Shown here piece by piece: positions 1-64,000 of a stretch of DNA of 64,000 bases; position 1 is the stretch's first letter, and the number at the start of each line of letters is the position of its first letter. The translations under genes and the position numbers were made by a program. Source of the DNA: Thermoplasmata archaeon (GTDB taxonomy: Archaea > Thermoplasmatota > Thermoplasmata > Lutacidiplasmatales > UBA184); contig JAKAWP010000004.1 in assembly GCA_021816955.1 (NCBI GenBank), positions 117 through 64,116 of the forward strand, in the 5' to 3' direction. The notes under the pieces were generated by a model, which searched no databases, was not told the origin of the DNA, and saw nothing but the letters and a program-made list of their open reading frames with translations.

Positions 1-123
1 ACCTCGCTCGAGCGGTTCGCGCGCGAAGTGCTCGGGGCGCCCCCCGAGCGGTACCACGAGGCGCTCGACCGGCTGTTTCACTCGGCGGGCGTCGCGGAGT
101 GGGGCGAGCGGACCGCCGAGTGA
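1..123 (+). CDS. 3' end of an unidentified protein gene (partial, continues upstream of the window)
   Basis: Frame 1 is open from base 1 to TGA at 121-123. Nearly every third codon position is G/C, as in the confident genes. The 40 aa (TSLERFAREVLGAPPERYHEALDRLFHSAGVAEWGERTAE) match no family I recognise. It overlaps the dph5 3' end convergently. Confidence 0.35.
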   Translation, partial: TSLERFAREVLGAPPERYHEALDRLFHSAGVAEWGERTAE

Positions 124-899
124 TCCCCGGGCCTCACCCGGAACGCTTCGATCGCCTCCCGCTCCTCGATGTGGAGCGTCGGGGCGAGGACGACGACCGA
201 GTGCGGCGGGGGTCCCGCCGACCACGTCGCGAGCTCGTCGGCCGTGCCGACCGCGGCCGACGCGTCCGCCCGGCCGACCCGCTCGACGATCGCAAACAGG
301 GCGTCCGTCGGCACCGACGGGCGACCGGGCCGCGGTCGGCTGAGCTCGGCGACGGCGTCCGGTCCGAGCCGAAAGCGGCCGGTCGGCGGATCGAGGTCGA
401 GCAGGACGAGCGTGTGGAGGCCGCGCCGGCGGTTCTCCGCGAGCTGCTCCCACGGCGAGACCGGGTCGAAGCCCGGCGCGACGAACGGCAACGAGACCGG
501 CCGACCGAATCGAGAATGCATCAGGCCGAGCCACGAAGCGACCGCGGTGAGCACGCTCGGGGCCGGGAGGTACTGCCAGGAGTGGCCGGCCCGAACGACG
601 GCCGACCGCAGGGCGACATGGGTCGTCGCGACGAACGGGTCGCCCGCGGTCACGAGCGCGACGCGCGCTCCGTCCCGGAGCGCGGCGAGGATCCTCGCTT
701 CGCCTTCGACCTCGGCCCGCGAGAGCCGGACGATCGGCCGGCCGAGCTCGGTGGCGAGACGCTCGAGCGTACCGGGGACGAACAGCGAGGTGTACTCCTC
801 GGCGAACAGTCGGTCGCACTCTCCGAGCGTCTGGACGGCCCGGCGCGACAGATCCCGCTCGTCCCCTAGGCCGGCGCCGACGAAATAGAGCGTCCCCAT
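78..899 (-). CDS. dph5: diphthine synthase (diphthamide biosynthesis methyltransferase)
   Basis: 273-aa ORF. The N-terminus MGTLYFVGAGLGDERDLSRRAVQTLGECDRLFAEEYTS is the typical tetrapyrrole-methylase-fold start of archaeal/eukaryotic Dph5. The ATG lies 9 nt after the USP stop codon. Confidence 0.9.
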   Translation of the reverse strand: MGTLYFVGAGLGDERDLSRRAVQTLGECDRLFAEEYTSLFVPGTLERLATELGRPIVRLSRAEVEGEARILAALRDGARVALVTAGDPFVATTHVALRSAVVRAGHSWQYLPAPSVLTAVASWLGLMHSRFGRPVSLPFVAPGFDPVSPWEQLAENRRRGLHTLVLLDLDPPTGRFRLGPDAVAELSRPRPGRPSVPTDALFAIVERVGRADASAAVGTADELATWSAGPPPHSVVVLAPTLHIEEREAIEAFRVRPGDHSAVRSPHSATPAE

Positions 900-908
900 C
901 GGCCCGAC

Positions 909-1715
909 CTATGACCGGAGCGCGAGCACCGGGCAGGGGGCCGCCCGGAAGACATCCTCGAGGAACCGGCGCGTGATCACCGGGCCCGCGGCGAGCTGAG
1001 GCTCCTCGCTCAACAGGACGAACCCGTAGCGCTCCCGCGCCGCGGCTTGGACGATCGGCTCCGCGCGCCGGTGCGCGCGGTGCAAGAGCGTCGGCGCGAC
1101 GGGAACGTGCTTCGTCGTGAACGCCACCCCGCGCTCCGTCGTTCCGTCCGCGTCGGGCGGGGTGTCGGCGTGGGTGCGGTCGCACAGCGCGAGCACGAGC
1201 AGCCGCGCGCCGGGAGAGCGGAGCGCGAGCGTCTCCGCGAGCCGAAGCGCTCGCGGATTCGGCTGCTCACCGAACGTCGGCAGGAGCAGCCGGCCGATGC
1301 GCGCCCCCGTCAAGGCGAGCCGGTTCGCGATCAGGACGTCCGAGCGGGCGTGATGGAGGAGCGCGCTCGCGGTGTGGCCGACGAACGGATTGCGGCTGCG
1401 TCGGTCGCCGCCCAGGGTGAGCAGGATCCCGTCGACGCCGTGCGACTCGGCGCTCTCCAAGATCTCGCCCGGGACGTCCGGGCTCGCTCGGACTTCGGGT
1501 TCGACCCGTAAGTCGAGCGCGGCGCCGGTCTCGTGCGCCGGGACGACGATGCTGACCGAGTTGCGCCACTGTCGGGTGACCTCGGGCAGCGTCGTCGTCG
1601 GGATGACGTGCAGCACTCGGATCTCCCCGTCCGGATCGACCAGCAGCGAAGCGAGGCGGATCGTGGGCTCGACTTCGTAGGCCTCCTTCACCGGCACGAG
1701 CAACTTCCGGTACAT
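909..1715 (-). CDS. tandem universal stress protein (two UspA-like domains), in the position of KdpQ
   Basis: Track ORF 909-1823 trimmed to the internal ATG (MYRKLLVPVKEAYE...), whose A is shared with the kdpC TGA (TGATG). It has two USP-like halves. The discarded 36 upstream codons are Arg/Gly-rich and overlap kdpC. Confidence 0.8.
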   Translation of the reverse strand: MYRKLLVPVKEAYEVEPTIRLASLLVDPDGEIRVLHVIPTTTLPEVTRQWRNSVSIVVPAHETGAALDLRVEPEVRASPDVPGEILESAESHGVDGILLTLGGDRRSRNPFVGHTASALLHHARSDVLIANRLALTGARIGRLLLPTFGEQPNPRALRLAETLALRSPGARLLVLALCDRTHADTPPDADGTTERGVAFTTKHVPVAPTLLHRAHRRAEPIVQAAARERYGFVLLSEEPQLAAGPVITRRFLEDVFRAAPCPVLALRS

Positions 1716-2413
1716 CACGCGCCTCCGAGACCGAGCGCCGCCCCCAACGCCGGGTACGCCTCGATAAGCGCCACGTCGAGCAGGAGAACGTTCACGTACG
1801 CGACCCCGACCCCGGGGAACCACGCGTAGGTGATCTGGCTATTGACGAGCGCGAGGAGCGTCGCGTCGGTGATGGTGGTGTTCGTCACATTCGACGCCGC
1901 CGCGCTGACGCGGGGGATCTGGACGAGCACGGCGCCGGGGGTAAGGTCCGGATCGAACCCGGAGCCCGACGGGGAGACCCACGGCAGCGCGGCGGTCACG
2001 TTGAACCGGCCATACCGGGCGAAGTACTCGAGGGTTTCGTTGATCAGCTGCGTCAGCGCCGGCGTCTGACTTCCCGGTGGCGCGTTCGTCCCGTTGAGGA
2101 AGTTGTAATCGTTGAGCGACGGGCGGTCCCAGAAGAGGAACGGACGCGAGAAGTTCTGCGCGACGAGCGACGAGCCGACGAGCGTTCCGTTGAGATAGAC
2201 GAGCGAGCCGTTCGCCCCGTGCGGGTTGATCAGGTCGGCGAGGCCGGTCACGACCAACGGGTAGCCCGCGCCGGTCACGACAATCGCGATCGCGAGCAGC
2301 ACGGTCGCCCCGCGCAGGTGCCGGGCCACGGCCGGCCCCGACCGTCGCCGCCGTCCCGGAGGCGGACGCGCCGCCGAACCGGCCGGGGGTGAACGTTCGG
2401 CGGGCGAGCTCAT
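1715..2413 (-). CDS. kdpC: K+-transporting ATPase subunit C
   Basis: This is the C-terminal 232 aa of track ORF 1715-3121. It has an N-terminal TM helix (VLLAIAIVVTGAGYPLVVTG) and the KdpC-like SGSGFDPDLTP motif. Its ATG overlaps the kdpB TGA (ATGA). Confidence 0.85.
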   Translation of the reverse strand: MSSPAERSPPAGSAARPPPGRRRRSGPAVARHLRGATVLLAIAIVVTGAGYPLVVTGLADLINPHGANGSLVYLNGTLVGSSLVAQNFSRPFLFWDRPSLNDYNFLNGTNAPPGSQTPALTQLINETLEYFARYGRFNVTAALPWVSPSGSGFDPDLTPGAVLVQIPRVSAAASNVTNTTITDATLLALVNSQITYAWFPGVGVAYVNVLLLDVALIEAYPALGAALGLGGA

Positions 2414-4563
2414 AGCCCTCCGAGCGGCAAATAATGGCCGACGGCCTGGGCGACCGCGGTCGCGATCGGCTGGGCGTACAGCCACGCCAGGAAGAGGTAG
2501 ACGAGCTTGATCCCGACGAATGCGCTCACGAGTCCCCCCACGCCGTAGGCGAGCAGGTTGCGGCGCAAGAGGTCGGTCGCCGACCGCGGGCGGAACCGCA
2601 CCCCGGCGAGCGCCAGCGGGATCAATAGCGGGATCACGAGGGCATTGAACAGGAGGGCCGACAGCACGGCGAGGGCCGGGTCGGAGAGCCCGAGGATGTT
2701 GAGCGGGGCGACCCCGGCGAGCACGGTGCCGCCCGCCACGACGAAGATCGCGGGGAGGATGGCGAAGTACTTCGCGACGTCGTTCGTGATCGAGAAGGTC
2801 GTGAGCGCCCCCCGGGTGATGAGCAGCTGCTTGCCGATCGAGACGATCTCGATCAGCTTCGTCGGGTCGCTGTCGAGATCGACCATGTTGCCGGCCTCCT
2901 TCGCCGCGCCGGTCCCGGAATTCATCGCCAAGCCGACGTCGGCGCGCGCAAGCGCGGGCGCGTCGTTCGTCCCGTCCCCGGTCATCGCCACGAGCCGCCC
3001 CTGGGCCTTCTCCCGGTTGATGACGAGCAGCTTCGTTTCGGGCTTCGCTTCCGCGATGAATTCGTCCACGCCGGCCTCCTTCGCGACCGCCGCCGCGGTC
3101 AGGCGGTTGTCGCCGGTGCACATGATCGTCCGGATGCCCATCGTCCGGAGCTCCCGGATCCGGTCGCGGATCCCCGGCTTCACCACATCCTTCAGGAGGA
3201 CAAGCCCGAGCGCCCGTCGGTCCCGCGCGATCACGAGCGGCGTCATCCCCTGGCGGGCCGCGTCGACGGCTTGCTGGCGGACGGCGGGCGGCAGCACGAC
3301 CCCGGCGCCCTCCATCGCGGAGATCGACCCCTTCACGGCCAACGATCCGTCCGGGAGCGTCAGTCCGCTCATCCGCCGCTCCGGCGTGAACGGCATCACT
3401 TGGAACGTGCCGGGCTCGAGCCGCGGCGCGACGGCGCCCCGCCGGGCGGCCAGGCGAACGATCGAGCGGCCCTCGGGCGTCTCGTCCAGCGCCGAAGCGA
3501 GCAGCGCCGTCTCGAGCAGCTCGTTCGCCGGAACGTCGGGCGCCGGCACGAACTGCACCGCGAGGCGATTGCCGATCGTGATCGTCCCCGTCTTGTCGAG
3601 GATCAGCACGTCCAGGTCGCCGGCCGCCTCGACGGCCCGGCCGCTCTTCGCGATCACGTTCGCGCGCGCGACGCGGTTGATCCCCGAGATCCCGATCGCG
3701 GGCAGTAACGCCCCGATCGTCGTCGGGATCAGGCAGACGAACAGCGCGATAAGGGTCGCGAGCGGGACCGTCGCGATCCCGGTCGAATCGGCGAGGTAGA
3801 TGAACGTCACGACGACCGTCGCGAGGGCGATGGTGAGCGACGCGAGCAGGACGCTGAGGGCGAGCTCGTTCGGAGTCGCCTCGCGGCCCGCGTGCTCGAC
3901 GAGCTCGATCAATCGGTCGAGGAACGAATGGCCTTCCGTGGCCGTGACCCGGACGCGGATCGATCCTTGGAGCACCCGGGTACCGCCGAGGACGCCGGTC
4001 TTGTCGCCGCCGCTCTCCCGCATGACGGCCTGCGACTCGCCGGTCATCATCGATTCGTCGACCAGCGCGGCCCCCGCCACGACGTCGCCGTCGATCGGAA
4101 TCGTTTCCGACGCTTCGACGGCGATGAGGTCGCCGATCTTGAGCTGGCTGGACGGCACCCAGACGGATGAGCCGGCCGCCTCGATCCGCCGGGCGCGAAT
4201 CCCGCCTTTGATCTCCCGGAGGCTGTCGGCCTGCGCCCGGCCCCGGGCTTCCGCGATCGCCTCGCTCAACGTGCCGAACCAGACGGTCAGGAACAGGATC
4301 ACCGTCGCGCTGAGGTAGTACGTCGCCGAGTAGTCGGCGGCGAGGTCGGGGAACGCCCGCGGCACGAGCGTGAGCACTGCGAGGAGGAGGAACAGGACGT
4401 AGACCGTGAACATCACCGGGTGGCGGAGCTGCGCGCGCGGATGGAAGAGTCGGAACGAGTCGCCGAGCACGCGGCGGAGGCTCGTGTGCGACGCGCCGCG
4501 TCCGGCGGTCGGCAACGCCGGGACGCGGACGAGCGGCGACTCGGATTCGACCGAAGCGTCCAC
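2410..4563 (-). CDS. kdpB: K+-transporting P-type ATPase subunit B
   Basis: 717 aa with the DKTGTIT phosphorylation motif, TGDN, and the GDGTNDAPALA hinge. GTG start 1 nt after the kdpA stop. Confidence 0.95.
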   Translation of the reverse strand: MDASVESESPLVRVPALPTAGRGASHTSLRRVLGDSFRLFHPRAQLRHPVMFTVYVLFLLLAVLTLVPRAFPDLAADYSATYYLSATVILFLTVWFGTLSEAIAEARGRAQADSLREIKGGIRARRIEAAGSSVWVPSSQLKIGDLIAVEASETIPIDGDVVAGAALVDESMMTGESQAVMRESGGDKTGVLGGTRVLQGSIRVRVTATEGHSFLDRLIELVEHAGREATPNELALSVLLASLTIALATVVVTFIYLADSTGIATVPLATLIALFVCLIPTTIGALLPAIGISGINRVARANVIAKSGRAVEAAGDLDVLILDKTGTITIGNRLAVQFVPAPDVPANELLETALLASALDETPEGRSIVRLAARRGAVAPRLEPGTFQVMPFTPERRMSGLTLPDGSLAVKGSISAMEGAGVVLPPAVRQQAVDAARQGMTPLVIARDRRALGLVLLKDVVKPGIRDRIRELRTMGIRTIMCTGDNRLTAAAVAKEAGVDEFIAEAKPETKLLVINREKAQGRLVAMTGDGTNDAPALARADVGLAMNSGTGAAKEAGNMVDLDSDPTKLIEIVSIGKQLLITRGALTTFSITNDVAKYFAILPAIFVVAGGTVLAGVAPLNILGLSDPALAVLSALLFNALVIPLLIPLALAGVRFRPRSATDLLRRNLLAYGVGGLVSAFVGIKLVYLFLAWLYAQPIATAVAQAVGHYLPLGGL

Positions 4564-4564
4564 G

Positions 4565-6256
4565 TCAGACCCCCAGCTGGGCGAACGGGCCCAGCACCAG
4601 GACCGGTAGGAACAACAGGCCGGACAAGATGATCACGAGGAGCGTGAGGAACATCGCAAACGTCCATCCGCGGGTCTGGAGCGTCCCCGGCCCCGGCTGG
4701 AGCACGTCCTGGTGGGCGAAGATCGAGCCGATGGCGAGCATGCCGATCATCGGCGCGAAGCGGCCGATCAGCATGATCGCGGCGCCGACGACATTGAAGA
4801 AGATCGTTCCGTCGGCGATCGGGCCCATCGCGCTCCCGTTGTTCGCGGCTTCGCTCGTGAACTCGTAGAGCACGGTCGTGAACGCGTAGGCGTTCGTCGG
4901 GATCGAACCGCCGGCGACCGCGACGAACCCGCCCACGGTCGCCACGACCAAGGGAACGAGGATCAGCGCCGGATGCAACAGGAGCACGCCGGCGGCCCAG
5001 CGCATCTGGGAGGTCCCGACCTTCTTGCCGAGGTACTCAGGCGTCCGACCGACCATCAGGCCGCCCACGAAGACCGCGATCACCGCGAAGACGAGGAGCA
5101 TCCCGAAGCCGGTCCCGTCGCCGCCGGGGGTCGACTGGGTGAACATGCCGAACAGCAACACGGCCTGGCTGAGCGGGGCGAGGCTTCCGATCTGCACGCT
5201 CGTCGCGCCGGTATTCGAGTAGACGCTGACGACCTGGAAGAGCGACGCCTCGGTCCCGCTGAACCGGGTCTCGAAGCCCGGCCCGGGGAACGCGCCCGAC
5301 GCGAACCCAAACGACGAGAGCGCCGGGTTCGACCCGGACTGGAAGAACAGGACGAGGCCCAACGCGACGAACAGGACGACCACGGACGTGGCGAGGAACG
5401 GAAACCCCTCCCCCGGACGGCGAACGATCTGGGCGAAGGCGAACGGGAACCCGAGCGGAATGAGCAGCATGAGCCCCGTCTGAAAGAGGTTCGACGCCGC
5501 GTTCGGATTCTCGAACGGCGACATCGCGTTCGCGGAGAACCAGCCGCCGCCGTTCGTGCCGAGCATCATGATCGACTCCCAGGAGGCGACCGGCCCGACG
5601 TAGATCGTCTGGGACCCTCCGCCGAGGGTGTGGGCGGTGAGGTCGTAGGCGAGCGTCTGGGGTACTCCGAACGCGACGAGAACGACGGCGCCCACGAGGG
5701 CGAGCGGAAGGAGGACCCGGGTCATCGTGCGGACCATGTCGACATAGAAGTTGCCGAGGGTGCCGTCCTTGTGCGTGAACCCCCGGATGAAGGCGGCGGC
5801 AACGCTCATCCCCATCGCGGGGGAGAGGAACAGCGCCGCTTGGAGGCCGAAGAGCGCCGCCCCGTACGACAGCTGGGATTGGGGGTTGAAGTGCGTGAAG
5901 TCGGTGTTCGTGAGGAAGCTCGCGGCGGTGTGGCTGGCGAGGTCCCACGTCATTCCGGGATCTCCCACCGGATTGAGCGGAAGGCTGGACTGCAGGGTGA
6001 GCAACAGCACGATCCACACAAACAGGCCGGCGCTCGTGAGCAATAGCGCCCCGACGTACTCCCGAAACCGCATCGAGATCCGAGGCGAGGTCCCGAGCAG
6101 GCGATAGATCGCCGTTTCGACCGGCGTGAGCAGGCGGTCCCCGAGGAGCGGTCGGTTCAGGTAGACGCGGCCCAGGTACTCTCCGAAGTACGGCGCGAAC
6201 GCGAGGACCGCGGCGAAGACGATCGCGATCTCAAGGAGGCCCCCGAGGTCGACCAC
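4565..6256 (-). CDS. kdpA: K+-transporting ATPase subunit A
   Basis: 563-aa polytopic membrane protein with the KdpA-type LGTNGGGWF selectivity-filter segment. GTG start. Confidence 0.95.
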   Translation of the reverse strand: MVDLGGLLEIAIVFAAVLAFAPYFGEYLGRVYLNRPLLGDRLLTPVETAIYRLLGTSPRISMRFREYVGALLLTSAGLFVWIVLLLTLQSSLPLNPVGDPGMTWDLASHTAASFLTNTDFTHFNPQSQLSYGAALFGLQAALFLSPAMGMSVAAAFIRGFTHKDGTLGNFYVDMVRTMTRVLLPLALVGAVVLVAFGVPQTLAYDLTAHTLGGGSQTIYVGPVASWESIMMLGTNGGGWFSANAMSPFENPNAASNLFQTGLMLLIPLGFPFAFAQIVRRPGEGFPFLATSVVVLFVALGLVLFFQSGSNPALSSFGFASGAFPGPGFETRFSGTEASLFQVVSVYSNTGATSVQIGSLAPLSQAVLLFGMFTQSTPGGDGTGFGMLLVFAVIAVFVGGLMVGRTPEYLGKKVGTSQMRWAAGVLLLHPALILVPLVVATVGGFVAVAGGSIPTNAYAFTTVLYEFTSEAANNGSAMGPIADGTIFFNVVGAAIMLIGRFAPMIGMLAIGSIFAHQDVLQPGPGTLQTRGWTFAMFLTLLVIILSGLLFLPVLVLGPFAQLGV

Positions 6257-6266
6257 CGAACTCCCC

Positions 6267-6374
6267 CTAGAACCGCTCCGGGTGGAGCATCGCGTAGACG
6301 AGATACGCGACGACTACCACCACGATCCCGGTGAACACCGCGAGCCCCAGGTTCTGCCAAACCGCGCTCAGCAC
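6267..6374 (-). CDS. kdpF: K+-transporting ATPase subunit F (35 aa, not in the ORF track)
   Basis: Hand translation from a GTG start gives VLSAVWQNLGLAVFTGIVVVVVAYLVYAMLHPERF then TAG. It is a single TM helix with a KdpF-like YLVYA-x-L-x-PE-x-F tail. The stop lies 10 nt upstream of the kdpA start. Confidence 0.7.
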   Translation of the reverse strand: MLSAVWQNLGLAVFTGIVVVVVAYLVYAMLHPERF

Positions 6375-6417
6375 GTCCGTGGCTGGTCCCCCGGGAGGCG
6401 GAGGAGCCGATCAGAGT

Positions 6418-6426
6418 GATTTAAGG
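6418..6426 (-). promoter_or_regulatory. TATA-like box (CCTTAAATC) upstream of kdpF
   Basis: This is the only A/T-rich element between the helicase 3' end and kdpF. It lies about 45-50 nt upstream of the kdpF GTG. Confidence 0.35.
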
Positions 6427-6455
6427 CCGGCGCCCGAACGGCCCGGCCCGGCAGC

Positions 6456-8210
6456 TTATGAACCGGACGGTCCGGCGCGCCGGGTACGACCCGGGGCGGG
6501 CGCCTCCCGCGACCGCCCCTGGCTGTCGGCGGGAGCGGAGGGGGTCTCGGCCGACGCGGTCCGAGCGCGGGCGAGGCGGCGGACGATGCGGCGCATCGCC
6601 CGTTCCCGCTGGACCTCGGCGCGTTGGTAGCCGACGTCGCGCGTTTCGGCGGTGAGGAGCACGATCACGCGGCCGACCGACGAGCGGCCGGTCCGTCCGC
6701 GCCGCTGGATCGTGCGAATCTCGCTCGGAATCGATTCGAAGAAGACGACGAGGTCGACGTCGGGAACGTCGAGCCCCTCTTCCGCGACGCTGCTCGCCAC
6801 GAGCACGGGAAAGGCGCCGTGGCGGAACGCGTCGAGGATGCGGCTCTGTTCCCGCTGGGTCATTCCGACATCCTGCGAGTCCCGGGTCGCCTGCCCGACG
6901 AACCGGCCGACGGTCCATCCCTGCCCTTCGAGGGCGGCGGTGATCGTCTGGATCGTGTCGCGATACTGCGCGAAGACCAGGATCCGGGGAGGGCGACCGA
7001 GCGGCCGCGCCAGCTCCTCCCGCACGATCTCGACGAGCGCGTCAAGCTTCGGATGGGACGCGCCCGTCCCCTCGGCCGCCACCGCTTCGGCGGCGGCGCA
7101 CGCCCGGACTACCTCGGGCCGGCTGAGAAACGCCCGGTCTCCCCGGGACGGTTTCTCCTTGTCCGCTACGCGGCGCACGTACGCCAGAAACGGGGCGACC
7201 CCCTGGGTTTCCAGCCGCTCGAGGGCGTGGTGGAGGTGCATCAGCTGCAGCTGGTGAAACAGCGGACCGAACTTTCGGGTCATCGGGCCGGGCCGGGCGA
7301 AAATCTCCTGACGCACCGCCAGGATGTCCTTGAGCGAGAGCGAGGCGATCGGTTTCGAGCGGAGAAACCCGATCCGCTGCAGCCGACGGGCGGTGTCGCG
7401 TTCCGCCTGCTTCAGTTCGGCTTGAATCGCCTTCACGGGGGGCGGCAACTCCACCCATCGGTAGTCGATATCGACCGGCTGCACGAACTCGCGGACCCCA
7501 TCGTCTTCTCGCGTCCGGGCTTCCACCCGCGGATGGCCGAGGTGGGCGACCACCTCCTCGATCCGCTCGTCCTTCCCCCCGGGGGACGCCGTCAATCCCA
7601 GCAGGCGGGCCGACGACGCGCGCTGGGCGAGGAAATCGGCGGCGATCCGGACGTACGCGTACTCCCCGACGGCATGGTGGGCCTCGTCCAGTACGAGGAG
7701 GTCGACCGTGTCGAGCGCGTACCGGCCGGCCGCGAGGTCGTTGCGGACGATTTCGGGCGTCGCAAAGACCAGATCGCTCTCCTCCCACGAGCCGGCACGG
7801 GAAGGGCGGCGAACGGACCCGGTAAACCGCGCGCTCCGGAACGGCGTCAGCCACCGCGAGAACGATTCGGCGTGCTGCTCCACGAGCGGCCGCGTCGGCG
7901 CCAAGAAGACGACCTTTCCGTCGCCCCGGCGCAACAGCTCGGCCGCGAGCAGCGCGGCGATCACGGTCTTTCCGAGGCCGGTCGGCAGCACGACGAGGAG
8001 ATCTTCCGTTAGGCCGAGACGGGCCAGCTCGAGTTGGAACGGGACCGCGCGCAACGTGCCCGGACGAACGAACGGATGGACCACCCAGCCGTCTTCGACC
8101 CTCCATGTCCCGTCCGGCGCCGGCGGGTGAGGTCGCGTCCGGGCCGGCGGCGGCCCGAGGATCGGCGCGTCCGGGCCGGAGAAATCGTCCAAGCGCCGCT
8201 GGGTCCCCAT
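6456..8210 (-). CDS. Hef/FANCM-family (ERCC4-related) DEAH-box helicase, helicase-only form
   Basis: Motifs present: PTGLGKT (Walker A), LVLDEAHHAV (DEAH), LTASPG, QRRGRTGR (motif VI). Trimmed to the internal ATG (MGTQRRLDDF...). The C-terminus is a basic tail and no nuclease domain is visible. Confidence 0.85.
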   Translation of the reverse strand: MGTQRRLDDFSGPDAPILGPPPARTRPHPPAPDGTWRVEDGWVVHPFVRPGTLRAVPFQLELARLGLTEDLLVVLPTGLGKTVIAALLAAELLRRGDGKVVFLAPTRPLVEQHAESFSRWLTPFRSARFTGSVRRPSRAGSWEESDLVFATPEIVRNDLAAGRYALDTVDLLVLDEAHHAVGEYAYVRIAADFLAQRASSARLLGLTASPGGKDERIEEVVAHLGHPRVEARTREDDGVREFVQPVDIDYRWVELPPPVKAIQAELKQAERDTARRLQRIGFLRSKPIASLSLKDILAVRQEIFARPGPMTRKFGPLFHQLQLMHLHHALERLETQGVAPFLAYVRRVADKEKPSRGDRAFLSRPEVVRACAAAEAVAAEGTGASHPKLDALVEIVREELARPLGRPPRILVFAQYRDTIQTITAALEGQGWTVGRFVGQATRDSQDVGMTQREQSRILDAFRHGAFPVLVASSVAEEGLDVPDVDLVVFFESIPSEIRTIQRRGRTGRSSVGRVIVLLTAETRDVGYQRAEVQRERAMRRIVRRLARARTASAETPSAPADSQGRSREAPAPGRTRRAGPSGS

Positions 8211-8371
8211 GAGAACGCCGCTATCGACTCCCCCCGTATGCGCCTTTGCCCCGACCGGAGGGCGACCGGAACGCCCGGGCCGTCGAGGTCGATTCGGCGG
8301 CGTCGGACCCGGAGCCGGCCCCATCGGCCAACTTTTTACCCCGGGCGTGCTCGGCGACGCGAGGGTCGATC

Positions 8372-9868
8372 ATGAGCGAGGCCTCCCCCGAATATGGGCT
8401 ATTTATCGGCGGCCGCTGGGAAACGCCGGACGGCGCCCGTCGGTTCACGACGGTCAATCCGGCGACGGGGGAGCCGGTCGGCTCGTTCGTCGCCGGGACG
8501 GCGGCCGACGTCGAGCGGGCGGTACGCGCCGCGGCCGAGGCGTTCCGCGACTGGCGGGCGACCCCGGCGCCGAAGCGCGGCGAACTTTTGCTCCGGGCGG
8601 CCGAGATCTTCCGGCGGCGGAAGGAGGAGCTGGCTCGGATCGTGACCCGCGAGATGGGCAAAGTGATCAGCGAGGGGCGCGGCGATGTCCAGGAGTCGAT
8701 CGACTTCGTCGAGTACATGGCGGGAGAGGGCCGGCGTCTCGCCGGCGAGACCGTCCCGTCCGAGCTGCGATCGAAATTCTGCCTGACGGTCCGCCAACCG
8801 AAGGGTGTAGTGGCCTGCATCACCCCGTGGAACTTTCCGACGGCGATCCCGAATTGGAAGATCGCGGCGGCGCTCATCTGCGGCAACACGGTCGTCTTCA
8901 AGCCGGCCTCCAACACCGCCCGCTGCGCCGCGGAAGTCGTGCGGGCGTACGAGGAAGCCGGTCTGCCCCCGGGGGTGCTCAACTTCGTGACGGGCTCCGG
9001 GGCGGAGGTCGGGCACGCGCTCGTTGCCCACCCGACCGTACGGACCGTTTCGTTCACCGGCGGGGTCGACACCGGCCGCGACGTCTACGTCCGCGGGGCC
9101 GAAGGGCTCAAGATGGTCCACCTCGAACTCGGGGGAAAGAACCCCGTGATCGCCCTGGAGGATGCCGACCTCGACCTCCTCATTGACGGGGTATTGTTCG
9201 GTGCGTTCGGCACCTCCGGCCAACGCTGTACCGCGACGAGCCGCCTGATCCTGCACGAAGCGATCTACGACGAGGCGCTGGAGCGACTCACCGACCGGCT
9301 CGATCGGTTCCCGGTCGGGGATCCGCTCGATCCGGCGACCGGGATGGGCCCCGTCGCCTCGGCCGACCAGGAACGGAAGATCCTCGCGTACATCGAGGTC
9401 GGACGGCGAGAGGCCCGGCTCCGCTACGGCGGGCAGAAGCTGACCGGCGGGATCTACGACCGCGGCCACTTCATCGCACCGACAATCTTCGAGACGCGCC
9501 ACGGCACGCGGATCTCCAAGGAGGAGATCTTCGGGCCGGTTCTCAGCGTGCTCAAGGCGGCGTCGTTCGAGGAGGCGGTCCGCATCGCCAACGACGTCGA
9601 CTACGGTCTCTCCTCCTCGATCTACACCCGGGATATCGACCGGGCGTTCCGGGCGATCGACGCGCTCGAGGCGGGGATCACCTACGTCAACGCGCCGACG
9701 ATCGGCGCGGAGGTTCAGCTCCCGTTCGGCGGGATCAAGAACACCGGCAACGGGGGCCGCGAGGCCGGGAGCGCCGCGATCGAGGAGTTCTCCGAGATCA
9801 AGACGGTGTTCATCGATTTCTCGCACCGGCTCCAGAAGGCCCAGATCGACGCGGAGAGCGCAGCGTGA
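8372..9868 (+). CDS. NAD(P)+-dependent aldehyde dehydrogenase
   Basis: Trimmed to MSEASPEYGLFIGGRWETPDG. Contains the catalytic Glu motif LELGGKNP and the catalytic Cys motif GQRCTATSR. Confidence 0.9.
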   Translation: MSEASPEYGLFIGGRWETPDGARRFTTVNPATGEPVGSFVAGTAADVERAVRAAAEAFRDWRATPAPKRGELLLRAAEIFRRRKEELARIVTREMGKVISEGRGDVQESIDFVEYMAGEGRRLAGETVPSELRSKFCLTVRQPKGVVACITPWNFPTAIPNWKIAAALICGNTVVFKPASNTARCAAEVVRAYEEAGLPPGVLNFVTGSGAEVGHALVAHPTVRTVSFTGGVDTGRDVYVRGAEGLKMVHLELGGKNPVIALEDADLDLLIDGVLFGAFGTSGQRCTATSRLILHEAIYDEALERLTDRLDRFPVGDPLDPATGMGPVASADQERKILAYIEVGRREARLRYGGQKLTGGIYDRGHFIAPTIFETRHGTRISKEEIFGPVLSVLKAASFEEAVRIANDVDYGLSSSIYTRDIDRAFRAIDALEAGITYVNAPTIGAEVQLPFGGIKNTGNGGREAGSAAIEEFSEIKTVFIDFSHRLQKAQIDAESAA

Positions 9869-10074
9869 GCGGCTTCCGGGGCACCGACGAGCGGCTCGAG
9901 GAGGAGATCGCGGCCCTGGAGGGGATCGTCCGGCTCCGTCTGCGCCGCGCGGCCGCCGACTTCCAGGAGCTCGATCGGCAGCTCGCGGCCCTCAAGCGCG
10001 AACGGGCGCGCCGGCGGGCCCGGGCCGTTTCGGTCGACGGCGTGCCGGCGGATGCCGTCGCCGAGCTCCCGTAG
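9865..10074 (+). CDS. small coiled-coil protein (69 aa), function unknown
   Basis: The GTG start overlaps the ALDH stop (GTGA). Third codon positions are strongly G/C. The sequence has a heptad-like pattern with charged residues (ERLEEEIAALEGIVRLRLRRAAADFQELDRQLAALKRERARR). Confidence 0.4.
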   Translation: MSGFRGTDERLEEEIAALEGIVRLRLRRAAADFQELDRQLAALKRERARRRARAVSVDGVPADAVAELP

Positions 10075-10096
10075 CCCCGGGCCGTTTCCCGCCGCC

Positions 10097-11515
10097 TCAG
10101 AGCGTCGATCGGACCGGGCTGTCGAAGTTCGTGAGCAGGGTCTGCCCGCGCACCCGCGGGCGGGCGATCGGGCGGACCACCGGATCGTCCTCGATCGCCG
10201 GCAGCGTCTCGGAGAGCGGAACGTCGAGCGTGATCTCCCGGGTCCGTCCGCCGCGGCCCTTCGATACGATCGTGGCCCGGACCAGGCCGAGCGACTCGAG
10301 CTCGCTGATGTGGTTGGAGATGCTTCGCGGATGCAGCGGCTGGAGACCGAGCCGGCGGACGAGGCTCGCGTAGCTGTCGTAGACCTCGCCCGTGAGCACG
10401 CTCGATCGCCGCTTCTCGTAGGCGAGCAAGATGGCGTACAACAGGACCTTGCAGTGGGACGGGAGCGTCCGGCAGCACTCCAAGATGATGTCTTGCTCGA
10501 GACGGTTCTTCGCCTTCACGACGTGGTCCGGGGTGATCCGCTTCGCGCGGTCGCGCTCGGCCATCTCCGCGGCGAGGCGGAGAAGGGCGAGCGCGCGTCG
10601 GGCATCGCCGTTCTCGAGCGCCGCATACGCCGCGCACCGCTCCACCACGCCGGGCTCGAGGACCCCGTCTCGGAACGCCGCCTGGGCGCGGTCGCGCAGG
10701 ATGTCCTGGAGCTGGAGGGCGTCATACGGGGGGAAGAGGATCTTCTCCTCGTTGAGCCGACTACGGATCCGGGCATCGAGCCGGTTCGTGAACTTGAGAT
10801 CGTTCGAGATCCCGAGGAGGGCGACGCGCGTCGCCTCCAGCTGGGTGTTGAGCTGGCTCAACGAGTAGAGCACGCCGTCCCCGCTCCGGTCAACGAGGCG
10901 GTCAATCTCGTCCAACACGAGGATCACCGTCCCCTTTCGGGCGTCCATCAGCCGCCGCATCGCCGCCTCGACGCGGTCGAGCGCCCAGCCGGTCGGGACC
11001 CGCTCGTCGTCCCGCGCCGCGAAGTGGTTCGCGATCGTTTGGAGCAGGCTGTACGGGGTGTCGATCGTTCCGCAGTTCACGTAGACGAAGGCGCTGATCG
11101 CGTGGCGGTCGTCGCGCTTCATCATCTCCTGCCGAACCTGGGCGACGACCGCGGTCTTGCCGGTCCCGATCTTTCCGTACAGAAGGAGGTTCGAGGGAAG
11201 GTGACCTTCGAGCGCCGGGGCGAGCACCTCCGCGACAGCCCGAAGCTGCTCTTCCCGGTGAGGAAGACGGCTCGGGACGTACGATTCCCGGAGAACTTCC
11301 CGGCTTCCCCGGAACAGGTCGGTCCGGGCGGAGAGGACCGAGTCGAAGAACGCCGAGGAGGTGCGGTCCGGTCCCCCAGGGGTCGGGGGAGACGCCGGCG
11401 GGGCCAGCAGATGCTCGTCGACCGAGGGCGTCGCCCCGGGAGCGCTGCGGCTGGCTTCGAATCGGTCCGGCGCTTCCGCCGACCGGTCCAGGGGAGTCGG
11501 TGGCACCGTCGACAC
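10097..11515 (-). CDS. cdc6: Orc1/Cdc6 replication initiator
   Basis: 472 aa with Walker A LLLYGKIGTGKTAV, Walker B VLVLDEIDRL, and a C-terminal winged helix (ISELESLGLVRATIVSKGRGGRTREITL). Confidence 0.9.
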   Translation of the reverse strand: MSTVPPTPLDRSAEAPDRFEASRSAPGATPSVDEHLLAPPASPPTPGGPDRTSSAFFDSVLSARTDLFRGSREVLRESYVPSRLPHREEQLRAVAEVLAPALEGHLPSNLLLYGKIGTGKTAVVAQVRQEMMKRDDRHAISAFVYVNCGTIDTPYSLLQTIANHFAARDDERVPTGWALDRVEAAMRRLMDARKGTVILVLDEIDRLVDRSGDGVLYSLSQLNTQLEATRVALLGISNDLKFTNRLDARIRSRLNEEKILFPPYDALQLQDILRDRAQAAFRDGVLEPGVVERCAAYAALENGDARRALALLRLAAEMAERDRAKRITPDHVVKAKNRLEQDIILECCRTLPSHCKVLLYAILLAYEKRRSSVLTGEVYDSYASLVRRLGLQPLHPRSISNHISELESLGLVRATIVSKGRGGRTREITLDVPLSETLPAIEDDPVVRPIARPRVRGQTLLTNFDSPVRSTL

Positions 11516-11668
11516 CTACCCGGGCCTCGGGTACGGGCGGGATGCCGGGCCGCGCTTATGTAGCTTTTCTCGAAGTTCGGGCCGTTCGCGGCGTTCGCCA
11601 TCGTCATCCGCCGATATTCGCGCGCGGCGCCCTCGACCGTCGGCCCGGCCAGACCGAACCGAACCGAT

Positions 11669-11935
11669 TTGAAGCCGCAGCTCGTGGTGGTCGTCGTGTC
11701 GACGTACGGTTCGACGGGCACCCACCCGGCCCACGCCAAGACGCCGATCCATATCGGCTACGTGATCGCGAGCTCGCTCGTCTGTGCCGCCGGTCTCACG
11801 CTCTTGTTCGTCTTCCTGATCAACCTCTCGCTGGCGATGGCCGACGTCCTCCTCATCCCGGGCTCGGCATTGCTCGCGGTCGGGTTTCTGATGCTGACGC
11901 GCAAGCGAGCCGGCCTCGACGGCGCCGCCCCGTAG
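11669..11935 (+). CDS. possible small two-TM membrane protein
   Basis: 88-aa track ORF with a TTG start (uncertain). It has two hydrophobic helices (IGYVIASSLVCAAGLTLLFVFLI and VLLIPGSALLAVGFLML) and G/C-rich third positions. It ends 13 nt before the IPK gene. Confidence 0.3.
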   Translation: MKPQLVVVVVSTYGSTGTHPAHAKTPIHIGYVIASSLVCAAGLTLLFVFLINLSLAMADVLLIPGSALLAVGFLMLTRKRAGLDGAAP

Positions 11936-11948
11936 CGCTCGAGGGCGG

Positions 11949-12779
11949 ATGGCGACGGGGCCTCCCGCCGACGGAGCGTCGCTCGTCGTGGTGAAGCTCG
12001 GCGGGAGCGTGCTGACGCGCAAGGCGCGAGCGGAGTCGCTGCGGCCCAAGGTGCTGGCCCGCCTGGCGCGGGAGATCGCCCGGGCTGACGGCGTGCGGAT
12101 CGTCCTGCTCCACGGCGCCGGGTCGTTCGGCCATCCAGGCGCTCGCCGCTTCCGCCTCGCCTCGCCGCCCGAGCCGGGCGCCCGTTCGGAGCATCGGCTC
12201 CGGGGAGCCGCGATCGTCTCCTCCGAGGTCCTCCGGCTCCACCTGGCGGTCGTGCGCGCCCTTGTCGCTGCGGGGGCGAATCCGATCTCGATGCCGCCTC
12301 ACCTGTACGCGACCCTGCGCGACGGCCGATTGGCCTCGCTCGATCTCACTGCGCTCCGCCGCACGGTGGACGCCGGGGCGCTTCCCGTGGCGTTCGGCGA
12401 CGTCGTGCCGGACGAGCACTGGGGGTTCGGGATCCTTTCGGCCGACGAGATCGCCGTCCGCCTTGCCGAGGAGTGGCGCCCGTCCCGCGTTCTCTTCGTG
12501 AGCGACGTCCCCGGCGTTCTCGCCCCTCGCGGGGCCGGTCGGCCCCGGCTGATCGAGTCCCTCTCCGAGACGACCGACGTCGAGCCGGTGACCCAGGGGG
12601 GGCGGGCGGACGTGACCGGGGGAATCCGAGCGAAAGTCGACGCGATGCGGCGGATCGCGCACGCCGGCGTTGACGTAGGCCTTATTAGCGGCCTCTCGGA
12701 TGGGCTGCTCTACCGAGCGTTGCGCGGCGAGACGGTCTATGGGAGCTGGTGGGGGCGGCACGTCGAAGGCTCCCGATGA
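11949..12779 (+). CDS. isopentenyl phosphate kinase
   Basis: Amino-acid-kinase fold with LVVVKLGGSVLT and the VLLHGAGSFGHP motif typical of IPK. Confidence 0.85.
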   Translation: MATGPPADGASLVVVKLGGSVLTRKARAESLRPKVLARLAREIARADGVRIVLLHGAGSFGHPGARRFRLASPPEPGARSEHRLRGAAIVSSEVLRLHLAVVRALVAAGANPISMPPHLYATLRDGRLASLDLTALRRTVDAGALPVAFGDVVPDEHWGFGILSADEIAVRLAEEWRPSRVLFVSDVPGVLAPRGAGRPRLIESLSETTDVEPVTQGGRADVTGGIRAKVDAMRRIAHAGVDVGLISGLSDGLLYRALRGETVYGSWWGRHVEGSR

Positions 12780-13845
12780 CCGATCGGGCCTCGATCTGAG
12801 CCACCGAAAGGCCGAGCACGTCAAGGTCGTCCTCGGACAGAACGTCGAGGGGCGCTATCGGTTCTGGGACGACATCGAGCTCGTCCACAACGCGCTACCC
12901 GAGATCGATTTTGACGACGTCGACCCTTCGGCCGAGCTGTTCGGACGAACCCTTCGGGCCCCGCTCGTCATCACCGGCATGACCGGCGGATTCCCCGACG
13001 CCCGCCAGATCAACTCCAACCTCGCCCGGGCCGCGGCCGACGCGGGAATCGCGATGGGCGTCGGGAGCGAGCGCGCCGCCATCGTGAAGGGACAGTTTCC
13101 CGAGAGCTACGCCTGCGTCCGCGACTACGCCGTCCCGCTCCGGTTCGCCAACGTCGGGGCGCCCCAGCTGATCGCGCAGGGGCCGTCCGACACCGTCCTG
13201 GGCGAGGACCAGATCCGCAGCGCGATGGAGCTCATCCACGCCGACCTGCTCGCGGTCCACCTGAACTTCCTCCAGGAGATGGTCCAGCCCGAAGGGGACC
13301 GGCGGGCGCGGGGCAGCCTCGAGCGGATCGGGGCGCTCGCCCGGACGGTTCCCCTCTTCGTCAAGGAGACGGGGGCGGGCCTCTCGCGCGAGGTCGCCGA
13401 GCGGCTCCGCTCGAAGGGGGTGCGCGGGTTCGACGTGAGCGGGACCGGCGGAACGAGCTTCGCCGCGGTCGAGCATTACCGGGCGCTCGAGCGGGGCGCC
13501 GTCCGGGAAGCGCGGGTCGGCAAAACGTTCTGGAATTGGGGGATTCCGTCCCCGGTGTCGGTCCTCGAGGTCGCTCCGCTCGGCCTCCCCGTGATCGCGA
13601 GCGGCGGGATCCGCTCCGGGCTCGACATGGCCCGCGCGATCGCCCTCGGCGCCCAAGCGGCCGGCGTTGCGGGAGGGATCCTGCGGGCCGCCGCTGAGTC
13701 GTACGAGGCGACGCGCGCCGAGATCGACCAATTGATCCACGAGTTTCGGGTCGCGATGTTCCTGACAGGGAGCCGGCGGATCTCGGATCTGGCCCGGGCC
13801 CCGTACGTCATCCGCGGCGAGACGCGCGCATGGCTCCGTCGGTAG
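12739..13845 (+). CDS. type 2 (FMN-dependent) isopentenyl-diphosphate delta-isomerase
   Basis: Contains HRKAEHV, ITGMTGG and SGGIRSGLDMARAIALGA motifs. The start is set at an internal ATG, giving a 41-nt overlap with IPK; the start is uncertain. Confidence 0.88.
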   Translation: MGAGGGGTSKAPDDRSGLDLSHRKAEHVKVVLGQNVEGRYRFWDDIELVHNALPEIDFDDVDPSAELFGRTLRAPLVITGMTGGFPDARQINSNLARAAADAGIAMGVGSERAAIVKGQFPESYACVRDYAVPLRFANVGAPQLIAQGPSDTVLGEDQIRSAMELIHADLLAVHLNFLQEMVQPEGDRRARGSLERIGALARTVPLFVKETGAGLSREVAERLRSKGVRGFDVSGTGGTSFAAVEHYRALERGAVREARVGKTFWNWGIPSPVSVLEVAPLGLPVIASGGIRSGLDMARAIALGAQAAGVAGGILRAAAESYEATRAEIDQLIHEFRVAMFLTGSRRISDLARAPYVIRGETRAWLRR

Positions 13846-15374
13846 CGGAATCGGCGTCGGACGCCGAACTCGAGCGGGCGAAGCGGGCGTGGACCCGCGC
13901 GCACGGCGGGGGATCGTTGCCGTCGAACGTAGAGTGGTGGGCGCTCGATCCGGCGGCGCGGGATCGATTCGCCGGTCGGCCGGCTCGTCGGCCGTCCCGC
14001 TCGCTCTCGGGCGTCGCGGTCGTGGCGGTCATGACCGCGCCGGCCCCGTGCCCGCACGGCCGCTGCAGCTACTGCCCGGGGGGACTGCCGCGCGGCTCTC
14101 CCCAGAGTTACACCGGCGAGGAGCCGTCCGCGCTTCGAGGGGCGGAGTTTCATTGGGACGCGGAGCAGATCGTGGCGCACCGGCTCGAGGCGCTCGAGGC
14201 GACCGGCCACCCCACGAGCAAGGTTGAGGTGATCGTGATGGGCGGAACGTTTCCCGCCCGGCCGGTGGCCTACCAGCGCGAGGTGTTCCGCAAGATCTAC
14301 GACGGGCTCAACGGCGTTCGGTCGGAGAGCCTCGCCGAGGCGCAACACCGCAACGAGACGGCGGCGCATCGGATGGTCGGCCTCACCGTCGAGACCCGGC
14401 CCGACTGGTGCGACGAGCGCGTCCTCCCGTTCCTGCTCGACGCGGGGGTGACGCGCGTCGAGATCGGGGTGGAGAGCCTCAACCCCGACGTGCTCGACCG
14501 GGTCGGCCGGGCCCACGGCGTCGGGGACGTCGAACGCGCGAGCCGCTCGGCCCGCGACCACGGCTTGAAGATCGGCTACCACATGATGCTCGGACTTCCC
14601 GGGACGACCCCGGCCGACGACCTCGCCATGTTCTCGCGGCTGTTCGACGAACCGTCCTTTCGGCCGGACTTTCTCAAGATCTACCCGACGCTGGTCGTGC
14701 CGGGGACCCCGCTCTTCGAGGAGTGGGAGGCCGGTCGCTATCAACCGTACTCGACCGAGACGGTCGTCCCGCTGCTCGCCGAGATCAAGCAGCGGATCCC
14801 GCCGTGGGTACGGATCCACCGGATTCAACGCGACATTCCGGCCCGCAACATCGCGGCGGGGGTGCGCGCGAGCAACCTGCGCGAACTCGTGCGGACCCAT
14901 CTCGAAGCGAGCGGGGGCCGCTGCCGCTGCCTGCGCTGCCGCGAAGCGGGGCGACGAGCCTCCCCTCCGCCCGAAGCGTTCCGGCTGTCGAGTCTCCGAT
15001 ACCCGGCCTCCGGCGGGATCGAGACGTTCTTCGCCTTCGAAGAGCCCGACAGCGACACGGTCGCCGGGTACCTTCGGCTTCGTTTCCCGTCGGACCAGAC
15101 GCCGAACGGCCTCTCCGCACCGGTGATCCGAGAGCTCAAAGTGCTGGGAGTCGAACTGCCGATCGCCGCTCGACCGCAGGGACGGGCCGACTACCAGCAC
15201 CGCGGCTTTGGCCGTCGGCTCGTCGACGCCGCCGTCGAGGCGGCCCGGGACGCCGGGTACGACGAGCTCTACGTGCGGAGCGCCGTCGGTACGCGCGAGT
15301 ACTACCGTCGGCTCGGCTTCGAGCCCGCGGGGCCGCACATGGCGAAGCGACTTTTCGCGGGGCGCAACCCGTAA
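13830..15374 (+). CDS. elp3: Elp3-type radical SAM/GNAT tRNA U34 modification enzyme
   Basis: Contains the radical-SAM cluster motif CPHGRCSYCPGG and a C-terminal GNAT motif (HRGFGRRLVDAAVEAARDAG). It overlaps the IDI2 3' end by 16 nt. Confidence 0.9.
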   Translation: MAPSVAESASDAELERAKRAWTRAHGGGSLPSNVEWWALDPAARDRFAGRPARRPSRSLSGVAVVAVMTAPAPCPHGRCSYCPGGLPRGSPQSYTGEEPSALRGAEFHWDAEQIVAHRLEALEATGHPTSKVEVIVMGGTFPARPVAYQREVFRKIYDGLNGVRSESLAEAQHRNETAAHRMVGLTVETRPDWCDERVLPFLLDAGVTRVEIGVESLNPDVLDRVGRAHGVGDVERASRSARDHGLKIGYHMMLGLPGTTPADDLAMFSRLFDEPSFRPDFLKIYPTLVVPGTPLFEEWEAGRYQPYSTETVVPLLAEIKQRIPPWVRIHRIQRDIPARNIAAGVRASNLRELVRTHLEASGGRCRCLRCREAGRRASPPPEAFRLSSLRYPASGGIETFFAFEEPDSDTVAGYLRLRFPSDQTPNGLSAPVIRELKVLGVELPIAARPQGRADYQHRGFGRRLVDAAVEAARDAGYDELYVRSAVGTREYYRRLGFEPAGPHMAKRLFAGRNP

Positions 15375-15397
15375 CGATTCGAACGGTTCGGGAAACT

Positions 15398-15404
15398 CTT
15401 AAAC
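15398..15404 (+). promoter_or_regulatory. TATA-like box (CTTAAAC) upstream of the SAM synthetase gene
   Basis: An A/T patch in otherwise GC-rich spacer, about 37 nt upstream of the ATG at 15438. Confidence 0.35.
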
Positions 15405-15437
15405 CCGCTTCCGGCTCGGCCGCCCCGAGTGAATTCC

Positions 15438-16634
15438 ATGGCCCGCAACGTCCAAGTCGAGCCGCTGAGGACCGTCCATATCGAAGAGCAGCAAGTCGAG
15501 CTGGTCGAGCGGAAGGGGCTCGGCCACCCCGATTCGATCGCGGACGGCGTCGCGGAGTCGGTCAGCCGGGCGCTCTCGCGCCTCTACTTGGACGAATTCG
15601 GCCGGATCCTCCACCACAACACCGACGAGACCCAGGTCGTCGGCGGCGCGTCCGAACCGAAGTTTGGCGGCGGCCGGGTGACGAAGCCGATCTACATCCT
15701 CCTCGTCGGGCGGGCGACGACCGAAGTGAACGGCGAGGAGCTCCCGTACCGGTCCACAGCGCTCGACGCGGCGAAGCGGTACGTCCGGAGCATCTGCGCT
15801 CATCTGGACGTCGACCGGCACGTCGATTTCGACTGCAAGATCGGCACCGGCTCGGTCGACCTGCGCGGCGTCTTCGACCAGAAGGCGGTCCTCGCGAACG
15901 ACACGTCGTTCGGCGTCGGCTTCGCTCCGCTGTCGGACACCGAGCGGCTCGTGCTCGAGAGCGAGCGGTTCCTGACGCTCAAGCTGAAGAAGAAGCTCCC
16001 CGCGCTGGGGGAAGATGTCAAGGTGATGGGGTACCGGCGGGGCGAGACGATCGGCCTTACCGTCGCGGCGGCGCTCGTCGACTCAGAAATCAACGGCCCG
16101 AAGGAGTACCAGGCCGTCTGCGAGGAGATCCGGGAGAAGCTCCAAGACCAAGCCGCTCGCCTGACGAAGCGCGAGGTCACGATCGACGTCAACACGGCCG
16201 ACGACCCGGAGCTCGGGCGCTACTACCTCACCGTCACCGGACTGTCGATGGAAGCGGGCGACGACGGCTCGGTCGGCCGCGGCAACCGGGCGAACGGCCT
16301 GATCACGCCGTGCCGGCCGATGAGCCTCGAGGCGACGGCGGGCAAGAACCCGGTCAACCACGTCGGCAAGATCTACAACCTGCTCGGCAACCTGATCGCG
16401 CAGGACGTGGTCCGGGAGACCGGCGGCAACGTCCAGGAGATCCACGTCCGGATCCTCTCCCAGATCGGAAAGCCGGTCGACGAGCCCCAAGTGGCGAGCC
16501 TCCAGATCCTGCCCGCGGACGGCGTCAAGCTCGCGCAGGTCCGTCGGGAGGCCGAGGCAATCGCAAACGACTGGCTGGGGAAGATCGACACCCTCCCGCA
16601 GCGGCTCCTCACCGACAAGCTCACGGTCTTTTAG
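15438..16634 (+). CDS. archaeal-type S-adenosylmethionine synthetase
   Basis: Starts [10 protein letters not shown]. Contains [14 protein letters not shown], and the whole length looks like archaeal MAT. Trimmed by 3 codons to the ATG. Confidence 0.95.
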
Positions 16635-16681
16635 GGCCGTTCGCGATCGGACCGGTCGGTCCGTCTCCGGAGGAGCGGGCG

Positions 16682-17992
16682 GTGGTCGACCGCGTCTACG
16701 TCGAGGCGTACGGCTGCGCCCAGAACCGCGGGGAGGCCCGCGACCTCGCGGAGACCCTCGCCGCGCGCTCGATCGAGATCGTCGACCGAGCCGAACGCGC
16801 CGAGCTCGCAATCCTCGTCACGTGCGGAGTGATCGGCGCCACCGAGTCCCGGATGCTCCGCCGGTGGAGATCGCTCACCGCTCACTGCCCGCAGGTCGTC
16901 GTCACCGGGTGCCTCGCCCCCCGGCCCGAACTGTTTGTCGGTCCCGGCCGGGACCGCACCACCTTCGTCGGAATCCGCGACCAGATCGCCTGGGCGGGAC
17001 GGCTCGCCGCCGATCGGCGGCTCGACCGCGGCCCGGCTCGGACAGCCGGCGGCCCGGGCCCGGATCCGCCCCGGCGGGAAGCCGCCCGAGAGGTGGTCAT
17101 TGCCCAAGGGTGCACGAGCAGCTGCAGCTACTGCTACAGTCGGCTCGCCCGGGGGCGTCTTCAGAGCGTCGGGAGCGTCCAGGTCGCCGAGCGCGCGCGA
17201 ACGGCCGCGAACCGGGGCGCCGTCGAGATCCGGCTGACCTCGCTCGACACCGCGGCGTGGGGCCTCGATCTGCCGTCGGGCGAGCGCCTGCCGGACCTCC
17301 TCCGCCACGTGCGGTCGGCGACGGCGTTTAGCGAGGTGCGCGTCGGGATGATGAGTCCGCAGCGGCTCGGGGAGATCGACGGGGCCCTCTGGGACGCGAT
17401 GGCCGCCGGACCGTTCTATTCGTTCCTCCACCTACCGGTCCAGAGCGGGTCGGACCGCGTGCTGGCCGAGATGCGGCGAGGATACACCGTGGATCGGTTC
17501 CGCTCGTTGGTCGACCGCGCGCGATCGCGCCTTCCGGACGCCACGCTCGCGACGGACGTGATCGTTGGGTTTCCCGGCGAGTCGGACGAGGACTTTCGAG
17601 CGACCGAACAGCTGCTCGAGGACGTCCGTCCCGAGATCGTCAATGTCACGCGCTACAGCCCGCGGCCGGGCACGTGGGCCGCCCGGCGTCCTCCCGTGTG
17701 GGCGGCGGTCGCGAAGGAACGGTCCCGCCGGATCACCCGGCAGAAGGCGGCGATCGGGCGGGCGTCGCTCGAGCGATGGATCGGACGGGCGGTCACGGCC
17801 CGGGTGGTCGAGCATGGCCCGGGCGGATCGTCCGTGGCTCGAACACGCAATTACCTGCCGATCGTCCTCCGCGAACGGCGTCCGTTCGGGGAACGGGTCG
17901 AGGTCGTGGTGCGGGGGGCGCGGGCGACCTATCTGACCGGGGCGGTGCGACGAGCGCTCCCGGGCGACGCCGGGGCGATCGGCCGCGTGTAA
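16682..17992 (+). CDS. MiaB/MtaB-like tRNA methylthiotransferase (archaeal CDKAL1 type)
   Basis: This is the last ~436 aa of the 1194-aa track ORF. It has the N-terminal Cys triad region (YGCAQN, VTCGV), the radical-SAM motif GCTSSCSYC and a TRAM-like C-terminus. The GTG start has GGAGGAG 8 nt upstream. Confidence 0.85.
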   Translation: MVDRVYVEAYGCAQNRGEARDLAETLAARSIEIVDRAERAELAILVTCGVIGATESRMLRRWRSLTAHCPQVVVTGCLAPRPELFVGPGRDRTTFVGIRDQIAWAGRLAADRRLDRGPARTAGGPGPDPPRREAAREVVIAQGCTSSCSYCYSRLARGRLQSVGSVQVAERARTAANRGAVEIRLTSLDTAAWGLDLPSGERLPDLLRHVRSATAFSEVRVGMMSPQRLGEIDGALWDAMAAGPFYSFLHLPVQSGSDRVLAEMRRGYTVDRFRSLVDRARSRLPDATLATDVIVGFPGESDEDFRATEQLLEDVRPEIVNVTRYSPRPGTWAARRPPVWAAVAKERSRRITRQKAAIGRASLERWIGRAVTARVVEHGPGGSSVARTRNYLPIVLRERRPFGERVEVVVRGARATYLTGAVRRALPGDAGAIGRV

Positions 17993-19284
17993 TCGTCGAG
18001 CGAACGCTGGTAGCGGAGCGCGCGCAGCAGGGAACTCTCGGCGATCCAGCGCGCGAGAGGTATCGCGAACGTCTGAGAGACGGTCTTCAGGAGAGCCTCC
18101 GTGCTCCCGAGCCGGATCGGCGCCGTGCGGAGCGCCGCCCGAACGTGCTCGCGAACGTTCCAGACTCCGAGAGGAAGGATCTCCCCCGGATGCACTTCGC
18201 GCAACACGAGGACCCCGGCCTGCCGCTGGCGGGCGAGCAATGCCTCGCTCGCGGCGAGCCGGGCGGCGTAGTAGCAGCCGCCCATCGAGGCGTACGTCGA
18301 TCGCCCGTGAAACCCTTCGTGGTCGCCGAGCATGACGACCCTCGAACGGCTCGGGTTCCAGAACGTCTCGGGATACCACGCTTCGATCGACTCGTAGCGG
18401 TACGCCCCGGGCAGCCAGGCGATCAGCCAGCGATTGTCCAGCGCCGTGAACCGGTAGACCTCGATCTCCGAGAGCTCGGGCAAGTAGCGGAGCCGCTCGA
18501 CGTTCGCCTTCGACACGAGATCGTCGACGGCGGTGATGCTCCAGCGGGTCGGCACGAGCCGACGACGGCCCTGCCGGCCGAGGGTGCCGACGCTGAATGC
18601 CCGTTGGATCCGACTCACCCGGACCCCTCGGCCGTACAGTTCGAGCACGGCGGTCCGGGCGTCCGCGTGAACGTCCGAACGGAGCCGGTCGAGGGCGGGG
18701 TCGATCCGGCGAACGTCGAGACGCAGTCGTTCGAGCGGGGCGGACGGCCCGACCGGGGGCGCCGTGTCCGAGAGGGCCAACGTTCCTCGCGGCGGCCGCC
18801 GGAACTCCGCCTCCGCCTCCACGGATTCGGTCGCCAACCCGAGCCATTGGAGGTCGTCGAGCCAGCCGCTCGGTCGGTCGGCGTCCGTCACTCGCGCTCG
18901 CCGGGTCCCGCGGACGAGCCCGGCCCGGAATCCGACCAGCTCGTCCACGGGTCGGCCGACCCATTCCTCGGGGGTGTCGAACAGAAGCGTATCGCCGTGC
19001 CGGGGGCTCACCAACGGGCCGACCGAGACGTTCGGGTAGCCGAAACGGCCGACGAACACCCCGGGAGGCGAGGAGCCGTCGAGCTCCCGCCCTGCGACCA
19101 ACGGTAGGGTCCGTAGGAGGGCATCATACCGGAGCAAGAGCGGGCAGACCGGCTTGCCGCAGAGGAGTTGCGCCGAGCGGCAGCGCAAGCAAAGCGACGG
19201 GTCGTCGTCAAGCCCGGGGATCGACCAGGAGAGCCCCGCGGTGGACGGGAGGGACGGGATCGGAGAGTCGGACGATCGGAGCAC
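17929..19284 (-). CDS. Nre-family DNA repair protein
   Basis: It has an N-terminal Cys cluster CLRCRSAQLLCGKPVCPLLLRY followed by GVFVGRFGYPNVSVGPL, as in archaeal NreA/NreB. The start is set at a GTG 26 nt downstream of a TATA-like box. The track ORF's further 74 codons run antisense through tRNA-Pro. Confidence 0.75.
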   Translation of the reverse strand: MLRSSDSPIPSLPSTAGLSWSIPGLDDDPSLCLRCRSAQLLCGKPVCPLLLRYDALLRTLPLVAGRELDGSSPPGVFVGRFGYPNVSVGPLVSPRHGDTLLFDTPEEWVGRPVDELVGFRAGLVRGTRRARVTDADRPSGWLDDLQWLGLATESVEAEAEFRRPPRGTLALSDTAPPVGPSAPLERLRLDVRRIDPALDRLRSDVHADARTAVLELYGRGVRVSRIQRAFSVGTLGRQGRRRLVPTRWSITAVDDLVSKANVERLRYLPELSEIEVYRFTALDNRWLIAWLPGAYRYESIEAWYPETFWNPSRSRVVMLGDHEGFHGRSTYASMGGCYYAARLAASEALLARQRQAGVLVLREVHPGEILPLGVWNVREHVRAALRTAPIRLGSTEALLKTVSQTFAIPLARWIAESSLLRALRYQRSLDDYTRPIAPASPGSARRTAPVR

Positions 19285-19304
19285 GACTCTCTGCAGGCCG
19301 TGAG

Positions 19305-19314
19305 GGATAATAGA
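19305..19314 (-). promoter_or_regulatory. TATA-like box (TCTATTATCC) for a leaderless Nre mRNA
   Basis: An A/T-rich decamer centred about 26 nt upstream of the proposed GTG at 19284. Confidence 0.45.
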
Positions 19315-19413
19315 GGGGAAGAGGAGGGGGTGAAACACCCCAATCGCCTCGACGGGCCGACCGGCGTCGCCATACGTTAAAATACCGCTCCCGAGTGGTC
19401 CTCCGGTCGGCAC

Positions 19414-19488
19414 GGGACTGTGGGGTAGCTTGGTCCATCCTTCGGGGTTCGGGACTCCGAGACGCCAGTTCGAATCTGGCCAGTCCCA
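19414..19488 (+). tRNA. tRNA-Pro (anticodon CGG)
   Basis: Hand-folded 75 nt. The acceptor GGGACUG/CAGUCCC is perfectly paired. The anticodon stem is CGGGG/CUCCG with loop UUCGGGA. The T arm is GCCAG-UUCGAAU-CUGGC, and the discriminator is A. No CCA is encoded. Confidence 0.9.
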
Positions 19489-19965
19489 TTGCACTCCGGC
19501 GCTCAATTGCGGAGTTCGATAGGTGGGACCAGCCCCTCCAAAGGCCCGGGCCCTATGGATTGGCTCGTTTCCGTTCGGGACTGTCGTTCACCGGTCTCGT
19601 CAGTACCCGACCAAAGCACGATTCACCCCACCGACCACGCACGTTCCAAGGGACCCTGGCCGACAAAACGTCGCCGTCCGCTTCGTGACTGCGTGCCAAG
19701 GCCGCCCGAGCTGTCGTGCCTCGGCGCTTCCCATCGACGAACACCGACGGGGTTCTGCCAGTACCGTTGCTCAGTGTCCGGTGGGCGGCGAGTTTCGTTC
19801 CCGTTCTGACAAGGCCGACGAGGGATGTCGTCCAAGCGAGGGCGGGCGGCGAACGGGAGGTCCGTCGAGCCCCACCTCGTGGTTCGGATCTCAGTGGTTC
19901 GGGTATCTGTCGCTGACATCCGTCCTTGTCTTCGCACCGCCCCCTCGGCCGTGGCAAGCCACACC

Positions 19966-20015
19966 GGGTCCTTCGGGGAGACGGACGGTCGCAGTTCGAA
20001 GGTCTCGGGTCCATC
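19966..20015 (+). pseudogene. degenerate tRNA-Pro-derived fragment (possible att/integration scar)
   Basis: GTCCTTCGGGG-AGACG-...-CAGTTCGAA-GGTCTCGGGTCCA repeats, in the same order and orientation, the anticodon-stem 5' strand, variable region, T-loop and 3' acceptor of the intact tRNA-Pro 530 nt upstream. The anticodon loop is missing. Confidence 0.3.
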
Positions 20016-20454
20016 AGGAAGCGCGGCGGAGTCGAGGTTGCGTATCGTCCGGAAGTTGGACGGACGAATGCCGGCAACCCTCAAAACTCGAGGAGACCGG
20101 GCGTGGGGTGGCCAGCGCGACCTGCGTCGTTGCGGACCGGGGCTCGGAGAATCGGGGGCACGAATCGATCGACTCCGTCGGATACTCGGCGGCTTGCGCC
20201 GTGTCCTTCGTTTCGCTCTTGCGCAACGGGCGAGACACCGAGGAGCGATCCGGCGCACTGAACGACCGCGTGATCTCGGGTGCGGGCATTGACGCCGGAA
20301 CGAACGCCGAACTCGTGTCGCCGTAGACGATCTCGGCGCCGTGTCGGTCGGCTTCCGCGTCGAGAACGGCCCGCCGTGCGTGCGCCCCGCGGGCTATCGT
20401 CGCCCCGAGAATTGGCGAGAAGAGTTCGTCTGGCGCCTCGACCGGGGCGCCGAC

Positions 20455-20796
20455 CTATTCGAACGTCTCCGCGGATTCGAGGCGGTCGGTCCCCAACTCG
20501 CCGTCGTCCCGTTTGACGTTGGATTCCACGAACCCGCGGTAGCGGGCCGTGTGGACAGGAATCTTCAACTCCAGCCTACTCGCCTTTCGGCCCTGGCGTT
20601 TCTCCCCCTTCTCCACGAGGCCGGCCTCGGTCAACCTTTGAACGAGGCGTTCCACAGAGCCCACTTCCGTTCCGAGAATCCAGATCGGATCGAGCGTCCA
20701 CCGGCCCGCCGGGAGGGGGGAGACCGCGCCGACACTCCTTGGAACCCTGCCGCCCGGAAGCGTCCCGGCGATTGCGTCGGGCCGACGGTGGGGCAT
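20455..20796 (-). CDS. possible winged-helix DNA-binding protein (113 aa)
   Basis: This is the ATG-initiated tail of the 539-aa track ORF. The segment ILGTEVGSVERLVQRLTEAGLVEKGEKRQGRKASRLEL looks like a wHTH recognition helix plus wing. Its codon usage is visibly less G/C3-biased than that of flanking genes. The start is uncertain (an alternative GTG lies at 20958). Confidence 0.4.
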   Translation of the reverse strand: MPHRRPDAIAGTLPGGRVPRSVGAVSPLPAGRWTLDPIWILGTEVGSVERLVQRLTEAGLVEKGEKRQGRKASRLELKIPVHTARYRGFVESNVKRDDGELGTDRLESAETFE

Positions 20797-21059
20797 CGTC
20801 ACGCCCCCTCCCGTAGTGACGGGGCAGCACCTCCGAGTCGGAGCATCGCCCTTGGTCGAGTCCGGCGACCGCACGGGCAAGAGATCTCCCCGGAACCTCG
20901 GTTCGATCTCATCGCGGTCGAAGGGGGCCCGGCACGTCTCCTCCGCAGACGTATCCACCTCCGTGCTGAACCGCAACCGCCGCCTCCGACGGACGCCCCT
21001 TTCGTTCACGGGGGGAGCGGGGCCGCTCCCCGGCGCTCCGGTGCCTTCGCAGCCCTGGC

Positions 21060-22130
21060 TTACGCCCTCTCGCGTTCGCTCAGGTCGACCTGACCGTCCG
21101 TCTTGGCGACCGTCTCGGGCTCGACCGCGCGGTTGATCGTGATCTCGTTCACGATCCCCAGCATCTGCGCCGCCTGGATGAGGTTCGATACGATTCGCTG
21201 TACCGCAACGGCAGTTGTCGAGTCGCGAACTCTCCGGGCGAGGGAGGTGCCCAGGGCGTGGTAGTTCGGGAGATGCTCTCGAATCGAGTTGAGAGCGGCG
21301 TTGGCCCGGGTGACGGAGAGATGGGTGAACGCGTCCATCGTGGCGACGAGGTGGGCGTCCAGCTCCTGGAAGCATTCGGATAGGTCGTGGGGAAAATCTC
21401 GGGATACCTTCGGAAGGTCGGTGTGGATTCCCTCCAGCTCCCGGCCGATGTGGGTGAGGAGGTCGCCGATCTCCTCCAGCATCTTGACGACGACCCGGTA
21501 CCCCATCTGGTAGTGATGGCTCGCCACGCCGATCTCCCGCGCCACCCGGAAGTCGTTGGATGCGATCAGGAGTTGTCGGATCATCAGAAGATGCAGCCGG
21601 TCGATCTCCTCCTCCATGCCCGGAAGCTCCGCGAGCCCCTTCGATTCGTGCCCCGAGAGCGCCTGGAGGCAGGCCTGGAGTTGGGCCCGGAGCATTCGCA
21701 CGACCTGATCCAAGATCCGAGACAGGGGGTACTTCGCAGGATCCACGAAGTTCTGGATCTCGATCCCCTCGGAAGATTCGGCGACCACGCTCATGCCGAG
21801 GATCCGACCGACGGTCTGCCCGACTTCTTGGCGTTGGGACGCCGAGAGGCCTCCCGGCGCCGTGATCTGCACGAGATCGTGGCCGGTGACGTAGGCACCG
21901 ACCAGGACTCTCGACAGCAGGTTGGGCGGAAGACGGGTCGCCTCGATCCGGAGCCGCCGCTCTCCGGCGGGTCGTCGGGATTCCGAGGGCACGAGGGAGA
22001 GCTCGAGGCGTCCTTCGCCCAAGTCGTGGAACTGGATGGCAGTCCCGACACGCACTCTCATCGCGGCGGTCCACGCCTTCGGTAGCGTCACGGCAAGGGA
22101 GGAGCCGCCCGTACGCTGTACGCGGCGCAT
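21060..22130 (-). CDS. AbrB/SpoVT-domain plus PhoU-domain regulator (archaeal phosphate-uptake-regulator type)
   Basis: Trimmed to MRRVQRTGGSSLAVTLPKAW (an AbrB-like swapped hairpin). This is followed by helical PhoU-like repeats (...EIDRLHLLMIRQL..., ...AFTHLSVTRANAAL...). Confidence 0.8.
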   Translation of the reverse strand: MRRVQRTGGSSLAVTLPKAWTAAMRVRVGTAIQFHDLGEGRLELSLVPSESRRPAGERRLRIEATRLPPNLLSRVLVGAYVTGHDLVQITAPGGLSASQRQEVGQTVGRILGMSVVAESSEGIEIQNFVDPAKYPLSRILDQVVRMLRAQLQACLQALSGHESKGLAELPGMEEEIDRLHLLMIRQLLIASNDFRVAREIGVASHHYQMGYRVVVKMLEEIGDLLTHIGRELEGIHTDLPKVSRDFPHDLSECFQELDAHLVATMDAFTHLSVTRANAALNSIREHLPNYHALGTSLARRVRDSTTAVAVQRIVSNLIQAAQMLGIVNEITINRAVEPETVAKTDGQVDLSERERA

Positions 22131-22312
22131 CGAGCCGGGACGGTTGTCCCGACCTTCGGTTTCACTGCCGACTCCGGGCACGCTGGACCATCCACCTCCC
22201 GGTCTTAACGGTTGACGAGACGCCTCTATGCAGCCCCGGGTCTCTCGCCGGTCTCCTGATTCTCCGTGCGGTAGGGAGAACACCCACATGAGGGGACGGG
22301 TCGATATTGCCA

Positions 22313-22329
22313 TTGACCCAAAGGGTCAA
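22313..22329. promoter_or_regulatory. perfect 7-3-7 inverted repeat TTGACCC-AAA-GGGTCAA (candidate operator)
   Basis: Read directly from the sequence. It sits between an A/T patch (TCGATATTGCC, 22301-22311) and the GGAGG/ATG of the DoxX-like gene. Confidence 0.4.
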
Positions 22330-22339
22330 CGGAGGCAAC

Positions 22340-22921
22340 ATGACGACATCGCACGCGGGGATACAACTGGCAGAAGAGATTCGGGCGACCGCCAAGGTGT
22401 TCCAGGTACCGTCGGCAGCCGAGACCAACGCAAGGGGGACCGTGAAGACGCTCTCTGCGATGCGGGTCCTGTTCGGAGCGATCTTTCTGTTCGACGGGAT
22501 TCTCAAGTGGCAGCTGTTCGCGACCGGACAGATGCAGGGTGTCATCGACGGACAGGTGTACACCCCGGCCTGGCTGACGTCAAATTGGGTGCTCTTTGGA
22601 ACGTTGGTCGGCCTCGGAGAGACGGCCGGTGGCCTGTTCCTCATCCTTGGCATCTTTCAGCGGCCGGCCGCCCTGTGGAGTGCGCTCTTGATGGGGTTCA
22701 TCTGGGCCTTCGGCGGCTTCGGTGGTTTCCCCAGTGCCATCGGAGCGTCCTGGAACACCGCCGGATACACCGATCTGGGAGGGGACCTCATGCTGAGCCT
22801 CGTGTTCGTGGTCCTCGTCTTTGCTCCCTATGCCTACGGGCTGGCAAAGGCATGGAAGCTCCGCGAACGGTTCAGCGGCGCCGGCATGCGGGACCGGGTC
22901 CTCCGGGCGCTCCTCACCTAA
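22340..22921 (+). CDS. DoxX-family membrane protein
   Basis: Trimmed to the ATG preceded by GGAGG. It has four hydrophobic helices and the DoxX-like AMRVLFGAIFLFDGILKW segment. Confidence 0.6.
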   Translation: MTTSHAGIQLAEEIRATAKVFQVPSAAETNARGTVKTLSAMRVLFGAIFLFDGILKWQLFATGQMQGVIDGQVYTPAWLTSNWVLFGTLVGLGETAGGLFLILGIFQRPAALWSALLMGFIWAFGGFGGFPSAIGASWNTAGYTDLGGDLMLSLVFVVLVFAPYAYGLAKAWKLRERFSGAGMRDRVLRALLT

Positions 22922-24246
22922 ACCCCTTCGGAGCGGGAGTCCTTCACGACGGCGGGTTCCGGCTGCCCTTGGCCACCGGCCGTGATGGACTCCTTGTTCG
23001 TCTCGTGGTAAACGAACCGGCCTTACGGCGCGCCTCCGTGACTCGGGCCTTCACCCGATCGCGGGCTTGGCGGACATGCCTTCGGTCTTGCCGGACAGCA
23101 TCGGGAACGCGGGGCTGGGGTCCAGGGCGGAGAGAGCGTCGATGGACCTGGCCGTCTATCCCTAGTTCTCACCGGGCACCTCCGAGTGCTCACGAGAGCT
23201 GGCCCAGTACTGGGCGGGGTTCTCGCTTCCGTCCTCGACACGCGGCCCCGAGGGCCGCTTCAATGAGATCACCGTCCGGGCCCATATGCCTGCCGTGCGA
23301 GGAAGTCGGCCTGCCAACTCCGAGAGACCCTCGGGATCCCCTTGGCGGTGCTTTGGACAACCCGGTCGACTACACCCTCGGTGGCCTTGTCCATCTCGAC
23401 CGGGAGGACTAGGCTCTTTGCGGGCATTGCGAGCCTATGCCGGGACGGATATTTTTCTCCCGGTCTCATTCTCATCCGGCAAATCGGACCGGCCTCTGCG
23501 CTGCCGAACCCTCCATCTTCATCGAACGGAAACGCCGACTCCTATCGACGGGGCGGTCGAAGGCGCGACGGACCGGGCTGCCGCGGTCCTCCGATTGCCG
23601 GGGAGAAGCGGTCGCGGTAGAGCGCGGGCCGATCGATATCGGACGCCCTTCGGCGGCTGAAACGAGCCTTGGTCGAACCCCTTCCCGTTCGACCCACTGT
23701 GGATCGCGACCTCCCCTCGGGCGGGGCGAGCCGCCGGGGGGCGAGTAGGATGTTCAAAGGACGAGGCGCGCCGAGAGACTGGTACGACTGGTGTGCCTCC
23801 GCAATCTGGAGCCTGATCGCACTCCTGCGGTGGGCGAGAAGACGCCGGCAATCTCTCCCCCCCTCGCTCCGCGAGGTTGTCCGAAATGCCGATCCGATAC
23901 CGCGCGGCGCGTTGGAAACCGCCGGTCGGCCCGAACCTTCGGCCGTCCGTTCCCGGCATCGCCGCTGCCACAGCCGCGCCTCTCTCGTCACTAGGCCCGT
24001 CGGTCGCGCACCCGGCCGCTATCGGAGGAAGCGCGGCCAGGGTGCCTAACTGTTCCCTCGGAAACCCCGCAAGTCGCCATGGGCTGCCCAGCGGCTCCTC
24101 TCGTTCAGGATCAGCGATCTCGCGTCGGAGTCCGTGAGACGCCGTGCCCTTCCCCGTCCCCGAACGAACCCCATCGCCTCGATCGCTCCTCCCTCCGCCC
24201 CGAAGGCGTGGGTTGAGGCGGCCGCGCGTGCCCGGGGTGTCGGCAA

Positions 24247-27200
24247 TCAGCCGATCGGTGCGCCGCACCGAGTACAGAACCGAAGTCCGGGCCGGACCAC
24301 GTTGCCGCACTGCGGACACGCCCGTCCGCCCTCAGGTCCGATCGCTCCCGGGACGGTCGGCGGCGGGGATGGGCGAGGGTCCGTCGGGGACGGGGCCGCG
24401 AATCTCTCGCTCGGAGAGCTCCGCGGCGGAGTGGGTGGTGCGGCGGGAGCCGCCGGGCCTGGCGCCTCGGCAAGGAATCGGCCACCCAGCGGCGCGCCGC
24501 ATTCGCGGCAGAAGCGATCATTCGGGAGGTTCGAGCGGCCGCAATGCGCGCACGTCGCGATCCCTTGCGGACGGGGGGAGACCGGGAGAGACGGGGCGAC
24601 TGGAACCGGCGATGTCCCACCGGGCCCCGCCGGGGTTGGAGAAGGAGGGGGTGCCGGCGTTGGAGCCGACCATTGAGCGCGAATGGTGGACGGCGGCGAA
24701 GGGGGACCCGGCGGGGAAGGGGGCGTCGAGAGCGAGGCGGCGGGCGGAGGTGGGGGGTACCGAGGCGGAGGCGGTGGGACGTGCGTCGGCGGTACCGGCG
24801 CAGTGGTAGGGGGAGGGGGCCAGTGGTACCCGTACCCGGTCGCCGCCAGAGGTGGGCCCTCCGGCGGCTTCGGGTACTGGGCGGGTGCCGTCGGTGGAGG
24901 GGGATACAGGGGGGCGCCGGGCCAAGCGTAGCCTCCCGTGCCCGGGGCCGAGCCGGGCGGGGGAGGATAGGCCGTGGGAGGAGGACCAGTCTGGATCGCG
25001 CGCCGTCGGCGGGCGCGACGTCGGGCGGATCCGACCGACGCGGCAACGATGATCAGAATGACGATCACCAGCACCAGCCAAAAGCCGAGCGGGCCAAGGC
25101 CGAGGAACGAGAAGAACGATTCCAGGGTCGATAGGAAATTCCCTCCTCCGCCCGGGGCGACCGTGAAATTCAGGAAGACGGTCAGGTTCTTGGCCACCGA
25201 TAGCGGTCCGTTTGCCGGGGTGCTTGCGTAGCCGGACGGTGCGGAAACGGTGTACGTGTAATTGCCGCTCGGTAGGAGGAAGCTGAGCGTCGAAGCCGAG
25301 GTACTGTTCGTGCGGTACGGTGAAGATCCCACCTGGATCGTGACGGACCACGACGCGTTCCGCGTGCCGTTCGCGTGGAAGACCACAGAGTACTGAGGTC
25401 CTCCACCGTCCAGCGTGGAGAGGTTGGTCGCATAGATCGAGCCCCAGCCGGTGACCAGGTCGTACCCTGCCAAGGCCGGATAGCGGTAGTTGCTACCGGC
25501 CGTCACATCGTAGAACGCATTGAGCGACAGTCGGCCGGCCGTCTGGTTGGTGCCGAGACTATAAAGCGCGGGATTCAGGTAGCCGAGAGGTTCCAAGTGG
25601 CGCACGGCGTGCACTGCATCGATGGTGGCGATCAGTCCCGCCGTCAGCGGGCTCGCGATCGAGGTGCCCCAAACGCCAACGGTCGGGTTGAACTGGCCGT
25701 TGCTCGAGATCGCGATGATCGTGTTGTTCGCGATGGCCGATAGGTCCGGGACGGCCCGTTGGGCTCCCTGGCCGGCCCCTAAGATCACCGAATTCGCGGA
25801 GCTCGCCACCTGCCAGTTCGGCTCCGCGAAATTGGGAGAGATCCCGCCGACGCAACCCGCCGGCCCTCCATCCGCGGCATCGGAAATGTACCACGCGATC
25901 TGCTGCTGGATCGCAAGGCTACTCGAGAGGGTCACCGTTGTCCCTCCGACCGCCGAAACCCCGTACGTGTTGTACGCCATCGTCGACGGGAACTCCACGC
26001 CGTCCGGGGTGCCGCTGGTCCACTTGGAGCTCGCCGGGTTGTCGCCCGAGTCGCCGGTCGACGCGAGCACGGTGATCCCTCGCGCCGCGCACTCTTGAAG
26101 CGGGGAGGTCCATCCGCTCTGGAGGCCGTCAGAACCCCCCCAGGAGTTCGTGATCACTTGGACGGACGGCAGGTTCACGGCCGTCACGAACGCGCTCAAC
26201 AAATTGGCGAATGTGGGGCTTGGACCGTAGACGTTGTAGATCGTCGCCCCGGGCGCGGTGCTACCGACCATCTCGAGGTCGAGCGTGTTTTCGAGCGTCG
26301 CATCGGTGGTGTCGTACTGGGCGCTCGGGCCCGGCGGGGGAGCTCCTCCGACCGGATCCCCGATCACCGTGGCATGGGGCTGTCCGGCCGGTAGCGTGGC
26401 GTTGAAGTACGCCTGGATGTCGGCCGGGTCAAACGGGCCGACCGGAGTTCCGCTCGCATTCGTCCCGGACCAAAGGACCGTGGCGACGACCTCGGTCGTC
26501 GGATAAGCGACGCTGAACAGCGGAACCTCATCGTACGCCGGCTGGAGGTCGCTCCCGTAGATGTACTGGGCGCCGTTCGCGCCGGTGATCGGCGAGGGGT
26601 ACCCCTGCGCCGATTCGATCGAATGGGAAGCGGTCGAAGCGACCGGGGTGACCGACCGAAGAGCTTCCCCGAGCGGAGCAAAGTGGGCCGTTGCATAGTC
26701 GTCGAGGCCGTAGACCCCCGAAACCATGCCCGCGAGCACAGCGGGCAAGGAGGGGGGGTGAACCGGAGCGTAGAACGCGCCCTGTCCCGGGGAGACGAAA
26801 CTCCCCCATCGGGTCGAAAAGAGCGCGCCCAAGGCCGTCGCGCTTCCCGAGACGCCGATGTTCGATCGGTCCGAGAACGCATGGACCGTAACCCCGGGGA
26901 ACGAGCCGAGGTAGGCGAGCGCGGCCTCGTAGGCGGAGGAAGGCACCCCGAACTCCTGCGCGAACTCGGCCGCGGTGAGGTAATGATGATAGTCGGGGGC
27001 CGACGGATCGTTGAGCGAGGCCAAGAGGGCCGCAAGCTCGGCCTCGTGCGAGAACTTCAGCTCGATCGTCGCCTCGATGGTTCCTGTGTAGCTCCCGACC
27101 AAGGGAGCTCCGCTCGGCCAGTCGACCGGGCTCGCGACCGAGACTCGAGGCGAGGCGGCGATGTCGGCGAGCGTCAGATCGGACCCCGGCGCTCCCGGAG

Positions 27201-27348
27201 CCCCGGCGCCTTCGGCGGCAGTCATCGGAATGACCAAAGCGAACGAGACGAGCGCGCCGAAGACAACCCCGGCGGCGAGAAGCCCTCGAAGCCACGTCGT
27301 CCGACCGGCCGACGGAGGCCCCGGGGTCTTGCCGCCCTTACGTTCCAT
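24247..27348 (-). CDS. membrane-anchored S53 (sedolisin/kumamolisin-type) serine peptidase with a cytoplasmic Pro-rich tail and two zinc ribbons
   Basis: Trimmed to MERKGGKTPG...LLAAGVVFGALVSFALVIP (signal anchor). It has a pro-kumamolisin activation-domain segment (DYHHYLTAAEFAQEFGVP) and the S53 motifs ENTLDLE, SWGG and WGTSIASPLTAG. These are followed by a second TM helix, a basic stop-transfer RRRARRRR, and the zinc ribbons CAHCG..CRECG and CPQCG..CTRCG. Confidence 0.85.
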   Translation of the reverse strand: MERKGGKTPGPPSAGRTTWLRGLLAAGVVFGALVSFALVIPMTAAEGAGAPGAPGSDLTLADIAASPRVSVASPVDWPSGAPLVGSYTGTIEATIELKFSHEAELAALLASLNDPSAPDYHHYLTAAEFAQEFGVPSSAYEAALAYLGSFPGVTVHAFSDRSNIGVSGSATALGALFSTRWGSFVSPGQGAFYAPVHPPSLPAVLAGMVSGVYGLDDYATAHFAPLGEALRSVTPVASTASHSIESAQGYPSPITGANGAQYIYGSDLQPAYDEVPLFSVAYPTTEVVATVLWSGTNASGTPVGPFDPADIQAYFNATLPAGQPHATVIGDPVGGAPPPGPSAQYDTTDATLENTLDLEMVGSTAPGATIYNVYGPSPTFANLLSAFVTAVNLPSVQVITNSWGGSDGLQSGWTSPLQECAARGITVLASTGDSGDNPASSKWTSGTPDGVEFPSTMAYNTYGVSAVGGTTVTLSSSLAIQQQIAWYISDAADGGPAGCVGGISPNFAEPNWQVASSANSVILGAGQGAQRAVPDLSAIANNTIIAISSNGQFNPTVGVWGTSIASPLTAGLIATIDAVHAVRHLEPLGYLNPALYSLGTNQTAGRLSLNAFYDVTAGSNYRYPALAGYDLVTGWGSIYATNLSTLDGGGPQYSVVFHANGTRNASWSVTIQVGSSPYRTNSTSASTLSFLLPSGNYTYTVSAPSGYASTPANGPLSVAKNLTVFLNFTVAPGGGGNFLSTLESFFSFLGLGPLGFWLVLVIVILIIVAASVGSARRRARRRRAIQTGPPPTAYPPPPGSAPGTGGYAWPGAPLYPPPPTAPAQYPKPPEGPPLAATGYGYHWPPPPTTAPVPPTHVPPPPPRYPPPPPAASLSTPPSPPGPPSPPSTIRAQWSAPTPAPPPSPTPAGPGGTSPVPVAPSLPVSPRPQGIATCAHCGRSNLPNDRFCRECGAPLGGRFLAEAPGPAAPAAPPTPPRSSPSERFAAPSPTDPRPSPPPTVPGAIGPEGGRACPQCGNVVRPGLRFCTRCGAPIG

Positions 27349-27378
27349 CGTGCGTGCGGCTATGTATCCCCGAGCAGG

Positions 27379-27387
27379 GGATAAAGC
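27379..27387 (-). promoter_or_regulatory. TATA-like box (GCTTTATCC) upstream of the S53 peptidase gene
   Basis: An A/T patch about 35 nt upstream of the ATG at 27348, inside the 61-nt spacer after the MBL gene. Confidence 0.35.
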
Positions 27388-27409
27388 TACGCGCCGTCGA
27401 ATCCGCGAC

Positions 27410-28078
27410 TCAGAGTCGAGTGACGAGGGTGCGGAGTTTGGCGCCCGCGCCTTTGAGGAACGGGCCGCCGTGGTAGGTGAAGAGCGATTCGATGGAGAGC
27501 TGGGCCACCCGGCGGGCGGAGATCTGGGCGGTCGGAGAATGCAAGGTGAACTCCTTCGGCGTGAGCGACACCTCCGAGGCGTCCCCGAAGAACAGATCGC
27601 CCGAGAACAGCCACCGCTTTTCGGGCTGATAGAAGACGAGATGGCCGGGGGTGTGGCCGGGAGTGTGGTACGCCACGAGCCCTCCCGCCGCATCGACCGA
27701 ATCGCCATCCTTGAGAACCTCGTCGATCGTAACCGGCTCGGCCGGCGGCACTCCCGGGCCGTCGTACGGCGGCTTCTGGGCGATGAACGCAGATTCGATC
27801 CAGTGCGCGAACGTTCGCGCTCCCGTCAGTTCGATGAGCCGTCGCAGGCTGCCCGTGTGGTCGCGGTGGAGATGGGTGATCAAGATTTTCTTCACCTGCC
27901 GCGGCTCGGCGCCGATCCGTCCGAGGTAGCTCATGATCGCCGAATCCGATCCGGGAAGGCCCGTGTCCAAGAGCGTCCAGTTCCCTCCGCGGTCCTTGAG
28001 CAGATAGACGTGGGTCGAGAAGTCCGGCGATGGGTCGACGCCCTCCACGAGGTGCACTCCGGGTGCGATTTCGGGCAT
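27410..28078 (-). CDS. MBL-fold metallo-hydrolase
   Basis: 222 aa with the HLHRDHTGS (HxHxDH) and HTPGHTPGH motifs. Confidence 0.85.
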   Translation of the reverse strand: MPEIAPGVHLVEGVDPSPDFSTHVYLLKDRGGNWTLLDTGLPGSDSAIMSYLGRIGAEPRQVKKILITHLHRDHTGSLRRLIELTGARTFAHWIESAFIAQKPPYDGPGVPPAEPVTIDEVLKDGDSVDAAGGLVAYHTPGHTPGHLVFYQPEKRWLFSGDLFFGDASEVSLTPKEFTLHSPTAQISARRVAQLSIESLFTYHGGPFLKGAGAKLRTLVTRL

Positions 28079-28138
28079 GGGATTCCTCGGCGCCCCCCAA
28101 GCCGGTGTCCCATAAATCGGTGCGTGAGCGCGGCCAAA

Positions 28139-29137
28139 CTAGCCCGCTTGAGCGCTCCACCGGGCGCCGAGCGCCGCGACGGACGAGCGGACATCGTCCG
28201 CCGGTAGCCCGCCAAAGTCGAACAACCCGAGGACCTCGTCGACTCCCAGGGACTGAAAGGTCGAGAGGCGGTCCGCGACCTCCGCCGGGCGACCGAAGAG
28301 GGCAAAGCCGGCCTTCTCGATCGCCTCCGGGGTCGCGTGGGCGGGGTCGCGTCGCGCCTTGTCGGCATAGAACGTGCTCTGCGTCGCCAGCCGCGTCGCG
28401 AGGTACTGCCGAAGCGCGGCGCGCGCCCGCGCTGGGTGATCGCCGGCGTACAGGTGGACGCCGATGGCGACCTCGACCTTCACTCCCGCGGGAGCGGCGG
28501 ATCGGAAGAGGCGGATCTCTTCGGCGAGCTCGTCGAGCCCCGAGACCGTCGCGTACGGGATGAGGGCAAGCGACGCGCCGCGCCGGGCCACGAACGGAAT
28601 CGCCTCCTTCCGTTGAACCGCGATCCAGAGCGGCGGATGCGGCGTCTGAACGGGCCGGACGTTCAGGGCGACTTCCGGACCGTGCGGGCCCGCCGGGCGA
28701 ACGGGCTCGCCGACCCAGGCCCGGAGGATCGTCGCCAGCGCGGCGTCGAACCGCTCCCGCTTGTCGCTGGCCGGGACGCCGAACGCCTCGAGCTCGAGCG
28801 CCAGATAGCCGCTCCCGACCCCGAAGTTCAAGCGGCCGTGGGACAGCTGATCGACGAGCGCGTACTGCTCGGCGATCTCGACGGGCGCGTGGAACGGTAG
28901 GACGCTCACCATCGCTCCGAGCCGGAGGCGACGGGTTCGCGCGGCCACCGCCGCGAGCGCGATCGGGGGAGATGGCAACACGCCGCCCGGTTGGAAGTGA
29001 TGCTCCGCGACCCAGAAGGCGGAGAGGTCAGCCGCGTCAGCGGCGTCGCCGAGCGCGAGGAGCTCGGAGTACCGATCCCGCTTAGCGGCTTCTTCCGAGG
29101 GAAAGGCGTCGACCACACTGAATGCGCTGAGCTTCAC
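28139..29137 (-). CDS. LLM-class (luciferase-like) flavin/F420-dependent oxidoreductase
   Basis: Trimmed to the GTG (VKLSAFSVVDAF...). Contains FWVAEHHF and GRLNFGVGSGY segments typical of the family. The upstream 199 codons of the track ORF are junk. Confidence 0.85.
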   Translation of the reverse strand: MKLSAFSVVDAFPSEEAAKRDRYSELLALGDAADAADLSAFWVAEHHFQPGGVLPSPPIALAAVAARTRRLRLGAMVSVLPFHAPVEIAEQYALVDQLSHGRLNFGVGSGYLALELEAFGVPASDKRERFDAALATILRAWVGEPVRPAGPHGPEVALNVRPVQTPHPPLWIAVQRKEAIPFVARRGASLALIPYATVSGLDELAEEIRLFRSAAPAGVKVEVAIGVHLYAGDHPARARAALRQYLATRLATQSTFYADKARRDPAHATPEAIEKAGFALFGRPAEVADRLSTFQSLGVDEVLGLFDFGGLPADDVRSSVAALGARWSAQAG

Positions 29138-29450
29138 CCGGTCCGTCCCTCCGTCAGGGGTGAGGGTTGGCAAACGCCCGGCCGTCTTAACCCGGACTCC
29201 TTCCCGCCGCGTTCGCGAGGCGCAGGGGTCTTGGGCGCCGGCGCGCTTCACGGGCCGCACCGTGAAGCTCCGGGGTGTCGCCGTGCAGGCCGGAACCGCG
29301 ACGGCCGTCCTCCGCCTCCGACCGGTCCAGGACGGTCGCCCGGGGTGGGTAGCGGCCACCCAATCGCCGGTGCCACGGCCCGCCGCACTGTTCGGTCGGG
29401 GGCTTCGCGGGTGGATCGTCGGAAGCCGGTGGACGCGCCGCCCCTCTTTC

Positions 29451-30185
29451 GTGCCGCGCGTGCCGATCGTCGCCGGGATCGACCTCGACGCGCTCCGTGA
29501 AGGAGACGTGGTCAGAATCGACGGAGCGGCCGGTGACGTTCGCGTGATCGGCGTGAAGGCGGTGAACGTCGTCACCGCCTTTCTCGAGCGCGCCGACGGG
29601 CGAATATTGCTGCTGAAGCGGTCCTCGCGCGTTGGCTCCTTCCAAGGACGGTGGGCCGGGGTTTCCGGGTACCTCGAGGACCCGACACCGCTCTCCCAGG
29701 CCCTTCGCGAGATCCGAGAAGAGACCGGTATCATCCGTTCGAAGCTGCGCCTGGTTGCCCGGGGGCGTCCGTTGTGGGCTCGGGACGGCCCCCGGGCGTT
29801 TCGGGTTCACCCGTTCCGGTTCCGCACCCGGACCGTTCGCCTTCGACTCGACTGGGAGCATACGGCTGCGGCCTGGGTCGATCCGGCGACCCTCCGTCGC
29901 CGACGCACCGTCCCGAAGCTGGACGAAGCATGGTCGAGCGTCGCCGACCGTCCCCTGCCGGCGGCTTCCGCCGCGAGAAGGCATAAGACCGAGAAACCAT
30001 CCGCGAACCGCTGGGCTGGTAGATCAGTTGGAAGATCGCCGGTTTTGCAAACCGGAGGCCTCGGGTTCGAATCCCGACCAGTCCATCCCGAGAACGGCTC
30101 CGACCCGTCGGCGACCTCGCCACCGGGCGCGACACCTTCGGACACGGAGAACCGGCCCGGTGGTACGGTCTCCGGTGAGGGTTGA
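29451..30185 (+). CDS. NUDIX hydrolase (both ends uncertain)
   Basis: Contains the Nudix box GVSGYLEDPTPLSQALREIREETGI. The proposed start is the GTG at 29451 (or 29460). The frame has no stop until 30183-30185, so it reads through tRNA-Ala on the same strand. Confidence 0.6.
   Translation: MPRVPIVAGIDLDALREGDVVRIDGAAGDVRVIGVKAVNVVTAFLERADGRILLLKRSSRVGSFQGRWAGVSGYLEDPTPLSQALREIREETGIIRSKLRLVARGRPLWARDGPRAFRVHPFRFRTRTVRLRLDWEHTAAAWVDPATLRRRRTVPKLDEAWSSVADRPLPAASAARRHKTEKPSANRWAGRSVGRSPVLQTGGLGFESRPVHPENGSDPSATSPPGATPSDTENRPGGTVSGEG
30013..30085 (+). tRNA. tRNA-Ala (anticodon UGC)
   Basis: Hand-folded 73 nt. The acceptor GGGCUGG/CCAGUCC includes the G3:U70 alanine identity pair. The D arm is GAUC-AGUUGGAA-GAUC. 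The anticodon stem is CCGGU/ACCGG with loop UUUGCAA. The T arm is UCGGG-UUCGAAU-CCCGA. Confidence 0.92.
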
Positions 30186-30381
30186 CCGCCCGCGAATCAG
30201 CGGGGCCCGCGCCTCCTACCGGAGGCGCGCCGATCGTGCCACGAGGATTCTCCCTCTACGATCGCCCCGCAGACACTGACCTTCCAAGGGAGCAGTCCTA
30301 CCCGGACCGGAGCGCGGGGCCTCCGGCCCTAGGGCGGGAAACCCGAGTTCGGCTCTCCGCGCGCCGGCTCCCCGGCGAGCG

Positions 30382-32724
<2,343 letters not shown>

Positions 32725-32884
32725 TCAAGACCCGGCCGCTCCGGGCGGCCGACAACGTTCGCGGCATCGCGACTCCGGCCGATCCCCTCGAGGGAGCGCT
32801 CCCCTCGGGCCCCGCTCGGGATCGAAAGGGGTTCGGACGATCGCGAAGATGTAGGTGACGCCGGTCGTGAAACGGGCATCGGAC

Positions 32885-32899
32885 CTATAATTATTATAA
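32885..32899. promoter_or_regulatory. PerR-box-like 7-1-7 inverted repeat CTATAAT-T-ATTATAA
   Basis: It matches 14 of 15 positions of the Bacillus PerR box TTATAATNATTATAA as I remember it. It sits in the only strongly A/T-rich island between katG and the divergent Fur-family gene, and is directly followed by TATATAA (32901-32907). Confidence 0.5.
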
Positions 32900-33134
32900 G
32901 TATATAACTCATAACCGGACTCCGTGCCTCGACCGACCACTCGCCTCGATCCCCCGCCGGTCGGAATCCGCCAATCCGGAGAGCCGTGGAGCGACAACGA
33001 GAGCGATCCCCCTCTCCTTGGCCCGCGGAGGGCCTGATGCCGGCGGAACGCGTGCCCGCACCCGGCCGGCCTTGCGGCTTTCGAGCGAGGGCAACTCCCG
33101 TGCCGGGAGCGGGACCGAGGGGGTGGCGCCGGCG

Positions 33135-33713
33135 GTGAAGGGCAAGAACCCCCGCCTCCGGGATCGGTCGAAGGTCGGGAGCGCGCCGACGATCCGTTCG
33201 CCGGCGTCGGCGGGCGTCGCCGAGACTCTACGGAGTCTGTTGCAGAGCCACGGAGTCCGACTCTCCGCTCCGCGGTCGGCCGTCATCCGAGCTCTCGTGA
33301 GTCGGGGGGAAAGTCACCCCACCGCCGAAGAGGTCTTCTGGGAGGTGAGACGTCGAGGGCAGCGGATCGGCATCGCCACGGTGTACAACACCCTCGAGCT
33401 TCTCCGCGGGCTCGGAGCGGTTTCCGAACTCGGGTTTTCGGCGGGCCCCACGCGCTTCGACCTCAACTTGGCCCCGCATGCGAACTTGGTGTGCACGAAC
33501 TGCGGACGGATCTCGGATTACGAACTGGGGCCATTGGCCGATTGGACCCGAAAGCTGGGCGCAAGGGCGAATTTTGAAGTGCGACGGCAACGGCTGGACC
33601 TCTATGGTCTCTGCTCGGATTGTCGATCCCGCGAAGTGGCCCATCCCGAGGTGGCGCACCCGAAGTCACGGACGGTCCCCCTCGATCGCGATCGATCGGC
33701 GCTTCGCCGATAA
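33135..33713 (+). CDS. Fur-family (PerR-like) metalloregulator
   Basis: It has a winged-helix part (RSAVIRALVSRGESHPTAEEVFWEV...IATVYNTLELLRGLG) and CxxC pairs (CTNCG, CSDC). The start is uncertain: GTG at 33135 or 33123, or TTG at 33018. Confidence 0.8.
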   Translation: MKGKNPRLRDRSKVGSAPTIRSPASAGVAETLRSLLQSHGVRLSAPRSAVIRALVSRGESHPTAEEVFWEVRRRGQRIGIATVYNTLELLRGLGAVSELGFSAGPTRFDLNLAPHANLVCTNCGRISDYELGPLADWTRKLGARANFEVRRQRLDLYGLCSDCRSREVAHPEVAHPKSRTVPLDRDRSALRR

Positions 33714-33985
33714 CGCGACCGAGCGCGCTCGCCCAAGGACGCGGCCCTGGGGACATCTGTCGCCGGCCGCAACTGCTCTCCTTCGCACGATCACGGAACG
33801 TTCAGGGTTCCGACGCGAGCCCGCCCCGTTCGCGGGTCGTGGTCGTCGGGCGCACGGCCGTCGCGCCGTCTTCCCCGCAGAATTTGATCACGATCGGAGC
33901 CCAAGACCCGTTCCTATCCGTTCGGGAGCTGTTCGCCCCCGAGGACGTGAATGGAAGAGGCGGATACGCCGACTCGTAACCCTGG

Positions 33986-36900
33986 CTACAGATACTGGGA
34001 GCACCGGTGGCAGTAGAACCGACCGTACTGCGGGTAGAACGTCGCGGCGTTCCCGCATCGGGGGCAGTTCGCGGCCATCGGGGTCGGGACCGTTCGAGCC
34101 GCGGTCGAACCCGCGGGGGACGGCATCGTTCCCGCCGGTGGGGAACTCCCCGGCGGCGGGAACCCGCTTCCCGATCCCGAACCGCCGGAACGAACGGAGG
34201 GAGCCGCGCCCGTCGCCGGCGGCCGGCCCCGGCGGCCCGCCCGCGAGGCGACTACGGCCCCGACGATCGCAACGATTCCCACGACGACCGCAATCTCGAC
34301 GTAAAGCATCGGGATCCCGAAGAGTGTCCCGCTCCCCCCACCGCCACCGGTGGGATTGAACGTCACGGTCGGACCGCTCGTGGCACCGGCGACCGTGAGC
34401 GTCCCGCTGCCGCCGCTATAGCCGGACGCCGTCGTGGAGTACTGATACGTGCCGTTCGGAAGCGCGACCACGATCGTCGCCCGACCGTCGGACCAGACGG
34501 TGATCGAGCTCCAGGGGGGCGGAAAGCCGGGGGCCGAAGGCGAACTCGCCGGGGCGAGCGTGAGCGACCAGTTCGTCCCCGACGGAAGGCCCGAGGCGGT
34601 GAACGACACCGAAAACGCCCGCTCGAACTCGATGGGAACGACGGAGCCGCGGCCCGCCACGACCACCGTGCCCGATGCGATGTTCGGGATCCATCCGGTC
34701 ACGTTCGCGACCTCGTACGGATACGTCCCGTTATCGAGCAGGACCACGATCGTCGATCCCGACGAGGCATCTTCCACCCCGTCCACGAACACGGCCCAGA
34801 GCGCGCCCGTCGGCAATCCGCTCTCGCTGAAGGTCACCGGATACGCGCCCGCCGGTACCGAATGGAAGCCGATCTGCTTGACCTGCCCAGCCCCCAAGAC
34901 GAACACCGCGCCCGAGCTCGGCGAGGGAACGTACCCGGTCACGAGACTGACCTGGTACGCATACGTCCCGTTCCCCGCAGTATAGGTGAGCGTCGAAGAC
35001 GTCGTCGTGCTTTGCGTACCGTTGAACGTCACGCCCCAGAGCGTACCCGTCGGCAACCCGATCTCTTCAAACGTCACGTTGTAAACCCCACTCGGCGAGA
35101 CCGAAGTGAAGACGATCCCTTGGGTGGCGGGACCGCCGTCGATCGCGACGACCCCCGATGGCGGCGATGCCGAATAGCCCGCGACCCGGCCCACAGTGAA
35201 CGCATACGACCCGTTGGTAGCGTTGAGGTCGATGATCGCCGTGACCGAGCTGTACGACCGGTTGCCCACCACGACCGACCACGGCGTGCCGACCGGAAGG
35301 CCGATCTCCTCAAAGCGGAGCTGATAGGTCGTCGGCGCGAACTGGAGAAGGACGGTCAGGTTTCCGTTCAGGGAGACCGATGACCGGTACGGAATGGTCG
35401 TCTGGAAGTATCCGGGAACCAACCCGAGGGTCCGCTCGTACCCCCCGCTCGGAAGTGTGAAACCGAGCACGCTGCCCGTCGTCGCATTGAAGGCCACCCG
35501 GGAGGAGGTGGTGCTGTTCATCCACATCTCCCACGCGGTCCCGACGGGCAGTCCTGTCTCTTCTACCGTCATCGTGTAGTTTGTGACCGGGAGCGGCCGG
35601 AACACGATCGCTTCGCTCGTGTTCTGGCCGGCGATCGTGATCGTCCCGCTCTCCGGAGAGGCAGCGAAGCCGCTCGCGTTCACCGAAAAGGCGTACGTGC
35701 CGTTCGTGAGACCGACAACCGTGACGTTGGCCGGCGCCGTCTGCGTGTTCGATTCCCCATTGATCGTCACCGTCCAGGGGGTTCCCGCCGGCAACCCGGA
35801 CTCTGCAAAGGTCGCCTGATACGTGCGGGGCGTCGCCACCGGGACGTACGACAGGACGCCCTGTTCTGGGCTTCCTCCGACCACGCTCAGCCCGTAGGTG
35901 TTCGCGCCGGTCCGGTTCCAAGAGAGGTTCGCGGCGATCTCGCCCGTCTGATCGACCTGCTGATCGAAGACGGCCGTCCGGGCGGGAACGAACGAGGACG
36001 AGCCGTACGGCTGAACCATCGCGACGAGCGATCCGTTCGTCGGTCGCTGAAATTCGCCGGTGGCACCGGACGGCCCGCCCACGAGTCCGAACTGCGGCGA
36101 GAGCCCGCCGAGCATTGGATTGTTGGGGTACGGACCGTTCGAGTAGTTCCTCCCCTGCCAGGAGTAGTTGTAGCCGAGCGAGCCGATGACGTACGCCGCC
36201 CCCGGCACGGGAAGGGTCAGGTTCTGGCCCGCCACGGAGAAGTCGATTTCCTGGCTGTTGAATCCCGGCGGACGGATCAGCGTGGTGCGGATCACGAACG
36301 TCTTCGGCAGAGAAACGGTTACATTCGGCGGGAAGTTGTACTCGTACACGGACTGTTGGGGATACAACCCGTAGAACGGGAAGATCACCCAACCGGTGTA
36401 CGCCATCCCCCACTGGGACGGCCCGCCTCGGATGTAGATCACGTTCTGGACCCAGTAGATCGGTGCGCCGAGACTGTTCGCGAGGAAGAAGTTCTGCTGA
36501 ATGGAGGCGTTGTACGTCGTGTAGATGCTACCCGATTTGTAGGACGTCACCTTAAGCGCGTTCAGGGACAGCGTATCCTCGACTCCCGAGAGCCGCCCGC
36601 TCACTCCGTTCGAATTGACGTTCAACATGTACATCGTGTAGTTGTACGCGTCGATCGATCCCCAACCGGTGACGAGGTCCCAACCTCGCAACGCTCCGTA
36701 TACCTGATTGTGGCCGCTCGTGACGTCGTAGAAGGGGAGCGTCGGAAGCGGCGAGTTATACGTTGACCCCGGAGAGGGGATGAATCCCACGTACCCCGTC
36801 GAATTGAACGGGGCCGCCTGGCGATCCCCGAGGGCGTACAGGCTCGGGTTCAGGAACCCGAGCCAAGCGTTCCCGTCCGCCTTCAAGACGTGGTCGATCG

Positions 36901-38713
36901 TCGCCACCACGCCCGCTTCAAGGGGAGACGCCACGCTCGTTCCGGCGATCGGAAAGAACGGCCCTCCGGTCGACGCGTTGGTCGCATCGTAGGTCATCGT
37001 TCCGACGGTGATCGTGAGAAGCGTGTTGTTCGCGAGCGCCGCGATGTCCGGCGTCGCGCGCCCGGACATTCCGGTCGACTGGATCACACGGTTCGCCGAG
37101 CTGTTCCTCTGCCAACTCGGCTCGGGGAAGACCGAACTGACCCCGCCGGTGGAGCCCTCCTTGTTCGTCTGATACCACACCGTTTGGTTCGCCAAGGTCA
37201 GATAGCCCGGCGTTCCGCTCGCCGCATCCAATGTCGGGGTGGTTCCGCCGACCGCGGTGACCCCGAACGAATCGTACGCCATGGTCGACGGAAAATTGAC
37301 ATCGGAGTTGCCCGAATCCCCGGAGGCGGCCAAGACCGTGATGCCGCGCGCTTGCGCCTCTTCGAGACCCGTGTACCAGGCCGTGTCGTTCTGGTCGGTG
37401 CCGCCCCAAGAGTTCGTCACCACCGAGACGTTGCGGAGGGGGGAACCGGCCGGCGGGTTCAATACGGTCGTGAAGGCGGCATCTAGATTGACGAGCGTGG
37501 GGTTCGGTCCGTAGACGTCGACGATGGTGGAGCCGGGGGCCGTGCTCCCGATCATTTCGAGGTCAAGCGTCGTCTCGACGGATGCGCCCGTGACATCGAA
37601 CGCCGCGGACGGCCCGGGCGAGAGCGCACCGTTCACCGGCAGACCCTCGATCTGGGGATGCGGCTCGCCGGCCGGAAGCGTTTCATTGAAGAACAGGTTC
37701 ACATTGCTCGGCACGTACGGCGCGGTGTAGTTCGAAGGCGAGCACGGGACCGAGGTGCTGGCCGGGACGCGGCACCCTCCCCACAGGATCGACGCGACGA
37801 CCCCATTGGTCGGATACCCGGCGTTCTGGAACAACCCGAGCTCATCATAGGCGACCTGGAAATCCGGAGCGTACTCGTACTGAACCCCGTTCACCGTGGC
37901 CGGTGGTACGTACCCGCCTTGGACGGACGCCGGGACGCTACGGGTCACGGGCGGCCCGTGCACCGAGGGAAGTAAGCGGAGCGAGACGGGGTGGACCGTG
38001 TACATCGAGTACGTGCTCAACCCGACGACTTCCGCCACATACGGCGCGACCGGGGAGGGCAACCTCGGACTCCCCGTCGGCGCTAGGTAGGCTCGCCCGT
38101 GAAGCACGTACTCTCCGAGTTGGACCCCAAAGATCTCGGCGATTTGGCGGGGCGTTGCCTCGAAGGTGAGCGACAGTCGGTCGGCGGTCGTCGTGATCGG
38201 CGCCACCCCGAACGATCGAACGAACGCTTCGAGGGCGTGATACGGCCCCGGCGCCCCCCCGAACTCGTGATCGAACTGCTGTTGGGTCAGATATCGGTGG
38301 TACAGCGGAGAGAGCGGATTCGACAACGCCAAAAGAAAATCGCCGAGAGCCGAACTATTCGTCGTCCGGAGGCTGATCAGGATCGGCACAGGGGCGGCGG
38401 GTGCCGGCCCGACCCATTGCGCGCCCGCGAGCCCGATGCCGGGCTCCCGATCCGGCACGTCGACCCGCGGAGCCAAGGCAAGCGCTCCGAGACCGCCAGC
38501 GATCGCGGGCGGGGTCGGACCCGGCGACGCGGGGAGCCCTGAGGGTGCCGAGGTGAGCGTGGAAGGAACGAAGAAGACGGCCGCGACCGCGACCACGAGC
38601 GCAAGTTGGACCGGCGTTGGTCGTCCGAATCGTCGATGCGCCCCTATCTCCACGGGATTCACCGATGTGGATTGTTGGTACGTGCGGCTGCTTAATACAG
38701 TGACTCTGCCCAT
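33986..38713 (-). CDS. giant membrane-anchored S53 peptidase with a thermopsin-like segment, six tandem beta-sandwich-type repeats, a TM helix and a C-terminal zinc ribbon
   Basis: It has a pro-kumamolisin segment (LSPLYHRYLTQQQFDHEFG) and the S53 motifs ETTLDLE, SWGG and AGTSVASPLEAG. A thermopsin-like segment follows (NASIQQNFFL...YWVQNV). The repeats are YxVTFxExGLPxGTxW modules. The TM helix is YVEIAVVVGIVAIVGAVVA, and the tail ends CPRCGN...CHRCSQYL. The start is the ATG at 38713; an alternative GTG at 38662 lies ~30 nt after a TATTAAG box. Confidence 0.85.
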   Translation of the reverse strand: MGRVTVLSSRTYQQSTSVNPVEIGAHRRFGRPTPVQLALVVAVAAVFFVPSTLTSAPSGLPASPGPTPPAIAGGLGALALAPRVDVPDREPGIGLAGAQWVGPAPAAPVPILISLRTTNSSALGDFLLALSNPLSPLYHRYLTQQQFDHEFGGAPGPYHALEAFVRSFGVAPITTTADRLSLTFEATPRQIAEIFGVQLGEYVLHGRAYLAPTGSPRLPSPVAPYVAEVVGLSTYSMYTVHPVSLRLLPSVHGPPVTRSVPASVQGGYVPPATVNGVQYEYAPDFQVAYDELGLFQNAGYPTNGVVASILWGGCRVPASTSVPCSPSNYTAPYVPSNVNLFFNETLPAGEPHPQIEGLPVNGALSPGPSAAFDVTGASVETTLDLEMIGSTAPGSTIVDVYGPNPTLVNLDAAFTTVLNPPAGSPLRNVSVVTNSWGGTDQNDTAWYTGLEEAQARGITVLAASGDSGNSDVNFPSTMAYDSFGVTAVGGTTPTLDAASGTPGYLTLANQTVWYQTNKEGSTGGVSSVFPEPSWQRNSSANRVIQSTGMSGRATPDIAALANNTLLTITVGTMTYDATNASTGGPFFPIAGTSVASPLEAGVVATIDHVLKADGNAWLGFLNPSLYALGDRQAAPFNSTGYVGFIPSPGSTYNSPLPTLPFYDVTSGHNQVYGALRGWDLVTGWGSIDAYNYTMYMLNVNSNGVSGRLSGVEDTLSLNALKVTSYKSGSIYTTYNASIQQNFFLANSLGAPIYWVQNVIYIRGGPSQWGMAYTGWVIFPFYGLYPQQSVYEYNFPPNVTVSLPKTFVIRTTLIRPPGFNSQEIDFSVAGQNLTLPVPGAAYVIGSLGYNYSWQGRNYSNGPYPNNPMLGGLSPQFGLVGGPSGATGEFQRPTNGSLVAMVQPYGSSSFVPARTAVFDQQVDQTGEIAANLSWNRTGANTYGLSVVGGSPEQGVLSYVPVATPRTYQATFAESGLPAGTPWTVTINGESNTQTAPANVTVVGLTNGTYAFSVNASGFAASPESGTITIAGQNTSEAIVFRPLPVTNYTMTVEETGLPVGTAWEMWMNSTTSSRVAFNATTGSVLGFTLPSGGYERTLGLVPGYFQTTIPYRSSVSLNGNLTVLLQFAPTTYQLRFEEIGLPVGTPWSVVVGNRSYSSVTAIIDLNATNGSYAFTVGRVAGYSASPPSGVVAIDGGPATQGIVFTSVSPSGVYNVTFEEIGLPTGTLWGVTFNGTQSTTTSSTLTYTAGNGTYAYQVSLVTGYVPSPSSGAVFVLGAGQVKQIGFHSVPAGAYPVTFSESGLPTGALWAVFVDGVEDASSGSTIVVLLDNGTYPYEVANVTGWIPNIASGTVVVAGRGSVVPIEFERAFSVSFTASGLPSGTNWSLTLAPASSPSAPGFPPPWSSITVWSDGRATIVVALPNGTYQYSTTASGYSGGSGTLTVAGATSGPTVTFNPTGGGGGSGTLFGIPMLYVEIAVVVGIVAIVGAVVASRAGRRGRPPATGAAPSVRSGGSGSGSGFPPPGSSPPAGTMPSPAGSTAARTVPTPMAANCPRCGNAATFYPQYGRFYCHRCSQYL
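34349..35821 (-). repeat. six tandem ~76-89-aa domain repeats (Y/F-x-V/L-T/R-F-x-E/A-x-GLP-x-GT-x-W ... NGTY-x-Y/F)
   Basis: Read from the translation. The repeat starts are YQATFAESGLPAGTPW, YTMTVEETGLPVGTAW, YQLRFEEIGLPVGTPW, YNVTFEEIGLPTGTLW, YPVTFSESGLPTGALW and FSVSFTASGLPSGTNW. Confidence 0.8.
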
Positions 38714-38777
38714 ATGCTTACGGGGCGAGGTCCGGGCCGAACGGCGGGTCTCGATACGGCCGCCACGCGCCGGCAAA

Positions 38778-38787
38778 CCCTATAGTG
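38778..38787 (+). promoter_or_regulatory. TATA box (CCCTATAGTG) for a leaderless SRPBCC gene
   Basis: Centred about 25 nt upstream of the GTG at 38808. Confidence 0.45.
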
Positions 38788-38807
38788 TCCGTCGGTCCCG
38801 CCCTTCC

Positions 38808-39266
38808 GTGGCCGAGGAACCGCTCGACCCGATCCTGCTCCAGGTAACGATCCCGCTACCGGTGTCGATGATCTACGACGCGTTCGTCGAGGCCGGCAAG
38901 ATCACGGGATGGCTGGCCGACCGGGCGACCGTCGAGCTTCGCGTGGGCGGCGCCTATCGACTGGCGTGGGACGCGCCCGAGCGATTCGACAGTGACGGGA
39001 GAATCATCGCCTTCCACCGGGAGGTCGACCTCGACTTCACTTGGCAGTTCCCTCCCGCGTTCCGAGCGCTCGAGGGGGACCGCGCTGAACCGAGCCATGT
39101 CTACGTGCGGCTGCAGGAGTCGCCGGAAGGGATCGACGTCACTCTGGAACATGCCGGCTGGGCGAGCGGACCCCGCTGGGAAGACGCCCGGTCGTGGCAC
39201 TTCCATTTCTGGGACGAGCGGTTGCGGCGGCTCAAGGAGTACCTGATCGCCGAAGCCTACGGGTGA
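38808..39266 (+). CDS. SRPBCC/AHSA1 (START-like) family protein
   Basis: Trimmed to the GTG (VAEEPLDPILLQVTIPLPVSMIYDAFVEAGKITGWL...), a typical Aha1/BPI-like start. 152 aa. Confidence 0.75.
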   Translation: MAEEPLDPILLQVTIPLPVSMIYDAFVEAGKITGWLADRATVELRVGGAYRLAWDAPERFDSDGRIIAFHREVDLDFTWQFPPAFRALEGDRAEPSHVYVRLQESPEGIDVTLEHAGWASGPRWEDARSWHFHFWDERLRRLKEYLIAEAYG

Positions 39267-39472
39267 TGGGCGGCCGGCCCCGGTCGGCGGCCGATCGGGA
39301 GATACCCCCGGCACCCGTGCGCGCCGCAGGCGGAACAAGGGCCGACCGGGGCGAGTCGAAAGTTCGCGGAGCCTTCCACGGGTCGGACGACCATGTGGTC
39401 CGTCGGCCAGTGGCCGCAGCGGCAGCGCGCCGGAGCGTCGGCGCCCGGTCCGCCGGCCGTTCGGTCGGTCAC
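39257..39472 (-). CDS. possible Cys/His-rich zinc-binding mini-protein (71 aa)
   Basis: GTG start. Contains CRCGH...(31 aa)...CSACGAHGC. It exactly fills the gap between two confident genes. An AAAACGTTT patch lies about 29 nt upstream, and third positions are G/C-rich. Confidence 0.4.
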   Translation of the reverse strand: MTDRTAGGPGADAPARCRCGHWPTDHMVVRPVEGSANFRLAPVGPCSACGAHGCRGYLPIGRRPGPAAHHP

Positions 39473-39557
39473 GGGGGCGAAGAGGCGGGCCGAGGCAAAA
39501 CGTTTCGTGGCACGTCGCGTGCCCGTCCGGCGATCGCGAGCGAGGAAGACGACCGAG

Positions 39558-40271
39558 ATGACCGACGTACACGGCTGCTGGCTACCGGACGACCGACGCT
39601 ACAGCCTCGCGCACGACGTCTGGCTTCAGGCCACGGCGGACGGGACCGTTCGGCTCGGCCTGATGAGCCCGCTCGTGGCGTTCATGGGGATCGCCACGTC
39701 GTTTTCGTTTCGACCGGACGAGCCGGTCTCCGAACGAGGACGCAGCGTCGGGACGGTGGAGTCGGTCCGTTTCACGGGGGCCGTGCGACTGCCGCTCGCG
39801 GCCCGGGTGATCGAGCGAAACGGGCGACTCCTGTCGACGCCCCGGCTGCTAAACGACGATCCGTACGGCGAGGGGTGGGTCGTGCGCATCGCCCCGGTCT
39901 CGCCGTCGGACGTCGACCGGTACACCGTACCCGCCGAGGCGACCGTGGCCGAGTTGGACGAACGGATCCGGCGGCTCGGCATTCGCTGCTGGCCGAGGGT
40001 CCCCGACGTCGAGCTCGTCGAACTCGGACTCGAATGTTCGGCGATCTTCGCCAAGTTGGACGACGAGCTTGCGCGTCGGCCGAGCGGTTCGGCGGTCCTG
40101 CTCGTGACCGACGATCCGACCAGCCCGATCGAGATGGTCCGCTACACCGACCGGACGGGTCACGCGGTGCTCGCCCACCGAACGGAGGACGATCGCCATT
40201 ACTTCCTCGTTCGAAAGCGATCGGAGGGCGACCGAGGCGGCGTCGGGACGGACGGGCGACGTTTCGGATGA
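39558..40271 (+). CDS. GcvH-like domain (lipoyl Lys replaced by Arg) fused to a TusA-like sulfur-carrier domain
   Basis: The N-terminal half aligns with glycine-cleavage H protein (YSLAHDVWLQ..., GTVESVRFTGAV..., LLNDDPYGEGWVVRI). The C-terminal half aligns with TusA (VELGLECSAIF..., LLVTDDPTSPIEMVRYTDRTGHAVL, HYFLVRKR). Confidence 0.75.
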   Translation: MTDVHGCWLPDDRRYSLAHDVWLQATADGTVRLGLMSPLVAFMGIATSFSFRPDEPVSERGRSVGTVESVRFTGAVRLPLAARVIERNGRLLSTPRLLNDDPYGEGWVVRIAPVSPSDVDRYTVPAEATVAELDERIRRLGIRCWPRVPDVELVELGLECSAIFAKLDDELARRPSGSAVLLVTDDPTSPIEMVRYTDRTGHAVLAHRTEDDRHYFLVRKRSEGDRGGVGTDGRRFG

Positions 40272-40276
40272 TCCGG

Positions 40277-41131
40277 CTACTTCTCGATGGGGGTTCGCAC
40301 GAGATTCCCCCACTCGGTCCATGACCCGTCGTAGTTCCGCACGTCGGGATAGCCGAGCAGGTGCGTCAGGACGAACCAAGTGTGACTCGACCGCTCGCCG
40401 ATGCGGCAGTACGTGATCACCGGCTGGTCCGGTTTCACCCCGTGCCCCCGGTAGAGCGCCTCGAGCTCCTCGCGCGATTTGAACGTCCCGTCGTCCCGCA
40501 CCGCTTGGGCCCACGGGATGTTCTTCGCGCCGGGGATGTGGCCGCCGCGCTGGGCGTGCTCGGTCGGATACTCCGGGGGCGCCGTGATCTCGCCGGAGAA
40601 CTCCTTCGGGCCGCGAACGTCCACGAGCGCCCGGCGACCCGCCCGGACCTCGTCGAGCGCCGCGCGAACATCGTCGAGGAAGACTCGGAGCCTCGGATCG
40701 GGGGCCCCGGCCTTCGCGTGTCCGCGCGGAGGGTGCGGCGGCTCCTTCGTGAGCGGGCGGTCCTCGCTGATCCACTTCTTGCGGCCCCCGTTCATCAGCG
40801 CGAGCGATCGGAGACCGTAGTAGCTGAACACCCAGAAGGCGAACGCCGCGAACCAGTTGTTGAAATCGCCGTACAACACGATCCGCGTGTCGGGGTCGAC
40901 GCCGGCCCGCTCGAGGTACGCCGTGAGCGCATCGCGCGACAAGATGTCGCGTCGGACGGGGTCGTTGATATCCTTGCGCCAGTCGGCGAGCACCGCGCCG
41001 GGAATATGGCCGAGGTCGTAGTTCGCGGCGGGGTCGTAGTCGACCTCGATGATCCGCACCTTCGGGTCGTTAAGGTGCTCGGCGACCCACGACGTCTCGA
41101 CAACCGTCTCCGGATGCGCGTACTCGGCCAT
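40277..41131 (-). CDS. tandem-rhodanese sulfurtransferase (thiosulfate/3-mercaptopyruvate type)
   Basis: 284 aa with two rhodanese domains and the active-site loop CRIGERSSHTWF. Confidence 0.9.
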   Translation of the reverse strand: MAEYAHPETVVETSWVAEHLNDPKVRIIEVDYDPAANYDLGHIPGAVLADWRKDINDPVRRDILSRDALTAYLERAGVDPDTRIVLYGDFNNWFAAFAFWVFSYYGLRSLALMNGGRKKWISEDRPLTKEPPHPPRGHAKAGAPDPRLRVFLDDVRAALDEVRAGRRALVDVRGPKEFSGEITAPPEYPTEHAQRGGHIPGAKNIPWAQAVRDDGTFKSREELEALYRGHGVKPDQPVITYCRIGERSSHTWFVLTHLLGYPDVRNYDGSWTEWGNLVRTPIEK

Positions 41132-41154
41132 AGCGGACCCGTCTAGCGACGGTC

Positions 41155-41164
41155 GAATATAATC
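41155..41164 (-). promoter_or_regulatory. TATA box (GATTATATTC on the minus strand) for a leaderless rhodanese mRNA
   Basis: An A/T-rich patch centred about 29 nt upstream of the ATG at 41131. Confidence 0.45.
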
Positions 41165-41191
41165 TCTTCGAGGTGATTTAATTCGGCTCGA

Positions 41192-41509
41192 CTAGCCCCG
41201 CCGCCCGCGCTTCGGGAGCTGCGCGTCGCTCACCTCGATCGTCTCGGGGTCGAAGCCGAGACGGGCGAGCTCGTCGCGGATGCGGGGTCGGTGGTCCCCC
41301 TGCAGGTACACTTCCCCGTCGACGACGCTCCCGCCGGTCGCGAGGCGATTCTTGAGCGAGCGGGTCGTCTCTTCGAGGTCGACGCCGGGGGGAAAGCCGG
41401 AGATCACCGTCGCCGGCTTGTTGTACCGGCGCGGCTCGACCCGCACCCGGATCCGGGCGCTTTCCCGATCGAGGGCGCTCAGGATCTCGTCAAACTCGTT
41501 GTTGCTCAT
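41192..41509 (-). CDS. translation initiation factor aSUI1/eIF1
   Basis: Trimmed to MSNNEFDEILSAL. Contains RVEPRRYNKPATVISGF and LKNRLATGGSV. A GGAGGGGA lies 10 nt upstream of the ATG. Confidence 0.9.
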   Translation of the reverse strand: MSNNEFDEILSALDRESARIRVRVEPRRYNKPATVISGFPPGVDLEETTRSLKNRLATGGSVVDGEVYLQGDHRPRIRDELARLGFDPETIEVSDAQLPKRGRRG

Positions 41510-41679
41510 CTCGGCCCGGTCCCCTCCCGATGGTCGCCCAAGGGGAGAAGCAAGCGGAAGACCGAGCCGCGGATCGACGACGGGACCGCGCCGCGGGACC
41601 GCCACGAACGGCTGGGGGCGGGAAGACCACTCACCGATGCCCCCTACGCGCTAGGAACGGATGAACTTTTGGCTCCCCG

Positions 41680-42459
41680 CTAGCCCGGGCGCCAGCGGTA
41701 GAGGCGGAGCGCGATCGTCACGCCGATGGCGGTGCTCAGCCCGAGAAGGCCGGCGTAGAGGAGCAGGGTGTCGGTCGCCGCAGGGGTGATGCCGAGGACC
41801 CCTTGGACGAGGAGCGCGGCGTAGGTCGTCGGAATGCCGTGCGCGACGAGCTGCCAAGCGGGCGGCAAGTAGCTGATCGGGTAGTACAGCGGGCTCAGCA
41901 TGCCGAGGACCGCGAACGTGAGGTTCCCGACCGGCCAGATCTCCCGTTGGGTCTTCACCCGACTCGAGATCGCGATGCCGATCGACGAGAAGAGGACCCA
42001 GAGCGCGAACAGCACGCCGAGCAGGATCAGCCACGCATAGAACGGCACCGGCGTCCCCCGGTCCCACTCGACGTACCCGAGGAGGGTGCCGAGGATGACG
42101 AGCGCCGGGATCATCGCGATCAGGTTGGAGAACGCGATCCCGAACAGGTAGCGGAGCCGCCCCATCGGACTCGCGACAAACAGGTCCTGGAGCGACGCCT
42201 CGATCCGCCAGGAGGCGCTGTCGCCGAGCACCCAGCTGCCGATGTTCTGCAGGGTGAACAGCATCGCCCCCACGATCTCGAGGGGCAACAGCTCGGCGGG
42301 GCTGATCAGGCTGAGGAAGTACAGGAAGATGAACGGAAGAAGGATCGGGGCGATCGCCACCGCCGGGTTCCGGCCGATCCACCGCCAGCCGATGATCAGG
42401 AAGGCGGGAAGGCTCCGGCCCTCCGTCGGAAGGTTGGCCGAGCGTACGGGCTGGGCCAC
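41680..42459 (-). CDS. ABC-2 type transporter permease
   Basis: 259 aa with six hydrophobic helices. It lies immediately after a paralogous permease and an ABC ATPase. Confidence 0.75.
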   Translation of the reverse strand: MAQPVRSANLPTEGRSLPAFLIIGWRWIGRNPAVAIAPILLPFIFLYFLSLISPAELLPLEIVGAMLFTLQNIGSWVLGDSASWRIEASLQDLFVASPMGRLRYLFGIAFSNLIAMIPALVILGTLLGYVEWDRGTPVPFYAWLILLGVLFALWVLFSSIGIAISSRVKTQREIWPVGNLTFAVLGMLSPLYYPISYLPPAWQLVAHGIPTTYAALLVQGVLGITPAATDTLLLYAGLLGLSTAIGVTIALRLYRWRPG

Positions 42460-42462
42460 GGT

Positions 42463-43227
42463 TCACGGCTCCCGGGCGGTCCGTCGGGCCCACAGCGCGG
42501 CGCCCACGAAGCACGCCATCACTTCGACCGCCAGGCTGCCCGAGGCGAGCCACACGCCGTTCGTCGATAAGGCGATCGTCCCGAGGGCGGATTGGACGAG
42601 CGCGGCGGCGGCGCTCGGGGGAAGGACCAGCGCGATCGGCTGGAGGGCGGGCGGAAACAGCGTGAGGGGATAGAAGACGGGAAAGAGCACGCCGAACAGG
42701 TTGAAGAACAGGCTCGAGTACGCCCAGATCGCCCGGTTCTCGCGGAAGAACGTCGAGAAGATGTAGCCGACCGACGCGCTGAACAGCCAAACGCCGGCGC
42801 TGACGGCGAACAACAGGAGCGCGAGGGACGGCGTGTACGCCACGACCCAGAGCGAGACCGCGGCGATCGCCACGACCGGCCAGATGTACACGAGCAGGAT
42901 CCCGAGCGCCATCCCGAGGAAGTACGCTTCCGGCTGGAGCGGGGAGGCAAAGTACAGGTCGTTCGACCGGTGGTCGATGCGCAAGTACGCCGCTTCGTTC
43001 AGCACCCGGTTCCCCATCGTGAACATGCTGAACACGATCGCTCCAACGAACGCGACCGGAAGCAATCCGGGGTTCAGGATCCAGACGAAGACGAGGAGCA
43101 CTCCCTGGACGACCATCGAGGTCGCCATCGCGAGGGTCTCGTGGCCTTGGACGAGCAGCTCCGTGAAGACGAACCACCGCAACCCCCGGAACGGGCGGGA
43201 CGGCGAAAGGACGACGTCACTCGTCAT
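42463..43227 (-). CDS. ABC-2 type transporter permease
   Basis: 254-aa polytopic protein. It overlaps the ATPase stop by 11 nt. Confidence 0.75.
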   Translation of the reverse strand: MTSDVVLSPSRPFRGLRWFVFTELLVQGHETLAMATSMVVQGVLLVFVWILNPGLLPVAFVGAIVFSMFTMGNRVLNEAAYLRIDHRSNDLYFASPLQPEAYFLGMALGILLVYIWPVVAIAAVSLWVVAYTPSLALLLFAVSAGVWLFSASVGYIFSTFFRENRAIWAYSSLFFNLFGVLFPVFYPLTLFPPALQPIALVLPPSAAAALVQSALGTIALSTNGVWLASGSLAVEVMACFVGAALWARRTAREP

Positions 43228-44143
43228 TGATCGAACGGCCCACTGAGCGCAGGAACGCCTCCTCGAGCGTCACCGGTCCGACCGTCGCCGCCTTCTCGTG
43301 CGCCACGGCGAAGTCGAGCAGCTCGCGGAGTCGGGACGGGTCGACGATCACGGTCACCGCCCCGCCGTCGGCGACGCACTCCCCGAACGACCGGAGCGTT
43401 TCTTCGAGACCGCGTCCGTCGGCGATCGTGACCTTGAGCGTGCCGCCGAGCGACCGCTTCAGCTCGTCCGCGGTCCCGGCCGTGAGGACCCGTCCGCCCT
43501 CGATGATGTACAGCCGGTCGCTGAGCACCTCGGCCTCGTCGAGGTAGTGGGTCGTGAGGAGGAGCGTCGACCCCTTGCGCGTGAGCCCCTTGAGGGAGTC
43601 CCAGACGCCTCGGCGGGCGAACGGGTCCATCCCGATCGACGGCTCGTCGAGGAAGAGAAGCGGCGCCTCGGTCGCGATCACCGTCGCGACCATCGTTCGC
43701 TGGCGCTGGCCGCCGGACAGCGTGATCGAGAGCCGGTCCGCGACGCTTTCGAGCCCCATCTGGGCGATGGCGGCCTCGCAGCGGCTCTTCGCCGTCTCTC
43801 GCCCGATCCCCCGGGCGCGCAGGTAGGTGTAGATCTGCTCGCGGGGCGTCAGATGGAAGAACGGCTTGCCTTCTTGGGGAACGACCGCGATGTACGGCCG
43901 CGCCCGCTCGGGATGACGGTCGGCATCCTCTCCGAAGATCTCGATCGTCCCCGACGTCGGCCGCAACAGCGTGGAGGCGATCTTGAGGAACGTCGTCTTG
44001 CCGGCCCCGTTGCGGCCGAGCAGGCTCACCCGCTCCCCGCGACGGACCTCGATCGATACCCCGCGCAGCGCCTCGACGGGCGGAGTTCCTCGCGAGTGGT
44101 AGGTCTTGCGGAGATCGACGCTCCGCAAGGCTTCTTCGCTCAC
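43217..44143 (-). CDS. ABC transporter ATP-binding protein (ABC-2/DrrA-like exporter type)
   Basis: Contains Walker A GRNGAGKTT, the signature LSGGQRQR and Walker B LLFLDEPS. Trimmed to a GTG preceded by GGAGGGAGGG. Confidence 0.9.
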   Translation of the reverse strand: MSEEALRSVDLRKTYHSRGTPPVEALRGVSIEVRRGERVSLLGRNGAGKTTFLKIASTLLRPTSGTIEIFGEDADRHPERARPYIAVVPQEGKPFFHLTPREQIYTYLRARGIGRETAKSRCEAAIAQMGLESVADRLSITLSGGQRQRTMVATVIATEAPLLFLDEPSIGMDPFARRGVWDSLKGLTRKGSTLLLTTHYLDEAEVLSDRLYIIEGGRVLTAGTADELKRSLGGTLKVTIADGRGLEETLRSFGECVADGGAVTVIVDPSRLRELLDFAVAHEKAATVGPVTLEEAFLRSVGRSINDE

Positions 44144-44247
44144 GACGCGCGACCCTCCCTCACGAATCGACGGCCGGAACCGGCCGCGCCTTCCACGGCG
44201 TCGGCCGTCTCGCGGCGATCGCCGCCCAGAGAAGGTTGCCCGAGCGC

Positions 44248-44643
44248 TTATCCACCGCAGCCGCAGCCGCCGCCGTTCGCCGAGCTCGACCCGCACGAAC
44301 CGCAGCCGCCCGTCATCCCGGCTTCGTCGGGGGTGGGGAGCTTCGGATTCGTGATCTGGAAGCCGGACTCCTCAAGCCCTTCGATGTAGTCGATGACCGC
44401 TCCATCGACCATCGGCGCGCTCGCCGGGTCGACGAGGAGCGTGAGCCCGTCGCGCTTGACCACGAGATCGTCCTTGCGGGGTTTCGCGAACGCCAGTCCG
44501 AACTGGACGGCCCCCGCCCCGCCCCCGCAGCACCCACCGCCCCCCGGTTGGGCGTAGACCCGAATGCCGACGTCGGGGGTCTGGCCCCGGATCAGGCTCT
44601 GAATCTGGCTCACGGCCGCCGGCCGCATCTCAATCTGCACCAT
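44248..44643 (-). CDS. HesB/IscA-family iron-sulfur cluster insertion protein
   Basis: 131 aa. It has an IscA-like fold start (MVQIEMRPAAVSQIQSLI), a GGGGCCGGG segment and a C-terminal Cys-Gly cluster (GGCGSCG...GGGCGCGG). Confidence 0.85.
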   Translation of the reverse strand: MVQIEMRPAAVSQIQSLIRGQTPDVGIRVYAQPGGGGCCGGGAGAVQFGLAFAKPRKDDLVVKRDGLTLLVDPASAPMVDGAVIDYIEGLEESGFQITNPKLPTPDEAGMTGGCGSCGSSSANGGGCGCGG

Positions 44644-44842
44644 GGAGTCGACCTCTCCGGCGCATCTAGTCGGTCGGATGCCTTAAGCTCTGCGCCGCTC
44701 GGGCCGCACACCCGGGCGGTTCCGCTGGCCGCCCACCGACCGAGGGGGGACCCGGTCCGAGGGCGTCCTCCCCCGCTCCTCGCGGTTCGTACCTACTCCC
44801 ATAAACGGCTTGGCCCTTCCCGCGCTGTCCCGAGAGCCGAGC

Positions 44843-46105
44843 ATGGTCGTAGCGAAGCCTCCCTTGGTGGACCAGCCGAGGGACCGGGAAGGCGTCGGGC
44901 CGGCGGTCGCCCCGGACCCGGGAATCGACCTCGTCAACTTCGCGGTCAGCATCGACTCGGGATCGATCGAGACGTTGGAACTGGCGAACCGACGGATCGG
45001 CCCGGCGTTCGTACAGGAGCGCTTCGATCAGATTTCGGGCACCCACGAAGTCGCGGTCCTCAAGACGTGCCATCGCACGGAGCTGTTCGTGCTCGGGGGC
45101 AGCGCTTCCGATCGGGACCGCTGGGCCGATGCGCTCTCGGAGATCGGGGGACCGTGGACGCGGCGGGACGGGGCGGCCGCCGTCTCGCACCTGTTCCGCG
45201 TGGCCGCCGGATTGGAGTCGACGGCGGTCGGCGAAGCGGAGGTACGGCGACAGGTCCGCGACGCGGCGGCGAAGGTGACGAGCCGCTACCCTCGGCCCGT
45301 CTTGCGGCCGCTCTTCGAGCGGGCCGTGGCGACCGCCGAAGCGCTCCTGCCGACCGTAGGGCCCGAGCGATCGATCGCCGCGGTCGCCGCCAGCCGGGTC
45401 CTCGAGACGGTCGGCCGGCCGTTTCCTCGGGTCGTGGTCGTCGGTAGCGGGGTGGTCGGTCGCCAGGTCGCCGATCTGCTCGCTCCGTTCGCCCGCCTGA
45501 CCGTCGTCTACCGTTACCATCCGCCCGAGGAAACGTTCCTGCGGACCATCGGGGCCCGGGCGGCCCCGATCGAGGGCCTCTCGGACGAGCTCGACGTCGC
45601 CGATGCGGTCGTCGCCTGTGCGAAGAGCGGCTCGACGGTCGTCTCGCTCTCGAAGCCACGGACGGCCCACCCCCTCGTGGTCGTCGACCTGGGCGTTCCC
45701 CGCAACGTCGACCCGAACGCCGCGACCGTTCCCGGGGTCACGGTGGTCGACCTCGAGTCGCTCTACCGGACGGCGCGCCTCGCGCCGCTGCCCGCCGCGA
45801 CGATGGCAGAACTCGAGCGACGCGCGGCCGCCGCGGTCGACGAGCTGCGACAGGAGCAGCGGACGGCGCGGATCGATCGCCTGTGGCGGGAGGCCGAATC
45901 CGCCCGGCAGGCGGAACTCGACGTCGCCCGGCCGTTCCTGGGCCCGCTCACCCCCGTCCAACAGGCCGCCGTCGATCGCCTCACCCGTCGGCTCGTCATC
46001 CGTCTTCTCGCTCGTCCGCTCTCTCGCCTCAAGTCCGTTCGGGCCCGACCGGACGACGAGGCCGAATTCGAGGCGGCGCTCGAGCTGTTCACCGACCGGC
46101 CGTGA
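44843..46105 (+). CDS. hemA: glutamyl-tRNA reductase
   Basis: Contains the active-site segment LKTCHRTELF and the NADPH-binding motif VVVVGSGVVGRQV. The start is set at the first ATG. Confidence 0.9.
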   Translation: MVVAKPPLVDQPRDREGVGPAVAPDPGIDLVNFAVSIDSGSIETLELANRRIGPAFVQERFDQISGTHEVAVLKTCHRTELFVLGGSASDRDRWADALSEIGGPWTRRDGAAAVSHLFRVAAGLESTAVGEAEVRRQVRDAAAKVTSRYPRPVLRPLFERAVATAEALLPTVGPERSIAAVAASRVLETVGRPFPRVVVVGSGVVGRQVADLLAPFARLTVVYRYHPPEETFLRTIGARAAPIEGLSDELDVADAVVACAKSGSTVVSLSKPRTAHPLVVVDLGVPRNVDPNAATVPGVTVVDLESLYRTARLAPLPAATMAELERRAAAAVDELRQEQRTARIDRLWREAESARQAELDVARPFLGPLTPVQQAAVDRLTRRLVIRLLARPLSRLKSVRARPDDEAEFEAALELFTDRP

Positions 46106-46992
46106 GCAGCGCCTTGCGCATCGGCACCCGGCGGAGCCGGCTCGCCCTCGCCCAGACCGACCTGGTCGTGCGCGCGCTCGCCCGCCGCTCCCCTCGGCTT
46201 CGGACCGAGGTCGTTCCGCTCGTGACGTCGGGCGACCGCCGCCGCGGACGGACCCCGGACTTCACCGACTCGCTCGAACGGGCCCTCGAGCAGGACGCGA
46301 TCGACGTCGCCGTCCACAGCGCGAAGGATCTGAACCGGGACCTGCGACCGGGCCTCACGATCGCGGCGACCCTCCCGCGGGCCGACCCGCGTGACGCGTT
46401 CGTCCGGCCCCGGGGAGCGTCCCGTCCCCTGCCGGCGGACGGGGTGACGGTCGGATCGAGCAGTCCGCGACGACGCGCCCAGCTGCTGCGCGGGCGACCG
46501 GGCTGGGAGGTGGTCGAACTGCGGGGGAACGTCGACCGACGGCTCGATCAGCTCGACCACGGCCGATTCGACGTTCTTTGCCTCGCCGTCGCCGGGCTCG
46601 AGCGGCTCGGCGCCGCGGATCGGATCGCGGAGCGGTTGCCGGTCGGGCGGTTCGTTCCGTCCCCCGGGCAGGGGACGATCGCGCTCGAGGTTCGAGAGGA
46701 CGATCGGGCGACGCTTCGAGCGGTCCAACGGATCGACCATCCCGTGAGCCGGGCACGGCTCACGGCCGAACGGGCGGCCGCCCGGGCCGTCGACGGCGAC
46801 TGCGATCGGCCGTTCGGGGCGTTGGCGGTGGCCCACGGACGCCGGCTCGACCTTATCGCCGAGGCCCTGTCGAGCGACGGACGCCGAACGGTCCGGGTCC
46901 GGGCGTCCGGCTCGATCGCGGCGCCGTCGGACGTCGGGCGACGGGCCGGCGCGGCGCTGACGACCCGGGGAGCGCATCGGCTCTGGGCGTAG
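46102..46992 (+). CDS. hemC: hydroxymethylbilane synthase (porphobilinogen deaminase)
   Basis: The GTG overlaps the hemA TGA (GTGA). Contains LRIGTRRSRLALAQT and VTSGDR motifs. Confidence 0.9.
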   Translation: MSSALRIGTRRSRLALAQTDLVVRALARRSPRLRTEVVPLVTSGDRRRGRTPDFTDSLERALEQDAIDVAVHSAKDLNRDLRPGLTIAATLPRADPRDAFVRPRGASRPLPADGVTVGSSSPRRRAQLLRGRPGWEVVELRGNVDRRLDQLDHGRFDVLCLAVAGLERLGAADRIAERLPVGRFVPSPGQGTIALEVREDDRATLRAVQRIDHPVSRARLTAERAAARAVDGDCDRPFGALAVAHGRRLDLIAEALSSDGRRTVRVRASGSIAAPSDVGRRAGAALTTRGAHRLWA

Positions 46993-47004
46993 CGAGGCTG
47001 GGCC

Positions 47005-47766
47005 GTGACCGAACGCCCGACAATCCTCTTGCTCGCCTCCGACCGGACGTTCCCCGGGTTCGAGCGGCGGCTCGGCGGTCGGGCGTTTGAGGTCGTCCGG
47101 TGGGAGACCGTTCGGTTCCGTCCGGTGGCGCCGCACCTCATCACGCGGCGGCTCCGCCGGTTCGGCCCGTTCGACACCGTCGTGGTGACCAGTGGGCCGG
47201 GGGCGCGGGCGCTAGTCGATTGGTCGCGGCGCCAGCTGTTGGGTGTTCGACCTTCCGAACTGGAGATCTGGGCCGTCGGACCCGCCACGGCCCGCGCCGT
47301 CCGCACCGCCGGCGGAAATCGCGTTCGGACCGCCGCCGGTACTGGCGCCGCCGCCATCGCCCGGGAGTTTGCGCGGCTGCCACCGCGCCGGGTCGTGCGG
47401 GTACGGTCGGATCGAGCCGGCCCAGCCCTCGCCCGGAGTCTCCGACGCTCGGGGCATACGGTGCTCGATCTGATCGGCTATCGCGTCGCCGCCCCGGACC
47501 GACCGAGCCGCCGGCTCCGGCGCGCCGTCGACCGGGCCACGGTGGTGGTCGCCACGAGCCCGTCGGCGATCTCCCTGGCGCGGCTCCGGCTCGCCCCGAC
47601 CCGCTTCGCGCGGTTGAGGCACCGCGCCATCGCCTTCGGAGTCGGGATCCGGACGGTCCGGGCGTTGCGGGGTCACGGCTTCCGCCGGGTCCGCGCGCTC
47701 TCGCCCTCCGGCGCACAACGATTTACGGCCCGCCGCCTCCGCGAGGAAGTCGATGGCCTCTCTTGA
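47005..47766 (+). CDS. hemD: uroporphyrinogen-III synthase
   Basis: 253 aa with HEM4-like VVVTSGPGARALV and VVATSPSAISLA segments. Its position between hemC and hemB supports the call. Confidence 0.8.
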   Translation: MTERPTILLLASDRTFPGFERRLGGRAFEVVRWETVRFRPVAPHLITRRLRRFGPFDTVVVTSGPGARALVDWSRRQLLGVRPSELEIWAVGPATARAVRTAGGNRVRTAAGTGAAAIAREFARLPPRRVVRVRSDRAGPALARSLRRSGHTVLDLIGYRVAAPDRPSRRLRRAVDRATVVVATSPSAISLARLRLAPTRFARLRHRAIAFGVGIRTVRALRGHGFRRVRALSPSGAQRFTARRLREEVDGLS

Positions 47767-48748
47767 CCGAGCCCCCGTTCGAAGCCGGTTGCGGCTGCGC
47801 CGGATGCGGCGGCTGGCAGCGGTCCGCCGGTGGACCGCCGGGCCGACGGTCGACGTGGAGCGGTTGATGTGGCCGATCTTCGTCCGGCCCGGCGCGGGTG
47901 CTCCCGAGCCGGTCGCCGCGCTCCCGGGCGTCGAACGGTACTCCGTCGGTCGCGTCGACCGGCTCGCCCGAACGATCCAATCCGAGGGCCTCCGTTCTGT
48001 TCTTGTCTTCGGCGTGCCCCGGCGGAAGGACGACCTCGGGTCGGGCGCCGTCGCCCCGAACGGGCTGGTCCCGCAGGCGATTCGGGCCATCAAGCGGGCG
48101 GCGCCCGATCTGGTGGTGGCGACGGACGTCTGCTTGTGCGCGTACACCCGGTACGGGCACTGCGGCGTGGTGCGGGGCCGCGAGGTCGACAACGACCGGA
48201 CCGTCGAGCAGTTGGCCCGCATGGCCGTCGCGCACGCGCGAGCGGGGGCCGACTTCGTTGCGCCGAGCGCGATGATGGACCACCAGGTCGGCGCGATTCG
48301 GGACGCCCTCGATCGCGCCGGTCACACCTCCACCGGCATCCTCGCGTACGCGGCGAAGTTCGCAAGCGCCTTCTACGGCCCGTTCCGCGAAGCCGCCGAT
48401 TCGGCCCCGGCATGGGGAGACCGACGCGGCTACCAACTCCCGCCGGACCACCTCCGGGCGGCCCTCGAGGAGATGGCGGAGGACGCCGCGGAGGGCGCCG
48501 ACGTGCTGATGGTCAAGCCCGGGCTCCCGTACCTCGATGTGCTCGCGCGCGCCCGGGAGCGGTTCGACCGGCCGCTCGCGGCGTACCAGGTGAGCGGGGA
48601 GTACGCGATGCTCAAGGCGGCGGCTCGGGCCGGTGCACTCGACGAGCGGGCCGCCGTCGACGAGTCGATCGTCGCGCTCCACCGCGCGGGCGCCGACCTG
48701 ATCGTCTCCTATTTCGCCCGCGAGATCGCCCAACGGAGGGGACGGTGA
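47753..48748 (+). CDS. hemB: porphobilinogen synthase (ALA dehydratase)
   Basis: 331 aa containing RLRRMRR...PIFV, APSAMMDHQVGAIRDAL and VKPGLPYLDV. It overlaps hemD by 14 nt. Confidence 0.93.
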   Translation: MASLDRAPVRSRLRLRRMRRLAAVRRWTAGPTVDVERLMWPIFVRPGAGAPEPVAALPGVERYSVGRVDRLARTIQSEGLRSVLVFGVPRRKDDLGSGAVAPNGLVPQAIRAIKRAAPDLVVATDVCLCAYTRYGHCGVVRGREVDNDRTVEQLARMAVAHARAGADFVAPSAMMDHQVGAIRDALDRAGHTSTGILAYAAKFASAFYGPFREAADSAPAWGDRRGYQLPPDHLRAALEEMAEDAAEGADVLMVKPGLPYLDVLARARERFDRPLAAYQVSGEYAMLKAAARAGALDERAAVDESIVALHRAGADLIVSYFAREIAQRRGR

Positions 48749-49470
48749 GCGACCCGACCCCTTCGGAGCCGCCGGGCGGCCCCCGGGATGTCGTCAAGTA
48801 CACGTTCTTCCACGTTCGACCGGAGTGGCGTCGCCGCCCGGCGAGCGAGCGCCGGGAGGCGCGGGAGGAGTTCGCCCGGACGCTCGAACGACCGATCGCC
48901 GACCTCCTCTGGCGGACGTACTCGCTCGTCGGAACGCGGGCGGAAGCCGATCTCTTGCTCTGGACGATCGCCCCCCGCCTCGAGCCGATCCAGACCCTCC
49001 ACGGGCGGCTCAACGCGACGGCGCTCGCCGGGTACCTCGATGTGCCGTACTCCTACCTCGGGATGGCCCGCCGCAGCGAGTACCTCGGCGAGCACGCCCA
49101 CGGCGGCGAGGGGAGTTCGGCCCGTCGCCGTCCGCTCGACCGACCGTACCTCTTCGTCTACCCGTTCATCAAGAAGCGCGAGTGGTACGGCCTCCCGTTC
49201 GAGGAGCGGCGGCGGATCATGGCCGAGCACTTCCGTATCGGTCACCGCTACCCGAGCGTCGAGATCCACACCGGCTACTCCTTCGGGCTCGACGACATGG
49301 AGTTCATCCTCGCCTTTGAGGCCGACGATCCGGCGACGTTCCTCGACCTCGTCGCCGAGCTCCGGCCGTCGGAAGCCAGTCGGTACACCGCCCTCGAGAC
49401 CCCGATCTTCACCGCCCGCCAGATGGACGTCCGCGAGGCGTTGGCCCTCGCGGACGGCGCCCCCGAATGA
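48745..49470 (+). CDS. hemQ: chlorite-dismutase-family protein, HemQ/ChdC-like coproheme decarboxylase
   Basis: The GTG overlaps the hemB TGA. Contains YTFFHVRPEW, FVYPFIKKREWY and MAEHFRIGHRY segments typical of Cld-like/HemQ proteins. Confidence 0.8.
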   Translation: MSDPTPSEPPGGPRDVVKYTFFHVRPEWRRRPASERREAREEFARTLERPIADLLWRTYSLVGTRAEADLLLWTIAPRLEPIQTLHGRLNATALAGYLDVPYSYLGMARRSEYLGEHAHGGEGSSARRRPLDRPYLFVYPFIKKREWYGLPFEERRRIMAEHFRIGHRYPSVEIHTGYSFGLDDMEFILAFEADDPATFLDLVAELRPSEASRYTALETPIFTARQMDVREALALADGAPE

Positions 49471-50783
49471 CGGGCGGGGCCGGGCCGACGTCCCGTCGGC
49501 TCTTTCGCCGGGCCCGCCGGGCCCTCGTCGGCGGCGTCGACAGCCCGGTCCGGTCGTTCCAGGCCGTGGGAGGATCGCCGGTCTTCTTCCGGTCGGGCCG
49601 GGGCGCCTACCTCGCGGACGTCGACGGACGACGGTACCTCGATCTCGTGAATTCGTGGGGTGCCGATCTCCTGGGGCACGCCCCTCCCGCGGTCCTCCGG
49701 GCGGTGCGCGCGGTCGCGCGGGACGGGCTGTCGTTCGGTGCGCCGTCCCCGCTCGAGCACGAGCTCGCGGAACGGATCGAGCGGGCGATCCCCGAGATCG
49801 AACGGCTTCGGTTCGTGACCTCGGGAACTGAGGCGGTGATGAGCGCGGTGCGCGTCGCCCGGGCCGCCACGTCGCGCTCGAAGGTGGTGAAGTTTGACGG
49901 GGGGTACCACGGCCACTCGGACGGACTCTTGGTCCGCGCCGGCTCGGGGGTGCTCACCCACGCGCAGCCCGGCTCGGCCGGCGTGCCCGAATCGATCGCG
50001 GCGGAGACGCTCGTCGTCCCGTACAACGACGTCGACGCGCTCGCCGAGCTGTTCGAACACCGAGGCCGCGAGATCGCCGCGGTCGTCGTCGAGCCGATCG
50101 CGGCGAACATGGGGCTCGTTCCTCCGACTCCCGGCTTTTTGCCGAGCGTGAGCCGGCTCGCGCATGCGAACGGGGCCGTCGTGATCGCCGACGAGGTGAT
50201 CACCGGTTTCCGCCTGCGGCGAGGGGCGGTCGCCCGAACGCTCGGCCTCGACGCCGACCTCGTCGCGTTGGGCAAGGTCATCGGGGGCGGCCTGCCGATC
50301 GGCGCGTACGGGGGCCGCGCGGCGCTCATGGACCGGGTGGCGCCGAGCGGGCCAGTCTACCAGGCCGGGACGCTCGCCGGCAACCCGCTCGCCATGGCCG
50401 CCGGGGCGGCCGTGCTCGACGCGATCTCCCCGACCGATTATCGCCGGCTCGAGCGAACGGCGGCCGACGTCGAACGGGCGTGGAAGGAGGCGCTCGAGGG
50501 CCGGCTCGAGCCGTGGACGCTCCACCGACGGGGGTCGATGTTCGGGCTGTTCTTCGCCGCCGGACCGATCGTCCACCGGACGGACGCCGAGCGAACCGAC
50601 CGGGCACGCTACGCGACGTTCTTCCACCACGCCCTCGACGCCGGCGTCTACCTGCCCCCGTCGCCGCTCGAGACGGCGTTCCTGTCGCTCGCGTTCGGTC
50701 CGTCGGAGGTCGCGCGGCTCGCCCGCGCGCTCGGACGGGCGGCCGCGCGGTCGGCGTTGGAGGGCGGATGCGCCGCCGGCTGA
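49467..50783 (+). CDS. hemL: glutamate-1-semialdehyde 2,1-aminomutase
   Basis: 438 aa. The ATG overlaps the hemQ TGA (ATGA). Contains VNSWG, YHGHSD and DEVITGFR motifs. Confidence 0.95.
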   Translation: MTGGAGPTSRRLFRRARRALVGGVDSPVRSFQAVGGSPVFFRSGRGAYLADVDGRRYLDLVNSWGADLLGHAPPAVLRAVRAVARDGLSFGAPSPLEHELAERIERAIPEIERLRFVTSGTEAVMSAVRVARAATSRSKVVKFDGGYHGHSDGLLVRAGSGVLTHAQPGSAGVPESIAAETLVVPYNDVDALAELFEHRGREIAAVVVEPIAANMGLVPPTPGFLPSVSRLAHANGAVVIADEVITGFRLRRGAVARTLGLDADLVALGKVIGGGLPIGAYGGRAALMDRVAPSGPVYQAGTLAGNPLAMAAGAAVLDAISPTDYRRLERTAADVERAWKEALEGRLEPWTLHRRGSMFGLFFAAGPIVHRTDAERTDRARYATFFHHALDAGVYLPPSPLETAFLSLAFGPSEVARLARALGRAAARSALEGGCAAG

Positions 50784-51799
50784 TCGACGCGCTCGAGGGC
50801 CAACCGGTCGACACGATCCCGATCTGGCTGATGCGCCAGGCCGGTCGGTACCTGCCCGGCTACCGCGCCCTACGGGCGCGCCACTCGATCCTCGAGATCG
50901 CCCGGACCCCCGATCTCGCCTGCGAGGTGACGCTCGAACCCGTGCGGCGGTTCGACGTCGACGCCGCCGTCGTCTTCGCCGACATCACGCTGCCGTTCGC
51001 GGGCCTCGGCGTCGACTTCTCGATCGACCCCGGGGTCGGACCGGTGATCCCGAGGCCGATCCGCACCGCCGCCCAGGTCGAGGCGCTGCGGCCGTTCGAC
51101 GCGCGCGCGAGCGTGCCGTTCGTCGGCCAGGCGATCGAGCGGTACCGCGCCGCCGAGCACGATCGGCCGATCATCGGATTCGCGGGCGCGCCGTTCACGC
51201 TGGCCTCGTACCTGATCGAGGGCGGCCCGTCGCGGGAGTACGCCGAGACGAAGCGCCTGCTCTACGCCGAACCCCGGACCTTCGACCGGCTCCTCGACCG
51301 ATTGACGGAAGCGACGATCGACTACCTCGCCCGACAGGCCGAGGCCGGGGCCGCGGCGCTCCAGCTGTTCGACACCTGGGTCGGCACGCTCGGGCTCCGG
51401 CGCTACGAACGCCATGTCGTGCCGTTCCTCGAGCGCCTGCGCGACGGGCTCGCGCCGTGGAAGCGACCGGTCATCTACTTCGCGACCGGGGCGAGCCACC
51501 TTCTCGAACGGGCCGGCCGCCTCGGCTTCGCGGCGCTCGGCGTCGATTGGCGGGAGTCGCTCGGCCGGCTGCGGCGACGCCTCGGAGACGGGGTGACCCT
51601 GCAGGGCAACCTCGACCCCGGCGCGCTCCTGGCGGGCCGCGCGACGCTGGAAGCCGAGGCCCGGGCGGTCCTCGCCGAGATCCCCGACCACGATCGGCAC
51701 GTCTTCAATTTAGGCCACGGTGTGCTCCCCGCGACCGACCCCGAGCGGGTGAACGCCTTGGTCGAGCTCGTTCACGAGGAGGGCACCGCGCGACGATGA
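50768..51799 (+). CDS. hemE: uroporphyrinogen decarboxylase
   Basis: Trimmed to MRRRLIDALEGQPVDTIPIWLMRQAGRYLPGY, the canonical HemE start. It overlaps hemL by 16 nt. Confidence 0.93.
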   Translation: MRRRLIDALEGQPVDTIPIWLMRQAGRYLPGYRALRARHSILEIARTPDLACEVTLEPVRRFDVDAAVVFADITLPFAGLGVDFSIDPGVGPVIPRPIRTAAQVEALRPFDARASVPFVGQAIERYRAAEHDRPIIGFAGAPFTLASYLIEGGPSREYAETKRLLYAEPRTFDRLLDRLTEATIDYLARQAEAGAAALQLFDTWVGTLGLRRYERHVVPFLERLRDGLAPWKRPVIYFATGASHLLERAGRLGFAALGVDWRESLGRLRRRLGDGVTLQGNLDPGALLAGRATLEAEARAVLAEIPDHDRHVFNLGHGVLPATDPERVNALVELVHEEGTARR

Positions 51800-52740
51800 G
51801 CCCGGAGCCGACGGAGGCCGGAACCCCCCGACCGTTCGACGCGGTCCTCTTGATGGGCTACGGCAGCCCGTCCGGCCCGGCCGACCTACCGGAGTACCTC
51901 ACCGAAGTGATGCACGGACGCCGACCGTCTCCCGAGGTCGTCGCCGATTTCGCCCGGCGGTACGAGCGGATCGGCGGTTCGCCGCAGGCCAAGATCCTCG
52001 CCTCGCTCCGCTCCAAGCTCGAATCGCGGCTCGCCCGGGAGCGCCGACCGCTTCCCGTCTATCTCGGCACGAAGCACTGGCATCCCAACATCGCCGAGGT
52101 CGTTCCGCGCATCCGCGCGGACGGCCATCGTCAGGTCGTCGCGGTCCCGCTGAGCCCGTACGCCTCCACCTGGATCATGGAACCGTACGAAGCGGCTGTG
52201 AAGGCCGGGACGGCAGCGGCCGGGGGCGAGGTGACGGTCGAGCTGCGCGCGGGTTGGCACCTCGATCCCCATTGGATCGGCTATTGGGCGAAGGCGATCC
52301 GGGAGGCGTGGCGCCGGCTCGACGACCCCACCGCGGCGGTCCACCTCTCGGTCCACAGCCTGCCGCAGCGCTACCGCGACCAGGGCGACCCGTACCCGGG
52401 GCTGGTCCGGGCCACCGCGGACGCGGTCGCCGCCGCGGCCGGACTCGACCGCTGGTCGTTCACCTACCAGAGCCCGGGGAACACGACCGAACCGTGGCTG
52501 GGGCCCGACATCACCGAGCAGATCGTCGCCTGGAAGGAACGCGGCGCGCGCCGGCAGATCGTCGCGTCGATCGGATTCGTGTTCGACCACCTCGAGGTGC
52601 TGTACGACCTCGACGTCGTCGTCCGAGAGTTCGCGGAGGCCGCGGGCGTCGAGTACCATCGGGTGCCGATGCCGAACGACGGGCCCGAGGTCGTCGAGGC
52701 GCTCGCCGCGTGCGTCACGCGGCCCGCCTCCTCGGGCTGA
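51796..52740 (+). CDS. hemH: ferrochelatase (probably coproporphyrin ferrochelatase type)
   Basis: The ATG overlaps the hemE TGA. Contains LLMGYGSP, SVHSLPQRY and FVFDHLEVLYDLD motifs. Confidence 0.9.
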   Translation: MSPEPTEAGTPRPFDAVLLMGYGSPSGPADLPEYLTEVMHGRRPSPEVVADFARRYERIGGSPQAKILASLRSKLESRLARERRPLPVYLGTKHWHPNIAEVVPRIRADGHRQVVAVPLSPYASTWIMEPYEAAVKAGTAAAGGEVTVELRAGWHLDPHWIGYWAKAIREAWRRLDDPTAAVHLSVHSLPQRYRDQGDPYPGLVRATADAVAAAAGLDRWSFTYQSPGNTTEPWLGPDITEQIVAWKERGARRQIVASIGFVFDHLEVLYDLDVVVREFAEAAGVEYHRVPMPNDGPEVVEALAACVTRPASSG

Positions 52741-53401
52741 GCCGGCGGAGGCGGGACGGCGGCGAGGCCTCCCGGCGAACCGCCCGCACGCGACGGCGCT
52801 GTCCGCCGCTGGGGGCCCGGCGGAAGACCGCCCAGTAGTGGAACTCGCCGAGCGGCCCGTCGCGACGACGGTGAAGGCCGATCCGCGCGAGCTCGCGGGT
52901 GAGCTCATCGAGGGTCTTGCGCCGCGCGAGCGGCGGCCCGCCCGGAGTCGGAACCTTCTTCCACTCGATCACGAGGAGGCGGCCGCGCGGGGCGAGGAGG
53001 CGAAGCCCTTCCGCGATCGTCGCGCGCGGAAGCCCGTGATAGACGTTCGCCCAGAGCTCGGTGGTCGCGACGCCCGACGGCAACGGCACGCGGTCCGAAG
53101 TGGAGAGGACCGGAAAGAGCGCCGGGATCCGCTCCCGACGGCGCCGCTCCCACAGGTACTCCACGAGCGGTTCGGAGATGTCGACCGCATAGACGCGGCC
53201 GCGGGGGCCCACTCGTCGCGCCGCCTCGGCGGCGAAGAAGCCGGTACCGGCCCCGATCTCGACGACGCGCTCTCCCCGGGCGAGACCGACGGTCGCCCAC
53301 CAGCGCCGGGGCGACTGGTGCCGGTACCGGTGGGGACCTTCGAGGCGCTCGAGCGCATCGGCCAGCGACCAGCCGCCTTCGTCGAATCGGGACGGGCGCA
53401 T
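52715..53401 (-). CDS. class I SAM-dependent methyltransferase
   Basis: 228 aa with motif I VVEIGAGTGFF, followed by VYAVDISE. Confidence 0.8.
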   Translation of the reverse strand: MRPSRFDEGGWSLADALERLEGPHRYRHQSPRRWWATVGLARGERVVEIGAGTGFFAAEAARRVGPRGRVYAVDISEPLVEYLWERRRRERIPALFPVLSTSDRVPLPSGVATTELWANVYHGLPRATIAEGLRLLAPRGRLLVIEWKKVPTPGGPPLARRKTLDELTRELARIGLHRRRDGPLGEFHYWAVFRRAPSGGQRRRVRAVRREASPPSRLRRLSPRRRAA

Positions 53402-53475
53402 GCCGGCCCCGAGCCCGGCATCGTTGAAAGCATATCGGGGGCCTCACCGGCGGCCCCCGAGCCGGCGGCCGCGGG

Positions 53476-55224
53476 TCACGGCGGGGCCCGCGGCCGCTCC
53501 CGCATCTCCCCCGGCTCCGACGAAAGCGGGGCTAAGGTCGGTAGCTCGCGGACGCCCGAAAAGACATCCGGTAGCTCCGTCTGCCGGAGACGAGGGAGGC
53601 GTTCGGCCTCGAGCGGGACGACGACGATCGACGGGTCGGTCCGCCAGCAGACCCGGGCGAGGATCCGTCGGATCCGCCAGGGAACTCCGACCGACCGGCC
53701 CACCGACTCGACGTCCGAGCGCGACAGTTCTCCGATCGCCGCGAGCACGACGAAGTAGACCGCGTAGCCGAGCACGACGCCGGCGAACAACTGGTAGTAG
53801 CGGTTGACCGGCAGGATGACGTTCAAGCGGGAGACCGCGAAGAAGGCGACGGCCGCGCTCAGCACGATCGACCCGATCGATCGGAGCCGGATCTGGACGG
53901 CCAGGATCCGCTCCAGGTAGTACAGATTGATCGCCAGCGCGACCAGCGAGGAGGCGAGCTGCGCCAGGGCGATCGAGTCGAGCGCGAGGCCGGCGGGGAG
54001 GAGCGAAACCGGCGGAAGCAACAGGTACGCCGTGCCGAACATCGCGACGACCTGGGCGGCGGTGATGTACAGCTCCAAGCGGCGGTAGCCGACCGCGATG
54101 AGCGCGGTGAAGATGATGACGGCGAGCGTCGCCGGTAGGACGCTCACCGCGAGGATCGCGAGCGGCGTCGCGCCGCCCACGTACCCGCCGTTGTAGAAGA
54201 TGTAGAGGAAGTTCACGCGGTAGACCACGAGGGCGATCATGCCGGGAACGACGACGATCGAGCTGTACCGGATCGTCTGCCAGGTCAGTTCACGGACCCG
54301 GTTGTACTCTCGCCGCTGATGCAGGCCCGATAGGAGCGGAAAGAGCGGGGTGATGATCGCCGACGAGACGCTGAGGGCCAGGATCCGAAATCCGTTCGCG
54401 GCGTTGTAGACGGCGAGCTGCGCCGCCCCCGCCGCGGCGTTCACGAGGAACGGGAGGGCGTTCGTGACGACGTACGTCAGGGCGAGACCGCCCATCAGCG
54501 GCCAGGCGAACCGGAACATGAGCGCACCCTGGTCGCGCCGGAACTTCTCGACGCGGGCGAGCACCGCGGGCGCGCTGTAGACGGCGGAGACCGTGGCGCC
54601 CACGACGTAGGCGAGGGTGAGCCCTTCGAGCGTCGGAACGTAGAACGCCGCCGCGATCAATAGCGGCGTGCGCACGCTGGCTTCGATGAGCGTCGGGTAC
54701 TGCGCCTTCAGGGAGTCTCCCTGGGAGATGTAGAACTGGTTGTAGACGGTCGGGAACGTCCAAAGGAGCGGCAGGACGAGGAATCCCCCGAGAATCGCGA
54801 GGTTCGCACCGCTCGCGAGCGGCCCGGCCCCGAATATTTGGGCCGGGGCGATGACGAACAGAAGGACGGCGCCGGCGCCGACCATCACGAACCGCAGGAC
54901 GAGGTACGTCGCGGTCTGCGCGAGCGGCGAGGTTCCCCGCGCGAGGAAGAAGGTGTACGCGGAGCCGATCCGCAGATCCGCCGTCGCGTTGATCGAGGAG
55001 CCAATCAAGAGGAACAGTTGGACCGTACCGAGCAAGGCCCGACCGCTCTCGGTCAATCCGATCAACTTCGCCAGAAACAGGCTGGCGACGAACCCGACCA
55101 GCTGGACGGCGAGGCCGGCTAGGAAGACGGCCGTCGAGTTGCGGGCCAGGGACCGGGGGGCGACCGGCACCGCGTCCGACCGGTCCGGGGGCGTCGCGCC
55201 GACCGCTGAAGACGCCCCGACCAT
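53476..55224 (-). CDS. MOP/Wzx-type oligosaccharide or polysaccharide flippase
   Basis: 582 aa with 12 or more hydrophobic helices. The N-terminal region resembles polysaccharide biosynthesis proteins (NSTAVFLAGLAVQLVGFVASLFLAKLIG). Confidence 0.8.
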   Translation of the reverse strand: MVGASSAVGATPPDRSDAVPVAPRSLARNSTAVFLAGLAVQLVGFVASLFLAKLIGLTESGRALLGTVQLFLLIGSSINATADLRIGSAYTFFLARGTSPLAQTATYLVLRFVMVGAGAVLLFVIAPAQIFGAGPLASGANLAILGGFLVLPLLWTFPTVYNQFYISQGDSLKAQYPTLIEASVRTPLLIAAAFYVPTLEGLTLAYVVGATVSAVYSAPAVLARVEKFRRDQGALMFRFAWPLMGGLALTYVVTNALPFLVNAAAGAAQLAVYNAANGFRILALSVSSAIITPLFPLLSGLHQRREYNRVRELTWQTIRYSSIVVVPGMIALVVYRVNFLYIFYNGGYVGGATPLAILAVSVLPATLAVIIFTALIAVGYRRLELYITAAQVVAMFGTAYLLLPPVSLLPAGLALDSIALAQLASSLVALAINLYYLERILAVQIRLRSIGSIVLSAAVAFFAVSRLNVILPVNRYYQLFAGVVLGYAVYFVVLAAIGELSRSDVESVGRSVGVPWRIRRILARVCWRTDPSIVVVPLEAERLPRLRQTELPDVFSGVRELPTLAPLSSEPGEMRERPRAPP

Positions 55225-55248
55225 CGCGGAATGGGAAGGGAGGGGGGG

Positions 55249-55258
55249 TATCTATCTA
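55249..55258 (-). promoter_or_regulatory. TATA-like box (TAGATAGATA on the minus strand) for a leaderless flippase mRNA
   Basis: An A/T patch centred about 30 nt upstream of the ATG at 55224. Confidence 0.4.
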
Positions 55259-55280
55259 CCCGTCGGTCGACTTCGGAGGT

Positions 55281-55682
55281 TCATCGGGGCACCCGCGACG
55301 CCGGCGTCTCTTCGTCCTCCACCGCTTCAAAGAGCTCGATCCAGATCCCGTCCGGATCCGACAGGAAGGCGAGCCGGGTCCGCCCCTCCACGAACGGAGG
55401 AATCTCCATCCGGGCCCCGAGCGAAACCAATCGGGCGGCGACCGCATCGAGGTCATCCACCCGAAAGCCGAGGTGATCGAGCTCGTCCCCCGGCCGGTAC
55501 GGGATGTCGCCCGGATAGTAGTTGAGTTCGAGGCGGCTACCGGAGTCCGGGTCGCGAAGCTCGAGCCACACGCCGCCCGCTGCCATCCGACCGCTCTTCT
55601 CCACGCGCAAGCCGAGGCCGTCCGTGTAGAAGCGGCGGGCGCGGTCCAGATCGCGGACCCGCACCCCGACGTACTCCAGCAT
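55281..55682 (-). CDS. VOC-family (glyoxalase I-like) protein
   Basis: 133 aa. MLEYVGVRVRDLDRARRFYTDGLGL and a second beta-alpha-beta-beta-beta half (LDHLGFRVDDLDAV). Confidence 0.8.
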   Translation of the reverse strand: MLEYVGVRVRDLDRARRFYTDGLGLRVEKSGRMAAGGVWLELRDPDSGSRLELNYYPGDIPYRPGDELDHLGFRVDDLDAVAARLVSLGARMEIPPFVEGRTRLAFLSDPDGIWIELFEAVEDEETPASRVPR

Positions 55683-55753
55683 CTCGGGCGTCGAGGACGA
55701 GTGTTATTTGACGTACGTCGGGGCGCCGGTCGGCCGGTTTCGCTCGGATCGGC

Positions 55754-55903
55754 TCAACGGGACCGGGGTTGGCCGGGAGGACAAGTCCGGCAGCACGCGG
55801 CATCGACGGCGCAGCAGGCGCAGCAGTGACAGCATCCTTCGGGACAATCGCAGCAGGCGCAGGACGGTCGCGGGGGGCGCCGGGCGCCCGATGTTTTCGT
55901 CAT
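55754..55903 (-). CDS. Cys-rich mini-protein (49 aa, 13 Cys), metallothionein-like
   Basis: This is the ATG-initiated tail of track ORF 55754-56242: MTKTSGARRPPRPSCACCDCPEGCCHCCACCAVDAACCRTCPPGQPRSR. A GGAG lies 7 nt upstream of the ATG. It fills an otherwise empty 388-nt gap between the V4R and VOC genes. Confidence 0.45.
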   Translation of the reverse strand: MTKTSGARRPPRPSCACCDCPEGCCHCCACCAVDAACCRTCPPGQPRSR

Positions 55904-56069
55904 GGTAGGCTCCGTCCGACCGAATCGTACCCGGTACCGCGCCGGGAAACGATAGGCTCTTCGCCTTCCACCGGGCCGCGACTCGCGACCCGAATAGAGG
56001 CGGCGACAACCGGGGCCGCCATCCCGTCCGGTTCCCGGCTCGTCGGATCGTTCCGCGGGCCTCTGCGGG

Positions 56070-56873
56070 CTACCGGGACCGCACGATCTCAAATTCGCAC
56101 GCCGGATCTCCCATCGCGAGGCATTTTCGTTCCGTGCACGTGACCTCCCCTCCGAGGATGACCGTGCCCGCTCCCGCGAGATAGCCGCGGTAAAACTGAG
56201 AGTAGGGAGCGTACGCCTGGCGGCCGGCGCACTCCAAGCCATCCTCCAGCCGGAGCCGCATCGACCGGCCGCTCGGATCGATGGTGGCGCTCCGCACGCG
56301 GCCCCACCCTACCGCCGCCCACACGCGGAACGCATATTCGAGATGCTGACGGCCCCACTCCACCCCGACCTTCCCGAAGTACCCCGCGAAGGCGGCCCGC
56401 CCTAAGTTGGACCCTTGTTCGTAGATCAGCACCGAACCGCCCGTTCCCATCCGGTCCCGGATGGCATCCAGCATGTTGAAGAAGTAGGTGCTTGTTAGCG
56501 AGAGGACGCGCTCACCGGATTCGATCGACCGCACCGGCAGCGCCGTTCCGACGAGCAACCCGTCCTCGCCGGATTCGACCCGAACCTCTTGGACGACGTC
56601 GATCGCGCGAAGCTTTTCCGTGAGGTGATCGGCCGAGAGCTTCGGCCCCTCCGCAAACATGTGGAGTATCCCATAACCGCGGCTCGACACGGCCGATCCG
56701 GAGAGGTGGAGCACGTTGATCGACTCGGACCGCACGACATTGGTCACGGCAGTGACCGCGCCCGGGCGGTCGACGAGCCGGATCGAGAACCGATACAACT
56801 CCTTCCCGGGCCGGTGAAAATAGATCGGGACTTCGTACCAAGCGAACGGGTCCCCTTCGGACGACGTTCCCAT
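56070..56873 (-). CDS. ACT-like domain plus V4R (4-vinyl reductase) small-molecule-binding domain protein
   Basis: 267 aa with an ACT-like YRFSIRLVDRPGAVTAVTNVV and the V4R C-terminal signature GLECAG...CTERKCLAMGDPACEFEI. Confidence 0.8.
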   Translation of the reverse strand: MGTSSEGDPFAWYEVPIYFHRPGKELYRFSIRLVDRPGAVTAVTNVVRSESINVLHLSGSAVSSRGYGILHMFAEGPKLSADHLTEKLRAIDVVQEVRVESGEDGLLVGTALPVRSIESGERVLSLTSTYFFNMLDAIRDRMGTGGSVLIYEQGSNLGRAAFAGYFGKVGVEWGRQHLEYAFRVWAAVGWGRVRSATIDPSGRSMRLRLEDGLECAGRQAYAPYSQFYRGYLAGAGTVILGGEVTCTERKCLAMGDPACEFEIVRSR

Positions 56874-57601
56874 CGGTTCACCCCCCCGCGCCGACTCGGC
56901 CCCCTCCGCACGAGTCGGACGATCGCGAGCCCTCGGCCGGTAACCGACGTCCGATCGACCTCCCCTCGAGAAGAGGGCGTTTCCACTCCGCCCGGCCGGC
57001 CGCCTCGGCGGAACCCCCGAAGAAGCGGCGGCCCGCCGTACGAGTCGGCCGAGTACGGAATAGCCGGATGGATTGTCGGCCGCCGCCGATTCCTTGGCCG
57101 CGGCCGGCCCATTGGTCCGGCATGCTCTCCGTCCTTATCCCAAAGAGAGCGAAGATGTTCAAGAACTCTTGGGAGAAGGCAAACCCGGGAGATCTTGGCT
57201 GCGGTGAGAGGGAGACGACACAGATAGGACGATCGGGGGTCGGACTAGGCGGAATAGGTCCGTCCGGCTTACCGATTTGCCGGGTTCCGTGAAGCGTCAC
57301 GAGCGGGCGGTCCGGTGTTGCCGAATTGATCGGGCGCCGGGGAGGTCACCACGTCGTCCCGGCAATGCTCGATCGGACCGGGTCGGGCCGTATCTGGGGC
57401 GACGATCGAAGTGGGCACCGGGCGTTCCCGCGGTGAGACGGCCGCCGGATACGCGACCCGCGATGCCCCACGACACTCACGGAGCGCGAGATCGGACACC
57501 TCTCGACGCACTCGCCGATGGGGGCTCCTCCGGACAGCGTCCGCCGGCCTGCGAAGACGGAAGGTCCAAATCGATCTCGTCCGGAATAGACACCGGAGGA
57601 G

Positions 57602-57760
57602 TGGGAGCACGGGGATTTGAACCCCGATATGCGGGTCTCTCCGCGCGCTCCAGTCATTCGTCATCGGGGCTGTCGCCCCTCCGCAGACCCTATTCTTTCC
57701 AGGAGGTCGATCGACCTCCTGACTGGAGCCCGCTGGTCTGCCAGGTTAGCCTATGCTCCC
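57602..57760 (-). tRNA. tRNA-Trp (anticodon CCA) interrupted by an 86-nt intron at the canonical 37/38 position
   Basis: Hand-folded. The acceptor GGGAGCA/UGCUCCC is perfect. The T arm is CGGGG-UUCAAAU-CCCCG. The anticodon stem is GCGGG/CCCGC, and the spliced loop is CU-CCA-GA. The mature length is 73 nt. The D stem has one C-A mismatch. Confidence 0.85.
57637..57722 (-). other. tRNA-Trp intron with a bulge-helix-bulge splice motif
   Basis: A central 4-bp helix CUCC/GGAG is flanked by 3-nt bulges AG|U and AG|A that contain both splice sites. The intron carries a perfect 20-nt palindrome AGGAGGTCGATCGACCTCCT (57701-57720) and a GGGGC-GACA-GCCCC hairpin. Confidence 0.75.
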
Positions 57761-57951
57761 CTCCGAGCGGGCGAACGAGGGGGGCGTTGAAAGCCTTTGC
57801 TTCCTCCCCCTACCCGCCCGCCGGTACGACCGGAGAGGACGGCACAACCGGCCGACCGGCGGCCGCCTTCGCCGAGTCCCTCAGACCGTCGACCCGGCCC
57901 TTCGGGTAAGCGATCCGCCCGACCCCGACCCCGCCGGATCACGCGAATCGC

Positions 57952-57957
57952 TAAATA
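57952..57957 (+). promoter_or_regulatory. TATA box (TAAATA) for a leaderless ABC substrate-binding-protein mRNA
   Basis: Centred about 26 nt upstream of the ATG at 57981. Confidence 0.45.
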
Positions 57958-57980
57958 CAACTGTGCTTGATGTTTTTCCA

Positions 57981-59027
57981 ATGTCGTTGAACTCGGCCCC
58001 TAATCCCGTGCCCCGTCGCCCGTTCCCGCTCGCGATCTTTGTCGTGGCGATCGTCCTCGCCGCCGGAGTTTCCGTCACGGTGACCGCCGTCTACTACAAC
58101 CTGAAGCCGTCGGCCTCGGGATCCGGCAACGTGACCGTGATCGACGACTTGGGCCGCTCCGTCTCCGTGCCGTACAACCCCGCTCGGGTGGTGGTGCTCG
58201 GCCCGTCGATCGTCGACAGCCTGGTCCGGCTCGGTCTGCGGGACCGGATCCAAGGGGTCGACTGCTCCAGTTCGGCGTACGGCGGTCTCCTGGGGGACTA
58301 CACGCCCGCCCAAGTCGCCGCCTGGAACCTCTCGGCCTCGATGTGCGTAACGGCGTACCCCGCCCTCTCGCTGGTCCAGATCCTCAACTTCACCCCCCAG
58401 ATCGTCTTCGCGGCCTCGATCGTCTCCGTGAGCACGATGGAAGGATTCCAAGCGACCTACGGAATCCCGGTGGTATTCCTCGCGCCGAGCACGCTCGGCG
58501 GGATTGTCTACGACGTCAATCTGATCAGCCAAGTGTTCTCGACCGGGGCGACCGGGGCCCGGCTGGTCGGCCAGCTCCAACGGACGCTCGCCGAGGCGGG
58601 ATCGTTTGTGAGTAACCTCTCCTTGAACGGGACTCCGCTTCGGAGCGTCCTGCTGACCTACTACGTGACGCCGGCGTCGAGCCCCTACGCGGGCTACTCG
58701 ACCTTCGGTCCCGGCTCATTCGGCCAGTCGTTGATCGATTCGGCGGGGGGTGTCAACATCGCCGGGGCCTCGTCGGCCGGCGCGTACCCGACCCTTTCCG
58801 GCTCGCAGGTGCTCGCCGCCAACCCCTCGGTGATCGTGGCCGGGTACGGCTTCGGCGTTACGAACGCGAGCTACGCCCAAGGACCCGACTGGTCCTCGTT
58901 TCCCGCCGTCCAGCACGGCAACGTGACGTACGTGGACGTTACCTTAATGACCGAAGCCGACCCGACGCTGGTCCTGTGGATCCCGACGTTCGCGGAGATT
59001 CTGTACCCGACGATCCCGTTCGTCTGA
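57981..59027 (+). CDS. iron-chelate/cobalamin-type ABC transporter substrate-binding protein
   Basis: Trimmed to MSLNSAPNP...LAIFVVAIVLAAGVSV (N-terminal anchor). It has a class III periplasmic-binding-protein-like core (RVVVLGPSIVDSLVRLGL, PQIVFAAS). Confidence 0.8.
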   Translation: MSLNSAPNPVPRRPFPLAIFVVAIVLAAGVSVTVTAVYYNLKPSASGSGNVTVIDDLGRSVSVPYNPARVVVLGPSIVDSLVRLGLRDRIQGVDCSSSAYGGLLGDYTPAQVAAWNLSASMCVTAYPALSLVQILNFTPQIVFAASIVSVSTMEGFQATYGIPVVFLAPSTLGGIVYDVNLISQVFSTGATGARLVGQLQRTLAEAGSFVSNLSLNGTPLRSVLLTYYVTPASSPYAGYSTFGPGSFGQSLIDSAGGVNIAGASSAGAYPTLSGSQVLAANPSVIVAGYGFGVTNASYAQGPDWSSFPAVQHGNVTYVDVTLMTEADPTLVLWIPTFAEILYPTIPFV

Positions 59028-59035
59028 CGGCCCCG

Positions 59036-60145
59036 ATGGCCGTCGCGGATCCGGCCGCTCCGGATTCCGAAAGGACCGAGCGCTCGCGCGCGCTCCACCG
59101 ACGGTGGACGTCGGTGGGCATCGGGGGGGCGTTGGTCGCCCTCTTTCTGATCGGGGTCCTCTTCGGGCCGGTACCGATCCCGCCGGCCACCGTCTTCCAC
59201 ATCCTCGCCTACCAGTTGACGTTCGGTCTCCTCGGAGGCTCCCCGTGCGGCGCGGAGGTGTCGGCCGCTCGTTGCGGAACCCTCGTCCTGATCGTCTGGG
59301 GAGCGCTCGTCCCGGAAATCGTCTTGGCGTTCGCCGCGGGGGCCCTGCTCGGCCTTTCCGGCGGGCTCCTTCAGGGCATCTTCCGGAACCCCCTCGCCGA
59401 CCCGTACCTTCTTGGGATCTCGACGGGCGCGGCGATCGGGGCGGCGCTCTTGTTCGTCTTCAACGTGGGCCTCCAGGTCGCGAACGTCGCCCTACCGCTC
59501 TTCGCCTTCGTCGGTGCCGTGCTGACCGGGGCCGTGATCTTGATCGCGGCCCGGAGCTCGCGCAGCTCCACCGAAACGTTGCTATTGACCGGCGTCGCGC
59601 TCAACGCCTTCTTGTCCGCGGTGCTTGTCTTCACCTTGATCTACAATCCGGTCGGGAACCTCCAACTGGACTACTGGCTGCTCGGCGGGGTCTTTGGGGC
59701 GAACTGGCCGAACGACGGACTGATCGTCGGGGGGCTGTTCGTGGTCGGGGTCGTGATCAGCCTCGAGGCCCGGGGAGTCAATCTCCTCCAGCTCGGCGGG
59801 GACGTCGCCCAGAGCCTCGGGGTCGACGCGCGTCGTCTCGTCTCCCGGTCGATCCTCTTCGCGTCGATGGCGACCGCCCTCGCGGTCGCGTTCACCGGTG
59901 TGATCGGCTTCGTCGGCCTGATCGCCCCGCACCTCGTCCGCCGCCTGTTCGGCTACGACTACCGCCGGGTCCTGCCCTTGTCGGGCGTGTTGGGAGCGAT
60001 CTTGCTCGGGGGGGCGTTCGATCTTTCGTTCAACGTCGTCCGCGCGACCGAGCTTCCGATCGGGGTGCCGATGGCGTTCCTAGGAGGGCCGTTCTTCGTC
60101 TACGTGCTCTACCGATACCGCCGCGATCCGAGGAGGGGGTGGTGA
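59036..60145 (+). CDS. FecCD/BtuC-family ABC transporter permease
   Basis: Polytopic, with the typical RNPLADPYLLGISTGAA segment. Trimmed to the ATG 9 nt after the binding-protein stop. Confidence 0.9.
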   Translation: MAVADPAAPDSERTERSRALHRRWTSVGIGGALVALFLIGVLFGPVPIPPATVFHILAYQLTFGLLGGSPCGAEVSAARCGTLVLIVWGALVPEIVLAFAAGALLGLSGGLLQGIFRNPLADPYLLGISTGAAIGAALLFVFNVGLQVANVALPLFAFVGAVLTGAVILIAARSSRSSTETLLLTGVALNAFLSAVLVFTLIYNPVGNLQLDYWLLGGVFGANWPNDGLIVGGLFVVGVVISLEARGVNLLQLGGDVAQSLGVDARRLVSRSILFASMATALAVAFTGVIGFVGLIAPHLVRRLFGYDYRRVLPLSGVLGAILLGGAFDLSFNVVRATELPIGVPMAFLGGPFFVYVLYRYRRDPRRGW

Positions 60146-61479
60146 TCGCCGTCGACGCCGTCCCAGATCCCCTGGTCGTCCGCGAGGTTGTCGCCCGGTA
60201 CGGCGAGCGGACGGTACTCCATCGGGTCTCCCTGCGGCTCCGGCCGGGCGAATTCCTCGCGCTCACAGGCCCCAACGGCTCCGGCAAGACGACCCTCTTG
60301 CGGACGATCCTCGGCTTGGAAGCGCCGGTCGCCGGGCGGGTGATTCTCGCCGGCCGCGACGTGGAAGCGTATTCGGTCCGGGAGCGCGCGCGCGTCGTGG
60401 CATGGATGCCGCAGCAGGAAGAGCTGCGCGAGAACCTCCGGCTCGACCAGTATGTGCTCTATGGGCGGCATGCCCATCTCCCCCCCTTCGAAGGGGAATC
60501 AGATCGGGACCGGGCCGCCGCCGACGAGGCGCTCGCCGCGGTCGATCTGCGGGCGAAAGCCGCCCGCGGCATCCTTGAGCTGAGCGGCGGGGAGCGCCAG
60601 CGGGCGGTCCTCGCCCGCGTGCTCGCCCAAGCGACCCCGATTCTGCTGCTGGACGAGCCGACGGCCCATCTCGACCTCGGTCATCAGCTCGACCTCCTCT
60701 CGCGGGTCCGTCACCTGTGCCGCGAGCGCGGCAAGTCGGCGATCGTCGCCCTCCACGACCTCAACTTGGCGGCGCGATTCGCCGACCGGGTGGTCGTGCT
60801 CGACCGGGGGCGTGCGGTCGCGGACGGCCTCCCGCGGGAGGTGCTCCGGCCGGAGCTATTGCTCGCCGTCTGGGGCATCGTGGCCGAGATGAAGGAAGAC
60901 CCCCGGACCCAGATCCCGTACCTGGTGCCCGTCCTTCCACCGTCGTCGACGCTCCGAGTCCCGGCGGGACTGGGACGTTGGATCCATGTCGTCGGAGGCG
61001 GCGGTTCCGCTTCGCCGATCGTCCGGCACCTCGTCGACGAAGGCTACCGGCTCTCCGTCGGCGTGGTACCGCTGTTGGACAGCGACACCGAGGTCGCCGA
61101 ATCGCTCCACATCCCCGCCGTGGTCGAGCTTCCCTTCGCGCCGATCTCCCCGTCCACCCGGGCCCGGCAGCGCGAGCTGCTCGCCGCCGCCGATGCCGTG
61201 GTCGTCGCTCCGTTCGCGGTCGGGCCGGGGAATCTGGCGAATCTCGAGGACGTGGAGCCGATCGTGGGGCAGAAGCCGGTCGTCTTGGTCGAGTCGACGA
61301 CGACTGGCCGGCGCGACTTCACCCCCGACGGGGCCGCGGACCGGCTCCTCGCCCGCCTGCGCGCGCGCGGCGCCGTGACGGTCGCGAACCTACCGGAGCT
61401 CACGGGAGCGTTGGAGCGTCGGCTCGGGGCGGCGTCGACCGGGGCGCCTATGACTCCCGGGCCGCGAGAGTTCGTCTAG
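60142..61479 (+). CDS. FepC/BtuD-type ABC ATPase fused to a ~190-aa C-terminal Rossmann-like domain
   Basis: The GTG overlaps the permease TGA. Contains Walker A GPNGSGKTT, the signature LSGGERQR and Walker B LLLLDEPT. The extra C-terminal domain starts IHVVGGGGSASPIVRHLVDEGYRLSVGVV. Confidence 0.88.
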   Translation: MIAVDAVPDPLVVREVVARYGERTVLHRVSLRLRPGEFLALTGPNGSGKTTLLRTILGLEAPVAGRVILAGRDVEAYSVRERARVVAWMPQQEELRENLRLDQYVLYGRHAHLPPFEGESDRDRAAADEALAAVDLRAKAARGILELSGGERQRAVLARVLAQATPILLLDEPTAHLDLGHQLDLLSRVRHLCRERGKSAIVALHDLNLAARFADRVVVLDRGRAVADGLPREVLRPELLLAVWGIVAEMKEDPRTQIPYLVPVLPPSSTLRVPAGLGRWIHVVGGGGSASPIVRHLVDEGYRLSVGVVPLLDSDTEVAESLHIPAVVELPFAPISPSTRARQRELLAAADAVVVAPFAVGPGNLANLEDVEPIVGQKPVVLVESTTTGRRDFTPDGAADRLLARLRARGAVTVANLPELTGALERRLGAASTGAPMTPGPREFV

Positions 61480-62280
61480 GCGGACGGTCCGAATCGGGAT
61501 CCGTTCGAGGCCGGTGAACGTCGCGAGGAAGCGAGGAAGCTCTTCTTCCTCGATAAAGCCCAGGACCGAGACGCCGAGCCGGACCGCTTCGAGGGCCGCC
61601 GCGGCGAAGCCAAAGCGGACCGGCGCAAGCCGAAGCCGGCCGGTTAGGTAGACCGCGGCCGTCCCCTGGGCTCCCACGAGCCCGTGGGGAAACCGTCGCA
61701 CCGCCGCGCGCGCCGCCGAGAGATCCCGAACCGATGGGGGGGGCCGCGTGGGCACGACCACCAAGTAGATCGTCGCCGGCGGGATCGCGACGATCCCGCT
61801 CAGCTCGGCCACCTCCACGAGCTCGCCGTTCTCGGCCCCGGCGCGGGCGATCCCTTGGGAGCCGGCCGACGCCCCCCGCCGCGCGACGAGGACTCCGTCG
61901 GACAGCTCGAGCCGGACCCGGGCACCGGGTGGGATGCGCTCGCCGGCGATGGCGAGGGCGGTGCGCACGATGCGCAGCCGCTCGCGACGTCGGGCGAGAT
62001 CGCCCTCGAGCTCGGTCAGCGCTCGGTGCAGCCAAGAGACTCCCTCGACGGTTGGCCGGTACTCCCCTTGGTCGGTGCGCACCAGCCCCCGGCTCGCCAA
62101 CTGCCGGTAGAGGTGCGACGCCGCTTGGACCGTGAGCCCCAGCCGGTCGGCGACCGTCCTCAGGCGGCGAACTGGCTGGGTGGCACATTCGTATAGGAAG
62201 AGGAGCTCCGAGGCCGCGCCGGCGCGCCGCAGTTCGGCGAGCCCCCACGCGATCTCGCGCTGCCGGCCGGCCGCCGCCAT
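61390..62280 (-). CDS. winged-helix transcriptional regulator with an uncharacterised C-terminal domain
   Basis: 296 aa with an N-terminal wHTH (VRRLRTVADRLGLTVQAASHLYRQLASRGLVRT). The last ~30 codons overlap the ABC ATPase 3' end convergently. Confidence 0.6.
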   Translation of the reverse strand: MAAAGRQREIAWGLAELRRAGAASELLFLYECATQPVRRLRTVADRLGLTVQAASHLYRQLASRGLVRTDQGEYRPTVEGVSWLHRALTELEGDLARRRERLRIVRTALAIAGERIPPGARVRLELSDGVLVARRGASAGSQGIARAGAENGELVEVAELSGIVAIPPATIYLVVVPTRPPPSVRDLSAARAAVRRFPHGLVGAQGTAAVYLTGRLRLAPVRFGFAAAALEAVRLGVSVLGFIEEEELPRFLATFTGLERIPIRTVRLDELSRPGSHRRPGRRRPEPTLQRSRELR

Positions 62281-62302
62281 CGCCTCGGCGAAGAGTCGGC
62301 GG

Positions 62303-62309
62303 GTAAATC
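62303..62309 (-). promoter_or_regulatory. TATA-like box (GATTTAC on the minus strand) for a leaderless regulator mRNA
   Basis: Centred about 26 nt upstream of the ATG at 62280. Confidence 0.4.
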
Positions 62310-62413
62310 GGCATCGGAACGTCCACCGGGGATCGCGGTGCGGCGGCCCGGAGAGGCCCGGCGGTGCCCCGATGCACCGATGAGGCTTAGGAGGAGAAGG
62401 CGATCGGGCGCTA

Positions 62414-62938
62414 ATGGAAAGGCCCGCGCCGCCGGGGGCGCCCGACCTCGACGAGGGGAGAGCCGCGGACGATCCGCTTCGGACCGTCCGGCTCCTCCGA
62501 CGCAGCTGGATCTACCTCTCCGAGACGGTGCGGACGGTGACGGCACCCGAGGGGTTGTCGCCGATCGACTATCTGGCGCTGTACTACGTTGACCGAGCCG
62601 ATGGACTCCACCCATCCACCCTCAGCCGCACGCTGGGGGTCCGCCCACCCGCGGTCAGCGAGATCTTGGACCGACTCGAAGCGCGGCAGTGCCTCGCCCG
62701 AACCCGCGAGGAACCCGACCGACGCACCGTGACCGTACGGATCCGGCCGGCCGGCCACGCGCTCGTCGAACAGCTCAGCGAGCGGATCGCATCGTCCCTC
62801 GCCCGCCTTTTCGAGCGCCTCTCCCCCTCGATCCGCTCGGTGCTCGGCCCCGGCCTCCAAGAGTTCGTGGCGATGCTTCGGCAACAGGCTGCGATCGACG
62901 GACTGCCCGACGTCGTGCAGTGGGCCGACGAACCCTAG
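62414..62938 (+). CDS. MarR-family transcriptional regulator
   Basis: 174 aa with LSPIDYLALYYV, LSRTLGVRPPAVSEILDRLEARQCLAR and DRRTVTVRIRPAG (the wing). Confidence 0.85.
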   Translation: MERPAPPGAPDLDEGRAADDPLRTVRLLRRSWIYLSETVRTVTAPEGLSPIDYLALYYVDRADGLHPSTLSRTLGVRPPAVSEILDRLEARQCLARTREEPDRRTVTVRIRPAGHALVEQLSERIASSLARLFERLSPSIRSVLGPGLQEFVAMLRQQAAIDGLPDVVQWADEP

Positions 62939-64000
62939 CCCGCCCGGCGCCGGGGCGCCGGGGGGACGGCCGCCGACGAGGGGGCGGTTCGCTTGAGCGC
63001 CCGGAGCCGGTCGCGGATCCGCGCCGCTTCCTCGAAGTCGAGGCGTTCGGCCGCCAGCCGCATCTCCTCTTCGAGCTGGGCGAACAGCAGGGGGAGCTTC
63101 GACTTCCACTTTCGGCCGAGTCCGGCCGTCGACAGTTCGCCGGACGGCGCGGCCTCCTCCGGGGCGAGCAGGCTCAGCACTTCCTTTCGGATCGACTCGG
63201 GAACGATCCCGTGCTCGGCGTTGTAAGCGAGCTGCCGCTCGCGCCGGCGCCGCATCTCCGCGATCGCGCGGGCCATCGATCCGGTCGTCCGGTCGGCGTA
63301 GAGGACGACCCGTCCCCCCGAGTGACGGCTCGCGCGACCGGCGGTCTGGATGATCGACGTCTCGCTGCGCAAGTACCCTTCCTTGTCGGCGTCGAGGATC
63401 GCGACGAAGCTGACCTCGGGAAGGTCGAGTCCCTCCCGCAAGAGGTTGATGCCGACGAGCACGTCGAACCGACCGAGGCGTAGATCGCGCAGGATCTCGA
63501 TCCGCTTCATCGTCTCGACCTCGCTGTGGAGGTAGCGGACCCGTAGCCCGAGCTTCGACAGGTGCTCGGCGAGCTCTTCGCTGGTCGCCTTCGTCAACGT
63601 CGTCACGAGGGCCCGGTCGCCGCGCGCCACGCACGCCTCCAGCTCCCGCACGAGGTCGGCGATGTGGCCGGCGAGCGGCCGAACCTCGACGGCGGGGTCG
63701 ACGAGACCGGTCGGCCGGATGATCTGCTCCACGATGGCGCTCGAATACTTCCGCTCGAACGGTCCGGGCGTCGCGGAGACGAAGACCGCCTGCGGGACGC
63801 GCGCCAGGAACTCGGGGAACGTGAGGGGGCGGTTGTCCCGGCACGATGGGAGCCGCCAGCCGAAGTCGACCAGGTTGTCCTTGCGGCTGCGGTCGCCCTT
63901 GTACATCCCCTCGAGCTGCGGGATCGTGACGTGCGACTCGTCGAGGAAGACCAGGAAGTCGGGCGGGAAGAAGTCGAGCAGCGTGTACGGCGGGGCGCCC
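62935..64000 (-). CDS. uvrB: excinuclease ABC subunit B (C-terminal part; the gene continues past the window end)
   Basis: Contains helicase motifs V-VI (LVGINLLREGLDLPEVSFVAILDADKEGYLRS, QTAGRASR) and the C-terminal UVR domain (LEEEMRLAAERLDFEEAARIRDRL). The frame is open to base 64000. Confidence 0.95.
   Translation of the reverse strand, partial: GAPPYTLLDFFPPDFLVFLDESHVTIPQLEGMYKGDRSRKDNLVDFGWRLPSCRDNRPLTFPEFLARVPQAVFVSATPGPFERKYSSAIVEQIIRPTGLVDPAVEVRPLAGHIADLVRELEACVARGDRALVTTLTKATSEELAEHLSKLGLRVRYLHSEVETMKRIEILRDLRLGRFDVLVGINLLREGLDLPEVSFVAILDADKEGYLRSETSIIQTAGRASRHSGGRVVLYADRTTGSMARAIAEMRRRRERQLAYNAEHGIVPESIRKEVLSLLAPEEAAPSGELSTAGLGRKWKSKLPLLFAQLEEEMRLAAERLDFEEAARIRDRLRALKRTAPSSAAVPPAPRRRAG

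Follow-up and report, generated by a model that had tools for sequence, protein, structure and literature searches.

A 49-codon reading frame on the minus strand of a 64-kb stretch of archaeal DNA (the whole stretch analysed, hereafter the window) is, judged by codon substitution among its relatives, almost certainly a real, conserved, protein-coding gene of uncultured Thermoplasmata. The gene and its relatives encode a previously undescribed family of cytosolic proteins of 49–54 residues, found in a subgroup of uncultured Thermoplasmata, and the conserved pattern of Cys residues leads us, on balance, to read the family as a new, lineage-restricted, metallothionein-like protein that would bind metals through thiolate clusters.

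Cysteine-Rich Reading Frame and Its Genomic Setting

The window comes from a mine-drainage metagenome, as does a close relative, and is regarded as archaeal because it encodes Orc1/Cdc6, an archaeal-type methionine adenosyltransferase (MAT) and a type-2 IPP isomerase. KatG is also encoded in the window. The Cys-rich gene occupies positions 55754–55903 of the minus strand, with 49 codons followed by a TGA stop, and its direct translation, MTKTSGARRPPRPSCACCDCPEGCCHCCACCAVDAACCRTCPPGQPRSR, is exactly the peptide with 13 Cys and one His that had been quoted in an earlier note on this DNA. These 13 Cys are packed within 27 residues of the 49-aa peptide, the most of any ORF in the six frames of the window, where the second-ranked has 8, and in 60 random 64-kb sequences with the trinucleotide content of the window the maxima were only 4–6 Cys per 27 residues.

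The ORF lies alone between two genes of its own strand, as had been claimed, in an intergenic gap that measures 387 nt rather than 388 nt. Pfam matches agreed with the earlier identification of both neighbours, an ACT-V4R gene upstream (56070–56873, minus strand; V4R 3.9e-11, ACT 2.7e-4) and a VOC/glyoxalase gene downstream (55281–55682, minus strand; 8.6e-21), while Rfam returned two tRNAs only for the window and no match in the gap holding the ORF. GC3 of the ORF was 0.70 vs. 0.81–0.91 in the neighbouring genes, and its codon-usage scores were negative; both are attributed to its unusual amino acid content, as Cys codons are rare in ordinary genes. A 13-mer direct repeat, GCAGCAGGCGCAG, occurs twice on the plus strand, as the first reading of the sequence had it, at 55811–55823, antisense to the codons for C28-A-C-C31, and at 55850–55862, antisense to those for C15-A-C-C18.

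A GGAG element precedes the ATG, but at a spacing of 6 nt (55910–55913, minus strand) instead of the 7 nt first reported, and on its sequence it may act as a Shine-Dalgarno-like site. Among the other loci (designated L002 and so on), GGAG or GGAGG at −10 to −5 was present in L003, L004, L005, and L008 and absent from L006, L007, L009, and L010. Further upstream, at −54, CCTATCGTTT (55947–55956, minus strand) is a candidate archaeal TATA box with a predicted leader of about 24 nt; being the sole AT-rich octamer-containing element within 150 nt upstream of the gene, it is the putative promoter of the window gene. CTAATGA or CCTATTC was found at −29 to −23 from the start codon in the free-standing copies L004, L006, and L010.

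Relatives of the Gene in Genomes and Metagenomes

The earlier note had proposed searching related genomes for a conserved Cys-rich ORF, and about ten distinct full-length relatives of 49–54 aa were found, which share the Cys core and have equivalent start and stop positions, while their neighbours differ at other loci. Five are carried by Thermoplasmata MAGs, and the rest come from metagenomes, those of mine drainage and wetlands among them. When 1.84 billion representative proteins were searched exhaustively with phmmer, a single match was returned, P0003 (E 2.3e-11), a protein of 52 aa, MSGSNRSSRGGAYTRPSCACCDCLEVCCHCCACCSVDAACCTTCPPGRPERE, with all 13 Cys and the His conserved, which forms a singleton cluster among about 15 billion proteins. 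Further loci were recovered with patterns back-translated from the window peptide and P0003; the pattern scan of JGI metagenomes gave two loci, L004 and L005, both of wetland origin rather than from metal-rich mine water, and that of GTDB genomes gave five, L006–L010, all titled 'MAG: Thermoplasmata archaeon'. Inspection of the DNA downstream of OB-fold genes added L011 and a more diverged member, L018/L019, which reads ...RRPSCSCCECPEGCCHCCACRSVDAACCTTCTPSPPPP and has 12 Cys, one Cys being replaced by Arg. A word-index protein search with the peptide gave no match though the collection includes a homologue, so the index evidently misses such sequences, and a scan of viral contigs found no member of the family.

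The ACT-V4R gene was also used as a synteny anchor, for which one non-self homologue was found among 5.8 billion proteins and none in GTDB genomes. In L002, a V4R orthologue 70% identical to that of the window is followed by an inserted 120-aa ORF and then by a 29-aa form of the Cys gene, MTRTFKTVDSARPSCACCTTFPPGLSRKA. This form keeps 3 Cys and equals the same gene minus the in-frame segment between the first and last CC-coding repeats, so that it is ascribed to a deletion between these repeats and is probably a decayed allele. It indicates that the Cys gene can be lost.

Purifying Selection and Gaps in Annotation

The codon comparison covered nine sequences over the 33-codon core. Variable sites at codon positions 1, 2, and 3 numbered 10, 6, and 32, respectively, that is, third positions varied in 32 of the 33 codons. 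In the ORF frame pS was 0.75, which is saturated, pN was 0.066, and pN/pS was 0.088, compared with pN/pS above 1 in four other frames and 0.22 in the antisense frame that shares the wobble positions. This pattern indicates strong selection on the gene, acting at the protein level. At other loci the 13-mer DNA repeat of the window is not kept but the CACC peptide repeat is, its codons differing and its amino acids unchanged; therefore an ORF made by chance from the direct repeat, which the earlier note had offered as an alternative, is refuted, and it is ruled out that what is conserved is the RNA or DNA itself.

Gene callers recognised the Cys gene in one of about 13 loci (P0003 only). It is uncalled in L001, where the window locus recurs in identical form, and in L011, L018, and L019 an antisense ORF was called in its place, the Ala-rich antisense frame being the one called by several pipelines. 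The family is thus a clear case of a conserved micro-protein missed by annotation pipelines, and this calling record suggests that Cys-rich small genes in GC-rich genomes may be under-reported.

Other frames considered as the true gene were rejected. The antisense 124-aa and 66-aa plus-strand ORFs were set aside, and the wobble-sharing antisense frame has the higher pN/pS given above and no conserved ends; a 101-aa minus-strand ORF in frame +2 meets a stop in L002; and a 162-aa upstream extension overlapping the V4R gene is not conserved elsewhere. In three metatranscriptomes of the same mine-drainage study, by which the organism was not covered, zero reads fell on the whole 2.4-kb region, neighbours included.

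Architecture of the Protein Family

The conserved core of the window protein, RPSCACCDCPEGCCHCCACCAVDAACCRTCPPG (codons 12–44; 55772–55870, minus strand), is presumed from the alignment to be the metal-thiolate cluster region. Across the family the shared core reads R[PF][SA]CACCDC[PL]E[GV]CCHCCACCx[VI]xxxCCxTCxP, followed by a short variable tail, and the Cys and His are spaced as CxCCxCxxxCCHCCxCCx5CCxxC. Invariant in alignment A6 were R12, C15, A16, C17, C18, D19, C20, E22, C24, C25, H26, C27, C28, A29, C30, C31, C37, C38, T40, C41, and P43. All 13 Cys were kept in nine of the ten full-length homologues, with 12 in the tenth, the His was invariant across the family, and D/E19, E22, and the Pro/Gly turns were kept across homologues. 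All full-length members are under 10 kDa; Cys makes up 24–29% of each, in CC, CxC, and CxxC motifs, and each has one His and at most one aromatic residue.

The core is preceded by an N-terminal tail, which in the window protein comprises codons 2–11 (TKTSGARRPP; 55871–55900, minus strand), is basic, and has no hydrophobic stretch. In the other members, 11–17 residues rich in R, S, G, and P stand before R-[PF]-[SA]-C, varying in both length and sequence. The N-termini, read directly, contain no signal peptide, since the tail is without a hydrophobic h-region. A secreted disulfide-rich peptide, a lipoprotein, or a Tat substrate was rejected, there being no h-region and RR or R-x-F preceding the Cys core directly. 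AF2 gave no confident apo fold for the peptide (pLDDT 56, pTM 0.26), on an alignment two sequences deep that may explain the low confidence.

Gene Neighbourhoods

The genes around the Cys gene change from locus to locus. Upstream and downstream of it lie, respectively, ACT-V4R and VOC in the window; a type III sulfide:quinone reductase (SQR)-like flavoprotein and SnoaL in L004; a tRNA-Ile with a divergent MntR/DtxR-type repressor and a dihydrolipoyl-dehydrogenase-like gene in L006; an unrelated 59-aa ORF and a GHKL-ATPase in L003/L005; and, in L010, a protein matching no family, the contig ending 154 nt past the stop. In the remaining loci an OB-fold gene stands directly upstream, preceded in L007 by PntB, in L008/L011 by LysO and a tRNA-Val, and in L009 by an HMA P1B-ATPase and an ArsR-type regulator (1.7–5 kb away, the ArsR-type gene at 1.7 kb); downstream are a convergent tRNA-Val and LonB in L007 and DUF2293 in L009. 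Some lineages have no co-oriented gene downstream, and what follows the Cys gene in L007, L008/L011, and L018 is a convergent tRNA, a gap of >1 kb, or an opposite-strand gene.

V4R is found upstream only in the window lineage and its close relative L002, and VOC downstream only in the window lineage. Because the neighbours differ between loci, ACT-V4R and VOC are not taken as functional partners, and the functional link to them that the earlier reading had entertained finds no support; an operon with V4R and VOC was rejected on the same ground.

The sole recurrent neighbour is a single-OB-fold SSB/RPA-like gene (~105 aa, PF01336), whose product NCBI labels 'SOSS complex subunit B family', and which directly precedes the Cys gene in four lineages (L007, L008/L011, L009, and L018/L019). 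Its stop forms an ATGA overlap with the Cys-gene start in L007 and L009, and between the two there is a 1-nt spacer in L018 and a 16-nt one in L008. The OB-fold gene has 428 homologues, and most of the orthologues sampled have no Cys gene (L012–L017, L020, and L021), the slot after it being filled by a different, 116–125-aa gene in L012/L013; none was found in the 64-kb window. The Cys gene is patchy and self-contained, tending either to trail an upstream gene or to stand alone with a TATA-like element, and it has no fixed partner gene.

In three of eight lineages, genes of metal homeostasis are found no more than 5 kb from the Cys gene, namely the window (a Peripla_BP_2/FecCD/ABC importer and ferrochelatase), L006 (the MntR/DtxR-type repressor), and L009 (the ArsR-type regulator and HMA P1B-ATPase), and in the other five there are none. 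This proximity links the Cys gene to metal genes weakly and is probably no greater than expected by chance.

Proposed Metal Binding

Metallothioneins (MTs) are defined operationally as small Cys-rich proteins that form metal-thiolate clusters and fold only upon metal binding (PMC7558416). The present family has the low mass, the high Cys content (about 15–35% is expected), and the few aromatics and missing hydrophobic core of such proteins, and the metallothionein-like make-up first noted for the single peptide extends to its relatives, in which the Cys pattern, the His, and the Pro/Gly turns are conserved and aromatics number 0–1. Since selection preserves this signature, the metallothionein-like reading is favoured. 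Further, weak support comes from the mine-drainage origin of the window and its close relative and from the metal-homeostasis genes near the Cys gene in three of eight lineages, and MymT sets a precedent of an MT encoded by an ORF that annotation had missed (PMC7558416). It is from composition only that we infer metal binding, and the absence of a confident apo fold in the structure model would be as expected for proteins that fold around metal.

The apo-peptide, having no hydrophobic core, is probably disordered, and the 13 thiolates with the single His would wrap a polynuclear cluster of soft metal ions, the candidates being Cu(I), Zn(II), and Cd(II), with As(III) or Hg(II) as further possibilities. 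Known MT domains of 9–12 Cys suggest, by analogy, a capacity of ~4–5 divalent or 6–8 monovalent (Cu(I)) ions, and the bound metal would be buffered or sequestered in the cytoplasm. The PEG and P-P-G motifs may form turns, D19 and E22 may determine the shape of the cluster surface, and the negative charge of the cluster may be balanced by the basic tails, which vary. Expression would be driven by the gene's own putative promoter or by translational coupling to whichever gene lies upstream, which in four lineages is the SSB-like OB-fold gene.

Several observations weigh against the metallothionein-like reading. No member matches an MT family in Pfam or NCBIfam or a solved MT structure; two loci come from wetland metagenomes and not from metal-rich mine water; the neighbourhood link to metal genes is weak, five of the eight lineages being without them; and one locus carries the 29-aa form with 3 Cys, while one member has a Cys changed to Arg.

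Alternative Explanations

In decreasing likelihood, the alternatives to metal storage by an MT-like protein are a redox or sulfur thiol protein, a partner of the OB-fold protein, a RiPP precursor, a Cys-sensing leader peptide, and a chance ORF. In the first, which we regard as rather unlikely, the protein would be sacrificed in scavenging oxidants, would carry persulfide or polysulfide, or would serve a flavoprotein disulfide reductase as substrate. Vicinal CC pairs can form redox-active disulfides, KatG is encoded in the window, and genes of fitting kinds adjoin two copies on the same strand, the type III sulfide:quinone reductase-like flavoprotein immediately upstream in L004 and a class-I pyridine-nucleotide disulfide oxidoreductase immediately downstream in L006. 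However, the best score of the L006 enzyme (4.4e-46, on a 162-aa fragment) is that of an ordinary dihydrolipoyl dehydrogenase, and a neighbour of this kind is absent from six other lineages. A defined cluster accounts better than a bulk thiol buffer does for the constant spacing of the Cys and the strict conservation of His, Asp, and Glu; moreover, a redox role is compatible with metal binding, as MTs themselves scavenge oxidants.

It is likewise unlikely that the protein is a cluster-binding subunit or partner of another protein, particularly of the SSB/RPA-like OB-fold protein, its own Cys cluster (Zn or Fe-S) having a structural or regulatory role. The position of the Cys gene directly after the OB-fold gene in four lineages, with an ATGA overlap in two of them, speaks for this explanation, translational coupling of this sort often marking subunits made in a fixed ratio. 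Yet the window has no OB-fold gene nearby, the L003/L005 copies are coupled to the unrelated 59-aa ORF, those of L004, L006, and L010 are free-standing, and most OB-fold orthologues do without the Cys gene, a different gene filling the slot in L012/L013; the CC doublets, besides, are unlike zinc-ribbon or ferredoxin motifs. In a specific form of this idea, which seems to us improbable, the protein would be no plain metal store but an accessory subunit that senses metals or redox state for the Thermoplasmata single-OB-fold SSB; metal or oxidative stress would act through its Cys/His cluster to switch ssDNA-binding or DNA-repair activity.

A RiPP precursor whose Cys-rich core would undergo, for instance, thioether, thiazole, or sactionine chemistry, the other alternative of the earlier note, is very improbable, although short Cys-rich ORFs are typical of such precursors and the gene is unannotated and lineage-restricted. 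The neighbours scanned, from eight different contexts, included no maturase family, whether radical-SAM, YcaO, lanthipeptide, or other; they comprised V4R, VOC, SQR-like, SnoaL, MntR-like, Lpd-like, PntB, LonB, OB-fold, LysO, ArsR, DUF2293, and HATPase_c_3 genes. Nor does any NCBIfam precursor family match or any export or processing gene lie nearby, and it is the would-be leader, that is, the N-terminal part, that varies and the Cys core that is nearly invariant, the reverse of most RiPP families.

A Cys-sensing leader peptide, a translational or transcriptional attenuator like the polycysteine leaderless ORFs of mycobacteria, is largely refuted by context and has very little probability left. 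Runs of Cys codons would stall ribosomes if Cys-tRNA were scarce (bioRxiv 10.1101/834739), and in the window a co-oriented VOC gene comes 71 nt after the Cys gene. But an AAATAA element at −27 belongs to the VOC gene itself, the genes downstream are unrelated across loci, and in L007, L008/L011, and L018 there is no co-oriented follower; further, R12, A16, D19, E22, H26, A29, T40, and P43 are invariant under saturated synonymous change. Finally, a chance ORF in GC-rich DNA with TGC/GCA-rich repeats, or a genuine gene lying antisense to it, for which the low GC3, the negative codon scores, and the choice of gene callers to skip the ORF or call the antisense frame might be adduced, is practically eliminated by a peptide conserved in about ten lineages at saturated synonymous sites, by an antisense frame without conserved ends whose pN/pS is 0.22 vs. 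0.09, by the stop of frame +2 in L002, and by random sequence that never rises above 6 Cys per 27 aa.

Significance of a Metallothionein-Like Family in Archaea

To our knowledge, no archaeal metallothionein has been characterised so far. A literature search found no report of one, and a search for the motif CCHCC gave nothing relevant. The buffering of cytosolic Cu, Zn, Cd, and As by archaea in metal-laden acid waters is usually attributed to nothing more than efflux pumps and polyphosphate. The present sequences describe what is apparently a new and independently evolved MT-like family limited to a subgroup of uncultured Thermoplasmata; in our estimate there is about an even chance that the domain Archaea has here its first metallothionein family, one that arose independently of the bacterial and eukaryotic MTs. 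With about ten sequences and a 33-residue core, the question of whether archaea have metallothioneins becomes directly testable, as the family can be synthesised. If metal binding is true, bioremediation and bioinorganic chemistry would have an interest in a peptide of 5 kDa that offers 13 thiolates and comes from acidophile-associated archaea.

Comparison with Known Cysteine-Rich Proteins

All nine members searched against Pfam-A and NCBIfam matched no family at E ≤ 10, in a search whose HMMER filters may drop weak low-complexity matches, and the family profile matched no PDB chain at E ≤ 10. By homology to Pfam-A, NCBIfam, and PDB, the family belongs to no described MT sequence family. In general character it resembles the vertebrate alpha-domain with its CCxCC, the Cup1/Neurospora Cu-MT, and the Tetrahymena Cd-MT, all sharing a size of ~5 kDa, ~25% Cys in CC, CxC, and CxxC motifs, almost no aromatics, and no predicted apo fold. 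CC doublets occur in vertebrate alpha-domain and ciliate Cd-MTs, as in this family. It differs from those MTs in its archaeal host, its one short domain, which contains five CC doublets and has CCHCCxCC at its centre, and its basic variable tails.

Among prokaryotic proteins, MymT carries mostly CxC/CxH motifs and fewer Cys than this family. It is a mycobacterial Cu(I) metallothionein of 4.9 kDa, encoded by an unannotated ORF and predicted to bind up to six Cu(I) (PMC7558416). Both are tiny Cys/His-rich proteins missed by annotation, lineage-restricted, and free-standing; no similarity between them was detected in the searches run, the libraries of which may not include a MymT model, and MymT is copper-induced via a known regulator. 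SmtA/BmtA (Pfam Metallothio_Pro) are likewise prokaryotic, cytosolic, and ~55 aa long, with a Zn/Cd-thiolate cluster that includes His ligands, and control by an ArsR/SmtB repressor is common among them; near the L009 copy, at a distance of 1.7 kb, there is a gene of ArsR type. SmtA differs from this family in its fold, which is zinc-finger-like with aromatic residues, and in having 9 Cys and 2 His, and no match was obtained in Pfam or in the PDB sequence library, which should include 1JJD (cited in PMC7558416).

The polycysteine leaderless short ORFs of mycobacteria are similar in being unannotated, in their GC-rich genomes and consecutive Cys codons, and in the possibility of leaderless expression (bioRxiv 10.1101/834739). 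Those ORFs act in cis on a downstream sulfur-metabolism operon, whereas this family has no constant downstream gene and its peptide sequence is itself under strong purifying selection. Within the archaea, the C(P)XCG zinc-finger micro-proteins of Haloferax are under 70 aa, contain several Cys, and are often missed by annotation. They have two to four CPxCG-like pairs and one Zn, while the present family has no CPxCG and carries 13 Cys mainly in CC doublets. The closest functional analogues are MymT and the CC-rich vertebrate alpha-domain or ciliate Cd-MTs.

The Slot Behind the OB-Fold SSB Gene and Neighboring Genes

The single-OB-fold SSB gene of Thermoplasmata, annotated as 'SOSS complex subunit B family' or 'replication factor A1', was found to carry differing small genes in a slot at its 3′ end, the starts of which overlap the SSB stop codon (SSB gene/3′ slot at L007:5171-5508, L008:2028-2354, L009:5714-6004, and L012/L013:2501-2824). 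In some lineages the occupant is the Cys-rich gene, while in the L012/L013 loci it is an unrelated gene of 116-125 aa with a weak CcbP-like Pfam match (E 0.0011). In L017, a related mine-drainage contig, two adjoining ORFs with a Cas1 domain were observed beside an OB-fold SSB gene, together with a type IIG/MmeI-like restriction-modification gene (L017:1485-2515, - strand).

Three lineages have a tRNA gene close to the Cys-rich gene or to its OB-fold partner, within ~40-450 nt, these being tRNA-Ile-GAT (L006:1932-2007, +), tRNA-Val-GAC (L007:5710-5786, -), and tRNA-Val-CAC (L008:1853-1925, +). This tRNA proximity, together with the patchy distribution of the Cys-rich gene, might hint at insertion into sites linked to tRNAs. 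Transposases of the IS66 and IS4 types are also located near the OB-fold genes of loci L018/L019 and L021.

A Shortened Variant in L002 and Further Genes in the Window

Downstream of the ACT-V4R orthologue in locus L002, which shares 70% identity with that of the window, a 29-aa variant of the Cys-rich gene, MTRTFKTVDSARPSCACCTTFPPGLSRKA, was found (L002:1351-1440, +; GTG start, 3 Cys), and the two are separated by an inserted 120-aa ORF that contains a hydrophobic stretch (L002:992-1354). The variant looks like the Cys-rich gene minus ~20 codons, lost in an in-frame deletion between the first of the CC-coding repeats and the last.

Among the six-frame ORFs of the window, the one ranking second in Cys density (5953-6156, -) measures 68 aa from stop to stop, with 8 Cys in 27 aa. 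It overlaps KdpA (4565-6256, -; 4e-130) in another frame, and is most likely an out-of-frame artefact. KdpA itself indicates a Kdp potassium pump, and the catalase-peroxidase KatG (30382-32625, -; E = 0) an aerobic or oxidant-exposed lifestyle of this archaeon. A 1596-aa ORF (33986-38776, -) scores well as coding sequence, and NCBIfam yielded no match to it at E ≤ 1e-10. A heme-biosynthesis cluster spans 44810-52740 (+), including glutamyl-tRNA reductase (44810-46105, +), GSA aminomutase (49467-50783, +), URO-D (ending at 51799, +), and ferrochelatase (51796-52740, +), and a Peripla_BP_2/FecCD/ABC importer (57753-~61480) is divergent from the V4R gene.

Antisense Gene Calls Opposite the Cys-Rich Gene

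In the public annotation of L011, L018, and L019, the true Cys-rich gene is uncalled and an ORF on the opposite strand is called in each (L011:2884-3291, L018:3279-3503, and L019:2539-2667, all -), the Cys-codon runs becoming Ala-rich when read antisense. Antisense calls of this kind may be a systematic error in the annotation of Cys-rich micro-genes where genomes are GC-rich.
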